Source of the DNA: Giardia intestinalis
Taxonomy: Eukaryota
Strand: one strand, 5' to 3'
Assembly (NCBI GenBank): GCA_000002435.2
Contig: CM018789.1
Length of the DNA: 64,000 bases
This document shows positions 1 to 64,000 of this stretch, piece after piece; position 1 is the stretch's first letter, and every line of letters starts with the position of its first letter. Under the pieces are notes generated by a model. The model ran no database searches and was not told the origin of the DNA. It saw nothing but the letters and a program-made list of their open reading frames with translations. The position numbers and the translations under genes were made by a program.

Positions 1-148
1 TCACAGTAATTGATCTGTAAATTTCTGCTTTATAACACAAAGCAAGGAAGCAGTTTTGTGAACACCTCATCCGATGTCTAGGCTCTTCATGCTAGACACA
101 TTGATAACGAGATACCGATCGAAAGAGAAACCAATCCACGATGGAGGC

Positions 149-1171
149 TCATTCTAATACGTTATTATACGCAGGTGTCACAACATCCTCTAAATTAAAT
201 AGTCTTCTGGAGTTTTCTGCTGTTATTCTTCTCACAACCGATGTTTTCTCCGAGAGCGATAGGGGATTAGGAGAACAGTTTTCGAAGGGATGAGTCGTGA
301 TTGCTGCGAGAACCTCCGCAACTGCGTTGATGTGGGCAGGCTCTGTTCGGCCTTTAACAAAGCATGGACACTGCAGAGCACAATCACCACATTTCTTATC
401 ATAATTGCAGGACTTAACTACTTGCCTAAAATGCTCCTTGGTTAATCCAGATAAATGAGAATAGCTAGCATGCGTCGGCTTGACTTCGCACCAAGGGCAA
501 TCTGTTTCCAAGTGTATTCTACTCAAAGGAATGTTTCTCACAACCGACAAATTATCAGCGGTTTTGAGAGAACACCCGTTGATCCCAATATCAAATCCAA
601 GGGCCAGGATACGGTTGCACAGATCCAGATCTCCATCAAAGCTATGCACTACGCCTTTTAGCCGGGGCTCCTTCTGTTTATAGTCCGCTAATATTTCTAG
701 GAAATCAGTTCCTGCGTCCCTGCAATGCAAGAAGAGAGGTAGTGATGGCTGTTTGCTAAAGATATCCAATTGGAGCCTGAATGCCAGCTTTTGAATCTCC
801 TTACCGGCAAAATGCAGACGAGCATAGTCTAATCCTAGCTCTCCATATGCGCGGACATAAACTGGGAGATTGCCACCGCAAACCAGCTGTTTTAAAACCT
901 CCAGCGATGGCTTTGGAGAAAGATCTTCAGTCACCAGTTCTGCGGCACGAGTAGGGTGATACCCTATGGTGCATGAGAGTAGTGGCCACTTGTTCATGAG
1001 AGTTGCTGCAGCATTGTACTCTTCTAGATTGCCACAAGTCACAATCATGTGTTGAACGCCATACACCCTGGCTCTCTCTAACACATCTCCAAGATCTCGC
1101 CGATGTTTCTGAGATCCATTGTAGACTCCAGAATAAACATCGTCAAGTAAATTCGCCCCTATGTCTATCAT
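149..1171 (-). CDS. TatD-family metal-dependent deoxyribonuclease/hydrolase (340 aa)
   Basis: ATG verified at 1169-1171 (minus strand). N-terminal MIDIGANL...D motif and conserved His/Asp/Glu spacing (…HCRDA…, …VHSFDGD…, …LETDCP) are typical of the TatD/TIM-barrel metallohydrolase fold. Confidence 0.75.
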   Translation of the reverse strand: MIDIGANLLDDVYSGVYNGSQKHRRDLGDVLERARVYGVQHMIVTCGNLEEYNAAATLMNKWPLLSCTIGYHPTRAAELVTEDLSPKPSLEVLKQLVCGGNLPVYVRAYGELGLDYARLHFAGKEIQKLAFRLQLDIFSKQPSLPLFLHCRDAGTDFLEILADYKQKEPRLKGVVHSFDGDLDLCNRILALGFDIGINGCSLKTADNLSVVRNIPLSRIHLETDCPWCEVKPTHASYSHLSGLTKEHFRQVVKSCNYDKKCGDCALQCPCFVKGRTEPAHINAVAEVLAAITTHPFENCSPNPLSLSEKTSVVRRITAENSRRLFNLEDVVTPAYNNVLE

Positions 1172-1247
1172 GCTTAAGCTGCGCTTTTATTTCTATTTCT
1201 AAGGGCTTAAAATCTAAAGATCAGAAATTAAAAAACTTAAGACAGAA

Positions 1248-4200
1248 ATGGCCAGTAAGCGAGTGTTTATCTCACACTTAGACACGGCACCAGCCAGAGC
1301 ATGCTCGCAAGTTTTTCGAGCCTTTGGGTGGGAGGTCTATGGCACCATTCTGGATTCGGACGCAGCCCTTCCTACTCCATGCGATGCAACTGAAATTATA
1401 CCTTCTCGCTCACAGGATTCGGAAGCATTTGCGCGCGGGATTTTATCCTGCGCAGCGATAATATATGACCTTTTGGCCCCCGATGAAGCTATAGCAGCAC
1501 TAGAGCTAGTTGCTCTATCTCCAAACAAGCGGAAGTTCATCTGCCTTTCTTCATTTTTGACATGGTGCCGTACAGAGTTACCTCCGCGACAGCTGGAAGA
1601 CAAAGAGGAGTCGGTTTTGGAAGAAGACCTTCCAGATGAGAAGGAGCTTGAACCCGATGAGGTGGTTGAGCTATATCGAGCTGCCCATAAAAAGGCTCCC
1701 TTTTGGGTGCTCAATAAGATAAAGAAGAGAGAGGAGGAAGAACGTCGTGCCCGTGAAGAAGAAGAACAAGAAGAGCAAGAGGAGCAAGAGAATCCTGAGG
1801 AGCCGGAAGAAGAGTATGAATATGAAGAAGTAGAAGAAGAATACGATGATGAGGACGACGAAGCGGTACCTGAGGATGATAACGAGGACCATCAGGAAGA
1901 GAGTGGCGAGGAAGACGAGGATAACGGAGATAACGAGGATAATGAAGTCGTAGAAGACACCACCAAACGGCGACGCTTTCGAATAGTGCGTAAAAGGGTT
2001 CCTAAAAAGAAGCCTCTAGAAATGCCAGTAGAAGAATCTGAACACGAGGATAGGATAGAGCAGGGACCAGACGAGGAGCTTCAGGAGCCAGATGATGCAG
2101 AGCCAGAAGAAGAGTATGAGTACGAGGAGGAGTGGAGCGAATCGGAGGAGCCGGTAGAAGAGAACTCTGAAGAACGTGAAGAGCGGTTGCTTCAGCTCAA
2201 GAAATATGGTATCTCTGAATCTGATCACGAGCGTCGTCGTCCTCATCCGGATTTTCGGATCCTCCTGACTACAGAAAAGGATATTGCCAAACGCCTCTCA
2301 AGCAGAGAAAATCTAGAGGGCGCTATAGTTATCCCGGGGCTAATTTATGGTTACGGAGAAACATCTTTAGTCCCCCTTTATAGGAGCATATACGAGGGAA
2401 AGCTCACTCAGATACCACTTTACTTTGGGGGGCATACACGTTCAATTCCAACAGTTTATGCCTTAGACCTTGCACTTCTTGTCCACAGCCTTGTCATAGA
2501 TGTGTGTCCAGACAAGGAACAGCCGTATGTGTTCGCAGTTGAACGGCAAATATGCACGTCCAAGCAGCTGGCAGAGGCCATGGGTCAAAAGTTGCTTTTA
2601 CCTGATCCTCTTCGAGATAAACTTGCAAAGGACATGGATGAGCGCCTTCGAACTACAAAACCTAAGCCTCTTACCAAGCAGACTTTCAGAGAATATGTTA
2701 AGATTCGTGATGCTCCACAATCTTTGCCAAACTATATTAGAGAAGTCGATAAAGAAGAGACACGGCTTGGTGACTCTATCCTAGAATTAACGGTTGATTC
2801 TCCGATGATTTTGGGATTCGCCTCCAACGACTTACTAGGAGGGAAGTTTCCTCTGTTTGCTAGGTCTGGATTTATTGATAACATTGAGCTGTCGTACTCT
2901 GAGTTTCTTGCCGCATGGGGGCTCAAGCCTGTTCGAATATTCATTCAGAAAGACCCTGATACGTCCATGGAGCTTGCTGACAAGCTTGCAATGGTGCTCA
3001 CAAAGTACCTGAGCTTGGATAGCAGAGATGATCGTCGTACCAGCTCTGCATATGTTAAGGATCTTGCTGATAAGATATCCACGGGAAAATTAACAAAAGA
3101 TGAGGTCATCTCTACGTCACGGATAAAGATTATCGACGGAATGTCCTATACACTGTCTACATTATCTAATCTTTTCCACGATCTGGCAATGGATTATCGT
3201 ACCCGTCAGTATGGCTGGATCTTAATTGGTCTTCCTCTAGGGATGTTGCCTGAAGATGTGTTTGGTCGCCCGGCGATTATAGATAAATATAAAGAGTATG
3301 CAGATGTGGGTCTTCTACCGCCTAAGTCAGTCAAGCATGAAGAAGGTGAAGGGGAAGACGTTGAGCCTGAAGAGGAAAATAGTGACGGGGAAGAGGAGTT
3401 GGAAGAGGAGGATGTAGAGGTGGATGAAAGTGATAGAATAGAAAAGATACGTGAGCGCATATTGCTCCCATACACTGCTCCTGCACACCCCTTTACACGA
3501 GGAAGAGTAGGAAGGGAGCACCTCAAGGAAGGTCCTAGGAATAGTCTCGACTTTTATGATAGTAACGTTTCTATTGAACACCCTGATGGAATACGCATTC
3601 CATGGCCAGAGTACATTATCGACTTGCCAAAGCTGGATAGATACGGTGCATCTCAGGACGAGCTGTCTGCTCTGGCAATTATTGAGCGCTTCTGTGAATA
3701 TTGCGTCGAGGTTAACGGAGAGCGAAAGAAGAAAAGCCTGGTAGAAGATACTGAGACACCAGAAGAAGCAAATGAGGAAGATGAAGGAAGGAAAAAGCGT
3801 AAACGTAAGGTAAAACCAGAGCCCCCAACTGAGCATTACCATACGACTGAGCTCACACGACATGAAGCAGAGGTGGAAGCATGGCATAAGGCTGAAGAAG
3901 CTGCAGCGGATATTTATCGACGAATGGAGCACGAACGTCTTAAGCATGTTCGACGACAATGGATAAAGGCCGTAAAGAAGCAATGCATTAAAAAGATAAA
4001 TAAGCTAGCAGAGAAGGGCGAGCCCGGTATTGTTCCATATGATTCGGCAAACTATACGTGGATAGAAGACTTTAATCTTGTAGGTCTTGATCCGCGTTTG
4101 GATCTTGACGTTATAAAGATTCCAAAAAAGGTCGCTTCTGAGTCAGATGAAGTAGAGGACAACCAAGCGGTTGATAATGAACAAGATGAGAATACGCATT

Positions 4201-5036
4201 CGGGAAGTTATACGGACGAAAATGGAGAGCAGCGTAAGGCTCCTCCCTTGATTAACCCAGATGATTATGATTTAGGCATTGAAGACGAAGAGAAGTATGA
4301 GCAATTGCGGCAGCAGAAGCTTGAGAAGATGAAACAAAACCAATTGCGGAAAGAAGAGAAGAAACGAAAGATTGAGGCTGGCGAGGAGGTCTCCGAAGAC
4401 GAGCCTACTGAAGAGGAGGAGGAGTTTGATGAAACAGGCCGTCGAAAGCGTACAACTCCCAAACCAAAGCCGTTTAAAGACGCACCAAAGGTCCCCATTA
4501 ATTACCAAGACATCCCTCTACCAGAGCACCATCATCGTGGATTTGCATGGCTTATTGAGTCATTAACAACGATCAAAGAGGTCCCTTATGGCGTATCGAA
4601 TATATTCTCTCCGTACTTTAACTCGTCGAGGTACACTTCCTTTGAAACTCTTTGTCAGGCTATAATGAGCTTTGTTGGTCCAAGCAGGGGATTCGGCAAA
4701 ACGAGGGAAGAGAGAAAGCAACAAGAGGAGGTTATAAAGCGACAGGAAGTCATTAGACGCCAGTTATTAGAAGAAAACCTCCTGAGGAAGGCCGAGGAAC
4801 ATAGGATAATAGAGGAGAAACGAAAACAAGATCTTTACAACATCCGTGAGGAACTTATCAGCAACGAAGAGCGTCGAATCAAAGACCTTTCTATCCCAAT
4901 CAGGAAGTATCTTACACAAACAGTCATGAAAGACTTAATTGACGGACTTGTGGAGGTGTCTAAACTCAGACCCAATGACCCCGTTCGTTACTTAGGGGAG
5001 TTCTTGATGGAGCGGTCGGTCAAAGACATAGAATAG
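1248..5036 (+). CDS. AK7-like (adenylate kinase 7 family) ciliary/flagellar protein with C-terminal Dpy-30 motif and long acidic insertions (1262 aa)
   Basis: ATG at 1248. The N-terminal block (KRVFISHLD…, RRRPHPDF…, IPTVYALDLALLVHSLV) resembles the AK7 N-terminal Rossmann-like domain. The central block VRIFIQKDPDTSMELADKL…YGWILIGLPLGMLPEDVFG aligns to an adenylate-kinase core but lacks a GxxxxGKS/T P-loop. The C-terminus RKYLTQTVMKDLIDGLVEV…PNDPVRYLGEFLMERS is a Dpy-30/RIIa-type docking motif. Several poly-E/D low-complexity inserts. Confidence 0.5.
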   Translation: MASKRVFISHLDTAPARACSQVFRAFGWEVYGTILDSDAALPTPCDATEIIPSRSQDSEAFARGILSCAAIIYDLLAPDEAIAALELVALSPNKRKFICLSSFLTWCRTELPPRQLEDKEESVLEEDLPDEKELEPDEVVELYRAAHKKAPFWVLNKIKKREEEERRAREEEEQEEQEEQENPEEPEEEYEYEEVEEEYDDEDDEAVPEDDNEDHQEESGEEDEDNGDNEDNEVVEDTTKRRRFRIVRKRVPKKKPLEMPVEESEHEDRIEQGPDEELQEPDDAEPEEEYEYEEEWSESEEPVEENSEEREERLLQLKKYGISESDHERRRPHPDFRILLTTEKDIAKRLSSRENLEGAIVIPGLIYGYGETSLVPLYRSIYEGKLTQIPLYFGGHTRSIPTVYALDLALLVHSLVIDVCPDKEQPYVFAVERQICTSKQLAEAMGQKLLLPDPLRDKLAKDMDERLRTTKPKPLTKQTFREYVKIRDAPQSLPNYIREVDKEETRLGDSILELTVDSPMILGFASNDLLGGKFPLFARSGFIDNIELSYSEFLAAWGLKPVRIFIQKDPDTSMELADKLAMVLTKYLSLDSRDDRRTSSAYVKDLADKISTGKLTKDEVISTSRIKIIDGMSYTLSTLSNLFHDLAMDYRTRQYGWILIGLPLGMLPEDVFGRPAIIDKYKEYADVGLLPPKSVKHEEGEGEDVEPEEENSDGEEELEEEDVEVDESDRIEKIRERILLPYTAPAHPFTRGRVGREHLKEGPRNSLDFYDSNVSIEHPDGIRIPWPEYIIDLPKLDRYGASQDELSALAIIERFCEYCVEVNGERKKKSLVEDTETPEEANEEDEGRKKRKRKVKPEPPTEHYHTTELTRHEAEVEAWHKAEEAAADIYRRMEHERLKHVRRQWIKAVKKQCIKKINKLAEKGEPGIVPYDSANYTWIEDFNLVGLDPRLDLDVIKIPKKVASESDEVEDNQAVDNEQDENTHSGSYTDENGEQRKAPPLINPDDYDLGIEDEEKYEQLRQQKLEKMKQNQLRKEEKKRKIEAGEEVSEDEPTEEEEEFDETGRRKRTTPKPKPFKDAPKVPINYQDIPLPEHHHRGFAWLIESLTTIKEVPYGVSNIFSPYFNSSRYTSFETLCQAIMSFVGPSRGFGKTREERKQQEEVIKRQEVIRRQLLEENLLRKAEEHRIIEEKRKQDLYNIREELISNEERRIKDLSIPIRKYLTQTVMKDLIDGLVEVSKLRPNDPVRYLGEFLMERSVKDIE

Positions 5037-5050
5037 CTTCTGCCACTGAT

Positions 5051-8000
5051 CTAACTTTTATACAGGATTTTTTTCAGCTCTTTGGCAAGATCTGCATTAT
5101 TGTTAGATATATCTACGAATACATCAATAAATGCTTCCTTGTATGCCTCTCTGAGGTCGAATACGAGACGCTTTATCAACCTATTATCCCTAGTAGTCTT
5201 AAACTCAAAGATCCCGTAATCAAGGGCTTTATGCAGTAATGAGCGGAGGACTGCGTGGTGCAGGGATAAATCTATGAGGGTAGTCACAGGAGCTGGTGCC
5301 AGTTGAGACATTAAGATGTTTCCTTGTGCGATTACTCTCCCTAACACGTATTGGATGAGAACCTTTGACAGCAGAACAGACTCTGTTTGCAAGATGCTGA
5401 AGATGGGGGCCACCAGTCCACTAACATCTGTGAAGTGGAGCATATGCTGTGCAGATGCTGCGGTGCCGCTGGCTAGAAAGCTTTGGATGTGCAGAATAAA
5501 AAGAGACCCGTTGGAAAGGGCTAGTTGTACGCTGCTATCAGAAAGATAGACATACTCTGGGGAGTATTGTAGGTCTAAGGTAGATTGCAGTGTTATAACA
5601 ATCTTGGTGTCAACCACTCTAAAAAGCAGAATGTGATGCTCAAACGTGACTCTATTTTTCAGTAAAATGAATGAGTTGCAATCACTGCTTGAAACGGAAT
5701 CAGTCTCCTTTATGGCGAACTCGCGTCCGCTGTCTTTTTTGGCTCTCACTGATAGGATCATATTGCTTTCCCCACATGCGATCGGCACTAGAAGATGCGG
5801 ATTGAATAGGCGTGAATGTGTGCTAATAATTGAGAGTGTTGATGCTGTAGAATAGCAAATAAGATGAGCCGTTCCGTTAGATAAAACGAGCATAAAAACG
5901 TCCTTTGAGAGAATCAAATAGTCCATTGGAGACCCGTCTAACAAAAGATTAGCAGTAGATGGGCAAGTATTTGAAGATATAAGGGATGGAGAAAAATAGT
6001 CTGAAGGAACAAGCCTCGTGACAGTAAACTCTTCTTGTGGCAGTACAAGTCTGTTCAGCAGTCCAGTCTCTTCAGGATATGTCAATAAGTCTGGGCTTGC
6101 TTTAACGAAGGCGTTAGGAGCGGGATGTGCGGTAGGTAAAACAGGTAGTGCGTTGAGATCTTTGATAGTGGTATCAGCAACTGCTATGTGAGGGTTGGCG
6201 GTAGATTTAAAATCTGCCTGCCCATTTTGTGGATCACCTGATCGTGCTAATAGATTAGTTGTTTGTTCTAATAGTTCATTTGAGCGGTCTCCAAAAAACT
6301 CAGCTATCTCCTCTTCCTCTGGTAACAAAGCCCATAACTGATCTCTATCTGTATGATTTGAAGCCCCAATTCTAATGTCTTCCGATAAGGGCTCTTCTGC
6401 TGATGGAAATTCATAGAAACTATATTCATCTTTAACAGAAACCTTGACATATGCAGTCCTTGGGAGATGCAAACTTGGGACATGCTCACTCTCATCTTGA
6501 TCGCTAGCAACGCATTCTGAAAGCATCGCTTTGTCGGGATCTAGCTCGGGTGAGTGTTGCGCCATATCAAAGCCAGTGGTTTTATTTGTATACATACTCA
6601 CCCCATGCTGTGATGAGTCATCAGACATCTCATATACCGAGTGCTGAATTGTTGCTGTAGCTTTTTTTACGCTAAGGATCCGTATTATGTCCACTATTGG
6701 GAGTTCTATAGAATAGATTGTACGAACGTTTTTAAGAATGCGAGTAGTGTGTGTGGCACTCTCTTTGCCTTCCTCAGAAAAAGTCTCCTGACCTGCTATA
6801 TCTGCGACTCCAATGACATAGAGCGTAAACACAGAACGTGCACGATCACTCGTGTTGCCCAAGGTTGATGTCCATGTCATCTTTTCGGCGAGAAGCGGCA
6901 GTTTAGCGGAGAAGATACGATGGTGATGCAGTGGCACTAGGTATATGTGAACGTATCCCCGGGTATCTGCGCAGGCCACGAGCTCAACTGTTGGCAACGC
7001 AAGAAATGCTTCCAGATCAACCCCACTATCCGATACAAATTTGTGATGAAGCTTATTATCAGATGGTAGCATGAATGACACGCAAGAAATGGCTGTGGCC
7101 ACAATGGGGTATCCGGTGTAGATTGTTAGCGGTATCTCCGAGAGCTTTGATGTGTCGGAGTATGCATTGAAACAACTGCGTGCTACAAGTCTGCAGACAG
7201 GAAGGTTCTTCTTAAAACATCTCAATGTATCGGACTGCTTAGCTATCTGCTTATCTATGGAGTATATCCCAAATGGAAAGACCACAGATCGTGGGGAGAT
7301 GGACAAATGCATTGTTGGAAAGCGAAATACAGATTGCACAGGTTCAAAAATGCTATTTCTATATTGCAATCTGGAGAAATAGAGCTCAGTAAGCGCAGTA
7401 TCACCGTTATCGACCTCAAAGCACTTTATAAAATTGGTTGCAAAATGGGGAGTTCTCCTGTCTCCATCTTCATACATCACTTCGCCACACACGATGAGCT
7501 TCTCCTTCTGAGGGGTTGTAGGGCGTGATGCTCTGATAAGTAATAAACTTTGGATTTTATTTATAAGTCCATCCTTGCTCTCCAACGGATTGACGCTACT
7601 AATGCAACACACACAGGAGTCTAAATCGGTGGATGTTATGTTTGCTATGGATAATGCTGACAAGCCTGACGCTAGTTTATGAACATCATCGTGAACAAGC
7701 ACTGAGTAGGCGTCCTTGGCAGATTGATCCTCCTTAAGCGTCACTGTGAAGACTATATGCTCACGCTTGTTGAAGGCGAGTACAAAGACACACGGTCTTA
7801 TTGCAGACCAGACAATATTATCAAACATATCCACAAAGAGCTTATCTCCTGACACGGTTGTGCACTCCTCATGTGACATGTGGGCGAGAAATTTGCAGGT
7901 GCGAGGGTGTGAGGAGGGATCTCGTGATTGAATGATGGTCAGTTCATAGAACAAGATCAAGTTGGAAGTGTATACAACCAAGTACCGCTCATCGGGGGAG

Positions 8001-8314
8001 CTCACCATACTAATAAGAGATTCGGAGCAATGCTGTTGATACTTCTTTAACTCCGGTCTAGGTAGCATCCTTATACACGTCTGCGGCACATAGTCATGCG
8101 TGCAGACGTATAATAATTGGTCAAGAACCCTTCTTTGATTCTCCTTAAACGAATTAAACTTGAATGTCAAGACCACTAACAGATTAGATTTAGGCAGAAC
8201 ACAGGCAGATGCAATTCTTTGATAAACTAGTTGCTCTGATGCTTGCCCCACACTTATGTTCAAGGGCGTGAAGATAGACGACAGAGGAAACTGACGGACG
8301 TTCGCTGAAAACAT
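5051..8314 (-). CDS. hypothetical protein (1087 aa), no recognisable domain
   Basis: Long uninterrupted ORF, ATG verified at 8312-8314 (minus). Tightly packed between neighbouring genes; no family recognised by eye. Confidence 0.5.
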   Translation of the reverse strand: MFSANVRQFPLSSIFTPLNISVGQASEQLVYQRIASACVLPKSNLLVVLTFKFNSFKENQRRVLDQLLYVCTHDYVPQTCIRMLPRPELKKYQQHCSESLISMVSSPDERYLVVYTSNLILFYELTIIQSRDPSSHPRTCKFLAHMSHEECTTVSGDKLFVDMFDNIVWSAIRPCVFVLAFNKREHIVFTVTLKEDQSAKDAYSVLVHDDVHKLASGLSALSIANITSTDLDSCVCCISSVNPLESKDGLINKIQSLLLIRASRPTTPQKEKLIVCGEVMYEDGDRRTPHFATNFIKCFEVDNGDTALTELYFSRLQYRNSIFEPVQSVFRFPTMHLSISPRSVVFPFGIYSIDKQIAKQSDTLRCFKKNLPVCRLVARSCFNAYSDTSKLSEIPLTIYTGYPIVATAISCVSFMLPSDNKLHHKFVSDSGVDLEAFLALPTVELVACADTRGYVHIYLVPLHHHRIFSAKLPLLAEKMTWTSTLGNTSDRARSVFTLYVIGVADIAGQETFSEEGKESATHTTRILKNVRTIYSIELPIVDIIRILSVKKATATIQHSVYEMSDDSSQHGVSMYTNKTTGFDMAQHSPELDPDKAMLSECVASDQDESEHVPSLHLPRTAYVKVSVKDEYSFYEFPSAEEPLSEDIRIGASNHTDRDQLWALLPEEEEIAEFFGDRSNELLEQTTNLLARSGDPQNGQADFKSTANPHIAVADTTIKDLNALPVLPTAHPAPNAFVKASPDLLTYPEETGLLNRLVLPQEEFTVTRLVPSDYFSPSLISSNTCPSTANLLLDGSPMDYLILSKDVFMLVLSNGTAHLICYSTASTLSIISTHSRLFNPHLLVPIACGESNMILSVRAKKDSGREFAIKETDSVSSSDCNSFILLKNRVTFEHHILLFRVVDTKIVITLQSTLDLQYSPEYVYLSDSSVQLALSNGSLFILHIQSFLASGTAASAQHMLHFTDVSGLVAPIFSILQTESVLLSKVLIQYVLGRVIAQGNILMSQLAPAPVTTLIDLSLHHAVLRSLLHKALDYGIFEFKTTRDNRLIKRLVFDLREAYKEAFIDVFVDISNNNADLAKELKKILYKS

Positions 8315-8365
8315 TTTTTAAGATTTATTAATTTTATTAATTTTTAGACGCGCATTGATAAGGAG

Positions 8366-9346
8366 CTAGATCGGTAAATCCACAATATATGGACTCGGAA
8401 CCTGGGCGGCTGAGAAATAGGTGATGAAAGATACTATCTCCGAGACCCTATCCACTTCAAGGATCATTTCTTTCGGCTCATTATGCACCAAAACAGTAAG
8501 ATTAATCTGACTATCGCCAGGAACCACCTTTATTAGCGCATCAAATGTGTATCCAGTGTTTTCAGATAGATCTGCATTTAAGAAAAGAATACCTCTGTGG
8601 TTGAGAAGTAGAATGGTGTCAGACTCCGGTGCCATTCGATCAAATTTGCGCACACTACCATGAAAGCATGCATATCCATACTGCTTGAGCGATGTCCCGA
8701 CAATATTAAAGTAGTGTTGGATGGCTTCATCCGGCGTTGGGGCTAGACCCTGTTCAATAATAGACGAAAACATGTGCTTGAACATTTTCTCCAAGCTCTT
8801 ATCATTGTATCTTACGAGGATATCACTGTTTATGAATCTTCCTGCAGAGGCTTGAACATATTTAGAGTAAAAATGTTTTTCCTTTATGTTGGGAATTGTC
8901 CCTGTTGTAATAATGTAATAAAATGCAGAGAAAAGTAATGAATATTCGTTGTTCACCCTCCAGATGTGTGTGATAATGGCTCTCTGCACTTGTTCCAGAA
9001 GAATCAGTCTGAACTTTTTATTTAGATGTTTAACCACTTCTGGCGTGGGGAAAATAGCAATTCGCAGAAAAATCGAGGGATTGCCGTGTAGAACAGAGTA
9101 GTAAGGCTGAGAGAGCGCTTCCATGCATTCGACAGAAGCTTTGGCTGTCCTTTTCAAGAGGACAAACGCGGGGGCGTAATCGTCAGGAATGTCCAGTTGT
9201 CGGCATAGGTCAGTAATTATATCAAATACTAAGCTGTTAGGACCAATCGAAGTATAAATAGGTCCGGTAATTGTGCCTACCCTCAAGGGAATAGTCATCA
9301 TTTTTTTTAGCTCTTTCAGTTGACAAACTATAGGCCTAACAGCCAT
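8366..9346 (-). CDS. hypothetical protein (326 aa), possibly a FERM-like (ubiquitin-like N lobe + PH-like C lobe) domain protein
   Basis: ATG verified at 9344-9346 (minus). N-terminal segment resembles a ubiquitin-like/RA fold. The C-terminal ~80 aa (…ILLLNHRGILFLNADL…FDALIKVVPGDSQINLTVLVHNEPKEMILEVD…) resembles a PH/PTB-like lobe. Weak, pattern-based only. Confidence 0.4.
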   Translation of the reverse strand: MAVRPIVCQLKELKKMMTIPLRVGTITGPIYTSIGPNSLVFDIITDLCRQLDIPDDYAPAFVLLKRTAKASVECMEALSQPYYSVLHGNPSIFLRIAIFPTPEVVKHLNKKFRLILLEQVQRAIITHIWRVNNEYSLLFSAFYYIITTGTIPNIKEKHFYSKYVQASAGRFINSDILVRYNDKSLEKMFKHMFSSIIEQGLAPTPDEAIQHYFNIVGTSLKQYGYACFHGSVRKFDRMAPESDTILLLNHRGILFLNADLSENTGYTFDALIKVVPGDSQINLTVLVHNEPKEMILEVDRVSEIVSFITYFSAAQVPSPYIVDLPI

Positions 9347-9443
9347 CCTTCACCCTGTATGCGTAGCCCTTTGGACGTAGGGTGCCAAGGTGGTAACAAA
9401 ATCACTTCAAGACGATTTACTCTCCCATATTAGTGGAACACGG

Positions 9444-10604
9444 TCAGTAGAAGCCAATGCGCTTGCTGCCCACAGTCATATCCAGCGCATTATCTATTTG
9501 GTCGGCTTCTGGGTTGTCCCAGGCGGTGTTGACGCGCTCTGTGCCAGTTAAACAAACATCAGAGATGCCCATAAGGAGTCGCTTGAGCTGGGTGATAATC
9601 ATCTCTGCGCGTTCATGCTTTCTCTGGAGTAGATCTAGCTCATCACGCAGGATGTTGATGTCATCCGCCTTCTCCATTTGGGCCTGGTGATCGGTCTCCA
9701 TGGCGTTGCGAAGTATCTGGGTCTCCTCCTCTAGCTCATAGATTCTGCTCTTCAAGACTTCGTTTTCTTCATCTGCCCTTACAGCAGAAGTGTCAGACAC
9801 ACCCGACATCCCGCAGGCACGTAGCTTAGACTCCTTAACCTGTGACTCATGTATCTCAAGAACCTCATCATTTGCTGCAATGAGCTGCTCATTGAACTGA
9901 GCCAAGAGGGCGTCTTTCTCCTCTATCTCATTTTGGAGACGCTGTATCTCTTCCTCATGGATTCTCTTCATCGCTTTCTTTTCGGCTTCAAGGCGCTTCT
10001 GGTTAGCAAGGGAGTTTGCGAGCTCCTCTACAGAAAATTGCGCCGCCGTCGTTCTCTGCTCTATGGTAGTCTCATAAGCATGGATCTTCTTGTGCGCATT
10101 TTCTAGTTCTTCGCGGTACTGATCACACTGTGCACAGTGGTGCAATTTAGAAGACCCCAACGACGCTCTGTGGCTCGCTCTACCCTCCAGGATACTCTCT
10201 AGTTCCGCAATTCTGTCCAAGGCATTTGACAATTCCATGGCTAATGTTGCCCTGGCCTCCTCCGATTCTGCAATGCGCTGCTCAAGACGAGAAGAGGTTG
10301 CTAGCGCCTGAGATGCAAGGGCGTGATATTCACTGGATTTGGTTGCCAACTTTGCCTCTTGGCGGCTCAAAGACCTTCGGAGATGCGATTCTCGACGTTG
10401 TGCTGTAACCAGTTCGCCGTCAACAACGTTTCTGAGTTCTTCAGCGCTCGACTGTATAGAACGCGCAGCCGCTACGGCTTGCTCTGCAGCCAGGCGCGAG
10501 CGGTCGAGAGAATCATCGATGCGCTTCTGTTCCGTGACAAACTGCTCGTTATCGTTGTTCGAGGTCTCGGGGGAGTCCAAAGAAAGCAAGAGGTTGTCAC
10601 CCAT
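9444..10604 (-). CDS. coiled-coil protein (386 aa from first ATG; ORF track begins at an upstream GTG at 10658)
   Basis: First in-frame ATG verified at 10602-10604 (minus). Heptad-rich, Q/E/L/R/A-rich sequence throughout, with no globular domain recognised. Confidence 0.5.
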   Translation of the reverse strand: MGDNLLLSLDSPETSNNDNEQFVTEQKRIDDSLDRSRLAAEQAVAAARSIQSSAEELRNVVDGELVTAQRRESHLRRSLSRQEAKLATKSSEYHALASQALATSSRLEQRIAESEEARATLAMELSNALDRIAELESILEGRASHRASLGSSKLHHCAQCDQYREELENAHKKIHAYETTIEQRTTAAQFSVEELANSLANQKRLEAEKKAMKRIHEEEIQRLQNEIEEKDALLAQFNEQLIAANDEVLEIHESQVKESKLRACGMSGVSDTSAVRADEENEVLKSRIYELEEETQILRNAMETDHQAQMEKADDINILRDELDLLQRKHERAEMIITQLKRLLMGISDVCLTGTERVNTAWDNPEADQIDNALDMTVGSKRIGFY

Positions 10605-10677
10605 TTTTAAAAACACGCCTCGCCATTTTTTAGCTAACGCATTTTTGACAAAAAGCACAAATAGATTGGTTCACATA

Positions 10678-13600
10678 TTAGTCCTTCTTCCACTTAGAAA
10701 TGTCTGAGACCGTCCCAACGGCACCAATGGCATTGTATGCCTCGCGAGAGTTATCCGCTATGCTATTCGGACTAACAACTGTCGGGCTTGTTATCACTGG
10801 GCTGCGAACAGCACGCTCTAGAGCATCTAGCTTGCGTTTCAGAACATCGTTGTTTATGTTCATCCCATTCACCTTGTCCTTCTCATTGGCCAGGCTAACC
10901 TCCAAGTCTCTGAGCTTGCTGGTAAGATCAACTATCTGAGATTTGCTGAGGCTGTCATCGGGAAGCGACATTGAGCTTGTTCCGTATTTTTCGTTTAGAC
11001 TCTTGAGGTGTTCCGAATAGGAAGCATTGAGATCATCAAGATCAGTTATTGCCTGAGACATTTCAACGACCGCGCGACGCTTCTTGACGTCTGAGTTGAT
11101 CATCTCCGCCATTAAACGCTTGTTATCCTCCTCAAGCTCGCGAACCTTGCGAGACAGATCATCAATAGATGAAACATCGGCGAGGAAGACTGCCGAGTCT
11201 GGATTGGCAATGCCGTTTTCATCGCAAAACTTTCGGAGCTTAGTATGGAGGATGTCACGCTCCTTGATCGCCGTGTTGTACTGAACCTTGAGCTTTTCGC
11301 ATTCGTTTTCTGCATCCTGAAGACGCTTTATTGTTGCCGTGATATCACTTGGAATCCTCGCCAGTTCTTCATTTTTCTTGGAAAGCTCGTCCTTTAAAGC
11401 CGCAAGACTGCTCTCCAATTCGCTTACTTGATCGCGCAACGACTGGACAGCCTTAGCATCGGCGCTACCACCAGCTAGAGATTCCTCAAGAGACTTTCGC
11501 AGATTCTCTACCTCAAGTTCTTTGACCCGGAGCTTCTCAAGGAGAAGCTTATCATGCTGGGATGCGTCGACAGCATCCTCCTTTAGGCGCTGGATCTGGT
11601 CTTCACTATTTGCAAGCGCGGCTTGCATATCCGCGATGATCTTGCGAAGCTTGTTGTTCTCATCTTCCCTGATTCCCTGCTTCTCAAGAGAGTCTTGGAG
11701 CAGCACGCGCAGGCGCTCAATTTCGAGATCCTTATTCTTGAGAAGAGACTTATATTCGTTGGTTTGCTGTCTCACGCTTATGAGGTCCTTCGGAAGTGCG
11801 TCGCGGTTCTTGACAATCTCAGCCAGATCTCTCTGATGAGCCTCAGCCTCATTCAAAAGCCTAGCATATTCTTCCGGACTTTTGGTTGGTTGATCAATCA
11901 GCTTAAGCTCTCTCTGGAGGCGAACGATGTCATCGGTAAGAGAAGCAAGGAGAGCCTCCTTGCGAGCACGCTCCTCCGGTGTCATCTCTGTCTCTGGGTC
12001 AGAAAGCGCAGTCTCAGCCTCTTTATGTTGCTCCCTGAGCTTCGCCAGTAGTCCATACTTTTTATAAAGTTCAACCTCGTCAGGCGAGAGACCGTCAAAG
12101 TGCTTTTTGAGTCTAGAATTCTCATCTTCCAAAGCTCTGTAATGATCCTCACGTGTGCTGTTAGCATCCGTACGAAGGCTTTCGATCATGGCCTCACGCT
12201 CACGGAGTGCTTGGCGCATGGTATCAAGCTCCTCTCGCTTTTCAATCACATCTGCCTTGAGCTGTTCAAGATCCTTGCCCATAGCGGAGATCAGCTCGTC
12301 TTTCTTCTTGGTCTCTGCATTGCCATCATCGAGTTTCTTCTTTAGAGCTGCCACCTCCAGTTCATGCTTCTTCAATAAATCGCCGTGCAGTTCATCCATG
12401 GCATGGGCGCCAGCTTCACTGGTTGAAAGTACAGAGTTAGCTGTCGAGTTGGTGAGCGCATCCCGCAGGCTCTTCTCCACGCCACTCTTTGCGATAGACG
12501 CCTCCCTCAGGTGAGTAAATGAACGTTCTTGGTGCATAATCGCTTCGGCAAGGCGCTCCACCTCTTCTTCACGCAAGTCAAGATCCTCCTTCAGCATTTC
12601 AACCTCCATCTCCAGCTCTGCGATACGAAGAATAAGTTCTGCATTAGATCCTTGGTTGGCGTTGCTGATCTTCTTGAGAACTTCCTCGTCATCTCCAACC
12701 TCTGCTTCAACGGGTCGTTCACTGGCCACAATGTCTCCAGAATCTGCAAAAGCCAACTTATCCTTAAGCTCCTCTATTATATCATCTTTGTCTAAGAGCT
12801 CTTTGTTCAGGTCCTTTATTTCCTGAGTCTTTTCAATGACGTGTGCCTTAAGGACATCAATATCCGAGCGTAATGCATTAATCAAATCATCATTAGCGGG
12901 TGCAGCCTCTGCAAACGTAGCAGGCACAGTACCTTGCGTAGCAAGTTGCTCTTTGGTCTTAAAAAGTTCCTCCTTAAGGTCGTTCAGCTCCTCCTCTGTA
13001 GTTCGAAGCTGCTGCTTGAGAGCTGCTTGATCAGCTGTGGAATCATTGCTGCGCAGCCTCTCTATCTCAGCTTCCTTCTCCTTAATCATATTTTGGAGGA
13101 ACATATTATGTGTATTGAGGGCCTCCTTGTCCTTCTCCAAGGCATGGATCCGGCCAGAACCGTCATCGGGCAAATACTTCACCTCATTCAAAGCATCGTC
13201 CAACTTCTGTTGCAGATCATCCAGTTCTCTGTCCTTGTCGCGAATAATATCCTCAAGCTTTACAATAGTGCTCCTAAGGACATTGATGTCCTGAATCTCT
13301 CCTTCGTACATGGCCACGCTCGTGGTGGAGGCTTCCACTGCATCTCCGGTCTTGTTGAGCCGAAGATTGAGTTGCTGGATGGCATCATCACGGGCCTCAA
13401 CAAGCCTCTCAAGGGCGGAGATTCTCTTTACATAAGTCTCTACCTCCTCACGAAGTCTTCGAGTATCCTCACCGTCTGTAAAAGGCTGAGCATTTTGAGC
13501 TGCCTGAAGTGCACGAGTCAGATCTATGACATCCTTTTCCTTCTGAGCGAGCTTTTCCTCGAGGTCCTGGACTGTTGCCTCAAGTGTTCTAAGTCTGTCG

Positions 13601-15540
13601 TCCTCTTCGTAATCAACGAGACCTCGGAGCTTGTCTGCTTCGTCACGTTTGTTTCTGAGCTCTCTCTTGAGTGCATCCACCTCTGCAAGGAGATCCACTT
13701 CGCGCGTGGAGTCCACCACCTGACCTTGCGCGGACAATAAGCTACGGAGCTCCGATATCTGTTCTTCCCTCGCACGGAGTTCTGCACGAAGGTTCTTTAC
13801 TTGAGCCGAGTCATCATCTCTCACCTCAGCAAGCACCCTATTAAGTTCCTCTAGGAGCCTGTTGTATTCCGTTTCGCTTTCAGCAAGCTTTCTGTCCATA
13901 TTTGCTATCTCAATGCCTCTAGAGATAACCAGGGCTCGAAGCCTATCGAGCTCTTCTCTCAAAGCGTCCTCTGCACTGCCACTCTCGGCAACTTTAGCAA
14001 GCATGCTTCGGAGACTCTCATTTTCAGTTCTAAGAGCATCCGCCTCTGCGGCGTCGCAAGCAGCGTGCAGGGCGTCCTGGAGACGGGCAATCTCTGCCTC
14101 CTGGGCTTTAACAGTCTTCTTGAGTTCGTCAATCTCACGTTCCCTCTCAGCAAGGTCTCTACGTAACTGCTCCTCAACTTCCCTAGATGGCGTCGTGCTG
14201 TTAAGAATCTCTAGCTGCTCTTCACTCTCCTTAAGTCGCTCCTTAGTGCGCGCAAGCTCCTCCTCTAATTCTGCAACACGCCGGCTGTTTTCCTGTTCAG
14301 ATGTATTCAAAAGACTACGGAGTTGGACTATCTCCTCATCGCGCTTAGCATACTCGGCAATCGTTGCCTCCTGCTCTTTAGCGTTTGTCACGAGCTCCCT
14401 AAGGCGCTCATTCTCACTCTCTAGATCCCTAACTCGCGTATCAGCGTCTTTCACCACTTTTTCACGGAGACTGTTGAGTTCGGCCTGTGCGGCAGCCAGA
14501 TCTGCTTCTAACTTCTGAACCGTGGCATCCTTAAGAGTTGCTGAGGATGATAAGCCTGACAGCTCAAGATTATTGCGCATGCTCTCGTTGGTGTTCGCAA
14601 GACGCGAGGTGTCTCGAAGAGCAGACGAAGTCGCCATACTATCCTCTACCGTCGCATGGAGAGAGTCTATCTTCTCCTTGTACTCACTGAGCGTCTGCTT
14701 GAGGCGCTTTATCTGGTCTTGAAGAGCGACATTATCGCTGTAAATAGAGGAGGACTCCTCATGCAACGTGACCAGCTTCTGCTCCAGAGCGAGGATTTTG
14801 GCTTCGAGGTCTTTTTCAAGCTGCGTCTTGGAAGCGTTACTAAACACAGGCCCGCCCGGTGAAGTTGCATTACGAAACATGTCAATGGCTTGCAGGCTAG
14901 AGGCAAGATCGCCACCTATCTGTATACTCCCATTCAGGCTCATATTTGACAGGTTCTGTAGGGACTGAGACGTGATTCCAGGAAGCGTATTAGACTCAAA
15001 TTGCCTAAGATAGTTTGCGACGTCAGCATACCCTGCATTTGCAGCAAGAATTAGCGCTGTTTCGTTATTGTGAGACACTATCTCTCTCTCCCTAATAGCC
15101 AGATACTTCACGACGTCGAGGTGCCCCGCCTCCGCCGCATACATCAAGGCAGTTCGGCCACGATTATCCTGTATGGTCTTCTGATATGGCAAAAGATAGA
15201 TTATAGCGTCCATGCAACTGTGCTTTGCAGCCAGCATCAAGGGGGTTCGCCCCTCTGGATCTCTACTAGCCATCTCGTATGATATCAGACGCTTACAGAT
15301 TTCGCCCTGATTAGAGAGTGCTGCCATCATTATTGCCGTCTGTCCATCGGAGTCCGTCATTGAGTGTTCTGTATAAGCAAGAATCTTGACCATATCGACG
15401 TCGCGGTTAGCCACTGCATGCATTAGCCCTGTGCGCCCATCTTTATCCGTGGACCGACCATATTTCTGCAGATTGCTTTTGACAAGCTCGTGGCTTCTGC
15501 CATCTATGGCTGCAAACCAGTCATCCTTGGACTCAAGCAT
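10678..15540 (-). CDS. ankyrin-repeat + long coiled-coil protein (1620 aa), Giardia 21.1/coiled-coil class; paralog 1 of a tandem array
   Basis: ATG verified at 15538-15540 (minus). The N-terminal ~190 aa hold about 5 ankyrin repeats (DWFAAIDG…, GRTGLMHAV…, GQTAIMMAA…, GRTPLMLAA…, GRTALMYAA…, NETALILAA). The remainder is continuous heptad coiled-coil. Confidence 0.85.
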   Translation of the reverse strand: MLESKDDWFAAIDGRSHELVKSNLQKYGRSTDKDGRTGLMHAVANRDVDMVKILAYTEHSMTDSDGQTAIMMAALSNQGEICKRLISYEMASRDPEGRTPLMLAAKHSCMDAIIYLLPYQKTIQDNRGRTALMYAAEAGHLDVVKYLAIREREIVSHNNETALILAANAGYADVANYLRQFESNTLPGITSQSLQNLSNMSLNGSIQIGGDLASSLQAIDMFRNATSPGGPVFSNASKTQLEKDLEAKILALEQKLVTLHEESSSIYSDNVALQDQIKRLKQTLSEYKEKIDSLHATVEDSMATSSALRDTSRLANTNESMRNNLELSGLSSSATLKDATVQKLEADLAAAQAELNSLREKVVKDADTRVRDLESENERLRELVTNAKEQEATIAEYAKRDEEIVQLRSLLNTSEQENSRRVAELEEELARTKERLKESEEQLEILNSTTPSREVEEQLRRDLAEREREIDELKKTVKAQEAEIARLQDALHAACDAAEADALRTENESLRSMLAKVAESGSAEDALREELDRLRALVISRGIEIANMDRKLAESETEYNRLLEELNRVLAEVRDDDSAQVKNLRAELRAREEQISELRSLLSAQGQVVDSTREVDLLAEVDALKRELRNKRDEADKLRGLVDYEEDDRLRTLEATVQDLEEKLAQKEKDVIDLTRALQAAQNAQPFTDGEDTRRLREEVETYVKRISALERLVEARDDAIQQLNLRLNKTGDAVEASTTSVAMYEGEIQDINVLRSTIVKLEDIIRDKDRELDDLQQKLDDALNEVKYLPDDGSGRIHALEKDKEALNTHNMFLQNMIKEKEAEIERLRSNDSTADQAALKQQLRTTEEELNDLKEELFKTKEQLATQGTVPATFAEAAPANDDLINALRSDIDVLKAHVIEKTQEIKDLNKELLDKDDIIEELKDKLAFADSGDIVASERPVEAEVGDDEEVLKKISNANQGSNAELILRIAELEMEVEMLKEDLDLREEEVERLAEAIMHQERSFTHLREASIAKSGVEKSLRDALTNSTANSVLSTSEAGAHAMDELHGDLLKKHELEVAALKKKLDDGNAETKKKDELISAMGKDLEQLKADVIEKREELDTMRQALREREAMIESLRTDANSTREDHYRALEDENSRLKKHFDGLSPDEVELYKKYGLLAKLREQHKEAETALSDPETEMTPEERARKEALLASLTDDIVRLQRELKLIDQPTKSPEEYARLLNEAEAHQRDLAEIVKNRDALPKDLISVRQQTNEYKSLLKNKDLEIERLRVLLQDSLEKQGIREDENNKLRKIIADMQAALANSEDQIQRLKEDAVDASQHDKLLLEKLRVKELEVENLRKSLEESLAGGSADAKAVQSLRDQVSELESSLAALKDELSKKNEELARIPSDITATIKRLQDAENECEKLKVQYNTAIKERDILHTKLRKFCDENGIANPDSAVFLADVSSIDDLSRKVRELEEDNKRLMAEMINSDVKKRRAVVEMSQAITDLDDLNASYSEHLKSLNEKYGTSSMSLPDDSLSKSQIVDLTSKLRDLEVSLANEKDKVNGMNINNDVLKRKLDALERAVRSPVITSPTVVSPNSIADNSREAYNAIGAVGTVSDISKWKKD

Positions 15541-15715
15541 TCAGCACTGGCCCGTTTTATAAATTAAAATGACTTTAATGAATATTTTATGGATAGGCGG
15601 AAAAAGCATTTTTTTGATTTTCCGCAAGCGCCAGAAGGTGCAACCGGGGTGTATCCAAGCTTCAGAGTTCGTTTATTTACAAACAAAGTGGTAATAAGCC
15701 AACTACACAAAACAA

Positions 15716-18700
15716 TTAATGAATAACGGTTTGTAAGAATTGAGCACCAAACACCATACTTGCACCAACACACATTCCAGCAACAAAATTGATGCATCGG
15801 TCTGCTCTTTCCATGACGTCATCGGACTCGTTGACGCTTCGTGGTTTCTCCACATGATCAGAATACTCACTAGCAATCTTATCTGGGATTCTCTGAGATA
15901 ATTTGAGTGTCTCTGCCTGCTGGCGCTCAATCGCAAGCTCCTTAACTTTATCCTCTATCTGCCTTTTGAGGTCCTCCTTCACAGCATTGAGCTGGGAGTT
16001 CTCGGTTCTCAGCCCCTCCAGCTCCCTTGTTAGAGACGTGATAAGTTCTTCAGACTGAGCGCCCGCGGCAATCTGTTTGTTAAGTTGTTGATTTTCAGCT
16101 CGTAACTTCTCAATAACTTCACCGGTAGCTGAGAGCCTGTCCTGAAGAGAGGAAAGCTCCGCCTCCAACGGAGAAATTTGTGCGCCCAAGTTCTCTATAC
16201 GCTGCAGAGCGTCGGTTAGCTCACGTTCCTTCGCGTCTGCACGTTCATTGGCGTCCTTGAGCGCCTGCTCTAAATCAGAGATTCTAACATCGTCTGTGCC
16301 AGTTGCCAAAGAGGGCTCCTCCAAAACAGGAGCAGCAGGCAGAGGTAAATTCTTGGCAGAGCTGGTCTTCATGGCGTTAATTTGATCGTTGAGGATATTC
16401 TTTTCAGTCATTAGCGCCGTAATCTTATTGTTGAGCTTCTTAATGCGTCTTCTTTCAGAATCAAGCAACTCTCGAAGCTCATCCAATGACAGCTCACCTA
16501 GATTCTGGGTACTCCTAGAAGTAGACCTAGCTAGGCTTGGTATCGATGAGAGATCAGGATTAGAAGAGGCACTCTCAATCGTTTTCTCTTCCAGTTCAGC
16601 TTTCAATAAATCTATCTTTGAATTAGCCTCTTCTAATTCTAGGCACTTAGAGCTCAATTGATCCTTAAGGGTTGAAAGTTCATCATTCAACCTCGAAATA
16701 TCTGCGTCAGATGTTGATACTTGTGCATTGATAGCGTCCAGTGACTGCTCCAGATCAATAATAGTTTTGTTGAGTTTAGAAACCTCGTCACGTAGGCTAT
16801 CTCTTTCGGCTGTAACATGAGCCAAATCCTTTCGCAATTCCTCAGTGTCAACATCAGATTTCTTGTCTACTGTACTATCATCAATAAGACGACGTAACTC
16901 ATCAATCTCAGCAGTGCGCGCTTCTAACTCTGCAGTAAGGTCTTGAACTTGTGAGTCAGGGACCTCCTCCTCCAGTGCGCGAATGCGGGCCCTCGCCCCG
17001 GCGCACTCCTGCTCCAGGTCCTGGACGTCCTGGTCGCGCGCCGCAAGCCTGTCGCGGAGCTTGGCTATCTCCTTTTCGTGGCGGGCCGCCTCTTCCTTCA
17101 TGCGCTCCAGCAGGAACGACGAGTCGCCCAGCTCGCCCACGGTCCTCTGGAGGTCTGCGATCTCCTGGGTCTTGAATGCAGCCTCCTTCTGGAGAGCAGA
17201 GAGGCGCTCTTCGAGGGCGTAGACGCGCGCGTCGTCTCCGCTCGGGGCGCCCGACACAGATGCGCGCAAGTCGTCGTTGGCACTAGTCAGGCCGTCGATC
17301 TCTCTTTGGAGGGCGTGGATCTCGTGCGCCTGGAGGCGGTTGACGTTGTGGAGGTTCTTGACCTCGGCCTCGAAGAGGGCGACCTCCTCCTCGTGCTCTG
17401 CGCGATCAACAGTTGTCTCCGCAAGTAGCTTGATATCTCTTTCAAGATCTGCAACACGTTTGCAAAGTAGCTGACGCTCGTTTTCTAGAATGGTTCCGTC
17501 ACTAGGCAAAATAGTTGCGTTGCCTGATGGTTCTAGTGTAATCAGAGGAATCACATTATCTTCAGCGGCTTGATCACGTAGTTGTTGCAGTTCTAGTTCC
17601 CTAAGTTGAAGATTATCTTCTAACTCGGTAATACGTTTTAAGGAATCATCATTCGGATCCATAGGCTGACGAGCCTTGATATCCTCAATTTGTAATTCTA
17701 AATCTTTCAAATCTCTCCTTTTGTCCTTAATTTCATCATCCAATACCTGGATCAGTGCGCGGCGATTCTCCAAAGTTTCTTCTAAGTCCTGGGCTGATGG
17801 CAGTATCGAGCTCTCAATGTGGGCCTTCAATTCGGAAATTTCACCTCTAAGAAGAGCAATATCCTCATCTTTTCTTTGAAGAGTAAGCTGCATAGCAGTT
17901 AATTTTTCATTCAAAGAAGGACTATTGTTAGACAGTAAATCATCTAATTGATGTTGTAATGATGCTACCTCATCGCTCTTCAGCTTTAGCTGAGCCGAAT
18001 AATACTCATTAGACTGTATAAGCATTTGAATATCAGTCTCAGAATCCGCTGGTTGTTTGGTCGACGGTGAGAAATCACCTGCAGTGAACGAGTTCAATTG
18101 ACGTTCATATAGATCACATTTATTCTGTGATTCTTCTAAGGCTTCTGCAACACATGCTAATTCAAATTGGAGCTTGGCAATGTGATCCTCTAAAGAAGTA
18201 ATGAAATTGGATTGCTCAGCGGACAAAGAATCACGAGGTTCTTTTTCTTCAGAGAGAGATTTATCGTTAGAAATGTTGCTATTTAATTTGTCCTGCAGAT
18301 GTGCAACAGCGTCTTCCAGAGTCCGAATGCGAAGTTTCGCCTCAATGTTTTCTTGTTCCAACTCTTGGAAGTCTTGACTATGAGTAGTATCACGAGTAGA
18401 CCCGTCCTGTACGCTCTCCTGCAATTCCAGCAACCTATGATTAGCTTCATCAAGTTGTGCTCTAGTTTCTTTCAGTTTTTCCTCCAAAATCGCTATAGGA
18501 TAATCATCTTCTTTAGTGTCAAGTAAATCACGTAAACGATCAGCTTCCTCGCGTAGTCTTTCATTTTGGTCTTTTAGCGCATCTAGATCCCCCGTTTGTT
18601 TAAGTGAATTTATAGTAAGCAAGGCATTATCGAGAGTATACTCTAATTCAGCCTTCTCTGTTTTGAGACATTCAAGTTGATTCTTCAATTCTAAAAATTC

Positions 18701-21214
18701 AACCTCAGAAACATTGACAGCCAAAGGCTTATCTCGTGATTGACTAGTTGTCATAAGGTGAGATGCATCAGAATCTGTAGTATCAGATACTGCTTCTAGC
18801 GCGCGAATGCGGGCCCTCGCCCCGGCGCACTCCTGCTCCAGGTCCTGGACGTCCTGGTCGCGCGCCGCAAGCCTGTCGCGGAGCTTGGCTATCTCCTTTT
18901 CGTGGCGGGCCGCCTCTTCCTTCATGCGCTCCAGCAGGAACGACGAGTCGCCCAGCTCGCCCACGGTCCTCTGGAGGTCTGCGATCTCCTGGGTCTTGAA
19001 TGCAGCCTCCTTCTGGAGAGCAGAGAGGCGCTCTTCGAGGGCGTAGACGCGCGCGTCGTCTCCGCTCGGGGCGCCCGACACAGATGCGCGCAAGTCGTCG
19101 TTGGCACTAGTCAGGCCGTCGATCTCTCTTTGGAGGGCGTGGATCTCGTGCGCCTGGAGGCGGTTGACGTTGTGGAGGTTCTTGACCTCGGCCTCGAAGA
19201 GGGCGACCTCCTCCTCGTGCTCTGCGCGATCGGCAGCAGCAGCCAGAGACACTTCTCTGAGTTCTTTGAGCTCTTGCTCATATGCATTCTTAACATCATC
19301 AAGGTGTGATACACATCTATGAAGCTCTGCATTATCCGCTTCAAGGCATGAAATACGGTCATGCACCAGTTCAACTTGTGTAGTGAGTTCATTCTTTAGT
19401 GCATCTACCTCAGCCGTACGCGCTACAAGCTGGCTAAGCAACTCTTCGTTTCGGCTTTCAAGGGCTGCAATCCTGCCTTCATCACCAGCAGGCTCCCCAT
19501 TGACAGACTTTTGCAGGTCTTCATTTAGGGCCCTGCACTCATCAAGCTCCTCGGCAAGCTCCCGCAATTTGGACTTCTGGTCGTGAATTTGGTGGCGTAG
19601 TTCCTTAACTTCCTGTTCTTGAGCTTCTGCTTCTGCTTCAAGGATCTGGACGCGATTGCGAAGCATTTCGTTCTCCTCCTGGAGATTGTCTCTCTCAGCA
19701 GACAGGGCAGTAAGTAGTCCAGCAAGATTCTCTCTTTCTTCTGTCCACATGAACTTATCTGCATCATTAGACTGACTCTGCAATTTGCTTTCAAGGTCGT
19801 GAATGCGAACATTTGGGTCTGTCGGGCTTTGAGAGTGAGCCTCTTTAGTCATGCTATGCTCATCTGCTCCTGTTTCTATCTTATCTGATGGCGAAAATTG
19901 ATTATCAGCTGAACAAATCCGACCGCGCAACTCTTCAATGGTGGCGTTAAGCGTCTTGTAAGCATCAATCTGCTCAGAAAGCTGCTTCTTCAGATCATCA
20001 ATGATCCTATCCTTTTCCTCTACTTCCCTGGCAAGTCTCTCGGAAAGCTCAGATGAATCGTGAGCTGGAAGCGCAGCAATTTTCATTTTTAGTGCGGCAA
20101 TCTCATCATTCTTCTCCAAAGATTCTGTGGGTGCGCCAGGGGGATCGGGAGCAATCGATAGCTCTAGGGCGCCGTATCTCTGGCCAAAATCGGCTTGAGA
20201 CTCAGAAAGCATATTATTCGACTGCAAGTCGCGCAACGTCTGCGTCATGTCAGTCAACTCTTTTACCTGCTCCGCCGTATCTTGGTGGCATCTTCGCTCA
20301 TCATCGAGCTCCAATTTGAGCTCCTGATTGTGACGGAGAAGCTCCTGGATACGCTCATGAAGACGCTTGTTTTCCACTTGCAAATTAGCATTACGACTCA
20401 TAAGTTCGGATGCATCCTCATGAAGCTTTCCTATTCGTGTCTTCAGTTCCAAATTCATTGTGTTAAGTTCAGAAAGTGCAATGGCCTTTGTTGTCTCCAG
20501 GCGTTCAGAGAGGTCAGCCTGGCTCATAATCAAGTCAGAAGTGCTTGAATCCTGAGACGCAGTAGAGTGGTTGAGAAGATTCGACGGTACCAGTGAGGCA
20601 TCTAGATCTGTGCGGCGAGACATACTAAGGCGTGCGCTTTCAGATAGCATCGCCATTGTGTCCTCTTCTGATGATCGTAGAAACTCCACCACATCATGAT
20701 GGTGATGCATGATTGCAATAGAAAGGGCAGTCTCATGCTCCGAAGAGGAAAACTTACACTCGCGAGCGTGCAAGATTTCCACGATAGAAAGATCTCCGCG
20801 TGCGGCCGCATACATAAGAGCTGTGCGTCCACGACTATCTACTTTGGTGACGTAGTAAGGCATAAGGGCTTTTGCTGCATCCAGAGAGCCATTCTGTGCA
20901 GCAAGCATAAGAGGGGTGCGCCCATCTGGAAGGATCAGATGCGACTCCTTAGCTACCAGCGCACGGCAGCACCTGGCCTTATTAACGATCGCAGCGATCA
21001 TAAGAGCGGTAAGCCCATCAGAATTCGTAAACCCACTACCATTATGAAGCAGAACCTTTACAGCATCGTAATTGTCGCTACGAACAGCGCGCATAAGGGC
21101 AGTCTCTCCATTCTCATCACGCAGAGACGCACACTCGCTCGCCGCCGCACGAATAGTCGCTATGTCGCCCTGGTCGACCGCAGCAAACCATGTTCCCACG
21201 CTAGGCGGAGCCAT
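15716..21214 (-). CDS. ankyrin-repeat + long coiled-coil protein (~1832 aa from first ATG); paralog 2 of the tandem array, containing a perfect 433-bp internal direct repeat
   Basis: The ORF track starts at a TTG (21253); the first in-frame ATG is verified at 21212-21214 (MAPPSVGTWFAAVDQGD…). The ankyrin head is homologous to the two neighbours (…GRTPLMLAA…GRTALMYAA…), followed by a coiled-coil tail. Confidence 0.85.
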   Translation of the reverse strand: MAPPSVGTWFAAVDQGDIATIRAAASECASLRDENGETALMRAVRSDNYDAVKVLLHNGSGFTNSDGLTALMIAAIVNKARCCRALVAKESHLILPDGRTPLMLAAQNGSLDAAKALMPYYVTKVDSRGRTALMYAAARGDLSIVEILHARECKFSSSEHETALSIAIMHHHHDVVEFLRSSEEDTMAMLSESARLSMSRRTDLDASLVPSNLLNHSTASQDSSTSDLIMSQADLSERLETTKAIALSELNTMNLELKTRIGKLHEDASELMSRNANLQVENKRLHERIQELLRHNQELKLELDDERRCHQDTAEQVKELTDMTQTLRDLQSNNMLSESQADFGQRYGALELSIAPDPPGAPTESLEKNDEIAALKMKIAALPAHDSSELSERLAREVEEKDRIIDDLKKQLSEQIDAYKTLNATIEELRGRICSADNQFSPSDKIETGADEHSMTKEAHSQSPTDPNVRIHDLESKLQSQSNDADKFMWTEERENLAGLLTALSAERDNLQEENEMLRNRVQILEAEAEAQEQEVKELRHQIHDQKSKLRELAEELDECRALNEDLQKSVNGEPAGDEGRIAALESRNEELLSQLVARTAEVDALKNELTTQVELVHDRISCLEADNAELHRCVSHLDDVKNAYEQELKELREVSLAAAADRAEHEEEVALFEAEVKNLHNVNRLQAHEIHALQREIDGLTSANDDLRASVSGAPSGDDARVYALEERLSALQKEAAFKTQEIADLQRTVGELGDSSFLLERMKEEAARHEKEIAKLRDRLAARDQDVQDLEQECAGARARIRALEAVSDTTDSDASHLMTTSQSRDKPLAVNVSEVEFLELKNQLECLKTEKAELEYTLDNALLTINSLKQTGDLDALKDQNERLREEADRLRDLLDTKEDDYPIAILEEKLKETRAQLDEANHRLLELQESVQDGSTRDTTHSQDFQELEQENIEAKLRIRTLEDAVAHLQDKLNSNISNDKSLSEEKEPRDSLSAEQSNFITSLEDHIAKLQFELACVAEALEESQNKCDLYERQLNSFTAGDFSPSTKQPADSETDIQMLIQSNEYYSAQLKLKSDEVASLQHQLDDLLSNNSPSLNEKLTAMQLTLQRKDEDIALLRGEISELKAHIESSILPSAQDLEETLENRRALIQVLDDEIKDKRRDLKDLELQIEDIKARQPMDPNDDSLKRITELEDNLQLRELELQQLRDQAAEDNVIPLITLEPSGNATILPSDGTILENERQLLCKRVADLERDIKLLAETTVDRAEHEEEVALFEAEVKNLHNVNRLQAHEIHALQREIDGLTSANDDLRASVSGAPSGDDARVYALEERLSALQKEAAFKTQEIADLQRTVGELGDSSFLLERMKEEAARHEKEIAKLRDRLAARDQDVQDLEQECAGARARIRALEEEVPDSQVQDLTAELEARTAEIDELRRLIDDSTVDKKSDVDTEELRKDLAHVTAERDSLRDEVSKLNKTIIDLEQSLDAINAQVSTSDADISRLNDELSTLKDQLSSKCLELEEANSKIDLLKAELEEKTIESASSNPDLSSIPSLARSTSRSTQNLGELSLDELRELLDSERRRIKKLNNKITALMTEKNILNDQINAMKTSSAKNLPLPAAPVLEEPSLATGTDDVRISDLEQALKDANERADAKERELTDALQRIENLGAQISPLEAELSSLQDRLSATGEVIEKLRAENQQLNKQIAAGAQSEELITSLTRELEGLRTENSQLNAVKEDLKRQIEDKVKELAIERQQAETLKLSQRIPDKIASEYSDHVEKPRSVNESDDVMERADRCINFVAGMCVGASMVFGAQFLQTVIH
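16977..17409. repeat. direct repeat unit A (433 bp, GC-rich) inside CDS 15716-21214
   Basis: Nucleotide stretch gcgcgaatgcgggccctcgccccggcgcactcctgctccagg…ctctgcgcgatc is reproduced identically 1824 bp downstream. Three different reading-frame translations (16983-17222 = 18807-19046; 17098-17283 = 18922-19107; 17078-17408 = 18902-19232) are identical residue for residue. Confidence 0.9.
18801..19233. repeat. direct repeat unit B (433 bp), identical to 16977-17409
   Basis: Same as above. The offset of 1824 bp (608 codons) keeps the coding frame, so the encoded ~144-aa coiled-coil segment (…EHEEEVALFEAEVKNLHNVNRLQAHEIHALQREIDGL…ARARIRALE) occurs twice in the protein. Confidence 0.9.
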
Positions 21215-21310
21215 ATATTTACTGAAACACTCGCCCTTTAAAATGAAATTCAAACTTTATCATGACGGGTAACAGGGGCCCGCACGCAAAACGCAGAGTT
21301 CACTAGCGGC

Positions 21311-24300
21311 CTACTGGAGGTCCAGGGCCGAGAGGTTGTCGTCGAGGACGACGATGCCGGCGCGGATGTCGTCCACAAGCTTCTTGTAGTACTCGACGGC
21401 CTTCCGGAGGTTGCCCGTCTCGCTGATGGCCTTGCCGCACTCGTCCGTCTTCTGCGCAAGGTCCTCGTTGGCCTTGTCGAGCGACTCCTGCAGCGAGGCG
21501 ATCTCTGCCTCGAGCGCCATGGTGCGCTCGTCGTTTGCGGAGTGGAGGTTGGCGTCGCGGGCCTCCTCCAGCTCCCTGTTCAGGGCCTCGATCTGGGCGC
21601 TGACCTCCGCATTCTTGCCCTCCTGGTCGTCGAGAAGGCCCTGGAGCTCCGTGATGGTGTTCTCGCGGTCGTCGAGCTCCTCCTGGAGCTTCCTGAGCTC
21701 CTCCTGCAGGCTCTCGACGACGGCCGGGTCGATGTCGTTCGCCGTGTTCTTGAGCACCTCGACCTCCTCCTGGAGATCCGCGATCTGCTTCCTGCTCTCG
21801 TCCAGGGAGCACTGGAGAGCGGTGATCTTGTCGTTGTTGGCGCTGTCCAGCTTGATCATCTCGTCCTTGAGGTCGCTGCACTGCTGCTTGAGGCCGTCGA
21901 TCTCGTCCTGGAGCTCGTCGATGAGGGACCGCTTGGCCTCGAGTTCGTCCTTCAGCGCTGCGTTCTCGTCCTGGACCTCCCGGAGGGCCGCAGCATCCCC
22001 GACCTCCTCGCCGGACTCCGGATAGACGGTGGTCGCGGTGGGCTGGGCCTCCAGCTGTTCGCGCAGCTCGGCGATCTCGGCGTCCTTGTCCTTGAGCCCG
22101 TCGTTGAGGACCGCGATCTCGTCATCGAGCTCTGCGATCCTCTCCTTGAGGTCGTCGTACTCCTCGGTGTCGCGGAGCCTCTGCTTGAGCTCGTCGATGG
22201 TGGCGTCCCGCTCCGCCACAAGCTCCTTGGCTCCGCTGAGGTCCTTCTCGAGCTGCTCGACGAGCTTCTGGAGGTCGCCGTCTGCTGCCCTGGAGTCGCT
22301 GAGAGCGTGGAGCTTGTCCTGGAGGGCCTCGGCGCTCTCCCTGAGCTCGCGCACGGTGGCCTCGCTGGCCTCGAGCTTGTTTGCGAGCTCGGGGTCCGCA
22401 GTCGCAAGCTCGGCCCGGAGCCCCTCCGTCTCCATCTCCTTGGCCTCGAGCGCGGCGCGCAGCTCTGCAAGCTCCTTGCGCGCGTCCTGGAGCTGGTCCT
22501 CGAGCATCCGGACGCGCTCGGTGTCCTCGGGCACCTGGGCGGTCTCGAGCTGGACCCGGAGTCCGCCCAGCTCCTCGCGGAGGCGCGCGGCCTCGGCGTC
22601 GCTGTCGACGAGGTTCTTGTGGACGGCGTCGATCTCGGCGAGCTTGGCGCTGAGCTGCCCGCGGAGCTCTGCCACCTCGTTCTCGAGGGAGGCAACCCGA
22701 GCCTTCGCAAGCTCCGCGCCGTCGTCATCGGTGACGGCTCTGAGGCCTGTCGTCGCGCCCGCGAGCTCGGCGTCCTTGCTGGCGAGCTGGGCGAGGAGGC
22801 TGTCGACCATCTCCTTGCTCTCGCCGAGTTTGGTCTTGTAGCCCTCGACCTCGGCGAGGAGCTCGCTAAGCCGCTCGGTGTTCTCGACGCTGGCGCGGAC
22901 AATGGCAAGCTCCTTCTCGAGTTGCTCGATGGTCTCGTCCTTGCCTCTCGCCGCGTCGGTCAGCTCGTCGACGCGGCTGCGAAGGTCGGCAACCTCCTGG
23001 CGCAGGGCCGCGACCTCGCCCTGGTCCTGTGGGGCGCCGAGGTCCTTGCGCAGGCTCTCCACCAGGTCTGTCAGGTCCCGGACCTGCTTCATGAGCCGCT
23101 CCTTGTCGCCCTCCAGGGAGTCGCTCCTCAGCTTGCCGTTGCGCAGGTCCTCCTTGAGCGCATCCATCTCCGCCATGATCCGCGCGTGCTCACCCTTGTA
23201 GTGGTCGTTCTCGCCGGTGAGGGCGTTGACGAGGGCCTGCAGCTCGTCGACCTTCTGGACCAGGCCGTCGTCGAAGTCGAGGATGCTCGAGACCTTGGCC
23301 TGCTCCTCGGGGTCGACGTCGCTGATCTCCGTCTGGGCGTCGACGTACTCCGCACCGGACTGGTCGGACGGCGCCACGCTGAGCGGCTTCTCGCGGAGCT
23401 CGCAGAGGGCGTCGTTGAGCTGCCTCACCTCGTCCTCGAGGCGGCGGAGGCTGTGCTCCTTGTCGGCGACCTCCTTGCCCTTGTCTGCAGCGAGCTGCTC
23501 GAGCTCGGCGAGTCGCGCGGTCTTCTCTTCAAGTCCTCGGATTGCGTCGTCGCGCGCGGCAACGGTGCCCCGGAGGTCCGCGATCTCATCCTCGAGGATC
23601 TTGATGCGCGCGTCGTCTTGGGGCACGGTGCTGTCAAGCTGGGCCTTGAGGTCCGCGATGAGGCTCTCCTTCGCGTCCAGGGCGCCGTTGAGCCTGTTGA
23701 GCTCGTCCTTCTGCTCGCGGTTCTGGCCGTGCATGACCTCGAGCTCCTCGTTGAGGACCTGGACCTCCTCCCTGAGCGCGTCGAGTTCCTCCTTGAGCCT
23801 GTCGAGGTCCTCGGAGGATGCGCCGGGCTCCTCGGTGTAGACCGTCGAACCCACTGGTTTCTGCTCGAGCTCCCTCCGCATGTCCTCCATCTCGGCCACC
23901 GCGCAGTCGTACCTGTCCTTGAGCGAGAGGAGCTGCTCCTGCGCGTCCTCCAGCTGCTCCTGGAGCTCGACAAGTTTCTCCACGTCGCTTGCGTCTCCGC
24001 TCGCCCGGGCGTTGGCGAGCGCCTCCTTGAGGTCAGAGACCTCCTTGTTGAGGTGGGCGACCTGGCCGCGGAGTCCGCTGGCCTCGTCTGCACCGCTCTT
24101 CCTGAGGGCCTCAAGCGCGTCATTGAGGGCCTGGAGCTCGTCTTTGAGTCGGCCGTTCTCCTCCTCCAACGCGGTGAGCTGCGCCGGGTCGGCCTCGACC
24201 GGCTGGGCGGGCGCGCCGTCGACGAGCTCCTTGAGCTCTGCGATCTGGTTATCGCGCGCCTCGATCTCATCGGTCAGCGCCCTGATCTTCTCCTCGAGGG

Positions 24301-26194
24301 CGCGGATGGCCGTCTCGTCTGCGGGGGCGTCGCGCGACCTACCGCTGAGCTCCTTGACCTGCTGCTGGAGCTCCTCGATGCGTGCAAGGTACTCTGCAGC
24401 GTCTGCTCCCCGCGTGGCGTCTGCCTCCAGGGCGTCCACCCTTTCCTGGAGAGCCGCGCTGTTCTTCATCTCCTCCTGGATGCGGTCGCGGAGGAGCTCG
24501 ATCTCGTCGTCGCGCTCGTCGATGTCCTGCTTCGCGTTGGCGAGCTCGAACTGGAGGTCTGCGATCTGCTCGTTGAGCTCCTTGACCCTCTCGTCGTCGC
24601 CGCCCTGCGCGTCGGCGAGGAGCCTCTCCAGCCCTGCGATCTGCGCCTCGAGCTGGGCCACGCGTTTATCGCCCTCGGCAGACGACCTCTGGGCGCTCTC
24701 TGCGCGCATGACGAGGTCCTGGAGGCGGGCGATCTCCGAGTTCTTGGCGGCGATGATGGCGTCGAAGTCCGCCGCCTCGCCTCCCCTGGCCAGGGTCTCC
24801 TCGAGGCGGCTCTGGAGGGCCTCGAGCTCCCCGTCCTTGGCGAGGAGGGCCTGGCGGAGGCTCTCGACCTCCTCCTCGAGAATCTGCGTGGCGTACGCCT
24901 CGTCCTGGCTGGCGGCTGCCTGTTCCAGCTCGGCAATGCGTGCGTCGCGCTCATCGAGCATGGACCGGAGGCCTGCGAGTTCGTCCTCGAAGGCCCTGGT
25001 CTTCTCGACGATGGGCCGGAGCCCCGAGAGGTCGGACTCGCGCGCCTCCAGCTCCTCCCGGAGGGCGCTGATCTTGTTTTCGTAGTCTGCGAGGAGGGCC
25101 GCGTCTCCCGTGGGCGACGGGACGGCGGTCAGGCGCTCGTTGAGGGCGCGGATGTCCCTCTCCTTCTCCGCGAGCTCGGACTGGAGCGCCCTGATCTTGT
25201 CCTTGAGGCCGTCGACGTCCTCACCAGACCCGCCGGCGCTGAGCATTCCCTCCATGTCGGAGAGACGCTCCTTGAGGTCGCTGATGATGGCGTCCTTGTC
25301 GGCCGTCTCGGACTGGAGCCTGCTGATTTCGATGCGCAGCGTGGTGATGTTCTCCTCCATGTTCTTGACCTGGCCGTGCAGGGAGACGTTTTGGCCGATG
25401 ACGATCGACGACTCGTCGTGCAGCGAGGCCAGCTTCAGCTCGAGTTGCATGATCTTGGACTCGAGCTCGTGCTCGAGCTGCGTCTTGGTCTGCGTGAGGG
25501 AGTCAGCCTGTCCGCCGGGGAAGCGGTGCGCGTCGATCAGAGAGAATGACAGGGAGAGGTCGAGGGCGGGGTTTCCGACCTGGGACGAGGAGAAGTTCAT
25601 GAGCGAGGGGCGGGTGAACTCCGGAATCAGGTTCGCCTCATAGGACGCGAGGCACTGGACGATGTCGGTGTGCCCGTTCTCGGCCGCGAGCACGAACGCC
25701 GTCTTGTGGTCGTACGAGACGATCTCCTTCTCGCGGACCACGAGGAGCTTCACCACGTCCGTGTGGCCGGCCGCCGCCGCGTACATCAGGGCGGTGCGCC
25801 CGCGCGCGTCTGTCTTGGCCTTGAGGTAGGGGAGCAGGTTGCTGACCGCCGCGGTCGACCCGTGCTCGGCGGCGAGCATGAGGGGCGTCATCTGGAAGTC
25901 GCCGTAGGTGGTGTTGACCTCATAGGCGACGAGGCGCTTGCAGACGTCGCCCTTGTTGGCCTCGGCGGCGATCATGATGGCGGTCTTCCCCTCGCCGTTG
26001 ACCATGCCGTTCTCGAAGAAGCCGAGGATCTTGACAAGCTCCACGTTCCCTTCGCGCGCGGCGATCATCAGGCCCGTCTCGCCGTCACCGTTGACGGACT
26101 TGGCGTACTCTGCTGCGTGGTTGCGGATCAGCTCGACCTGGCCGGCCTGGATGGCCTCAAACCATTCCTCCACAGAAGACACCACTGCAGGCAT
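21311..26194 (-). CDS. ankyrin-repeat + long coiled-coil protein (1627 aa); paralog 3 of the tandem array, strongly GC-rich codon usage
   Basis: ATG verified at 26192-26194 (minus). The head (MPAVVSSVEEWFEAIQAGQVELI…GETGLMIAA…GKTAIMIAA…MTPLMLAA…GRTALMYAA…KTAFVLAA) is homologous to paralogs 1 and 2, followed by a ~1400-aa heptad tail. The sequence is visibly far more G+C-rich than its neighbours. Confidence 0.85.
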   Translation of the reverse strand: MPAVVSSVEEWFEAIQAGQVELIRNHAAEYAKSVNGDGETGLMIAAREGNVELVKILGFFENGMVNGEGKTAIMIAAEANKGDVCKRLVAYEVNTTYGDFQMTPLMLAAEHGSTAAVSNLLPYLKAKTDARGRTALMYAAAAGHTDVVKLLVVREKEIVSYDHKTAFVLAAENGHTDIVQCLASYEANLIPEFTRPSLMNFSSSQVGNPALDLSLSFSLIDAHRFPGGQADSLTQTKTQLEHELESKIMQLELKLASLHDESSIVIGQNVSLHGQVKNMEENITTLRIEISRLQSETADKDAIISDLKERLSDMEGMLSAGGSGEDVDGLKDKIRALQSELAEKERDIRALNERLTAVPSPTGDAALLADYENKISALREELEARESDLSGLRPIVEKTRAFEDELAGLRSMLDERDARIAELEQAAASQDEAYATQILEEEVESLRQALLAKDGELEALQSRLEETLARGGEAADFDAIIAAKNSEIARLQDLVMRAESAQRSSAEGDKRVAQLEAQIAGLERLLADAQGGDDERVKELNEQIADLQFELANAKQDIDERDDEIELLRDRIQEEMKNSAALQERVDALEADATRGADAAEYLARIEELQQQVKELSGRSRDAPADETAIRALEEKIRALTDEIEARDNQIAELKELVDGAPAQPVEADPAQLTALEEENGRLKDELQALNDALEALRKSGADEASGLRGQVAHLNKEVSDLKEALANARASGDASDVEKLVELQEQLEDAQEQLLSLKDRYDCAVAEMEDMRRELEQKPVGSTVYTEEPGASSEDLDRLKEELDALREEVQVLNEELEVMHGQNREQKDELNRLNGALDAKESLIADLKAQLDSTVPQDDARIKILEDEIADLRGTVAARDDAIRGLEEKTARLAELEQLAADKGKEVADKEHSLRRLEDEVRQLNDALCELREKPLSVAPSDQSGAEYVDAQTEISDVDPEEQAKVSSILDFDDGLVQKVDELQALVNALTGENDHYKGEHARIMAEMDALKEDLRNGKLRSDSLEGDKERLMKQVRDLTDLVESLRKDLGAPQDQGEVAALRQEVADLRSRVDELTDAARGKDETIEQLEKELAIVRASVENTERLSELLAEVEGYKTKLGESKEMVDSLLAQLASKDAELAGATTGLRAVTDDDGAELAKARVASLENEVAELRGQLSAKLAEIDAVHKNLVDSDAEAARLREELGGLRVQLETAQVPEDTERVRMLEDQLQDARKELAELRAALEAKEMETEGLRAELATADPELANKLEASEATVRELRESAEALQDKLHALSDSRAADGDLQKLVEQLEKDLSGAKELVAERDATIDELKQRLRDTEEYDDLKERIAELDDEIAVLNDGLKDKDAEIAELREQLEAQPTATTVYPESGEEVGDAAALREVQDENAALKDELEAKRSLIDELQDEIDGLKQQCSDLKDEMIKLDSANNDKITALQCSLDESRKQIADLQEEVEVLKNTANDIDPAVVESLQEELRKLQEELDDRENTITELQGLLDDQEGKNAEVSAQIEALNRELEEARDANLHSANDERTMALEAEIASLQESLDKANEDLAQKTDECGKAISETGNLRKAVEYYKKLVDDIRAGIVVLDDNLSALDLQ

Positions 26195-26298
26195 GTTTTA
26201 TTATCCAGATAGTGTAAAGGTCCATTCGATTTTAAATTCACTTCCCGCCTCTCAGATGCGGCCGGCGTGCGCTGTGTATGCAGCCGGACCCGCTTGCA

Positions 26299-29200
26299 TC
26301 ACCAGGGGGCCGCGAACCTTGCGACTTCTCCAATGGTGCTCGCGAGGATGTCTGCGGTGAGCCCGTCGAATTTCGCTGAAAGAAGGCCGGCTACCACGAG
26401 CTGCTTTTCATCCTCGTCGAGGTGTCTGTATCGCTCCAGGGTGTCCAGATCTATGAGGGCGTCTGGATCCCGGCGAGCTCGGCCCTTCTGCTGCATGGCG
26501 CTTTCTGCTAGGCAAAGCATTGCCGAGCACTGCTCGGTGACCTTTATGATGACTCCTATTTGGCCACCTATCGTCGCGTATAGTATGGGAGGATACGGCT
26601 CAATGAGCTGCCGACCAGACGCGTGGCTTCTGCTCGTCGCGACGGCGCTGCTCTCCCTTCGATGGCCTGGCGCGGGGCCGAAGCAGACAACCTGTTCCCC
26701 GACGTAATGGGATGCGACAGTCTTCAGCCCCTGCGAGCTGTGCAGTTTGATGATGTGTATGTACCCTGCGCGATCCCCAACCAGTATCGGTCCGTCGACG
26801 CCTATCTGATAGATGCACGCCGGGATCATCCGCTGCAAGAGCTGTGACTGGATTACCAGGCGGGGCTGCTCCAGAGTAGTGTGCGCAGTCCTTAGCCCGT
26901 CGCTCATGAGCGTCACGCCCTTGAGCATATCCAGTATAGTCACTTGGGAGTACGCCGTGCCTAGCTTCAGAAGCAGCGCAGGCCCGGTGCAGCCGTACAC
27001 CTCCAGCAGCTGGTACTCCGTGCTCATAAACGGCTTCCCTATGGATTGGCCAAAGTGAAGCCCGTGCGTGTCCCTCGTAACGTCCTCTTGGGCCAGGTCT
27101 TTGTCTGTTACCAAGGCAAGGATGATTACGGCGGTTCGCAGCGAGACAGCTACGCGGTGGTTTGTGTAGGGTGCGATGTCGCACACGGTGTTGTTGCTGA
27201 ACAGAAAGTTCGCAACAAGCTCTACCGCATACTCCTCCTTCGGAGAGTACGAGATCTTCATGCTGTAGACTGCTACGAATCCGTCCTCGGCGTCGGCCTG
27301 CTCGGCAGACGGAAGGTTATAACTCACAACAATAAACGGAAGCCTGTCGCTGCGCAGCGGCATGTACTGTAATCCGCTGATGACGGCGTTGTCGGGAAGC
27401 TGCACCGTGAAGACCGGGCGCAAGTTGTACGTGAAAAATCCCAATGCAGCGTACGAGTTCTGGTGCATCAGGGCTTCTGGAATAGTGCTCGTGGGGGCGG
27501 GGTATCCGGGATTCCCTGTGGCTAGTACGTCGAAGGTCCTGGTTACGTTGCTGTAGGAGTAATGCTCTACCGGGCCCTCTTGGAGAGCAGAGATGTCCGG
27601 CTCGTCTGCTCCTTCTCCGACCTCTCCTGTCATCAGATTGACAACTGATGCGGTCTTGTTGATTCCCCCGCAAGTAGTCGACTGGTTGGTTCCTCCGCCC
27701 GAAGATAGAGGGCGTAGAGAGTGGAACCCTACGCACAGCATTCCGTGGTAGACAATATGGGCGAGCCTTCTTGGGAGTCCTGGCAACGGAGCACTTGAGC
27801 AAATGATGGTCGACGGGGATCTATGCGCTAGTGAGAGCATCTGTTTGTCGGGGTTATAAACGATGTAAGTATCCATACACGTGCACTGTAAGTTACACTT
27901 CTGCTCGTTTTGTTGATTCTCTAGCTGTGCCCGATCAAAGGGCTTAATGTGAGATTGAACTGCTTTCATTTGCATAAGGGGAAAGATAATAGAAAACCTA
28001 TCAATGCAGCTAAATATCTCGACGAGAATGTCCACTTTCTCACTCACAAATGAAAGGGGACTTCTTGTACAACCAGACACGCGCTTCTCGGTTTCAGTTC
28101 TGTCTGAAGGATAAGGTTTCGGTCCGAGAGATCTCTCCGGCTGTCGATTCAAAGAAATATGCATCACAGCATTTCTCGACTTAGAAGAAAGATACAGCTC
28201 TGCATCGTCCGAATGGAGGCTGTTAGCTGAAGATCCTATTGACTTAATAACTGATAAATATACAACCTCTCCACAAGAAAATCTGTACGTGTACATTTTG
28301 TCACAAACAAAATAGACTTGCTTACCTGTGCAACCTTTTCCTATTACATATACATGCACTGTACCTTCAAGGGAAAGCATAACCAAGCAGTTTGGGCCTA
28401 TAAATCTAAGCTCGGATGGAGTTGATAGTTTAAGAGCAGCACTATGAGAGTAAGGACAAGCCGCAAATCGAACGTCTGTGCACTCAGATTCACCCATGGG
28501 ACCTTGGAGATCCCCTGACTTGAGCTGCACTAAAAGGGAAATATCATCTACCGATTGAACAGATGATCCTGCAAGTATACTAGAAAGAGTGCTATCCTCT
28601 AGGATACATCTGGCATTTTCGTCTGTGCTGGAGCGACTGGTATGGGGCCCAGGCGAAGAATGAGCGTTGCGCGGGGGAACATAAAGAATGTCTCCGGATG
28701 GATAGTCTAGTATGTGCCGCAAATCCATGTCCAACAAAAAAACGTAAGGGACACCCAAACAGCACACGGAAACACAGCCTTCATCAGATACAGCAATGGA
28801 GTATATAGTAAATGTGACCTGACCACTGTGATGAAGAAAGGCATCAGAGATAGAAAACTTTTTGTATCTAATGGCCTCCAACATGTGATCTTTCAAGGTA
28901 AATCGAGATGTAATAATTGCTCCGTTAGAGAGAGCGATTGCAATATTACGTCCATTAAGCGACACCGCCAAAGCAGTAATAGTAACTGTATCAAAATACG
29001 TTTGAGGCAGCTGGTTAAATGTGGAGGCCTCCTCTTTGGTAAAACACGATGGTGATCCAGAAAGAAAGTCCTTAATAGTAGTGGAATAGACCACAGTGAG
29101 CAGCTTATCGGAATCTATATCTAGCTCGAGAACAAAAAGGCTAGATACAGATCTCATAAGAACAAAAGTAGACGAGGTCACTTTTTGAAGGTCGGGTGGA

Positions 29201-31179
29201 TTACTACAGGCACAAATTGGATATGATTCAAAATCGTATAAACTGAGTGGCAGAGGTGCTCGATTAAACAGTTTGAGCCTGAGCTTATTATCATACAAAT
29301 ACTGGAGAATAACAGAGCCAAACTTTCCACACTCTTGATTATGTATCCGTAAAAGAAGCGTATTTGAAGAGAACTTTGTAATAGATAAAACTCCAGGCAA
29401 GTAAATTGGAGAGCTAAGTTTATGAGAAAACTGTCTCTGATAAACGTTGATCGATCCGGAATTATCAGACCCACTGATAGTGCAAATTGCCGACTCGGCA
29501 GAAAGAGCTATATTGGCAAGTGTATTGTACGCTTGAACTTTCGATTGTACGACTCTAGAATACTTTGTTTGCCGAAAGGCCCACTGCATTAGATCATCCA
29601 GGCTATTGAGAGAAGTATTATCTGCCGAAGTATTAATTTGAAAGGTGCGTTGTCTAGAACAAGATGAGAGAGAAGCATATGGACGCTTTCTTCGTATACT
29701 ATTGTCAAGGGATCCAAGTGTAGATCCCATTAGACGAACAAAGTAATCAATGTCCGTACTCGGGGACCAATCAGAAGAAAAAAGCGGTGTTTCAAGGCGG
29801 AGGTAGGTGTATTCAAAAGGTTCGGTAGCACGAACAGACACGTAGCAAATATCAACTATTGGTCCCTTATGGGTTATCTGCGCCAGAATCAAAGGTGTGC
29901 CGCATTTAAGCTGTGAATTACTTGCCAAAATATTCGATGAAAGATGCTGAAATGTCCGTGATTCAATGGGCTCTGCTTGGTGGCCTGTACTTCCTGATTC
30001 TTCTGGAACAGTCTCATCCCCCAGCTCGCAATGATTCTCTCGACCAATAGTTCTGTTAACCGTAGCCAAACTATCGGAAACACCAAGTGTGTCTTTAAGT
30101 GAAAAAGAAAAATGTTTGCACTTATTCCAATCAACGTAAAGTAGTAGTGACGGACCACTATAACTGCAAAGGAAAAGTACGTCGGATCTGATGAGTACGC
30201 TGTACACTGACGAGGAAACAAGGCCCCAATAACGTATAACAAGAGGCGGTGTCTGTGCTGTCTGTCGTTTGGAGTCATCAACAAGTAGTATCTCCAGTAA
30301 AAGGCCTGATCTGTCATGCAGAAATAAAGACCGAGGAGGCTCATCCACTAACATGCAAGGATTAGAGAGGCTTGTTGGAGATGCACAAGGATGCAAAATG
30401 GGAGTTACATCTGTGGCTTTTGTGGATAAAACAAAGAGAGAGCTTGGACCAACAACTATGAAGTCTTCGCGACCAAAGGGCCGTACAAAGCAATACTGTG
30501 ACTGAATTGAAATCTTTCTCGTGATCTCTTTTAGCACAGAAGCTTGGGAGGAACTAGGATCGGAAAGAGCAAATATTTGGACGTACATGTCATGAGCTGA
30601 ATCTGCCCACAAAATGGCAAAGAAAAAGGTTGTCGCAGAAAGGCCAAGATCCGCAAGCTTTGCAGTATCCGCAGAAACTGCAATGGACACGTCGACCAAC
30701 TCATGGATAGCCGGTAGACCACGTAGAACTGTAAAGGGGGCCGAATCTTTGGCTGAGTATAGAGAAATAATTCCTGTCGAACTCCAACAGACTACAAACT
30801 TTTGATCTGGAGACTCCAACAACTGTATTCGACCTGGAAAATCGATTTTACGTCGACTCCTAATAAAGACTTCCTTTAGAACAGCATCATGATCCAAAAT
30901 AAGAAGCTCTGTTTCAGAAGAGACAACAATCAAATCACGATGAGTCTGGAGATCCAAAAGGCGAGAGATCTTTCTCATATATGGAGGTAATTGATAAGAC
31001 GTAATAAGTTTCAGCTTTGTACTCCGATTTTCTCCTTCTATTAAATAAACCTCCAGTAAACCAGATCGAAGAAGTACTAAATTCTTGGGCACGCTGCCAT
31101 CTGTAAGGCGGCAACATATAGCTTGGAGTATTGCAGAAGGCTGAACAAGGACATTGTGAGCATATTGGCTGCCACTCAT
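26299..31179 (-). CDS. CPSF160 / SF3b130 / DDB1-family β-propeller scaffold protein (1626 aa)
   Basis: ATG verified at 31177-31179 (minus). The N-terminus follows the family pattern (…NLVLLRSGLLEVYLIEG…DLIVVSSETELLILDHD). The C-terminus (…DPDALIDLDTLERYRHLDEDEKQLVVAGLLSAKFDGLTADILASTIGEVARFAAPW) matches the conserved CPSF_A C-terminal helical tail (…DGxLLxxYxxLxxxExxxLAxxIGxTxxxIL…RF). The three paralog families cannot be discriminated by eye. Confidence 0.55.
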   Translation of the reverse strand: MSGSQYAHNVLVQPSAILQAICCRLTDGSVPKNLVLLRSGLLEVYLIEGENRSTKLKLITSYQLPPYMRKISRLLDLQTHRDLIVVSSETELLILDHDAVLKEVFIRSRRKIDFPGRIQLLESPDQKFVVCWSSTGIISLYSAKDSAPFTVLRGLPAIHELVDVSIAVSADTAKLADLGLSATTFFFAILWADSAHDMYVQIFALSDPSSSQASVLKEITRKISIQSQYCFVRPFGREDFIVVGPSSLFVLSTKATDVTPILHPCASPTSLSNPCMLVDEPPRSLFLHDRSGLLLEILLVDDSKRQTAQTPPLVIRYWGLVSSSVYSVLIRSDVLFLCSYSGPSLLLYVDWNKCKHFSFSLKDTLGVSDSLATVNRTIGRENHCELGDETVPEESGSTGHQAEPIESRTFQHLSSNILASNSQLKCGTPLILAQITHKGPIVDICYVSVRATEPFEYTYLRLETPLFSSDWSPSTDIDYFVRLMGSTLGSLDNSIRRKRPYASLSSCSRQRTFQINTSADNTSLNSLDDLMQWAFRQTKYSRVVQSKVQAYNTLANIALSAESAICTISGSDNSGSINVYQRQFSHKLSSPIYLPGVLSITKFSSNTLLLRIHNQECGKFGSVILQYLYDNKLRLKLFNRAPLPLSLYDFESYPICACSNPPDLQKVTSSTFVLMRSVSSLFVLELDIDSDKLLTVVYSTTIKDFLSGSPSCFTKEEASTFNQLPQTYFDTVTITALAVSLNGRNIAIALSNGAIITSRFTLKDHMLEAIRYKKFSISDAFLHHSGQVTFTIYSIAVSDEGCVSVCCLGVPYVFLLDMDLRHILDYPSGDILYVPPRNAHSSPGPHTSRSSTDENARCILEDSTLSSILAGSSVQSVDDISLLVQLKSGDLQGPMGESECTDVRFAACPYSHSAALKLSTPSELRFIGPNCLVMLSLEGTVHVYVIGKGCTGKQVYFVCDKMYTYRFSCGEVVYLSVIKSIGSSANSLHSDDAELYLSSKSRNAVMHISLNRQPERSLGPKPYPSDRTETEKRVSGCTRSPLSFVSEKVDILVEIFSCIDRFSIIFPLMQMKAVQSHIKPFDRAQLENQQNEQKCNLQCTCMDTYIVYNPDKQMLSLAHRSPSTIICSSAPLPGLPRRLAHIVYHGMLCVGFHSLRPLSSGGGTNQSTTCGGINKTASVVNLMTGEVGEGADEPDISALQEGPVEHYSYSNVTRTFDVLATGNPGYPAPTSTIPEALMHQNSYAALGFFTYNLRPVFTVQLPDNAVISGLQYMPLRSDRLPFIVVSYNLPSAEQADAEDGFVAVYSMKISYSPKEEYAVELVANFLFSNNTVCDIAPYTNHRVAVSLRTAVIILALVTDKDLAQEDVTRDTHGLHFGQSIGKPFMSTEYQLLEVYGCTGPALLLKLGTAYSQVTILDMLKGVTLMSDGLRTAHTTLEQPRLVIQSQLLQRMIPACIYQIGVDGPILVGDRAGYIHIIKLHSSQGLKTVASHYVGEQVVCFGPAPGHRRESSAVATSRSHASGRQLIEPYPPILYATIGGQIGVIIKVTEQCSAMLCLAESAMQQKGRARRDPDALIDLDTLERYRHLDEDEKQLVVAGLLSAKFDGLTADILASTIGEVARFAAPW

Positions 31180-31504
31180 AAAACTTTTTAATGGGTTTAC
31201 TTTGTTTCGGTAAGGTAGCTTTATCTGCTACTGGTTAAATGAATTGTCTTAGACACACTTGCCATTCTGAATACTACATCCTTCCTTTGCCTTCACTTCT
31301 AATATAATGACTATGACAAAAAAGCAACGATTGTCCATAAATACTCTTTGCGGCATGATGTTGCTCGATATGAAGTCCCCCTTTGTATATGCCTTCTCTG
31401 GTATCCCTGCCTAAGTTGTCGACTTACCCGCAACTACAGAATATGTCAATAACCTGTACTATCAAGCACAACGACAGGCGCGTAGCATCACAGGATGCAC
31501 GCTG

Positions 31505-31538
31505 TACGATGTATTAGAGCTTGGCTGTCCATCTATCA
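31505..31538 (+). promoter_or_regulatory. AT-rich initiator-type 5' leader of the VSP gene
   Basis: …tatcaatgttactaaaaataaccttgacacttg immediately 5' of the VSP ATG. Giardia promoters are short AT-rich initiator elements within ~50 bp of the start codon (established knowledge). Confidence 0.35.
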
Positions 31539-33602
31539 ATGTTACTAAAAATAACCTTGACACTTGCAATTGCACTGTCAGCGTGCCAGGAGGGAACTGA
31601 AGCCACTAAGTGCAAGACTGGCAAATGCATTGACATCGGAGGCACGCAATATTGCAGTGAATGTGCTGTTTCTACTGAGGCTCCTGTAAACGGCCAGTGC
31701 GCAGATGCATCGTCTAATACAGCAATATGCAAGGCACACGCAGGCGGAAAATGCACCGAATGTGACGGCGATTCCTTCATGTACAAAGGCGGATGCTATG
31801 AGACAACCAATGAACCAGGACAGAGCATGTGCAAAAGTACTAACAATGCCGGCGTCTGTACAGCCCCCAACGACTCTGGAAAATACTTCGTCCCTCCAGA
31901 TACAGATGCATCTCATCAGTCTATTGTGGCGTGCGGTGACACCTCGGGGATGAGGTACCAGCCAGACGATAGTACTGACAAAGCGTACAACGGCGTGGCT
32001 GGTTGTGAGACATGCACCGCGCCGCAGCAGATAACTGACAATACTGGAACCGCCACAGCGACGTGCACGAAGTGTGCGAGCAATAATATCGTCAAGACAG
32101 ATGCGGATGAAACGACGTGCATCGCCGAGTCTGAGTGTCCCACGACAAAGGGCTTTTTCGTGGAAGACCCTGGCAGCGGGAATCAAAAGAAGTGCACGAC
32201 CTGTTCGCCAAATTGCCTCTCCTGTACAAGCGCTGCGGAAGCAGCTTGCAAGTCGTGTACAGTTGAGACGCACTTCCTGGGAGCAGAGGATGGACAAGTG
32301 GGCAAGTGTGTGTCATGTGGAGACGCTGCTACAGGCTCTGGTGACTGGAAGGGCGTCACGGGCTGCGCCAAGTGCGCGAAGCCCGAGGCTGCGGGGGCCG
32401 CTACCTGCACCGAGTGCGCTAGCGACTACTTGAAGACAGAGGCCGGCGCAACATCCTGCGTAGAAAGGAACCGGTGCACCGGAGGATTCTTCCCCAACGA
32501 CGATGTAGACGGCAAAAAGCAGTGCGTTCCTTGCGGTGATGCAGCACATAAAGGCATACCCAATTGCCGGACATGCACAGAAAGCGGAGGCGCTGTAACC
32601 TGCGATGCGTGCACAGAAGGAAATACGCCTACCACGGACAAGACGGCGTGCATACCGTGCAGTGTGGATGGGTGCGACAGCTGTAACGAGGAGAACGTCT
32701 GCGCAAAGTGTGCTACTGACAAATATCTCACCTCCACGGGTCAGTGTGTAGACGACTGTGAGGCTCTCGAAGGCTATTACAGCGATAAGTCTACTAATAA
32801 GTGTGAGAAGTGTAGTCCTGCATGCAAGATGTGTACAAAGACGGCTGATCAATGCTCGAGCTGCCCTGCAAAGAAGGTGCTTCAGTATAGTAGCGAAAGC
32901 AACCTAGATTATGGCGGCTCGTGTGTAGATGAATGTAAGGCAGGTATGAATGGCTGTGCAGAGTGCGGCGCAACTATCGGAGAGGCCAAGTATTGCTCCA
33001 AATGCAGCGACGCCAAGCAAGCACCACTGAACGGTAACTGCACTGTTAGCGCTAGGGCAGCTGCATCATGCAAGCGAGTGGAGGAAGGCGCATGTAAAGA
33101 ATGCGAAACAGGATACTTTCTTCTCGAAGGTGGATGCTATCAGACAACGAGACAGCCTGGCATGCAGGTATGTAAGACAGCCAATGGGGGGTCGTGCCAA
33201 ACCTGTGCGAACGAGTTGGCTGCTAGCAGCGGAGACTGCTCTACTCAGACATGCCATCCTAGCTGTAAGACGTGTAGTGCAGCCAATGATGCTAGCAAAT
33301 GCAAAGTATGTGCCGCCGGATACTACAAACAAAGCGATGAAAACACCGCTGGAAAATGTGATCCGTGTTCACAGGGTAATGATAAATGTACCTTATGCAG
33401 ATATTCTACGAAGTTCATATGCCTTGCAAAGGATTCATCTGATGGAGACGGAACCGATACCAAACCCGTTGATCCTCCTTCTAGCAACAAGAGCGGGCTC
33501 TCCACGGGCGCCATCGCTGGCATCTCCGTCGCAGCCATCGTCGTCGTCGGAGGGCTCGTCGGCTTCCTCTGCTGGTGGTTCATCTGCAGAGGCAAAGCGT
33601 AG
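31539..33602 (+). CDS. vsp: variant-specific surface protein (VSP), full length (~687 aa from first ATG)
   Basis: The ORF track starts at TTG 31521; the first ATG (31539) gives MLLKITLTLAIALSACQ, a typical VSP signal peptide. There are dozens of CXXC motifs, GGCY motifs (KGGCYETT, LEGGCYQTT), a C-terminal TM helix (GAIAGISVAAIVVVGGLVGFLCWWFI) and the invariant cytoplasmic tail CRGKA followed by stop. Confidence 0.93.
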   Translation: MLLKITLTLAIALSACQEGTEATKCKTGKCIDIGGTQYCSECAVSTEAPVNGQCADASSNTAICKAHAGGKCTECDGDSFMYKGGCYETTNEPGQSMCKSTNNAGVCTAPNDSGKYFVPPDTDASHQSIVACGDTSGMRYQPDDSTDKAYNGVAGCETCTAPQQITDNTGTATATCTKCASNNIVKTDADETTCIAESECPTTKGFFVEDPGSGNQKKCTTCSPNCLSCTSAAEAACKSCTVETHFLGAEDGQVGKCVSCGDAATGSGDWKGVTGCAKCAKPEAAGAATCTECASDYLKTEAGATSCVERNRCTGGFFPNDDVDGKKQCVPCGDAAHKGIPNCRTCTESGGAVTCDACTEGNTPTTDKTACIPCSVDGCDSCNEENVCAKCATDKYLTSTGQCVDDCEALEGYYSDKSTNKCEKCSPACKMCTKTADQCSSCPAKKVLQYSSESNLDYGGSCVDECKAGMNGCAECGATIGEAKYCSKCSDAKQAPLNGNCTVSARAAASCKRVEEGACKECETGYFLLEGGCYQTTRQPGMQVCKTANGGSCQTCANELAASSGDCSTQTCHPSCKTCSAANDASKCKVCAAGYYKQSDENTAGKCDPCSQGNDKCTLCRYSTKFICLAKDSSDGDGTDTKPVDPPSSNKSGLSTGAIAGISVAAIVVVGGLVGFLCWWFICRGKA

Positions 33603-34712
33603 ATGTACTTAGGTAGTAAATGTGTCGGCTAATATCCATCCGCCCTCCGAGGCCTCGTCGCAGCTCTGCCCTGCAGTATGCGCCAGGGGAGCAGCCGGCC
33701 GTCTGGGTGCCGTGTTTGCCAACTGGTTCTCGAGCTCGCGGCTGCCCGGATCCAAGAGGCCCGTGCCGTCTGAGAGTGGCGCGACCGCCGCCCTCTGCCC
33801 CAGCCTTCTCCGCCCGGTGTCCTCGACAGGAAGCGGGCGGCCGGGCTAGGGTTCTTGCGCTATCGTTAGCCGCCACTAGATCCTCTCCTGTGCGGTGCAC
33901 CAGAGCTGGGCCGCCTGCTGTGCACTTAGAGGCCGCACGGATAGCCCGCCCAATCCTGGCCCTCTGAGGGCGGGTGGTTGTGACAGCAGGCAGGGGCTCC
34001 CCTCTACTCCTGCAGAGGGACGACCAGGAGCCCGGTGCGGTCATCGGTGCCTGGGCCTGTGTCTCGTGCAGCGCGGGCTGGAGAGCAGACACAGCCCCCG
34101 ACCAGAGCCCGGCCGCCACAACTGCGATCACCTCATCCACCACCGAAGTAGCTCACTGGAAGCTTAGGGGCACATACAGACACCGCCCCCCGGTCTCCAC
34201 CAGGAGCTCCTCCAGCCCTCACCGCCCCATACCCCTGCCTCACCAACCAGCCGGCCCGCTACGGGACCCAGGTGACCGCGACTGTGGGAGCGCGGCCCGG
34301 GCCACAGCTGACCGGACACCGAGGAGCGGCCAGCGGAGAGCCCGATGGCAGCCCCTGACAGACGGAAGCATCCAAAAAGACGGCGACCCGAGCTTCACCC
34401 ACCACGAAGGAAGACCAAGGAGAGGCGCCACGGGTAGACCAGAGAGTCCGCGAGAAGGCCAGGGCCCTGGACGCACACACCCACGGAGCGACCGAGGAAG
34501 GCGCCGGGCTCCTCGTGTGCCGATAGCGGGGATCCCCTTGCTGCGCCGTCCGCGGCCAGCACTCGTCTCCGGGCACGGCCAAAGGAGCGCGGCTTGTCTG
34601 GGAGCTCTCTGGGCCGCATCTAGGCAGGCGCAGCGAGCACAGGGAGGAGACCCGACCTCCTTCCCCGTCTTCTCCTGCTCCCGGAGCTGGGTGGCGCCGG
34701 GCGTCGGAACCA
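32352..34712. repeat. left arm of ~2.36 kb near-perfect inverted repeat (VSP 3' two-thirds + ~1.1 kb GC-rich flank)
   Basis: Boundaries were located by direct comparison with the reverse complement of 37199-39556. Identity begins at …cgtcacgggctgcgccaagtgcgcg (left 32352 / right ~39556) and ends at …gttcCgacgcccggcgccaccc (left ~34712 / right ~37199). The translated ORF pairs are identical (33130-33612 = 38296-38778; 33323-33595 = 38313-38585; 33066-33332 = 38576-38842; 32426-32737 = 39171-39482). Only a few single-residue differences are visible (C/Y in 33580-34143 vs 37765-38328; A/V in 33622-33849 vs 38059-38286). Confidence 0.9.
33607..33621 (+). promoter_or_regulatory. VSP extended polyadenylation signal ACTYAGRTAGTRAAY
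   Basis: ACTTAGGTAGTAAAT lies 4 nt after the VSP stop codon (gcgTAGatgtACTTAGGTAGTAAATgtg). It matches the conserved Giardia VSP 3' motif, which contains the general AGTRAAY poly(A) signal. Confidence 0.7.
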
Positions 34713-35040
34713 GACGTCCGAGACGCCGCCCGATACGAGGAAGTGGACTAAGAACGTATTTGCTGGAAACCACCTCAGCGATCAACACTGTATCATCCTC
34801 GGAGTCACATACAGTGCCACGGCCGATGGCAAGACAGATTAATCACGTCCCGGAATGCGCCACTCCTATGCCCGCTGCTCTCACAGCCGTCGCCGGCCCC
34901 CAGGTAGTCAACGACCGTGGTGACACCAGCATACATACTTCTGCCTTGTTTACTAGGAGAAGGGCTGTATTGTCCCAGCACGATAGAAACTGGGTACGCA
35001 TACAAGCAAGGCAGACAGGAGAAGACATTGATCTGCGCCG

Positions 35041-37077
35041 TCACAGAAGATCCGGCTCCTCTAGAAGGAACTCGTTGTGGCTCTCTGACCCGGAATTTAT
35101 GCTGCGTAATTTGCTAACTCGGACCCCCCGCTTCTTCGCAAGATTGACGAGGAACGGAGTAGCCACGATGAAACCGACGATGATGAGGCCCAAGATAACA
35201 ATCGTAGAGATGAGTCCTGCACCCCTGCTGGAGAAGTTAAAGTCCGGCTTATCGCAGTAGAGACCCATGATTGAGCTGATGGCGAAAACCTGGCCAGACG
35301 TGCACCGCTCGCAAGAAATCACTTTCTTACTATCTATAACACAGGACGCACACCCACTTAGGCATTTAACGCATGTATTGTCACTATTAAAATAGTATCC
35401 CTGCACACACTCACCAGACTCACAAGTAGCGTCTGTACACTCTCCCTTGCAGCCTTCCAAGCACGGGGAGCACCGATCTCCATTAGCCGAAACGCCATAG
35501 CCGGCTAGGCACTCGCTGCACGAAGAGCCATTAGATGAATAGACTTTGCAATTTTCTACTTGTCCTTTTATGCAATTTTTATTATCAGACGACAGATAGA
35601 ATCCTTTCTTGCAAACGCTACATTGATCTATTGAGGAAACACACATCTCACAGTTGGCGACCCTACATTCTTCTAACGTATTTTTGCTACTATCATACCG
35701 GTAGCCATTGAACCCTGTTTTGCACTCGGAAAGTGACGCTCCAGTGCATATTTGGCAATTTTCTACGCACTTCTCACACATACCGTTGGTCAGATAAAAG
35801 CCTCCTCTGCATGCACTGCAACCCTGTGCAGAATCCGAAGCACTCTTCGCTTTAATACAGTTCTCCATCACGGAACCCACTTCGATGCACCTTCCATTCT
35901 GCAGGACAAAGCCCTCATCGCAATTAGTGCAGTTCGTTGCGGCGTTCTCACAAGTAAGGCAGTTGTCGTCACAATAAACACAGAGATTATCATACAGATA
36001 GTATCCATCCAGACACTCAGTACAATGAAAGCGATCGCTGCACTCTATGCAGCCCGCGATCGAACCATAGCAGGGGAGACAAAGATCATTCTCTAAGAAT
36101 CCCTTATTTGTGCAGTCTATCGATGGGGGATTAGAGCACCAGATACCATATATCTTTGGTCCTACAATAGGCTGAATCGAACCCTTACACCGAGTACAAA
36201 TGGGAACAGTTTGTTCTTGATCGAAGTAGCAGCTGTCACAGCCAGATGGACACTCAACGCACCTGGTCATGTATGAAGGATAGTAATATCCTGGCTTGCA
36301 TCCGGCCGAAAGGCACTTCCCAGGAAGCTGGTATTCGCTATTGGCACAGACTTCGCAGTTGCTCCCACATGCTTGGCAGGCGCCTTCAGAAGTGAGGGCA
36401 TAGCCGGGCATGCAGAAAGTGCACTTGCTGGAATCGCACGTGCTGCAATTGCCAGTACAACTTACACATGTTGCTGATTGTGACGTTGTTGATGGCGTAG
36501 AAAGCCTATAACCTGGCTTGCAGACAGTGCATGCTCCATCATCTGCGCAAGTGTCACAGTTAGCACTGGTACAGGCAGCTGGACTCTTCGTCGAGGGGTT
36601 AACATAGTACCCTGAGGCGGCCCTCGTGCACTCAGTGGCGCTCTTGCAGGATAGACAGTTATCAGCACACTTTGTGCAGGGGGCTGATCCCGCGCCCGAG
36701 TGGAAGTACCCCTCTGCGCAGGTCATGCACTTTCCTGTGTCATGGACGCACTTGCTACATCCTGGATATAAGTCATTGGGCTCCTTGCACGTCCCGTCCT
36801 GTGCTCTGCAGTGGGCCTCGCTGCACGCTGTGCACTTCCCCGGGCCGGTGCAGCGCTCACAGGTGGGATCGCACGGCTTGCAGTACCCTCCCTCGAGATA
36901 CGCCCCGGAAGCGCACCTCGTGCACGCGCCTGCCCCGGTGCACTCCAGGCACCACTTTATCGCCGCAGCGCACTCAACACACATGCTCCCGGTCAGGTAG
37001 TGGTTTTTGGGGCAGCTCATCTTCCCTCCACGCGAAGGCGCGGTGGCCAGAGCGACGAGCACCACCAACGCATGCAT
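35041..37077 (-). CDS. high-cysteine membrane protein (HCMP), VSP-like but lacking CRGKA (~678 aa)
   Basis: The ORF track starts at TTG 37080; the ATG is verified at 37075-37077 (MHALVVLVALATAPSRGG signal peptide). The ectodomain is rich in CXXC/CXC (…CTRCASGAYLEGGYCKPCDPTCERCTGPGKCTAC…). There is a single TM helix (LISTIVILGLIIVGFIVATPFLVNLA) and a 40-aa cytoplasmic tail ending …EEPDLL (no CRGKA). Confidence 0.8.
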   Translation of the reverse strand: MHALVVLVALATAPSRGGKMSCPKNHYLTGSMCVECAAAIKWCLECTGAGACTRCASGAYLEGGYCKPCDPTCERCTGPGKCTACSEAHCRAQDGTCKEPNDLYPGCSKCVHDTGKCMTCAEGYFHSGAGSAPCTKCADNCLSCKSATECTRAASGYYVNPSTKSPAACTSANCDTCADDGACTVCKPGYRLSTPSTTSQSATCVSCTGNCSTCDSSKCTFCMPGYALTSEGACQACGSNCEVCANSEYQLPGKCLSAGCKPGYYYPSYMTRCVECPSGCDSCYFDQEQTVPICTRCKGSIQPIVGPKIYGIWCSNPPSIDCTNKGFLENDLCLPCYGSIAGCIECSDRFHCTECLDGYYLYDNLCVYCDDNCLTCENAATNCTNCDEGFVLQNGRCIEVGSVMENCIKAKSASDSAQGCSACRGGFYLTNGMCEKCVENCQICTGASLSECKTGFNGYRYDSSKNTLEECRVANCEMCVSSIDQCSVCKKGFYLSSDNKNCIKGQVENCKVYSSNGSSCSECLAGYGVSANGDRCSPCLEGCKGECTDATCESGECVQGYYFNSDNTCVKCLSGCASCVIDSKKVISCERCTSGQVFAISSIMGLYCDKPDFNFSSRGAGLISTIVILGLIIVGFIVATPFLVNLAKKRGVRVSKLRSINSGSESHNEFLLEEPDLL

Positions 37078-37080
37078 CAA

Positions 37081-37125
37081 CAGCTGTCTAAAAGTATTAA
37101 TTTTTAATCTTAGATCGTGTTATTA
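37081..37125 (-). promoter_or_regulatory. AT-rich initiator region of the HCMP gene
   Basis: The minus-strand sequence just 5' of the ATG reads …ctaagattaaaaattaatacttttagacagctgttgATG. It sits only ~120 bp from the edge of the right repeat arm. Confidence 0.3.
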
Positions 37126-37198
37126 GTGGAAGTAGTGTTTGCTTGTTACCTCCTATTCGAGTAAATCTTTCGATTAAAGCGAGTCCCCATGCGCCTCG

Positions 37199-39556
37199 TT
37201 GCGACGCCCGGCGCCACCCAGCTCCGGGAGCAGGAGAAGACGGGGAAGGAGGTCGGGTCTCCTCCCTGTGCTCGCTGCGCCTGCCTAGATGCGGCCCAGA
37301 GAGCTCCCAGACAAGCCGCGCTCCTTTGGCCGTGCCCGGAGACGAGTGCTGGCCGCGGACGGCGCAGCAAGGGGATCCCCGCTATCGGCACACGAGGAGC
37401 CCGGCGCCTTCCTCGGTCGCTCCGTGGGTGTGTGCGTCCAGGGCCCTGGCCTTCTCGCGGACTCTCTGGTCTACCCGTGGCGCCTCTCCTTGGTCTTCCT
37501 TCGTGGTGGGTGAAGCTCGGGTCGCCGTCTTTTTGGATGCTTCCGTCTGTCAGGGGCTGCCATCGGGCTCTCCGCTGGCCGCTCCTCGGTGTCCGGTCAG
37601 CTGTGGCCCGGGCCGCGCTCCCACAGTCGCGGTCACCTGGGTCCCGTAGCGGGCCGGCTGGTTGGTGAGGCAGGGGTATGGGGCGGTGAGGGCTGGAGGA
37701 GCTCCTGGTGGAGACCGGGGGGCGGTGTCTGTATGTGCCCCTAAGCTTCCAGTGAGCTACTTCGGTGGTGGATGAGGTGATCGCAGTTGTGGCGGCCGGG
37801 CTCTGGTCGGGGGCTGTGTCTGCTCTCCAGCCCGCGCTGCACGAGACACAGGCCCAGGCACCGATGACCGCACCGGGCTCCTGGTCGTCCCTCTGCAGGA
37901 GTAGAGGGGAGCCCCTGCCTGCTGTCACAACCACCCGCCCTCAGAGGGCCAGGATTGGGCGGGCTATCCGTGCGGCCTCTAAGTGCACAGCAGGCGGCCC
38001 AGCTCTGGTGCACCGCACAGGAGAGGATCTAGTGGCGGCTAACGATAGCGCAAGAACCCTAGCCCGGCCGCCCGCTTCCTGTCGAGGACACCGGGCGGAG
38101 AAGGCTGGGGCAGAGGGCGGCGGTCGCGCCACTCTCAGACGGCACGGGCCTCTTGGATCCGGGCAGCCGCGAGCTCGAGAACCAGTTGGCAAACACGGCA
38201 CCCAGACGGCCGGCTGCTCCCCTGGCGCATACTACAGGGCAGAGCTGCGACGAGGCCTCGGAGGGCGGATGGATATTAGCCGACACATTTACTACCTAAG
38301 TACATCTACGCTTTGCCTCTGCAGATGAACCACCAGCAGAGGAAGCCGACGAGCCCTCCGACGACGACGATGGCTGCGACGGAGATGCCAGCGATGGCGC
38401 CCGTGGAGAGCCCGCTCTTGTTGCTAGAAGGAGGATCAACGGGTTTGGTATCGGTTCCGTCTCCATCAGATGAATCCTTTGCAAGGCATATGAACTTCGT
38501 AGAATATCTGCATAAGGTACATTTATCATTACCCTGTGAACACGGATCACATTTTCCAGCGGTGTTTTCATCGCTTTGTTTGTAGTATCCGGCGGCACAT
38601 ACTTTGCATTTGCTAGCATCATTGGCTGCACTACACGTCTTACAGCTAGGATGGCATGTCTGAGTAGAGCAGTCTCCGCTGCTAGCAGCCAACTCGTTCG
38701 CACAGGTTTGGCACGACCCCCCATTGGCTGTCTTACATACCTGCATGCCAGGCTGTCTCGTTGTCTGATAGCATCCACCTTCGAGAAGAAAGTATCCTGT
38801 TTCGCATTCTTTACATGCGCCTTCCTCCACTCGCTTGCATGATGCAGCTGCCCTAGCGCTAACAGTGCAGTTACCGTTCAGTGGTGCTTGCTTGGCGTCG
38901 CTGCATTTGGAGCAATACTTGGCCTCTCCGATAGTTGCGCCGCACTCTGCACAGCCATTCATACCTGCCTTACATTCATCTACACACGAGCCGCCATAAT
39001 CTAGGTTGCTTTCGCTACTATACTGAAGCACCTTCTTTGCAGGGCAGCTCGAGCATTGATCAGCCGTCTTTGTACACATCTTGCATGCAGGACTACACTT
39101 CTCACACTTATTAGTAGACTTATCGCTGTAATAGCCTTCGAGAGCCTCACAGTCGTCTACACACTGACCCGTGGAGGTGAGATATTTGTCAGTAGCACAC
39201 TTTGCGCAGACGTTCTCCTCGTTACAGCTGTCGCACCCATCCACACTGCACGGTATGCACGCCGTCTTGTCCGTGGTAGGCGTATTTCCTTCTGTGCACG
39301 CATCGCAGGTTACAGCGCCTCCGCTTTCTGTGCATGTCCGGCAATTGGGTATGCCTTTATGTGCTGCATCACCGCAAGGAACGCACTGCTTTTTGCCGTC
39401 TACATCGTCGTTGGGGAAGAATCCTCCGGTGCACCGGTTCCTTTCTACGCAGGATGTTGCGCCGGCCTCTGTCTTCAAGTAGTCGCTAGCGCACTCGGTG
39501 CAGGTAGCGGCCCCCGCAGCCTCGGGCTTCGCGCACTTGGCGCAGCCCGTGACGGC
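37199..39556. repeat. right arm of the inverted repeat (reverse complement of 32352-34712)
   Basis: See left arm. The arms are separated by a ~2.49 kb unique loop (34713-37198) containing the HCMP gene. Confidence 0.9.
38306..39556 (-). pseudogene. 5'-truncated VSP copy (C-terminal ~415 aa incl. TM + CRGKA + poly(A) motif) without signal peptide or native promoter
   Basis: This is the inverted duplicate of VSP residues from …VTGCAKCAKPEAAGAATCTEC to CRGKA. Upstream of the repeat boundary the frame continues only into unrelated sequence (…LYNLDLRGMRAGSAHRA), with no hydrophobic signal peptide and no ATG until 39580. The mirrored poly(A) motif (revcomp ACTTAGGTAGTAAAT) lies at ~38287-38301. 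Confidence 0.75.
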
Positions 39557-40481
39557 CCGGTGAGCGCTTCCGGCACGCATGCCCCGTAGGTCTAAGTTGT
39601 ACAGTGTTTGTGAACTGTAGCGGAGACAGAGAAAGGTGGAAGCTGCATGCAACTTCCATCGCGGGAGTGCACGTCCCCGGTGGTCTATGAAAATAACCTC
39701 ATGCTGCCAAGGTTTTACTGCGTACGAAAGTTAGTAACATGGTACTGGAGACAATCGGTGGATGGAATGAATCATCATCACCAGGAGGTAAGTTTTCTAG
39801 GAGCCTACACCGAGTACTCCCACACTCACAAGGAATCTCCCCTAGACCTCCCTCATGTACGCTGCTATTTCTGAGGGCACTGAGATAACTTAAAGGTACC
39901 CCCTCGACAGGGACAGAATGAACAGTAACAAGTACACCGCATTCATCCTTGTTGTCAAGGCCGAGCAGAGGGCTATGTTGGAACTACTCAAGCCAACCAA
40001 CAAGAGGGATATGGAGGCAGTGAGTCTCTGATTCCTCTCTAAAAACGAAGAGGTAAGGCAAATATAAGACCAGCAGTATTTACATGTCTATACACTGCTG
40101 CTCCAATGAGACAGTTCAGCTGGACACGTTACTTTTGTCAGAGTGTTGGTAAAGTATACGGATGAATTGAAGAGTGATCACGGCAGCACTGTCTTTATAT
40201 ATACAGTTGCTAATGATCACAAAGAATTTGTAGGATTGCTATTGAATAAAAGAGGGGCCTACAGGATACTAGCCGTTGAACTACTCTTATATTAGCGGCA
40301 TAGCATAACAAATCAGAATATGTCAAACTTCTCGCAGAGAAAAAGAGAAGTATAAAGACCATTCGGAGCTGGGATAGTCTTTTGCTCGGTCGACTACGTT
40401 TGCTGTGTATAGAAAGGAAGACTACAACTATCATAGTGTTTTCCACAAGAGTTCAGGGAGTAGCAAATTTGGTTGGTATAA

Positions 40482-41153
40482 ATGATAGCTCTTCATAGAT
40501 TCTCAAGAGTGATGACGGCGAAAACAATAAATTCTGGAACACAAGAATCGGTGATTATGTCTAAGGCGGCTCCGCAAGCTAGAAAGATAACACATTCTGA
40601 GGTTTTTCTTAAGGCAGAGAAGCTGGGACAGATTGTCCGTAATCAGCGCGGGGCTGTCACGGCTGACACAATAAGAAATGTTTTCGAATACCTTGACTTC
40701 GACAACAAGCGCTACATAACAATTCCCGTTCTAACAGGGTTCCTTACACAGTGCGAAGTCGTTGCAGATGATGTCTCTGTCTATAATGAAATCTTGCGCT
40801 ATCGTGAGTCTCGAATAAAGAAAGACGAGTATTTTGAAAAGCCTTCGATGGCCAAAGTGATGATTTCTCTAGAGGAGTTCTCATATTTCATGCTGTGCTC
40901 CACATTTACCAGCAAAGAGCTCCAGCCCATTCGGGAGTCATTTGAGTTGCTAGAGAAGATTACGCCGTCTCTGCGTGCTGACCAGCCAGGAACCCTTAAA
41001 ACTAACATTCTATTTAGAGAGCTACAGTTCTGGGGAATTATGACCCAAGATGAAATAGAACAAATAAGGCCCTTTTTTGGCATACTCCCAGACAGAAAAA
41101 CAATGGATGTTATCAACGCCGAGAAGATTCTGGCCCGGGTTTGTCTGGATTGA
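40482..41153 (+). CDS. hypothetical protein with degenerate EF-hand-like pairs (223 aa)
   Basis: ATG verified at 40482. The segments IRNVFEYLDFDNKRYITIPVLTGFL, ISLEEFSYFM and ILFRELQFWGIMTQDEIEQI resemble helix-loop-helix EF-hand spacing. Weak. Confidence 0.35.
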   Translation: MIALHRFSRVMTAKTINSGTQESVIMSKAAPQARKITHSEVFLKAEKLGQIVRNQRGAVTADTIRNVFEYLDFDNKRYITIPVLTGFLTQCEVVADDVSVYNEILRYRESRIKKDEYFEKPSMAKVMISLEEFSYFMLCSTFTSKELQPIRESFELLEKITPSLRADQPGTLKTNILFRELQFWGIMTQDEIEQIRPFFGILPDRKTMDVINAEKILARVCLD

Positions 41154-41210
41154 ACATGGTTATCAGTAAACCGGTTGGTCTCTCTCGCCCGTAAAAATAA
41201 AGAATTAAAA

Positions 41211-42749
41211 ATGAAGGCGGTGCACCCAAGCTTCTCTCTGGAGGACGCTCACCGCGCCTATGAATCTAAGGATTATAAGACAGCAGTATCTGTCTACAGA
41301 GATATTCTTCTTCAAATTGAGGATGAGTCCGCCATAGCAGATCTAAATATTTGTCGACACTTCTTTGCCTTTGGTAAGTCTCTTCTGGAATATGCACGTC
41401 ACTTCAACAAGGAATACACCGATTATTTACAGCAGAGAGAAGAATATGCAGAGGTCAAAGGAAGCCTACCTGTGGGCATGGCCGAAGAAGACGAAACTAG
41501 TGAGGAGCTTCAAGACCTGACGTCCATTTTGCCTCCCGAGAAATATTTCGATATGGCAAAGCAGGTTTTCGGGGTCGCTGTGACAATTGCACAGAATGCC
41601 ATTGTTGAAGCACTTAATGGCATGGACATGAAAAAGGCAGCCATATCTGCCTCTCTAGGACCATCTAGTAGCGAGGTTACAAGGCAAATTAAATTCAAAC
41701 GGGTCTCTGATGCATGTAGAGAAGAGCTTAAGCTTCCGGTCAACCTATGTTTTAGCTCTATGTACAATTTGATGCTTTGCAAGTTAGAACAAGGGATATC
41801 CGTGACACTGGAATTTAAGGAGCTGTTTGCTGTCGCAATAGACCACGGGTTCTCTGTAACAGAGATGATTGACGGGACATTTGCGCTCTACACATTCTTC
41901 AACGTTCTTTCGGATTACTATGAAGAGAAAAAGCTTAAAAAATCCCTGGAAGAGTTTGAAAAGACGGTAGGCACAGTGCCTACTGCTGATTCGCCTGAGA
42001 ATGCAGATAGGGATGTTATGCAGCTGTCACATGTCTCCACAAGCTCTACCACGGATGCGGAAGTTCCGCCAGAAGAACTCCTAATAGAAATCTTGAAAGA
42101 TTTACACACCTATTACTCCGTTTGTCTGGCAAACGCTAAAATCATGACCAAAAGAAGTGTACTGGGCCGTCTCCGGCAGACGAAGGAAGGCGCCACCATT
42201 GAGAGCGACGCCACTGAGAACTTGCGTCTTCTAGAGCGAAAGTTGCATAGCCTGAATTGCGGGTTCAAGAACTATTTAGTGGAAAAACATCTGTGTGCAA
42301 CAACGTTTGGACAGTCCACCAGAAAAAGCCAAATATGTAACTTTGGTCACGAGAGTATTAGTGACGGAGATGTCTCCTACGATTCTAATATCAAGGAGAA
42401 GAAGGCTTTAGTTGCAGATACTCAGCATCGAATTGTATCTCTGAGCACACTTAGAGCTTCTGGTGTCTCTGAAGAAACCATCAGTTCCCTAAGAGCCTCT
42501 ATTAGCGATCCAAATGGAACAGTGAAGCCTTCACACCACAGTGACGATGACAGCTCAGACGACGAGGACTTTGTTCCTTCTTCTTCCGAAGATACCTCCG
42601 ATGTGCTCATAAACTCTGGTTGCAGTTCCAGCAGTGAATCTGGCAAATCATCCACCCGGTCGTCCTCGGACTCCTCTTACTCTTCCTCCTCGTCCTCCCT
42701 ATCTTCCAGCTCCTCGTCGTCCTCGCCCACCTCATCCTCGTCAGATTAG
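41211..42749 (+). CDS. hypothetical protein with N-terminal TPR/helical region and a long Ser/Asp-rich acidic C-terminal tail (~512 aa)
   Basis: The ORF track starts at TTG 41175; the first ATG is at 41211 (MKAVHPSFSLEDAHRAYESKDYKTAVSVYRDILLQ…). The C-terminus (…HHSDDDSSDDEDFVPSSSEDTSD…SSSDSSYSSSSSSLSSSSSSSSPTSSSSD) is low-complexity. A NASP/SHNi-TPR-like helical head is possible but not demonstrable. Confidence 0.4.
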   Translation: MKAVHPSFSLEDAHRAYESKDYKTAVSVYRDILLQIEDESAIADLNICRHFFAFGKSLLEYARHFNKEYTDYLQQREEYAEVKGSLPVGMAEEDETSEELQDLTSILPPEKYFDMAKQVFGVAVTIAQNAIVEALNGMDMKKAAISASLGPSSSEVTRQIKFKRVSDACREELKLPVNLCFSSMYNLMLCKLEQGISVTLEFKELFAVAIDHGFSVTEMIDGTFALYTFFNVLSDYYEEKKLKKSLEEFEKTVGTVPTADSPENADRDVMQLSHVSTSSTTDAEVPPEELLIEILKDLHTYYSVCLANAKIMTKRSVLGRLRQTKEGATIESDATENLRLLERKLHSLNCGFKNYLVEKHLCATTFGQSTRKSQICNFGHESISDGDVSYDSNIKEKKALVADTQHRIVSLSTLRASGVSEETISSLRASISDPNGTVKPSHHSDDDSSDDEDFVPSSSEDTSDVLINSGCSSSSESGKSSTRSSSDSSYSSSSSSLSSSSSSSSPTSSSSD

Positions 42750-42800
42750 CTTGTAAACTGCGCAACCACACAGTGCCTGTGCTAGATATTTACTCATTAC

Positions 42801-44177
42801 TCAGTCCTTCTTGTTTATCGCACTAATAGCAGCAACGTTGAGCGTATTCCACGGGTTGTTGTAGTGGGGCTGGAAGAAAAAGTCCTGGACAGCCATCTTT
42901 TCAATCGTGTACCTGTTCTGGATACACACAGCAAGTGCATTCATGACCTGGTTGACAGACGCTTCCGACATCATTTGCCCACCAAGGACCCGGTGCGTAT
43001 CCCCGTCGTAGACAAGCTTCACCATGACGTTTGCGTTGGTTGGCATAAACCCAGGCCTGTCCGTGTCATTAATGATGACGGATTTAACATTCTTGATGCC
43101 AGCAAGTAAGGCGCCCTCCTCCGTCAGGCCCGTTGAAGCCATATGGTGCTTGAATATGCGGATCCCCGACGTGCCCTCCGTTCCGATAAGCCTGAGGTGC
43201 TTCAGCTTGAGGATATGCGCAGCAGCGGCCAGGCCTGTACGGATGGCATTAGTTGCAAGGGGCATGTACCTATCCTCATCTGTGACCGTGTAGTGGATCG
43301 TCGCACAGTCTCCAATGGCGTATACACCGGGCAGACTCGTCCTCGCACACTCATCAATGATGATCGCCTTCGATGGGTGGTGAACGTCGAGTTTGACACC
43401 GTGACGCTCCGCAGACTCCAGGATCATCTCCGTGACTGGGCGGAAGCCGATACAAAGAATAGCCGCGTCTCCACTGTAGACACCCTTACTGGTCCTGACA
43501 ACAATCTTGCCATCGTCCTCGTCAAAGGCCTCCAGTCTCTCACCCATCTGGAGCTGAACGCCATGGGCACGCATCTCATCCTCGCAGATGTCAGTGAATT
43601 CCTTGTCGAAGTTACGAGACATGATCCTACCAGAGCCGTCAATAAGCGTGCACGGCTGGTTCTTCAGCCCGAAGGCCTCGGCAAGCTCGACACCGATGTA
43701 CCCCGCCCCGATAACTACGCAGTGCTTGGTGTTCTCCTCGTGAGAAAACGTTTCGACGATTTTCTTGGCGTGCATATAGTTCTTGCAGAGAAGGACCTTG
43801 TCGCTCTTGATGCCCGGGATGTCAGGGATGATTGGCCAGGAGCCCGTGGCAAAGACAATCTTGTCATACCTCTCCGTCACAGTCTCATTGGTCACGAGGC
43901 TAACTGCGGTAAGCTTCTTGGTAGTAAAGTCGATATCCGTGACGTTGTACTGCATGTGGCAGACACACCCGAGTCCCGCAAGGTCATCCGGGTTGGAGTA
44001 AAAGAGCGACTCCATGTCCTTAACCGTCCCGTGGACACCGAGAGCTATCCCGCAGGACAGAAAAGACAGGTTGTCGTTTCTCTCGTAGATGGAGACCTCG
44101 ATGCTTGGGTCATGCTGCTTGATGGTCTTCGCGACGGCTGTTCCACCGTGGTTGCACCCAAGGATGATGACCTTCAT
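42801..44177 (-). CDS. nox: FAD-dependent pyridine nucleotide-disulfide oxidoreductase: H2O-forming NADH oxidase (~458 aa)
   Basis: The ORF track ORF extends upstream to 44321. The conserved start MKVIILGCNHGGTAVAKTIKQ (ATG verified at 44175-44177, minus) is the canonical dinucleotide-binding N-terminus of the NADH oxidase/CoA-disulfide reductase family. It is followed by the active-site region SFLSCGIALGV…, the second Rossmann motif CVVIGAGYIGVELAEAF, and a C-terminal dimerisation domain. Confidence 0.85.
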   Translation of the reverse strand: MKVIILGCNHGGTAVAKTIKQHDPSIEVSIYERNDNLSFLSCGIALGVHGTVKDMESLFYSNPDDLAGLGCVCHMQYNVTDIDFTTKKLTAVSLVTNETVTERYDKIVFATGSWPIIPDIPGIKSDKVLLCKNYMHAKKIVETFSHEENTKHCVVIGAGYIGVELAEAFGLKNQPCTLIDGSGRIMSRNFDKEFTDICEDEMRAHGVQLQMGERLEAFDEDDGKIVVRTSKGVYSGDAAILCIGFRPVTEMILESAERHGVKLDVHHPSKAIIIDECARTSLPGVYAIGDCATIHYTVTDEDRYMPLATNAIRTGLAAAAHILKLKHLRLIGTEGTSGIRIFKHHMASTGLTEEGALLAGIKNVKSVIINDTDRPGFMPTNANVMVKLVYDGDTHRVLGGQMMSEASVNQVMNALAVCIQNRYTIEKMAVQDFFFQPHYNNPWNTLNVAAISAINKKD

Positions 44178-44352
44178 TGCCCTTCTTTGTTTTTGGTCTC
44201 CAAAAGTCAAATTAATTAAATTTATATCTTGAAGAGTAAGTTTGACATTTTGCATGCGCCCTGTCACACCGTCGACGCATCCCAGATTTACTTGCCCAGA
44301 CACGAATCTGTACAAGACCAATATTTACAAAGAAATCCGTTTCAATCCTAAA

Positions 44353-47340
44353 TCACGGTAGATCGGCATCCAACATATTAATTCTGGCTGTCAGGGCCAC
44401 TATAGTTTTGTCCCTGGCTTGTAGCTCATTCTTCAGCTGCTCAATCTCCGCCTGGAGAACGGAGTCAATCGCTGAAGAGTCCAGAGAGTTCATCAGGGCA
44501 TCACGCAGCTTTGCCACCTCCCTCTTCTTATCACGAAGCTCTTCTCTGATATTGTCAAGCTCTGTCTTAGATGACTGTGGTAACGATGCCGTGTTAGCTG
44601 ACGGTAAATACATGGTTCCCTCCCGAGTAGAGTTGTATGTAGCCGTACTCAATAGGCTCTTCATCTGCTGATCCTGAGACTTTATGGCCATGCGCAAGTT
44701 AGCTGTTTCTTTATCTTTCTCTTCAACGGTACTTCGAAGACACGTAAAAGCTGTTTCCTGACTGGCAATGGATTGCTTCAGCCTATCAACCAGTTTATCT
44801 TTGGCCCGTAATTCTCCGCGGAGACGGTCTATCTCGGTCTTTTGCAATTGCTGAAGGCTATCTGAGCCTGGACTGTTCTTTAACCTCTTAATTTCTAAGT
44901 CCCGAGACACTAGAAGCTTTCGGAGCCGTTCTACTTCGCACTCGCGCTCCTTAAACAACTGCTCATAGTCAACGCCGTCGCCTGCTCCATTCCTCGCACG
45001 CTCTATCGCCTGATCGCCCAAATTTGCAATGCAAGCACGCAGACGTTCTATTTCCTGATCCTTTTGGGCTATCAAATCAGAGGACGGGAGGGGATCCTGG
45101 GGAACTATGTGACTGGCAGTCTTCAGAAGGGCATCCTGTGCATCCTTAAGCTGTGATTCTAGCTCTGCAGTTCTCGCATGCATGTCAACCAATTCCTGTT
45201 CTAGAGCCTCGCGGGCCTTAGAAACTTCATCAGCATCCAGGATTTCGATGGGCTTTGCCGGTATGGGTGCTTGCTGAACGTCCTCAGCAGCAATCTGCGA
45301 TGCCGTTGCGGACGCAGGGGTATCGGAGGCCTCAGACGCCTCCCCTTTCTTCTTACCCTTCTTTGTTTTGTCCGCTTTGTCGTTCTTATCTGCCTTTGAC
45401 TTGGACGCTTTCCCACGAGCAGACAGAGGTGCTGACGGTGTGACAGATGCCGCCTGATTTGGTGTGGAGACTTGACCCGTTGACGTGGCATGAAGCTGCT
45501 CCTTCAGTTTCGCTATCTCGTCATCACGTTCCTGAATTTGGACTTTCAATGCTTCCCTTTCCTCATCAGAAAGTCCGCTCTGAACAGGGACAGCAGGAAC
45601 TGGCTTCTGCTCCTCGGCAGGGGTCTCCGCAATAGAAGTGTCGGATGACTCTGTTCCTTTCTTCCTATCTTTCTTCCCATGTTCTGATTTAGAGGCCTTA
45701 CTCTTCACCGATGCAGGTGCTGATAGAGCAGGTGATTCTTGTACGCCCTCCTTGGCTTCTAGCAGAAGAGTGGGAACTGGAGCAGCAGCCTTTAGAGATT
45801 GCTGGTACGACTGTTCGAAGAAGACTTCACAGAGAGAGCGAAGTCTCTCAATCTCAATGTCGCGCGCTTTAAGCAATGGCCCGAAGTCTGGTGCGCTCTC
45901 CGTAGTAAGCGGAAGCATTCTTTCTGCCAAGACAGGAAGCTGAGCAGTGATAGAGTCAGGATTGGGCGTTTCAGAGGGCTCTCCACCTCTGATGCTACCT
46001 CTTCTGCTTGTCTTTGCACTGGTTTTTGCACTAGTCTTAGCACTAGTCTTATCTCCGCGCTTTTTGTCTTCTTTTGCAGACCCCTTCTTGGCTTTAGAGG
46101 TAGATGTTTCCTCTTCTGGGGGAACCTCCGGCTTGACCACAGGTGGCTGGGCGCGTGCATCCTCTAGCTCAATCTTCAGTTGCCTTATCTCCTCCTCATG
46201 GGCATCTCGTAAACGCTTCAGCTCTGCCAGCTTTCCCTCTAAATCAATAACCTTCAATTGAAGAGCATTGGCGTCGGAATACTCAGACATCACACGGCCG
46301 GCAGAAGGAATATACACACTCGGCAGTTCATATGTATACTCGGTCTTATCAGAAAGACAGACACCCAACTTATCAATCTCTTGAAGCTGGGCTGCAGCGG
46401 ATGGCTTCTTCTTTCCTCCTGTTCCAACAAGTTTTTTAATGTCTTCATAAGACTTCTGTGCATCCCCATAAGAGGGAAGCGACTCTAACGCAGATAGTCT
46501 CTCTTTCAGCCCTTCTAAAAGAGAAACCGCTTCAGCAATCTCCTTTAACGCATTATCCGGAGTAGAATACTGACTGATGTGATACCTAGCAACAACTTCA
46601 TAGTAGTGCTTCTTAAAAAGAGCGGTGTACCAGAGTCCATAGTAAACGTCCGTGGCTTCCGAGAGCTTATCGAAAAACTCCGTTGCATGAGTAAAGTTGC
46701 GATGTGCCTTTGCCGCTTCTTGAGCTATCAAAGCTGGAGCTCCTTTCGCTGCGACGTACCTCGAGACTTCAGATTCGTATCCGCAGCCCCTGACAGTGTG
46801 GAGAATCGCCATCAGGTAGTTGCGATCGACAAAGTCACAGCCGGACGAGTCGGCAAGTGGCTGAATCTCCGAAACTATCTCTGACGCCTTTTCAAAAAGA
46901 TTTGCAGCCTGTGCGAAGAGACTCAGAACGTTTTCCTTCTGATCTGGACTCGACGCCTGGCGGGCCAACAAGACCCCCAGATTATACAGAATGTTAACGA
47001 CATCGATCATAAGCGGCTCTAGGAACGACGTTGCCTCGCCTGTAGCGGCAGCTTCTTCGAATATCCAGTGATGACTATGTTGTGAAATTAGCTCTTTGAA
47101 CTCCTTCGATGCCCACGGAAGCTGTTTGGCCAACGGCAACGCCAAAGAGTACGCCTCTTTAAGCGAGTCCATGTTTTTAACATCCGTACGCAAAGCACTG
47201 TACCTCTCGATAGTCTGAACTAGGTCCGAAGACGCTGATGCAGGCAGTCCGTCCCCCATATTTTGAATAGCCTTGAGCAGGGCATTATCATCTGCAGGCA
47301 CACGCAGCGGAAGCGCGAGAGCGCAAGGATTCTGATGCAT
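44353..47340 (-). CDS. BRO1-like domain protein with long coiled-coil and Lys/Ser-rich regions (995 aa), ALIX-like architecture
   Basis: ATG verified at 47338-47340 (minus). The N-terminal ~330 aa show BRO1-type helical patterns (…MIDVVNILYNLGVLLARQAS… cf. ALIX CVLFNCAALASQIAA; …SLFAQAANLFEKASE… cf. KHYQFASGAFLHIKE). The remainder is heptad coiled-coil with K/S/T/A-rich linkers. Confidence 0.45.
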   Translation of the reverse strand: MHQNPCALALPLRVPADDNALLKAIQNMGDGLPASASSDLVQTIERYSALRTDVKNMDSLKEAYSLALPLAKQLPWASKEFKELISQHSHHWIFEEAAATGEATSFLEPLMIDVVNILYNLGVLLARQASSPDQKENVLSLFAQAANLFEKASEIVSEIQPLADSSGCDFVDRNYLMAILHTVRGCGYESEVSRYVAAKGAPALIAQEAAKAHRNFTHATEFFDKLSEATDVYYGLWYTALFKKHYYEVVARYHISQYSTPDNALKEIAEAVSLLEGLKERLSALESLPSYGDAQKSYEDIKKLVGTGGKKKPSAAAQLQEIDKLGVCLSDKTEYTYELPSVYIPSAGRVMSEYSDANALQLKVIDLEGKLAELKRLRDAHEEEIRQLKIELEDARAQPPVVKPEVPPEEETSTSKAKKGSAKEDKKRGDKTSAKTSAKTSAKTSRRGSIRGGEPSETPNPDSITAQLPVLAERMLPLTTESAPDFGPLLKARDIEIERLRSLCEVFFEQSYQQSLKAAAPVPTLLLEAKEGVQESPALSAPASVKSKASKSEHGKKDRKKGTESSDTSIAETPAEEQKPVPAVPVQSGLSDEEREALKVQIQERDDEIAKLKEQLHATSTGQVSTPNQAASVTPSAPLSARGKASKSKADKNDKADKTKKGKKKGEASEASDTPASATASQIAAEDVQQAPIPAKPIEILDADEVSKAREALEQELVDMHARTAELESQLKDAQDALLKTASHIVPQDPLPSSDLIAQKDQEIERLRACIANLGDQAIERARNGAGDGVDYEQLFKERECEVERLRKLLVSRDLEIKRLKNSPGSDSLQQLQKTEIDRLRGELRAKDKLVDRLKQSIASQETAFTCLRSTVEEKDKETANLRMAIKSQDQQMKSLLSTATYNSTREGTMYLPSANTASLPQSSKTELDNIREELRDKKREVAKLRDALMNSLDSSAIDSVLQAEIEQLKNELQARDKTIVALTARINMLDADLP

Positions 47341-47421
47341 CTTTTTATTGCCGCCAAAAAAGTGGAGTGCTCAAAAATTAAAAAAATTAAAAAGCTCAAA
47401 AAGCTGGTTACTGGTCCTTGA

Positions 47422-48000
47422 ATGACGAGTTACCAGAAGGAGCTGCCGGTAGATTGCTTTGAGCACGTGTTACCAGACGAGTATAATACACGCAAAATCC
47501 CACGGGCAGAGTATATAGAAGATATTGCCGACTTTGTAAGGCAGCACGGCGATGATGCGGCTGCCGCGATCGCAGCTCTCCAGGAGAAATTGCAGAAGTA
47601 CAGCTTCATGCTGGACGTCGTCCAGAAGCAGAAAAATTCCCTTGTCGGCTCGACGGCTGACCTTAGAGAGAATCTGGACCTCATAGATTATTTGGAGAAG
47701 CAGGAAAGCGCTTTTGAGGCGAGGTATGAGCTGGCTGCCGGCGTATATGCCAAGGCGATGATCCCAAAAAGCGACCAGGTATCACTCTGGCTCGGAAGCC
47801 ACGTTATGGTGGAGTTTCCGCACGGAGAGGCTCGGTCCCTACTCAAAAAAAATCTGGGTGACGCCGAGCAGAGCATAGCAGAAATGGCGAAGAATCTTCA
47901 GTTTATTAAGGAGCAGATCACAATGATAGAGGTCAGTATCAGCCGGGTCTTCAACTGGGACGTCCAGAGAGTAAAAACTTCAGGAGACATTATCGAGTAA
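47422..48000 (+). CDS. prefoldin subunit 3 (VBP1/PFD3, alpha-class prefoldin), 192 aa
   Basis: ATG verified at 47422. Block-wise match to VBP1: IPRAEYIEDIADFVRQ (cf. IPGAVFIEDVDSFMKQ), QVSLWLGSHVMVEFPHGEARSLLKKNL (cf. [27 protein letters not shown]), SRVFNWDVQRVK (cf. ARVYNWDVKRR). Confidence 0.85.
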   Translation: MTSYQKELPVDCFEHVLPDEYNTRKIPRAEYIEDIADFVRQHGDDAAAAIAALQEKLQKYSFMLDVVQKQKNSLVGSTADLRENLDLIDYLEKQESAFEARYELAAGVYAKAMIPKSDQVSLWLGSHVMVEFPHGEARSLLKKNLGDAEQSIAEMAKNLQFIKEQITMIEVSISRVFNWDVQRVKTSGDIIE

Positions 48001-48033
48001 TTATCGAGTAAATCGGGAAATTTTAGAGCAGGC

Positions 48034-48837
48034 ATGCGCGGCAGCGGAGCCCTGCTGCTTATGCTGGGCCAGGCATCGACCCAGGGCGTCATCATCGTGA
48101 CTCGCTCCCTGAAATATCAGCCGTATGCTCAGACAGTGTCCGATAAAGTTCACTTTGCATGTATCGCACTCGTCGCTGCATTTTGCTTATCCTCTTTCCT
48201 CCTCCATGTATATGGTGACGAGGCTCAGAAAGAGCTGTTTTGGAAGCTTTTGACAAAGCCTGTGCCCGTTTCAACTTTGTGGCTGGTGACACTACAACCG
48301 CTTTTGCTTCTGCTCTCAGCACTTAGGCACAGGCACTACAAGAGCAACATTGCGGAGGAGCAGTTCAGCGAACTCTTGTATAGTCTTGTAATAGCCCCCG
48401 TCGCAGAAGAGGTAATGTACCGGCTCATGGTAGAGGCGCTCTTTCAACCACTCGACTACATGCCTATGTCACGAATAGTGATAAGCAACAGCTTCTTCGC
48501 GCTCCTCCACTTTCTTGCCATAAGGGACAGGTACCGCTTTGCTCAGACCCTGATTGCCAAGGCGTCGATACTCCTCAATGCCGGCCTTACCGTGGTTCTC
48601 CAGGCCACGCTATTCGGGGTATGGAGTGAGATGATGCTAGCAGTTACAGGCTCCATCTGGCCCTCCATCATCATCCACAGCATCTGCAACTACATCGGCC
48701 CACCGCGAATGATCACGTCCAAAGATTGGTACATCAATGCCATAGGACTCTGCTGCTTCCTCCTAAATATCATCATCGTCTGCGAGCTCCATGGTATCCC
48801 CGTTTCACAGACCCTATTTGTCCGATTTAGTAATTGA
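48034..48837 (+). CDS. CAAX prenyl protease 2 (RCE1 / CPBP-family intramembrane protease), 267 aa
   Basis: ATG verified at 48034. It is a multi-pass hydrophobic protein carrying the three CPBP catalytic motifs in order: EEVMYR (EExxxR), FFALLHF (FxxxH) and HSICNYIG (HxxxN). Confidence 0.72.
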   Translation: MRGSGALLLMLGQASTQGVIIVTRSLKYQPYAQTVSDKVHFACIALVAAFCLSSFLLHVYGDEAQKELFWKLLTKPVPVSTLWLVTLQPLLLLLSALRHRHYKSNIAEEQFSELLYSLVIAPVAEEVMYRLMVEALFQPLDYMPMSRIVISNSFFALLHFLAIRDRYRFAQTLIAKASILLNAGLTVVLQATLFGVWSEMMLAVTGSIWPSIIIHSICNYIGPPRMITSKDWYINAIGLCCFLLNIIIVCELHGIPVSQTLFVRFSN

Positions 48838-48974
48838 TTCTGTATCCATTTTTAGATATGCAAAAGCCGAATAGAATTCCGCCCACCCAGGCTTTCCTAG
48901 AAGATAATCAGTCGCTGCGACCCCGTGCGAATGTTGCCTTCCGAAATCAAAAAAATCACAATTGATTTTGATCT

Positions 48975-49003
48975 GACGATCAGGACGCCGGGAAAATAAA
49001 ATC
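48975..49003 (+). promoter_or_regulatory. AT-rich initiator-type 5' leader of HSP70
   Basis: …gccgggaaaataaaatcATG sits immediately upstream of the HSP70 start; Giardia-type short A/T-rich initiator. Confidence 0.35.
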
Positions 49004-50998
49004 ATGGCAACTGCACCGGCTGTAGGCATCGACCTCGGAACCACTTACTCCTGCGTTGGCGTTTATCAGAACGAAAAAGTGGAGATCATCGCCAATGAGC
49101 AGGGCGCGTACACCACGCCCTCCTACGTCGCCTTCACGGATGCAGAGCGTCTCATCGGCGACTCCGCCAAGAACCAGTGCGCCCTCAATCCTGAGAATAC
49201 CATCTTCGACGCCAAGCGCTTGATCGGTCGCAGGTTCAACGACCCTGAAGTGCAGGCAGACCTCAAGCACTTCCCGTTCAAGGTCATCTGCGGCCCCGAC
49301 GAGAAGCCCCAGATCCAGGTTGTCTACAAGGGTGAGACGAAGACGTTCACTCCCGAGGAGATCTCCTCCATGGTCCTCACCAAGATGAAGGATATCGCCA
49401 GCGACTACCTCGGCAACAAGGTCACCGAGGCCATCGTCACCGTCCCTGCGTACTTCTCTGATGCGCAGCGCAAGGCTACGCAGAACGCCGGCACGATTGC
49501 TGGGCTTAACGTCCTCCGCATCATCAACGAGCCCACTGCCGCTGCCATCGCCTATGGGCTCGACAAGTCTACGTCCAAGAAGGAGCGCAACATCCTCATC
49601 TTTGACCTCGGTGGTGGGACGTTCGATGTCTCCCTCCTGACTGTCGACCCCAGCTCCGGCGTCTTTGAGGTCAAGGCCACGGCTGGCGACACTCACCTGG
49701 GCGGCGAGGACTTCGACTCGCGCGTCGTGAACTACTTCATCGCCGAGTTTAAGAAGAAGCACGGGAAGGATATCTCCGGTAGCAACAGGGCGATGCGTCG
49801 CCTGCGCACTGCCTGTGAGCGCGCTAAGCGCACTCTTTCCTCGAGCCAGCAGGCGTCTATCGAGATAGAGTCTCTTTTCGAGGGCATAGACTTCTTCACT
49901 AACATCACAAGGGCGAAGTTCGAGGATCTTTGCATTGACCTCTTCCGTAAGTGCCTGGACCCCGTTGATCGCGTTCTCCGCGATTCCAAGCTCGGAAAGA
50001 ACGACGTCCACGACATTGTTCTTGTCGGTGGGTCCACGCGTATCCCGAAGGTCCAGCAGATGCTCAGGGACTTCTTCAACGGCCGCGAGCTCAGCAAGAA
50101 CGTCAACCCCGACGAGGCTGTCGCCTACGGGGCGTCTGTCCAGGCCGCCCTCCTGTCCTCTTACAAGGATCAGGCCGGAAGCGGTGCAATCAACGACATC
50201 CTGCTTCTCGATGTCACGCCTCTCTCGCTCGGTATCGAGACGTCTGGCACCAACATGACGACCCTCATCCCGCGCAATACCACTGTGCCAGTATCTAGGA
50301 AGGAGACCTTCACGACCTACGCCGACAACCAGACAACCGTTACAATCAGGATCTTCGAGGGCGAGCGGCCGCTCACGAAGGACAACAACTTGCTCGGTAC
50401 GTTCGACCTCGGCGGCATTCCCCCCGCGCCCCGTGGCACACCAAAGATAGAAGTCACCTACGACGTCTCCGCCGACGGCGTTCTCACAGTCACAGCCAAG
50501 GACCTCGGCGGCACAGGAAACTCCAAGCAACTCTCGATCAACCAGAACGCCAACCGCCTTTCGCAGGAGGAGATCGACCGCATGGTCAAGGACGCTGAGC
50601 GCTTTGCCAAGGAGGACGAGAAGATCCGCGAGGGCCAGAAGGCCCGGAACGAGCTCGAGAGCCTCGTCTTCAGCGTGAAGTCCACCCTCGGCGAGGGCAA
50701 GGTACAGATCTCAGATGACGATAAGAAGAAGATCGAGACGGCCGTCAACGAATGCGCGACCTGGCTTGAGAACAACAAGGTCGGCGACAAGGAGCAGTTC
50801 GAGGCCAAGAAGAAGGAGCTGGAGGCGATCGTCCATCCCGTTATGGCTGCTGGCATGGGCGCGGCCGGTATGCCGCCGGGAGGCTTCCCTGGTGGCATGC
50901 CTCCTGGTGGGTTCCCCGGCGGATTCCCTGGCGGGATGCCCGGTGGCGCGGCCCCAGGCGGTGCCCCTGCGGGTCCCAGTGTCGATGATCTGGACTAA
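49004..50998 (+). CDS. HSP70: cytosolic heat-shock protein 70 (HSP70), 664 aa
   Basis: ATG verified at 49004. Diagnostic Hsp70 signatures are present: [36 protein letters not shown], and the substrate-binding domain. The C-terminal GGMPGG-type Gly/Pro/Met repeats end in …PSVDDLD. Confidence 0.97.
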
Positions 50999-51148
50999 CT
51001 GTGGTGTAAGGAGGTAAATTTCTTTGCTTTGCTTTCCATTCGTGCCACTCCTCTCCACGCCGCGCTTCCCGCCCCTTTCATCTGCGTGCAGGGCCGGTGG
51101 CAGAGCTGAGCGGCGGGCCACACCGGACGGTTTGCTCCTTAGAATTTA

Positions 51149-51712
51149 ATGTACGCGACCCGCCTGCAGCACCTCTGCAGCAAATATAGCCACCAGTCTC
51201 CTAATCCTAAAAAGGTGTCGGCTACCCGTCAACCACCGGCCATAAACGCTGGTCCATCTGGTCTTTACGATAACTATCAACGCAAAAAGGACCAAGAGCT
51301 GATAGAGGAGGCGACCTTCATGAACACTGGGCTGCTTCCCAAGGCTGTTAATAAGCTTTCTTCTGGGTATGCCCATAGACACCAGAAAACAGAATCTGCA
51401 AGCCCTTCAAAAGGCAAGTCGGCTACCGACCTACTGACTAAAACCGTAGCATGTAGAGCAGAGCCACTCATGAAAAACCAGCTGGCTTCTGACTCACGAC
51501 CACTTACTCGATCACTGCAGCTTGATTCTCAGTCGTCTCTAAAGTTGTCTACGCACTCTCATGTGCAGTTGCCGTACAAGGAGTTGGACAGGCTGGCTAC
51601 ATCTCGGGCGGAAGAGATAGAAATAGACTCTATCAAGATAGAACAGCTCTATTCCGCCAGAGTCACAAAGCTCGCACTGTCTCACAGAAGCCGTCTAGAC
51701 ATCCTATTATAG
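51149..51712 (+). CDS. hypothetical protein (187 aa), low-complexity S/T/Q-rich
   Basis: ATG verified at 51149-51151. It is the only sizeable ORF in the 1.2-kb gap between HSP70 and IMP4. No domain recognised, and it could be non-coding. Confidence 0.25.
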   Translation: MYATRLQHLCSKYSHQSPNPKKVSATRQPPAINAGPSGLYDNYQRKKDQELIEEATFMNTGLLPKAVNKLSSGYAHRHQKTESASPSKGKSATDLLTKTVACRAEPLMKNQLASDSRPLTRSLQLDSQSSLKLSTHSHVQLPYKELDRLATSRAEEIEIDSIKIEQLYSARVTKLALSHRSRLDILL

Positions 51713-52244
51713 CCTCTTCTCATAATCTTGGTCTTCACTAGCTTACCATATTCTGTAACTCGCAGCTCTTGGCGTTTACAAGTGTCGAAGCGGCGAAAGC
51801 GAAAGGAAAAATGAGTCGGCCTACAATCGTACGTAAGGCATTCGTACACGACAGAGCAGCGCATCTTACCTTCTTAGAGCGTTGCATTCTGCGGCACCAG
51901 CCTAGTACGCTTTTGAATCAGCTGCCAAACAAGGCCTTCCCCCCTTATGATCTAATTGATGAGGGGACCCTCCAGACCCTGTTTGAGACCGCATTTTTAC
52001 ACTCTGGGCAAATACCAACAGAGATCTCGGCGCTATACCGGCTATATTTTGGTCCCAGGTCCGGAGTATGTGCATCGAGCAGCAGAAGCACTTAAGTTGA
52101 GAAAAGTTGAAAAGCCTTCGCGATGAGGGTTACCGGACTTTCACTGCGACACAAGAGTTTATCTGAATGCACGCTTTTGATGCCACCGTCGTACAGCGTC
52201 TTCTTTGAGAAGTTTAAAAAACGATTAAATAATTGCACTACACC

Positions 52245-53096
52245 ATGCAACGGCGAAATGCGCGACAACGACAAGAGTTCCTCTATCGCAAGCAACTGCA
52301 AGCATCGGAAGCTGCTTCATATACTCACAAAGAACAGCTACAGAAGGCATTGGAGACTGGCAAGAGCATTCCAGATCACCTGCGGGCAGACGCTATTAAC
52401 CTCGCCGAGCACATGCTCTTCGACGACGTGACCACCAAGGTAAAAGGGCTGGACGATGATGAGTATGCGAACGCAAAGGTTCCAAAGCTTCTTCTCACCA
52501 CAAGCAGGAACCCTAGTAGTAGGCTCCGCAACTTTGCTAAGGAGCTGCGATATTTATTCCCTAATACACAACGTGTTAACCGCGGCCGGCACGTCATCTC
52601 CGAATTAGTAGATGTTGCCAGATCCAGCGGTTTCACAGATCTTCTAATACTACATGAGACGCGTGGGAACCCGGACGGGCTTGTACTTTCCCACCTTCCT
52701 TATGGCCCAACAGCATATTTTACTCTGTCAAATGTGGTGCTAAGAAGCGAGACAAACTCGGATGAGACTGTTCCAGAGCATGCTCCCCATCTGATTTTCG
52801 AGGGCATGCACAGCAAGCTGGGTGCACGGTTGACTCAAATACTTAAGCACCTCTTTCCGACCGGAGGCAAGTCTGCCAAGCGTGTTTGTTCATTCATAAA
52901 CAGGCAGGACTCCATAGTGTTTCGCAATCATGTGTACCGGAAGGTAGGTCCGGAAGTCGTGCTAAAGGAGATTGGGCCGCGATTTTGCTTGCACCCTTAC
53001 ATGATCCGCCTGGATACGATGGAGTCCACTGCTGGCGAGACTGAGTGGCGCTTGCACAACTTTACTAACACTGCACACTTAAAACAACACTTGTGA
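52245..53096 (+). CDS. IMP4: U3 snoRNP protein IMP4 (Brix-domain ribosome biogenesis factor), ~283 aa
   Basis: The ORF track starts at an upstream TTG (52233); the first ATG gives MQRRNARQRQEFLYRKQLQ…, which matches the IMP4 N-terminus (MLRR.AR.RREYLYRK…). Further matches: …TTSRNPSSRLRNFAKELRYLFPNTQRVNRGRH…, LSHLPYGPTAYFTLSNVVLR, EIGPRFCLHPYMIRLDT (cf. EVGPRFELKLYMIRLGT). Confidence 0.88.
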   Translation: MQRRNARQRQEFLYRKQLQASEAASYTHKEQLQKALETGKSIPDHLRADAINLAEHMLFDDVTTKVKGLDDDEYANAKVPKLLLTTSRNPSSRLRNFAKELRYLFPNTQRVNRGRHVISELVDVARSSGFTDLLILHETRGNPDGLVLSHLPYGPTAYFTLSNVVLRSETNSDETVPEHAPHLIFEGMHSKLGARLTQILKHLFPTGGKSAKRVCSFINRQDSIVFRNHVYRKVGPEVVLKEIGPRFCLHPYMIRLDTMESTAGETEWRLHNFTNTAHLKQHL

Positions 53097-53331
53097 ATCC
53101 CAAGATTGCTTTTCTTTTCTAGGATTCTCAAAAGAGCGTGGATTGTTACTGAGATATGTTGTTAAGATATGCCGACTAAAGTATCAGGGCATGCTCGAGT
53201 TCTACTGGGTTGGTGAAAGGAGAGGGAAAGGAGAAGGAAAGAAGAGAAGGGCACTAGCAAAGCACGAATGAGACTGGACAAGCAGCCTCCAAAAAAAGGC
53301 TTTTGGTCAAAGTTTTGATTTTCAGGACCTC

Positions 53332-54783
53332 ATGACTAATGCATCTCTTCTTGAAGAGTGGTTTTCGGCTATTAAGACAGGAAACGTCGATGCAGTGAAG
53401 CACCTTTTGGAGAAGTGCGCAGGAAGCTTCTGGAGCGACGGACAGACAGGACTAATGAGAGCCGTACTTTCTAACAATGAGGAAATTGCCACTTTGCTGC
53501 TCCCATACGAGAAGCATCGCTTCTGTTACAGAGGATACACTGCGCTCATGTGGGCAGTGTACACAAATAGCGCCCACTTTACTAAGCTTCTCGTGGAGGA
53601 GGAGGGTGGCGACCAGAATGAATGGGGCGCCACGGCCCTCATGTACGCTGTTCTGTTCAATAGAGAAGAGCTCATTCCACTGCTCATTGAAAAGGAAGCA
53701 AAGAAGGGCCTTACGAGAAACTTCTTTGGAGAGCTACCCTCCTATGAGGACGGTATCATACCTCACTGTATAGGCAAGACTGCCCTCATGCTCGCCGCAG
53801 AAGCAGGCCTCCTGGGTGCAGTGAAGCTTCTGTTAGACAGTGAGAAGGATTGCGTTTCTTCACAAAACAAGACCGCTGCAGACTACGCTTTGGAAGCCGG
53901 CAGAAAAGATATTTACACGTTTCTTATTGAGGAGGGCGAGATGGAAGAGCCCGCAGACGCTAACGATCCAGCAAAGTTGAGAACCACTTACGATCACGAC
54001 GCTAATAGGGGGTTTGGCAACCTTTCCCTATTCTGTACTCCGCGAAGCGAAGAGATAGTCTACCGACACCCTATCACGTGGTCTTTAGATGACATATCTT
54101 ATATGTTTGAAAAAGCGGTTAAGGTGCAGAACAAGCTCTTCACCAACAGGCTGCTTCTTTTACTCTCTCTAGATGCGGAGGTTGTAAAACGTGCAAACAA
54201 TTTTGCAATGGAAAACAAGACGGCCAATGCACGCCAATACCGTCTTCTTTTATTTGGACTTACCACTTGTGGAACAATCTCCACACTGCGGCGTTTCCTC
54301 TTGGATTTAGCGGACCCATACTTTTCCACATATCTACTCACTGACAAGACAGACCCGGATTTTAGGGATGCAAGGCACCTGGTAGATTTACTGGAGACAT
54401 ACCTGGTCGAGTTTCTAGCTGCCCCGGGCTTCACCCCCGAGCTAGCGAGCAGTCTCTTTGACTCTTTCTTTGATGACCTGAGCACGATAGGGTGCCTGGA
54501 GCACTTAGAGACTTACCAACTCTGTGTTGTTTGCATGGACAGGTTGTCAGATTGCGTTCTAATGCCTTGTAGACACGTTTCTTTCTGTAAGCAGTGTATC
54601 CCCGAGCTGAATACCAAGCGGGAGTGCCCAATTTGCAGATCAGAAATTACATCCTATTTCCAAGTCAATGCACCCTACGACTTTTACGCCACGGATGCTA
54701 CCCGTCGAAGATTGGAAGAACTGGATGCGCAGTATGCAAGGCAGTTAGCCCAGGAAGAATATGAAGTCATGGAGAATCTGTAA
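53332..54783 (+). CDS. ankyrin-repeat protein with C-terminal C3HC4 RING finger (putative E3 ubiquitin ligase), 483 aa
   Basis: ATG verified at 53332. The N-terminus (LEEWFSAIKTGNVDAVKHLLEK…GQTGLMRAV…GYTALMWAV…GATALMYAV…GKTALMLAA) is the same Giardia-type ankyrin head as in the coiled-coil paralogs. The C-terminus CVVCMDRLSDCVLMPCRHVSFCKQCIPELNTKRECPICR is a RING-HC finger. Confidence 0.75.
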   Translation: MTNASLLEEWFSAIKTGNVDAVKHLLEKCAGSFWSDGQTGLMRAVLSNNEEIATLLLPYEKHRFCYRGYTALMWAVYTNSAHFTKLLVEEEGGDQNEWGATALMYAVLFNREELIPLLIEKEAKKGLTRNFFGELPSYEDGIIPHCIGKTALMLAAEAGLLGAVKLLLDSEKDCVSSQNKTAADYALEAGRKDIYTFLIEEGEMEEPADANDPAKLRTTYDHDANRGFGNLSLFCTPRSEEIVYRHPITWSLDDISYMFEKAVKVQNKLFTNRLLLLLSLDAEVVKRANNFAMENKTANARQYRLLLFGLTTCGTISTLRRFLLDLADPYFSTYLLTDKTDPDFRDARHLVDLLETYLVEFLAAPGFTPELASSLFDSFFDDLSTIGCLEHLETYQLCVVCMDRLSDCVLMPCRHVSFCKQCIPELNTKRECPICRSEITSYFQVNAPYDFYATDATRRRLEELDAQYARQLAQEEYEVMENL

Positions 54784-54840
54784 CATAGGCAATAAGTAAA
54801 GCGTAGGTGACGAGTCACCAAAAGCTAAATTTAGTTTTTG

Positions 54841-55584
54841 ATGTCGACCATTCGCTCACAGTCCCCCGTTCAGACGCGGATCCGGTCCCTGGCAGACAAG
54901 CTCAATGGCATGCAGTCGGGACTTCATGACGCGAACAGACGTGAGCACTTAGAAACAAAGGCGTTGGAGTTATCTGAGCGTGTTGTGCGTTCGGAGCAAA
55001 AGGAGCAGCAACAATTCTTACTAATCAAGGAGAAGCTCAAAGACTTTCAGGGAGCACTTAAAATAGAGCAGGAAGCCCGGTTGGCTGTCGAAGATCAGCT
55101 TGGAAAGCAAATTGCTGCCCTAGAGCAAAAGCTCAAGATGGAAATAGGCGTAAACGTCAGATCACGTCTCGATGAGGAACAGGCCTTTAACACCAGACTT
55201 ACAGAGCACATGAAAACCACATATGCCGCCGTAGAGCAGCAGAACGAGATCCGTGAACAACAGAACGCTGCACAGGTCTCTCAGCTAGCAACCAGCCTGC
55301 AGACAGTAGCTGCAAAGATAGACGAGTGTCGTGCTTCGCGCGAGCGAGAAATTGCCAAGCTTCAGCAGACATTCACCTCAGAGCTCCAGGCGCTGACTGA
55401 GCAGATTGCCGCCGAGGAGAAACAGCGGCAGGAGATGGAAGCAGGACTCTATAGTGCTCTGGAAGAGGCTTGCAAGAAGCTCCAGGACAAGATCGTGCGA
55501 GAACGAGAGGCTAGGGAAAAGACACATGAGAGCATTCTCAACTTGCTCGACGACGTATGCGGAAAGGTCGAGCAATATGTGTAA
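54841..55584 (+). CDS. short coiled-coil protein (~247 aa), possibly SF-assemblin/β-giardin-family striated-fibre protein
   Basis: The ORF track starts at TTG 54838; the ATG is at 54841. It has a short non-helical head followed by ~29-residue-periodic heptad rod. The length and C-terminal pattern (…ESILNLLDDVCGKVEQYV cf. β-giardin …KIVNTLEDVVSKIQGGL) resemble the SF-assemblin family. Pattern-level only. Confidence 0.4.
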   Translation: MSTIRSQSPVQTRIRSLADKLNGMQSGLHDANRREHLETKALELSERVVRSEQKEQQQFLLIKEKLKDFQGALKIEQEARLAVEDQLGKQIAALEQKLKMEIGVNVRSRLDEEQAFNTRLTEHMKTTYAAVEQQNEIREQQNAAQVSQLATSLQTVAAKIDECRASREREIAKLQQTFTSELQALTEQIAAEEKQRQEMEAGLYSALEEACKKLQDKIVREREAREKTHESILNLLDDVCGKVEQYV

Positions 55585-55624
55585 CAGCAAGAATAAACCA
55601 TGCAATCGTAGGTTTACAGGGTTT

Positions 55625-56650
55625 CTAGTTAGCATCCTTCTCTTCGTCTCCGTCTCCGTCACTGTCCCCTACCCCCGCATCGCAACCGCTGCCAGTGAGA
55701 GTTGTGGGCGCAAAGTATCCCAAGGAAACCTTGTCGGAAAGAAACTGTTTGTGATCTATGCCAATGGGAGTGGGGTCGTGCGGAGAAAACTTGTCACCAT
55801 CAGGCTTGAGGTGAAGAGGGTCGGCCATGTCTAAACCGACACTCAAGGGAGCCGGAATACCAGGCTGGATCAGTTGCATAGTGTTTGGAAATGGTGTGGG
55901 AGAGATTCCAAGGTTGCCAAGATTGCCAATGTTGCCAATGTTCAGCAAGGAAGTCGACGAAGGGCCTATCGCCATGTTCAAGGGTCCAGGCACGATCCCC
56001 TGTCCGCTGATATTTGGGCCGTGAAGAAGCGAAGGGGAACCCACATAGTCTGTCTTCTTTGACCTCGACGCGTCAGACATGGTGCCACTCGGCACAGCAC
56101 TATAGGCTGTAGAGGAGGCCGGTGTCCTCGAGTGATTAGGAGAGGTATCTGTCATCGAGTTGGCTGTCGACGACCCGCGGTGCTTAGACAACTTTTCAAC
56201 GTAAAAGTTGCATTCCTCCATGAGGGACTTGGCTTCTCTACTGTTGAGATAATTGGTGACATGGCAGGAAACCTCTAGCGTGTGGTAGGTTGTGCTTAGC
56301 CTATTGTAGATGCTCTTCCGGAACTCTTTATCTATCGGTATGTTATTCTGTATGGCGTTCCTGATGGAAGTCTTGATAATATCCTTGTCCTCGGCAGACA
56401 TGCGCGGTCCCAGAGTTTTATTTGACCATGTGTTAAAGTACCAGGTGTAGACTTTCCCCTTGTCCATTCGGAGGCGCGCGGCGATGGTGTGCCAGTCTAT
56501 CTTAACTTGGCGGATATACTTATCGAGCAGCTGAGGATCTGCCAAAAGATCTTGGATCGACGGATGCTCATCGTGGGATTCCTCCACCGCGCGGGCTAAC
56601 TCCTGAAGGATCCCCTTTCCTTCGGTTTCAGTTATTGGTTTGCCCCTCAT
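55625..56650 (-). CDS. hypothetical protein (341 aa), possible Myb/SANT-like helix near N-terminus, GN[IL]GNLG repeats and acidic DSDGDGDEE tail
   Basis: ATG verified at 56648-56650 (minus). …KIDWHTIAARLRMDKGKVYTWYFNTW resembles the W-spaced third helix region of Myb/SANT. Weak. Confidence 0.4.
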   Translation of the reverse strand: MRGKPITETEGKGILQELARAVEESHDEHPSIQDLLADPQLLDKYIRQVKIDWHTIAARLRMDKGKVYTWYFNTWSNKTLGPRMSAEDKDIIKTSIRNAIQNNIPIDKEFRKSIYNRLSTTYHTLEVSCHVTNYLNSREAKSLMEECNFYVEKLSKHRGSSTANSMTDTSPNHSRTPASSTAYSAVPSGTMSDASRSKKTDYVGSPSLLHGPNISGQGIVPGPLNMAIGPSSTSLLNIGNIGNLGNLGISPTPFPNTMQLIQPGIPAPLSVGLDMADPLHLKPDGDKFSPHDPTPIGIDHKQFLSDKVSLGYFAPTTLTGSGCDAGVGDSDGDGDEEKDAN

Positions 56651-56709
56651 TTTTTGACTTTTTTGAACTGTTAAGTTTTTATTTTTTAATTCTGCTTTTA
56701 ATAGATTTC

Positions 56710-57171
56710 ATGAATTGTTGCCGTAGCGAGCGCGCCACTGGTGCGCGACCCAAAGGGAAGTACGACGACTTTTTTCAAGAGATACTAGCGCAGATACCAA
56801 ACACAACGTACACTGCGTTGTATGACAGAGCAAGCAACTCCTTGGTCGCAGAATCGTATTTCTGCGGACGCAGAGACGAGCGATTTGCCGATCAAGCGTC
56901 TCATGTTCGCTATAACGTTGAGCCCCTGATAGGCCTCCTGCACCGTACAAAGGACATCGGTGGGCCCACAAGCGAAGCAACAGAGCCGTCTGTGCTGCTG
57001 CTAACCACGTCCATGGGCCATGTGTTCTGCGTCTTAGCTGTTCCCTGCCAGCATTCTCTCATAGTCGCCACTTTATTTGACCCTTCAGACGCCAGCGAAA
57101 TAACTGGCGCAATCTTCGAGCTCCGCTTGAGGAGCATAATTGGGAAGATTGGAGCCGCAATTGCGAGCTAA
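56710..57171 (+). CDS. small hypothetical protein (~153 aa), possibly roadblock/LC7 (MglB/LAMTOR2-like) fold
   Basis: The ATG at 56710 is the first Met after the upstream TTG-initiated frame. The alternating hydrophobic pattern (…TALYDRASNSLVAES…SVLLLTTSMGHVFCVLAVPCQHSLIVATLFD…ITGAIFELRLRSIIGKIGAAIAS) is compatible with an α-β-β-α-β roadblock domain. Speculative. Confidence 0.3.
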   Translation: MNCCRSERATGARPKGKYDDFFQEILAQIPNTTYTALYDRASNSLVAESYFCGRRDERFADQASHVRYNVEPLIGLLHRTKDIGGPTSEATEPSVLLLTTSMGHVFCVLAVPCQHSLIVATLFDPSDASEITGAIFELRLRSIIGKIGAAIAS

Positions 57172-57203
57172 AGTTACTAGTTATTTAAAAGTATCACGAC
57201 TAC

Positions 57204-58727
57204 TTATTTACCAACCATTGTGCGGAGAAAGGAGAGAGTACACATAATGGCGAAGAGGTTAATAGACAGTGGCCGTAACTTCTTCCACAGCATCTCCTTA
57301 GTGTCATAGCCCCATATTGTAGTGAAAGGGGTCGAGATGCCTTCGTTGGTGGACAGCCCGGTGGAGACACACCCGCCGTTGCGAGGGTGAATGTCCAATG
57401 CTCCCGAGTAGGTCGTGTTGCTTATAGCACCTGTGAACGGGACATGTACCTGTACATTAGTAGCGCCAGATGGTGGATAGATGCAAAGAGAAAAGGAATC
57501 ATAGTAAGCGTGTAAGATTTTGGGGCCAGATGGGAGTACGAGCCCATATGTATCCCGCTCCAGTCTTTTGGGCAGGGCCTCTGCGCTGCTCTTATCTAGA
57601 CTGACTAGATTGTTACATTTATATTTCAGTGTGAATTTAGTTTGGCTGTCTCCTGCAACTGCAAATCTGGGCTTGACCTTGAGAAGGGTCCTTGTTTGCT
57701 CTCCAAACCTCTGTCTCAACTTGCGCATACTCTCCGTGTCTATTTCTATAGTGTCTATCTTCCCTATGCGGTCATAATACGATATATCATCTAGCTCTAC
57801 CTCACAGGGTAGCTCTATCACAAAGAAGGCTGGTATTGTCATATCGTAGTGCTGACGCATTAGTATATTTTTATTAGAAAAGTGCTTGTCGCTGCTCCGG
57901 GGATTGATATTACGAATAACAAAATCGTCCGTGATTGTCACAAATCCACTCATAGTTGTCTTTGTTTTGATGTTTGGGCCATTGATTATTACTGTTCGTA
58001 CCGCACTTACGGCAAATTGGTACGCATTACTGTAGTACGTCATATCTATTAAAGTGCAAGTGTGCTCGGGACCATACGCAATTTGATCTATGGAAATCTG
58101 GGTGGTTGTCTCTGTGGTGGACACCCGGTACCCTCGAAAATCCGTATCTAATGATGAAAACTTGGTCTTCCTGGAGTTGAAATTAAAGGAGGTCTTCTGC
58201 TTGCTACATGGGTAGAAGGAAGGAAGCTCAACACATGTAGTAAATTTAAGCGTGGCTAGATGGTGCATCTGATTGACATCGTTATTGTCACGAAGGGTGC
58301 TCAAGACCTCTTCGCTGAGAGTTGGCGTGGATACCACGTTAAGTATTTCACCGCCGATAGGATAGACGATGTATATGTGGAGATAGAAGTCCTCGGGAAT
58401 TGCTCCAGTCCACCCATCGCTCCGACCATTAATAAGGTGCACCTTAATCCCGGTTTTATTGTAGCCTTCATTGAACAGGTCCACGGAGAGCAGGGGGCCG
58501 GACGTATCCTTTCCATAAAATGCTTTTATTAGCCCAATTCTTTCCATCAGTGCTGCATTCAATCCGTAGATAAAAGCTTCATCAGGCTCTGATTTAACCA
58601 GTTTGACTTGCAGTGTGGCCTGCTCGACAACCTCGGTAGAATCACCTATTGTGTATGTTCGAATAAGGTCCTTGATCTGATATGAGCCCAGAGACAAGGA
58701 TAGAAGCGCAAGGATTAACACAGCCAT
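57204..58727 (-). CDS. type-I membrane protein, hypothetical (~507 aa): N-terminal signal peptide, large ectodomain, single C-terminal TM
   Basis: The ORF track starts at TTG 58730; the ATG is at 58725-58727 (MAVLILALLSLSLGSYQ signal peptide). The C-terminus (…LRPLSINLFAIMCTLSFLRTMVGK) is a TM helix with a short basic tail. Confidence 0.5.
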   Translation of the reverse strand: MAVLILALLSLSLGSYQIKDLIRTYTIGDSTEVVEQATLQVKLVKSEPDEAFIYGLNAALMERIGLIKAFYGKDTSGPLLSVDLFNEGYNKTGIKVHLINGRSDGWTGAIPEDFYLHIYIVYPIGGEILNVVSTPTLSEEVLSTLRDNNDVNQMHHLATLKFTTCVELPSFYPCSKQKTSFNFNSRKTKFSSLDTDFRGYRVSTTETTTQISIDQIAYGPEHTCTLIDMTYYSNAYQFAVSAVRTVIINGPNIKTKTTMSGFVTITDDFVIRNINPRSSDKHFSNKNILMRQHYDMTIPAFFVIELPCEVELDDISYYDRIGKIDTIEIDTESMRKLRQRFGEQTRTLLKVKPRFAVAGDSQTKFTLKYKCNNLVSLDKSSAEALPKRLERDTYGLVLPSGPKILHAYYDSFSLCIYPPSGATNVQVHVPFTGAISNTTYSGALDIHPRNGGCVSTGLSTNEGISTPFTTIWGYDTKEMLWKKLRPLSINLFAIMCTLSFLRTMVGK

Positions 58728-58876
58728 CAATGGGCTCCTTTCCTTTAATTTAATTTACTTTCCCGGTTTACTTTTCTTTGGTTGAATAAATCCTTTCGAG
58801 CTTTCCTGCAGAAGCCTGAAAAGCATCTATTCTTGCTTCTGCCTGTTCGGTCTTAATTGTAGCGAGTAGGTTTTCA

Positions 58877-59911
58877 ATGACACTCATTCAGCTCCCGCAA
58901 GCAAACGCTCTGGTTATCGATCTCGGCATGCACACTGTTCGCATGGGGTTTGCATGTGATCCGTGCCCTACCTGCACAATTGATGTTTCAGCACTATTTC
59001 AAGATAAGGAGCTCTCTGCTTCGACGTTGGCTCATGCGATTTACGATGAGTTTCAGGCTAAGCTTCAACAGTATGTGGCAGAGCCTTTGCCCGTCTTTAT
59101 CGCCATTAATCATGACATCCGTCCATCCTTCATATTCAAACTCCTGGACCATTTTCTTTCCGTCTTTCCTGGAGTTGCGTTCCACTCTGCTATCTCCTGT
59201 GCTGCATATGCAAGTACTCAGACCACTGCCCTCATTGTTGACTGTGGTCACACAGCTACACGCCTCGCCTTGGTTGTAGATGGAGTTATTGCCTCCGTGC
59301 AACCTGTGCCCAACTTTTCTGGAGAACGTCTCTTGAGAGAGTTGCTGAGTGTGATGGATAACAAGCATACTGCGGCTTGTAACTTGCTCAAGACGTCCTG
59401 CGACATATTTACACGCCCAACGTCCGCAGACCTGGCCTCCCTTACGCAGAAAGCATTGAAAGAGCTGTGCACTGTTTCCTTGGAACTACAGAAAGATGAA
59501 GAACTAGCAACTACTACATTTATATATGAGGAAGAGATAAAACTGCCTTGCGGCCACACAATAACCTTAAACCAAGAATTGTTTGGTATAGCAGAAAGCA
59601 TGCTACAACAGTCCAAGCTCAGCACCCTCATACTGACTACGCTGGAGACCCCGTCGATAGGCTACCATCAGTCAAAGGGGAACATCCCTGTCATTATAGT
59701 AGGTGGTCTTGCACGGCTCAGCAATCTTACAAGACGAATACAGCAAGACCTTTCCGGCAAGGCCACTGTGCAGTCGACGGATGATGCCATCAACGCTGTG
59801 TGGCAAGGAGGCGCGTCGTTTGTGGGAATAGAGACCTTAGGGGATTTCCTTATAACAAGGGCACTCCTAGATGAACAGGGGCCTGAAATCTTAATGAAAG
59901 TGATAATGTGA
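58877..59911 (+). CDS. divergent actin-related protein (actin-fold ATPase), 344 aa
   Basis: ATG verified at 58877. Matches to actin: ALVIDLGMHTVRMGFA (cf. ALVVDNGSGMCKAGFA, phosphate-1), AISCAAYASTQTTALIVDCGHTATRLALVVDGV (cf. [35 protein letters not shown], phosphate-2/connect-1), IVGGLARLSNLTRRIQQDL (cf. LSGGTTMYPGIADRMQKEI, adenosine/connect-2), AVWQGGASFVGIETLGDFLITRALLDEQGPEIL (cf. [33 protein letters not shown]). Confidence 0.72.
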   Translation: MTLIQLPQANALVIDLGMHTVRMGFACDPCPTCTIDVSALFQDKELSASTLAHAIYDEFQAKLQQYVAEPLPVFIAINHDIRPSFIFKLLDHFLSVFPGVAFHSAISCAAYASTQTTALIVDCGHTATRLALVVDGVIASVQPVPNFSGERLLRELLSVMDNKHTAACNLLKTSCDIFTRPTSADLASLTQKALKELCTVSLELQKDEELATTTFIYEEEIKLPCGHTITLNQELFGIAESMLQQSKLSTLILTTLETPSIGYHQSKGNIPVIIVGGLARLSNLTRRIQQDLSGKATVQSTDDAINAVWQGGASFVGIETLGDFLITRALLDEQGPEILMKVIM

Positions 59912-59929
59912 CACTCTTACAAAAGACTC

Positions 59930-62900
59930 TTAGAGCGGATCATCGTTGCCCTTCATACTTGTCTCTGTAAGCGATCCTGCCCTTTTACAGCACTTTGTAT
60001 TTCTCTCACGCCTTCTGTCTACAAGCCACTGCCTCCTCAGCTTCTCTGCGTCTGTTGGAGATATGCGCATGCGAATCCACTTCAAGAAGAATGGTGGGAA
60101 GACGGCAGCGCATGCGCCCAGCACAACACGGAACCAGAATGTGAGGGTGACTATGGACCGCTTATCGAAGTATTCTGGCATAATGAACATAGCAGCTACG
60201 TAGATAGCAAACGAAAGAATCCCACTGCCCACCATAAAGGGAGACCACTCGTATATCCCAATGCCCAGCGTAAGTAACTCTGTAATTAAAAGAGATGTGT
60301 ATCCAGTGCCCACAAGGTTGAAGAAGTTAGCCCCGTCGTCCAGGGATCCGTGCAGTCCTCCATTGATCAGAAACTGCGAAAACATTAGCAGCACAGATCC
60401 CTGAAAGATGCTGACACACAACCACTTGAAAAAGCAGGAGACAAGCCCGTGCTTGTTTCGCTGACTGTCTTTGTACAAGATCGGGTAGCGTCGGACTAAG
60501 TAATCCTTGGGCAGGTCATGGTCAAAGCATATGATGGTTACGGGAAGAGATGTAAATACAACAGTGTACCCCAGCATCAACCAACCGGTGAAAAGAGGTA
60601 TTGTCGAGAAAGCAAATAATGCTGAGAAGACAGCCTGCATCACCGATATGGTCATTCCCCGCGAGAAGACGTAGTGTGCCATAGCGTAACCTCTAATGTA
60701 GTTGAGTCTGCCGTGATATAATAAGAGCGATGACAAGTCCTTGAATCTGTCCAAACTAAAGTCAGACGCTAGGCTTGCCTGCTTCCCTTCTTTTCCCACG
60801 AGCCCAACCCCAACAGCGGCAGACTGAATCATAGAAACGTCGTTGCCACCATCACCTATGGCGAGCACTCCAACCTTTGGAGCACCACATCTACAACGTG
60901 GGTTACAGCACATATGCTCCATGTGCAGATTGGCAACCATCTTTGTAATGATAGACTTCTGCTCAGGTGAGCAACGAGAGCAGACAAATGCCGGGCATCT
61001 CGCTATCGTGGTTATGAACTGCTTTGCCACCGAGGAGCCGAACTTTGAATTCCTATCCTTTCCACAACAGCCTGCTCGGCCAGAACGAGATCCTCTAGAC
61101 TGTGTCCGAGTAGCTAAATCGAGCTCCTTTTCGTGTTGCAGTTCCTCTTTGGTAACCACCTCGCCACGGAATTCTTTGAGAGACGAGTCTGGGAGGGTCT
61201 TCATGATCTCCGACAAGATTGTTCCGTCAATAATTACTGCACACTCATACCCGCTGTCTGCTATCTTATTTAACTCGGAGGAGATATATTCTAATAGTCT
61301 AGTATTTGAGACATCTGTTGATCCGGCATTGCCACTAGAGGCATTTCCCGCGGTACCCATTGTCACTGAGATACTATTTTCAGTCGACCTTCCAGAGGGC
61401 CCACAACTGTCTTTTGTGAATACCTCCATGCCGCTATAAGATCCCTTGGTGCCAGCTGTTCCGCTCACTGCAGCAGCATATGTGGCCAGTGTTATCTCGT
61501 GGAATCTTTGATTAGGACTTACAAGATTGGTCGAGCGAGCGATACACATGGACGTGTCGCTTTTGTCTCCAGTGAGCAAAAAGATACGGATCTCTGCATC
61601 TCTCAGCTGCTGAATTGTGAGCTTAACATCTTCCTGGAGTTTGTCCTCTACCCCAGTTGCTGCCACGATATCCATTGAATGTAAAATGGAGTTTTCTGCA
61701 TCATCTATATGTTTCTGTCTGTCATCTAGGGCTTCATTGGCGGTTTTGTAGAGAGATGCAAAAGCAGATAGCTCGTCTCTCGTCATAGTCCGCTGAGCAA
61801 ACACTAAGGTCCTCAGGCCTTTGCTGGCCAGGGTTGAGACCTGCTCCGATGCCCACGGCGATGGGTTAGACGCGGCTATAACAACTGAGTCGGCGCCCTT
61901 CATAAGCACTAGGATCTCTCCAGTTAAGTGGCTCTCTAGAACTATGGCCATGCGCTTTGTTGTAGATGTAAAGGGAAACGTATAGAGGATAGTGTATTCC
62001 TCTGGCTCACCCAACGGGTTCTGGAGTACAATGGATGTTCTATCTCTGTGCATAAGGGTTAAGTTGAGCTCTGCAGCCAGCTTAACAAGGGATATCTCAT
62101 CTGGAGATGACGCTTGTAGAGTATAGTAGCTAATGTCTGGGTTGATACCACCTCCTATGCCCGGAGGACAGTTGCTGGACGTTGAGATCTGAACAAGGTG
62201 GTTCTTCTGAAGAGCTCGCATGACCTCTGTGCTAGACGGAGCTGAGTCCGATGCAGCAAGAGATTGCAGATGCCTACTGCTCCACATAGCTATTGTTGCG
62301 TCATCAATCAAAAAGTCTGCGTCGTCTTGTGCTGCGGACCGCTCAATGGGAACAACAGTGTTGCAAAGGGCCATCATGCGCAAGGCTGTGATCAGTGCCT
62401 TCTGCTCATCGTTGATATTGCTTACTGAGGAAGTTTTCATCTGGGGGATCAAAGAGTAAACATTGCCATGGACCTGCCTGCGCATGGTGATCTGCTCATT
62501 GCCAAACGCTTGCCCATGAATAGGGAGAGACGAGTGCTGCATAGATGCCACACCGGCAGGGATAGACATGTCCGGGTCTCTACTGACATCGGCTTGTGAC
62601 CTGTAAGCACGCTTCAGAGCCATCCGGAACGACCCATAGTCGTCCTCTGTCAGGGTCTCATAGGAGCTCTTCCCCGTATGAAGGGAGCGGAAGGTCATGA
62701 TATTCTGAGTGAGAGTGCCTGTCTTGTCCGACATTATATATCCTATTCTGCCCAATTGCTCTGGAATAGTTGTTGTCCTTACAATAGGATTCTGCATGGA
62801 TTTATCCCTCCTAATCATCAAGGAAGTGATTATTTTAGCTAAGTCGAGATTGACACGCAATGAGATGGGTATAACCGAAGAAAAGAGTAACAAGTATCGG

Positions 62901-63976
62901 AAAAATATCACATAGTAAACCGACGTCCATGGACTATTGCCCCCCAGCCAACTGTATAGAGCCGCACCAAAGAACTGGATCCAAAACAGGTTCATCGCAC
63001 GCATATCTATTTCCTTATCAAAAAAGCCCATCTTCACCCGAGGAGCATTGGTATTCAAGCGAGTCTTACTTTCAGAACCAACATAGACTACGAGGGCGAC
63101 TGTCGTGGACGGTGACGCTATCACGGTGGAAGACCAGATAGTATTCTCTAGAGAGATAGACTCTGTGATAACGGAGTTGTCGGAACTCACATAGTTAGCT
63201 CTACCCTTGAACCCATATATGTCCTTGTGGGCAGCTTCAATCTCAAAAATGGCTCGGGTCTGAACGTCGCGTAAATACTCGATGCCCTTCCCCTGGGTAA
63301 AGTTTAGAGCCTTTCGCATCTTCCAATCTGTCTCGCCATCAAGTTGATCGGTCTTTATAAAGCATTCCTCGACACTGTTACCGTCGTTCTGCAAATGGAG
63401 AATGACACAGTCAGTCGGAACACGCTGACCAGACCGCAGGACTAAAATGTCTCCAACACGAATATCCTGTGCAAGAACCTGTTCCACATCATTAACACTT
63501 ACTGCGTCTGAACGAAGTCTGTGATACTTCTCTCGATTAACCGCGCGGTCGCGGATAACGCGCTGAATATCGTCTACAAATTCTTTAATCATGGTCACAG
63601 CCAGCACAAGAACGAGTGGTGCCAGATATGTAAATAGAAAGCCGACCCTGAGGATAGGAATAGATTGTGAGATTGTTATCCCGAGAAAATACAGATTGAA
63701 AAAGTATTTGAATTGTTGGTAGAGAATTTTAGGAACAAATGTGATAATATTGTACTTATTATTTTTTAATAGATTTTTTGGCGACGGATGGGACACATGC
63801 GAGTTGAGGAATATGCTACGGGCAGGATATGTCTTCTCCGGCCTTCTCCGCCCACCAGCTTTGTATTTCTTTCCAATTCTTAGAGCTCGTTTGGAATTGG
63901 CTAAATAATAAGACCCTTTTGACTTGAGCCGTCTTACTAAGGAAGTTCGCTTTGGTTGCTTCAGCTCGGAATCCAT
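59930..63976 (-). CDS. P4-type ATPase (phospholipid-translocating flippase), 1348 aa
   Basis: ATG verified at 63974-63976 (minus). P-type ATPase signatures: phosphorylation motif DKTGTLTQN, hinge motif GDGGNDVSMIQ, TGDK…, and 10 predicted TM segments. The large cytoplasmic N/P domain and the motif context (…IMSDKTGTLTQNIMTF…) are typical of the P4 (Drs2/ATP8) subfamily. Confidence 0.85.
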   Translation of the reverse strand: MDSELKQPKRTSLVRRLKSKGSYYLANSKRALRIGKKYKAGGRRRPEKTYPARSIFLNSHVSHPSPKNLLKNNKYNIITFVPKILYQQFKYFFNLYFLGITISQSIPILRVGFLFTYLAPLVLVLAVTMIKEFVDDIQRVIRDRAVNREKYHRLRSDAVSVNDVEQVLAQDIRVGDILVLRSGQRVPTDCVILHLQNDGNSVEECFIKTDQLDGETDWKMRKALNFTQGKGIEYLRDVQTRAIFEIEAAHKDIYGFKGRANYVSSDNSVITESISLENTIWSSTVIASPSTTVALVVYVGSESKTRLNTNAPRVKMGFFDKEIDMRAMNLFWIQFFGAALYSWLGGNSPWTSVYYVIFFRYLLLFSSVIPISLRVNLDLAKIITSLMIRRDKSMQNPIVRTTTIPEQLGRIGYIMSDKTGTLTQNIMTFRSLHTGKSSYETLTEDDYGSFRMALKRAYRSQADVSRDPDMSIPAGVASMQHSSLPIHGQAFGNEQITMRRQVHGNVYSLIPQMKTSSVSNINDEQKALITALRMMALCNTVVPIERSAAQDDADFLIDDATIAMWSSRHLQSLAASDSAPSSTEVMRALQKNHLVQISTSSNCPPGIGGGINPDISYYTLQASSPDEISLVKLAAELNLTLMHRDRTSIVLQNPLGEPEEYTILYTFPFTSTTKRMAIVLESHLTGEILVLMKGADSVVIAASNPSPWASEQVSTLASKGLRTLVFAQRTMTRDELSAFASLYKTANEALDDRQKHIDDAENSILHSMDIVAATGVEDKLQEDVKLTIQQLRDAEIRIFLLTGDKSDTSMCIARSTNLVSPNQRFHEITLATYAAAVSGTAGTKGSYSGMEVFTKDSCGPSGRSTENSISVTMGTAGNASSGNAGSTDVSNTRLLEYISSELNKIADSGYECAVIIDGTILSEIMKTLPDSSLKEFRGEVVTKEELQHEKELDLATRTQSRGSRSGRAGCCGKDRNSKFGSSVAKQFITTIARCPAFVCSRCSPEQKSIITKMVANLHMEHMCCNPRCRCGAPKVGVLAIGDGGNDVSMIQSAAVGVGLVGKEGKQASLASDFSLDRFKDLSSLLLYHGRLNYIRGYAMAHYVFSRGMTISVMQAVFSALFAFSTIPLFTGWLMLGYTVVFTSLPVTIICFDHDLPKDYLVRRYPILYKDSQRNKHGLVSCFFKWLCVSIFQGSVLLMFSQFLINGGLHGSLDDGANFFNLVGTGYTSLLITELLTLGIGIYEWSPFMVGSGILSFAIYVAAMFIMPEYFDKRSIVTLTFWFRVVLGACAAVFPPFFLKWIRMRISPTDAEKLRRQWLVDRRRERNTKCCKRAGSLTETSMKGNDDPL

Positions 63977-64000
63977 GGTTGTGTAAGGGAGGAGAGGTGC

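Follow-up and report, generated by a model that had tools for sequence, protein, structure and literature searches.

Why do neighbouring, homologous genes of one genome differ so strongly in their choice of third codon bases? The question is raised by a 64,000-nt window of Giardia intestinalis (contig CM018789.1 of assembly GCA_000002435.2), in which three consecutive genes on the minus strand, here called genes A, B, and C (Table 1), encode long proteins with ankyrin repeats. A preliminary description of this array had proposed either a very highly expressed paralog next to weakly expressed siblings, or paralogs with different recombination histories. The latter proved to be the better clue: gene C belongs to a block with a second copy on another chromosome, GC-rich islands in gene B are copies of a concertedly evolving repeat, and the edges in the GC content of third codon positions (GC3) match the edges of the repeat and the block. 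The explanation we lean towards is GC-biased gene conversion acting on the duplicated segments, together with expression-linked codon bias.

Table 1. Features of the window; positions are counted from its first nucleotide.
Feature	Position	Strand	Description
Gene A	10678..15540	(-)	1620 aa; ORF; 'Ankyrin repeat protein 1', GL50803_41212; exact protein in public collection
Gene B	15716..21214	(-)	1832 aa from first ATG; 'Ankyrin repeat protein 3', GL50803_32999
Gene B repeat, copy 2	16971..17407	(-)	Codons 1270-1414; 1824 nt (608 codons) downstream of copy 1
Gene B repeat, copy 1	18795..19231	(-)	437 nt, in frame, codons 662-806; GC3 0.86, CAI 0.73
GC-rich duplicated block	21271..27910	(-)	~6.6 kb; last ~500 codons of D, spacer, GASP-180, ~40 nt of flank on the 3' side
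AGTGAAC, poly(A)-like signal	21298..21304	(-)	7 nt past the gene C stop, just inside the 3' edge of the block
Gene C, GASP-180 (axoneme-associated protein)	21311..26194	(-)	1627 aa, 179.3 kDa; chromosome 1 copy, GL50803_0061565
Antisense ORF	21542..25549	(+)	1335 aa; codon-aligned antisense to gene C; not a gene but an artefact of codon usage in C
GGAAGTGAATTTAAAAT	26229..26245	(-)	Conserved element upstream of gene C; conserved in WB, P15, GS, L001, L008
Non-coding spacer after the D stop	26246..26298	(-)	GC 0.70 (WB), 0.72 (P15), 0.74 (GS); 0.36 in ramp-less L008
Gene D	26299..31179	(-)	1626 aa, GL50803_0061566; unrelated to A, B, C; weak CPSF_A-like Pfam match
VSP pair, inverted and identical	32351..34716 / 37192..39557		GC 0.605; spacer 0.512, flanks 0.445
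HSP70 gene	49004..50998		Pfam HSP70 E 7e-242; GC3 0.79

The three open reading frames have the lengths and positions initially described, and they are as tightly packed as the ~60-175 bp then given: 175 nt separate A from B, and 96 nt separate B from C, or 57 nt if gene B is extended to the full open frame with a TTG start (15716-21253). The ankyrin heads are homologous (blastp E 2e-74 for A-C, 1e-41 for A-B, and 7e-53 for B-C), with Pfam Ank_2 matches (E 1.8e-37, 5.5e-30, and 2.1e-48 in A, B, and C, respectively) in roughly the first 190 residues. The tails are heptad-like, as had been noted: the best hydrophobic period is 3.45-3.5 residues, 66-82% of 70-aa tail windows lie above the 95th percentile of shuffles, compared with 5% in gene D, used as a control, and Pfam yields many weak coiled-coil matches. 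All named full-length relatives of the three proteins are from Giardia (G. duodenalis assemblages and G. muris), the other long-coverage matches being Logan/ENA contigs; matches outside Giardia cover the ankyrin head alone, or 5-12% of the query. Genes A, B, and C are members of the Giardia-specific 'head-stalk' family and were already known. In this family, which includes GASP-180 and for which Elmendorf et al. (2005, Int J Parasitol 35:1001) is the cited source, they share the N-terminal ankyrin head, the long coiled-coil stalk, and full-length relatives in Giardia only; at the level of the protein family there is no difference; A and B are annotated only as ankyrin repeat proteins. Presumably, the head docks the protein and the ~1400-aa coiled coil is the stalk. 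The C-terminus of gene B is a conserved hydrophobic segment, which GASP-180 lacks. In a review, axonemal localisation (anterior flagellar axonemes) is reported for GASP-180 only.

Gene C is GASP-180 itself. Its mass fits the ~180 kDa of this protein, the published 42-nt junction signature (GTCG/TT..42 nt..CC/TTGA) matches exactly at position 4091 of the coding sequence, the exon GC content of 66.56% equals the published value, and Cys931 is the reported Cys889 of GL50803_137716, a 1585-aa model starting at Met43. Neither the 1627-aa protein nor the 1585-aa form has an exact entry in the searchable protein collection, and exact look-ups of gene C, its 1585-aa form, and gene D as contig-encoded genes returned no record.

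The common ancestry assumed for the array holds, but the array is not a young tandem triplication. Pairwise identity among A, B, and C is only 25-34%. In the head-stalk tree, A and B are both paired with orthologs from G. muris (P0008 and P0058, respectively, both with 100% bootstrap), while C falls into a different subfamily, beside GL50803_16745 and G. muris P0004, its closest relative being the unlinked GL50803_16745-like gene. The genes are therefore ancient paralogs rather than recent tandem copies. The B-A tandem is already present in G. muris, without C or D, and no G. muris ortholog of C was found. A G. muris 'Axoneme-associated protein' was considered for this role and rejected, as both the tree and synteny (SRP68, TP_methylase, Dzip-like) make it orthologous to the 1039-aa GL50803_16745-like gene. 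Given the abrupt change in composition and the fact that C was missing from the 2007 annotation, one could suspect a laterally acquired or misassembled GC-rich insert. We find this scarcely credible, as C is nested in the head-stalk family, its full-length relatives are confined to Giardia, and both its adjacency to D and its high GC3 are kept in the independently made P15 and GS assemblies.

The sharp contrast in composition described initially is confirmed, with corrections. GC3 is 0.521 in A, 0.477 in B, and 0.917 in C (overall GC 0.494, 0.484, and 0.665), so that C stands apart, but A and B are nearly equal, not 'intermediate' and 'AT-rich'; the published genome mean of GC3 is 0.517. Along the 4.9 kb of gene C, GC3 is uniform at 0.87-0.97, it is 0.89-0.95 in three assemblages, and in the closest paralog it is 0.48. 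Calculated against the published high-expression set, the codon adaptation index (CAI) is 0.82 for C and 0.44 for A. The effective number of codons (ENC) in C is 31.7, whereas Wright's formula predicts ~36.9 from GC3 alone, and the gene favours the published optimal codons CTC, GTC, CGC, GGC, ATC, and GCC. The codons TTA, CTA, and TCA, whose reverse complements are stops, occur 0, 0, and 1 times in C compared with 10, 13, and 13 times in A; this near-absence makes the long antisense ORF an artefact of codon usage. The HSP70 gene of the window has the same GC-rich look, as was pointed out initially, and it is single-copy, its high GC3 having arisen without duplication.

Expression-linked codon bias with G/C-ending optimal codons in highly expressed genes has been described in Giardia (PMC8393687), and a genome-wide link between GC3 and CAI has been published. 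In the published trophozoite proteome table, GASP-180 occupies the first row (173 peptides, nSpC 4.92, a signal that pools two loci), with EF-2 at 4.1, gene A at 2.19 (~2.3-fold below GASP-180), and gene B at 0.46 (10-18-fold below). Abundances are thus unequal, but the picture of one highly expressed paralog beside weak siblings is right for C and B and not for A, which is only ~2.3-fold less abundant and yet has GC3 of 0.52. Synonymous divergence from P15 is 0.10 in gene C and 2.6-fold higher, 0.26-0.27, in D and B. Expression-linked codon bias in Giardia was reportedly described by Lafay and Sharp back in 1999. The preference for C-ending codons, the low synonymous divergence, and the very high abundance of gene C are classical signs of translational selection. 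As in HSP70, optimal codons here go with high abundance, in this case among the highest. One may therefore ask whether expression alone explains the locus, with the GC3 of GASP-180 due to translational selection and all other GC-rich segments being unrelated local quirks.

The GC-rich domain, however, reaches ~1.6 kb past gene C into gene D, which is absent from the preliminary description. In D, GC3 is 0.36 across the first ~1090 codons and 0.68 in the last ~536 (0.68-0.75 along this ramp), the change-point lying 536 codons before the stop in WB and 517 codons in P15. The change-point of assemblage B precedes the stop by 75 codons, which matches the start of L001, the contig bearing gene C, 74 codons before the stop. 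In the most divergent lineage, L008, D has no ramp, and the contig ends at the promoter of gene C. Across lineages, the length of the ramp follows the extent of the block (1.6 kb, 0.22 kb, and 0), while the promoter is conserved. The poly(A) signal of Giardia is AGTRAAY. Judging by its letters, the conserved element upstream of gene C (Table 1) is probably the poly(A) signal of D (AGTGAAT) followed by the AT-rich initiator of C.

We placed the 3' edge of the block at 21271-21300 from contig break points, a WB-identical short-read contig beginning at 21300; the 5' edge lies at 27786 or beyond, judged by a paralogous fragment, and at ~27910 if the GC3 change-point is used. The fragment is GL50803_0060256, an ORF of 480 aa on chromosome 5 (495 aa in the DH version), which is 98.1% identical to residues 1147-1626 of D, from which it differs at 9 amino acids, whereas WB and P15 are 86.9% identical over the same stretch. 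It was the cluster look-up that yielded D fragments, the homolog search with D having returned full-length orthologs only. Two GASP-180 genes, one on NC_051856.1 with GL50803_0061565 and GL50803_0061566, the other on NC_051860.1 with GL50803_00137716 and GL50803_0060256, have been published with the same exon GC, junction position, and junction sequence, the sameness of the loci being that of the descriptors in the published table. Moreover, short-read contigs are broken at the 3' edge of gene C in four assemblies, and the last 30 nt of L001 are the first 30 nt of L006, such breaks being indirect evidence of copy number. No second GASP-180 copy was recovered for P15. The 98.1% identity is also compatible with a duplication after the WB/P15 split. 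WB could have acquired the duplication only after assemblages A and E diverged, in which case some other process would have to account for the ramp that WB and P15 share.

In the ramp, we observed a strong excess of changes from A/T to G/C. At third positions of D, the ratio of such changes to the reverse ones is 98:4 in the ramp compared with 75:23 upstream (p = 5e-5). The gains are 59 T>C and 35 A>G, roughly proportional to the ancestral T and A. The ramp lacks the preference for C-ending codons: C/(C+G) at third positions is 0.50 there, 0.70 in gene C, 0.74 in HSP70, and 0.68 in the gene B repeat. We considered this ratio as a discriminator between selection and conversion and discarded it, since the 'selected' pattern occurs in the repeat of low-abundance gene B and the gains in the ramp mirror ancestral base frequencies. 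In neither the D ramp nor the gene B islands is synonymous divergence reduced.

Gene B is itself a mosaic, with two islands of GC3 0.86 on a background of 0.31-0.41 (0.41 for the gene without the repeats). The islands are the two copies of an internal repeat, 99.5% identical and exact across 431 nt, while the 463 codons that separate them have GC3 of 0.31. A three-segment maximum likelihood fit places the island of copy 1 at codons 665-805, and in WB, P15, and L006 the edges of islands and repeats agree within 0-5 codons. The copies are 99.3-99.5% identical inside each of WB, P15, and L003 and 88% identical between WB and P15; hence, we observe concerted evolution of the repeat. The module is ancient, as the G. 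muris ortholog contains three diverged copies. DNA similarity between the islands and gene C, which would be a sign of donation from C, was not found. Short forms of gene B (1224 and 1225 aa in L005 and L006) were considered as ancestral single-repeat alleles and rejected: L005 is identical in nucleotides to the window except for a precise deletion of 608 codons, so that the short forms most probably reflect a collapse of the exact repeat in de Bruijn assembly, and we left them out as evidence.

Expression is thus insufficient, given the islands within a single mRNA, the ramp at the 3' end of D, and the GC-rich spacer. Under translational selection, the bias would be confined to coding sequence and would scale with expression; D, the spacer, the gene B islands, and gene A all depart from this. 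Here the bias reaches beyond gene C into the gene next to it and the non-coding spacer, forms islands within a low-abundance gene, and is missing from gene A, nearly as abundant as GASP-180 per locus. The excess of A/T to G/C changes in the last third of D only and the 70% GC of the spacer have no place in an account by expression alone, which also leaves the coincidence of composition edges with duplication edges unexplained. Still, the top-ranked abundance of GASP-180, its optimal codons, its reduced synonymous divergence, the high GC3 of HSP70, and the published GC3-CAI link all speak for it, and so does the age of the bias: in assemblage B, GC3 of gene C is ~0.9 although the block holds only 74 codons of D, hence gene C was GC-rich before the D ramp arose, and selection could be the main reason. 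Overall, we regard expression alone as an unlikely, albeit serious, explanation.

A regional mutational or chromatin effect, such as a transcription- or replication-associated bias from AT to GC near a strong promoter, would fit a contiguous GC-rich domain that is centred on a highly expressed gene, with the D ramp abutting the promoter of that gene. Yet the gene B islands lie 2-4 kb downstream with an AT-rich stretch between, D and C are transcribed the same way while only the 3' third of D is affected, and ramp length varies with the block in spite of the conserved promoter. We consider such an effect very improbable.

The opposite extreme is that the GC3 of gene C comes wholly from GC-biased conversion, its 'optimal codon' look being a by-product of transition-dominated AT to GC changes on T-rich third positions. 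The gene B repeat, with its high CAI and C/(C+G) inside a low-abundance, low-CAI gene, demonstrates such a look, the gains in the ramp roughly match ancestral T and A, and the amino acids of gene C are shifted to those with GC-rich codons (GARP 25.6% compared with 22.5% in the closest paralog; GC1 0.72 compared with 0.64). However, GC3 in gene C exceeds that of the gene B repeat and the D ramp and is uniform over the entire gene, only gene C has strongly reduced synonymous divergence, HSP70 reaches high GC3 as a single copy, and the ramp shows no preference for C-ending codons. Conversion alone seems to us improbable, more so than expression alone.

The combination of both processes would work in two layers. 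In the first, GASP-180 carries the C/G-ending codon bias of highly expressed Giardia genes. In the second, the block on two chromosomes would be kept nearly identical, and its conversion partner would drive the sequence towards G/C. The second layer accounts for a GC richness that starts ~500 codons inside D, includes the spacer, and stops ~40 nt past GASP-180, and likewise for the two islands of gene B, whose codons lean towards AT and whose product is of low abundance, as both copies of its repeat. The edges of block and repeat, the concerted evolution of the gene B repeat, the excess of A/T to G/C changes, and the published abundances are observations; we infer that the conversion step is GC-biased and that the two GASP-180 loci may exchange sequence, and how much each layer contributes to gene C is likewise inferred.

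GC-biased conversion with concerted evolution in rDNA and multigene families of many eukaryotes, reportedly described by Escobar et al. (2011), offers the closest parallel: at this locus, too, GC enrichment is limited to segments with a paralogous partner, AT to GC changes are in strong excess, coding as well as non-coding sites are affected, and identity between paralogs far exceeds that between orthologs. The present case differs in that it concerns a diplomonad without observed meiosis and includes an intragenic example, the two repeat copies of a single ORF lying 1.8 kb from each other. For Giardia, the searchable literature mentions biased conversion only in passing, suggesting it for rDNA. 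A separate observation concerns the inverted identical VSP pair of the same window (Table 1). This pair is another perfectly homogenised repeat, GC-richer than its spacer and flanks, but the arms encode Cys/Gly/Thr-rich surface proteins, whose amino-acid composition confounds this comparison of GC content.

The genes themselves and the link between GC3 and expression have been known, while the link between conversion and GC content seems to be undescribed in Giardia. The stretch of 20 kb offers three internal controls for telling expression and recombination apart, namely, a single mRNA of gene B with GC3 between 0.31 and 0.86, an unrelated gene D that is GC-rich in its duplicated third alone, and a non-coding spacer that is GC-rich only where D of the same lineage has a ramp. 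On a practical side, two indistinguishable GASP-180 loci and an exact 431-nt repeat in gene B account for recurrent annotation gaps and for breaks and collapses of short-read assemblies in this region. A bolder claim, which we think rather doubtful, is that much of the familiar GC3 heterogeneity in Giardia does not reflect translational selection but is a footprint of GC-biased conversion between homologous sequences, such as repeats, duplicated blocks, and perhaps homologous chromosomes or nuclei. Were this claim true, the locus would be a natural experiment with direct evidence, resolved to the edges, that recombination between chromosomes and within genes is frequent in an organism without an observed sexual cycle. 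If the pattern is general, codon-adaptation indices would be unreliable proxies of expression in Giardia, and GC3 maps could be read as maps of recombination and conversion. This would bear on the long-standing question of how, and how often, the apparently asexual, binucleate Giardia recombines.

The window derives from Giardia duodenalis assemblage A (strain WB); besides VSP genes, it includes a cytosolic HSP70 and further Giardia genes. For three genes of the region, the exact proteins appear in public entries for strain ATCC 50803, on a 1,485,438-nt chromosome. Four large genes lie head-to-tail, separated by 104, 96 and 175 nt in the order D, C, B, A. The ankyrin heads of A, B and C yield strong Pfam matches and are homologous to one another. 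Their tails have a best hydrophobic-residue period of 3.5, with 66–82% of tail windows above the 95th percentile of shuffles, compared with 5% in D. This ankyrin-plus-coiled-coil architecture is that of the "head-stalk" family, which is credited to Elmendorf et al. (2005).

Features of the window, in order along the region
Feature	Position	Strand	Description
A	10678-15540	-	1620 aa, "Ankyrin repeat protein 1", GL50803_41212
B	15716-21214 (start = first ATG)	-	1832 aa, "Ankyrin repeat protein 3", GL50803_32999
Hydrophobic end of B	15719-15796	-	last ~26 residues
C	21311-26194	-	1627 aa
Antisense ORF	21542-25549	+	1335 aa
42-nt segment of C	22104-22145		CDS nt 4050-4091
D	26299-31179	-	1626 aa, GL50803_0061566, unrelated to A/B/C
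VSP inverted repeat	32351-34716 / 37192-39557		2366 nt, spacer 2475 nt
Ankyrin protein	53332-54783	+	483 aa

The C-terminus of B (…CINFVAGMCVGASMVFGAQFLQTVIH) looks like a tail-anchor transmembrane helix, and a hydrophobic segment is also kept in the G. muris ortholog (…FVAGLCMGASMTLGAGFIQRFIE). Because of this resemblance, B may be a membrane-anchored coiled-coil tether, in contrast to GASP-180. The 483-aa protein carries the N-terminal signature of head-stalk heads (…EEWFSAI…GQTGLM…) but lacks a coiled-coil tail, and the head tree places it beyond the A/B/C clade, alongside a G. muris "Ankyrin repeat protein 1".

A, B and C are not a young tandem triplication, as the head phylogeny that the preliminary description had proposed (neighbour-joining, first 300 residues, 200 bootstraps) and G. 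muris synteny show. A pairs with G. muris P0008 and B with P0058, each at 100% bootstrap, and in G. muris these two orthologs already lie side by side in the same orientation, with neither C nor D alongside. C, for which a foreign origin is unlikely, clusters at 88% with a 1039-aa GL50803_16745-like protein and G. muris P0004, both of which have its C-terminal motif; by synteny, P0004 corresponds to the 16745-like gene and not to C. The B-A pair is thus old, and C, a member of another subfamily, adjoins it in G. duodenalis only. The D-C adjacency is kept in assemblages A, E and B, and the order D-C-B was observed in WB and P15 (assemblage E).

Gene C is GASP-180. A published table for the current WB reference lists two such genes, GL50803_0061565 (NC_051856.1) and GL50803_00137716 (NC_051860.1), both with exon GC of 66.56% and a rare 42-nt junction (GTCG/TTGA, TT-CC) at position 4091; the likeness of the two loci rests on these descriptors, the first copy being the one compared as DNA. 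C carries the junction sequence at exactly CDS position 4091, and without the 42 nt its GC is 66.56%. Its product has a mass of 179.3 kDa, and a start at Met43 gives the older 1585-aa model, in which Cys931 becomes the reported Cys889. Since the neighbour D is named GL50803_0061566, the window holds the NC_051856.1 (chr1) copy. A 2013 re-annotation table, with gene lengths and spacings identical to those here, flagged the stretch as an unannotated "gene repeat" resembling GASP-180. The 42-nt segment was published as a rare non-canonical intron. Its GTCG|TT…CC|TTGA pattern is read antisense to the CDS. The segment amounts to 14 in-frame codons and is flanked by a short direct repeat (CCTCAA on the sense strand), an arrangement that points to template switching or slippage rather than to splicing. 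The 1335-aa ORF and several more long antisense ORFs arise because TTA, CTA and TCA, the reverse complements of stops, occur 0, 0 and 1 times in C; such ORFs over GASP-180 are a pitfall for gene callers.

The sharp compositional contrast first noted among the paralogs holds, with GC3 of 0.52 in A, 0.48 in B and 0.92 in C (D, 0.46), but that picture missed the abrupt edge of C, the ramp in D and the mosaic structure of B. In sliding windows, GC3 of C is even (0.87–0.97) and falls sharply at the stop codon. In D it climbs from ~0.36 to ~0.68–0.75 across the last ~536 codons (maximum-likelihood change-point, likelihood-ratio statistic 158). B has two islands of 0.86 in a background of 0.31–0.41; they form an in-frame 437-nt direct repeat, 608 codons apart, whose copies share 99.5% identity and match exactly along 431 nt. 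P15 has the ramp, both islands and a C GC3 of 0.95; in assemblage B, C has 0.89–0.90.

The ramp predicted a paralogous D fragment prior to its discovery. The 90% cluster of D includes a 495-aa DH homolog and a 480-aa WB ORF, GL50803_0060256, equivalent to D residues 1147–1626 at 98.1% identity; over the same stretch, WB and P15 are 86.9% identical. Its 4,018,654-nt chromosome fits NC_051860.1, given junction coordinates up to 3.99 Mb there and the other GASP-180 copy. Across isolates, D-fragment ORFs (P0193–P0196, compared with window 26299–27741) mix residues that distinguish the chr1 D gene and the chr5 fragment, for example MAGEVRKGADESD…DLDTLE…ADILAST, a pattern that exchange between the loci would produce. 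At the C/B side, a WB-identical short-read contig starts at window 21300, contigs of three further assemblies break at this boundary, and in assemblage B the C and B contigs meet at a common 30-nt unitig junction ~35 nt past the C stop. The ramp spans ~520–536 codons in WB and P15 and 75 codons in GS (assemblage B), where a separately assembled C contig begins 74 codons ahead of the D stop. The most divergent lineage lacks it, and the contig of that lineage stops at a conserved C promoter element. Ramp length therefore scales with the extent of the duplicated block, copy number in P15 and GS being deduced from contig breaks only. In a GS draft contig (ACGJ01002869.1, 9800–11237), the D-linked C departs from the Logan assemblage-B contig ~140 nt before its stop; the preceding 495 nt are just 89% identical, with frame disruptions, and the following 953 nt match neither B nor the WB C-B region, so that this end represents a misassembly of the draft or else a second, degenerate copy.

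The B repeat is under concerted evolution, as its copies are 99.3–99.5% identical inside WB, P15 and a third assemblage-A-like genome, versus just 88% between WB and P15. Island edges lie 0–5 codons from repeat edges in five of five cases (three-segment likelihood fit). The G. muris ortholog (contig L009, 10001–14566) has three diverged copies of the module (…DDLEQAVSGHGTGDDARVAVLDD…, …DDLQSSIDGAPHGDDARVRVLDD…, …EDLRQSVLGEPTGEDVRVAVLQQ…) and flat GC3 (~0.65); thus the repeat is ancient, and homogenisation with GC islands is specific to G. duodenalis. Two short-read assemblies (L005, 87–3761; L006, 112–3789) have one-copy B genes (1224 and 1225 aa) with a precise 608-codon deletion, L005 being elsewhere nucleotide-identical to the window. 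Most probably the assembler collapsed the exact 431-nt repeat; a true recombinational deletion polymorphism is the less probable reading.

On the branch to WB and P15, third positions of the ramp gained 98 AT→GC versus 4 GC→AT changes, compared with 75:23 in the remainder of D (p = 5e-5); the changes were mainly transitions. The non-coding spacer from the D stop to the C promoter has a GC of 70–74% in WB, P15 and GS, versus 36% in the lineage that lacks the ramp. A mutational effect centred on the promoter is an unlikely source of this enrichment. Elsewhere in the window, GC of the perfect (100% complementary) inverted repeat across VSP genes is 0.605 in the arms, 0.512 in the spacer and ~0.445 in 3-kb flanks, a similar link of repetition and GC that VSP amino-acid composition confounds.

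The suggestion of a highly expressed paralog beside weak siblings was right for C and B and overstated for A. In published trophozoite spectral counts, GASP-180 occupies the first row (173 peptides, nSpC 4.92, two loci pooled; EF-2, 4.09), and nSpC is 2.19 for A, 0.46 for B and 1.45 for the 16745-like protein; A is only ~2.3-fold below the pooled loci. Codon usage of C matches the published optimal set (CAI 0.82, ENC 31.7; HSP70, 0.72 and 38.5), and synonymous divergence from P15 amounts to 0.10 in C versus 0.26–0.27 in D and B, with a protein identity of 94% versus 86%. These values are consistent with selection on a highly expressed gene, and beside them conversion as the sole cause is improbable. 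Still, expression alone, though a somewhat better candidate, is doubtful and insufficient for the whole pattern: A is abundant yet unbiased in its codons, the closest paralog of C has a GC3 of 0.48, the B repeat reaches a CAI of 0.73 within a low-abundance gene, and translational selection could not shape the spacer or one third of the neighbour D.

The best-supported account, which we consider slightly more probable than not, has two layers. Expression-linked codon bias would act on GASP-180, and gene conversion, whose GC bias we infer, would act on sequence having a paralogous partner. For C itself either layer may weigh more, because C is GC-rich already in assemblage B, where the block hardly enters D. 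Both the genes themselves and the link between GC3 and expression were already known. For biased conversion in Giardia, the searchable literature offers just a brief suggestion concerning rDNA, and an edge-resolved association between GC3 and concerted evolution seems not to have been described in this organism.
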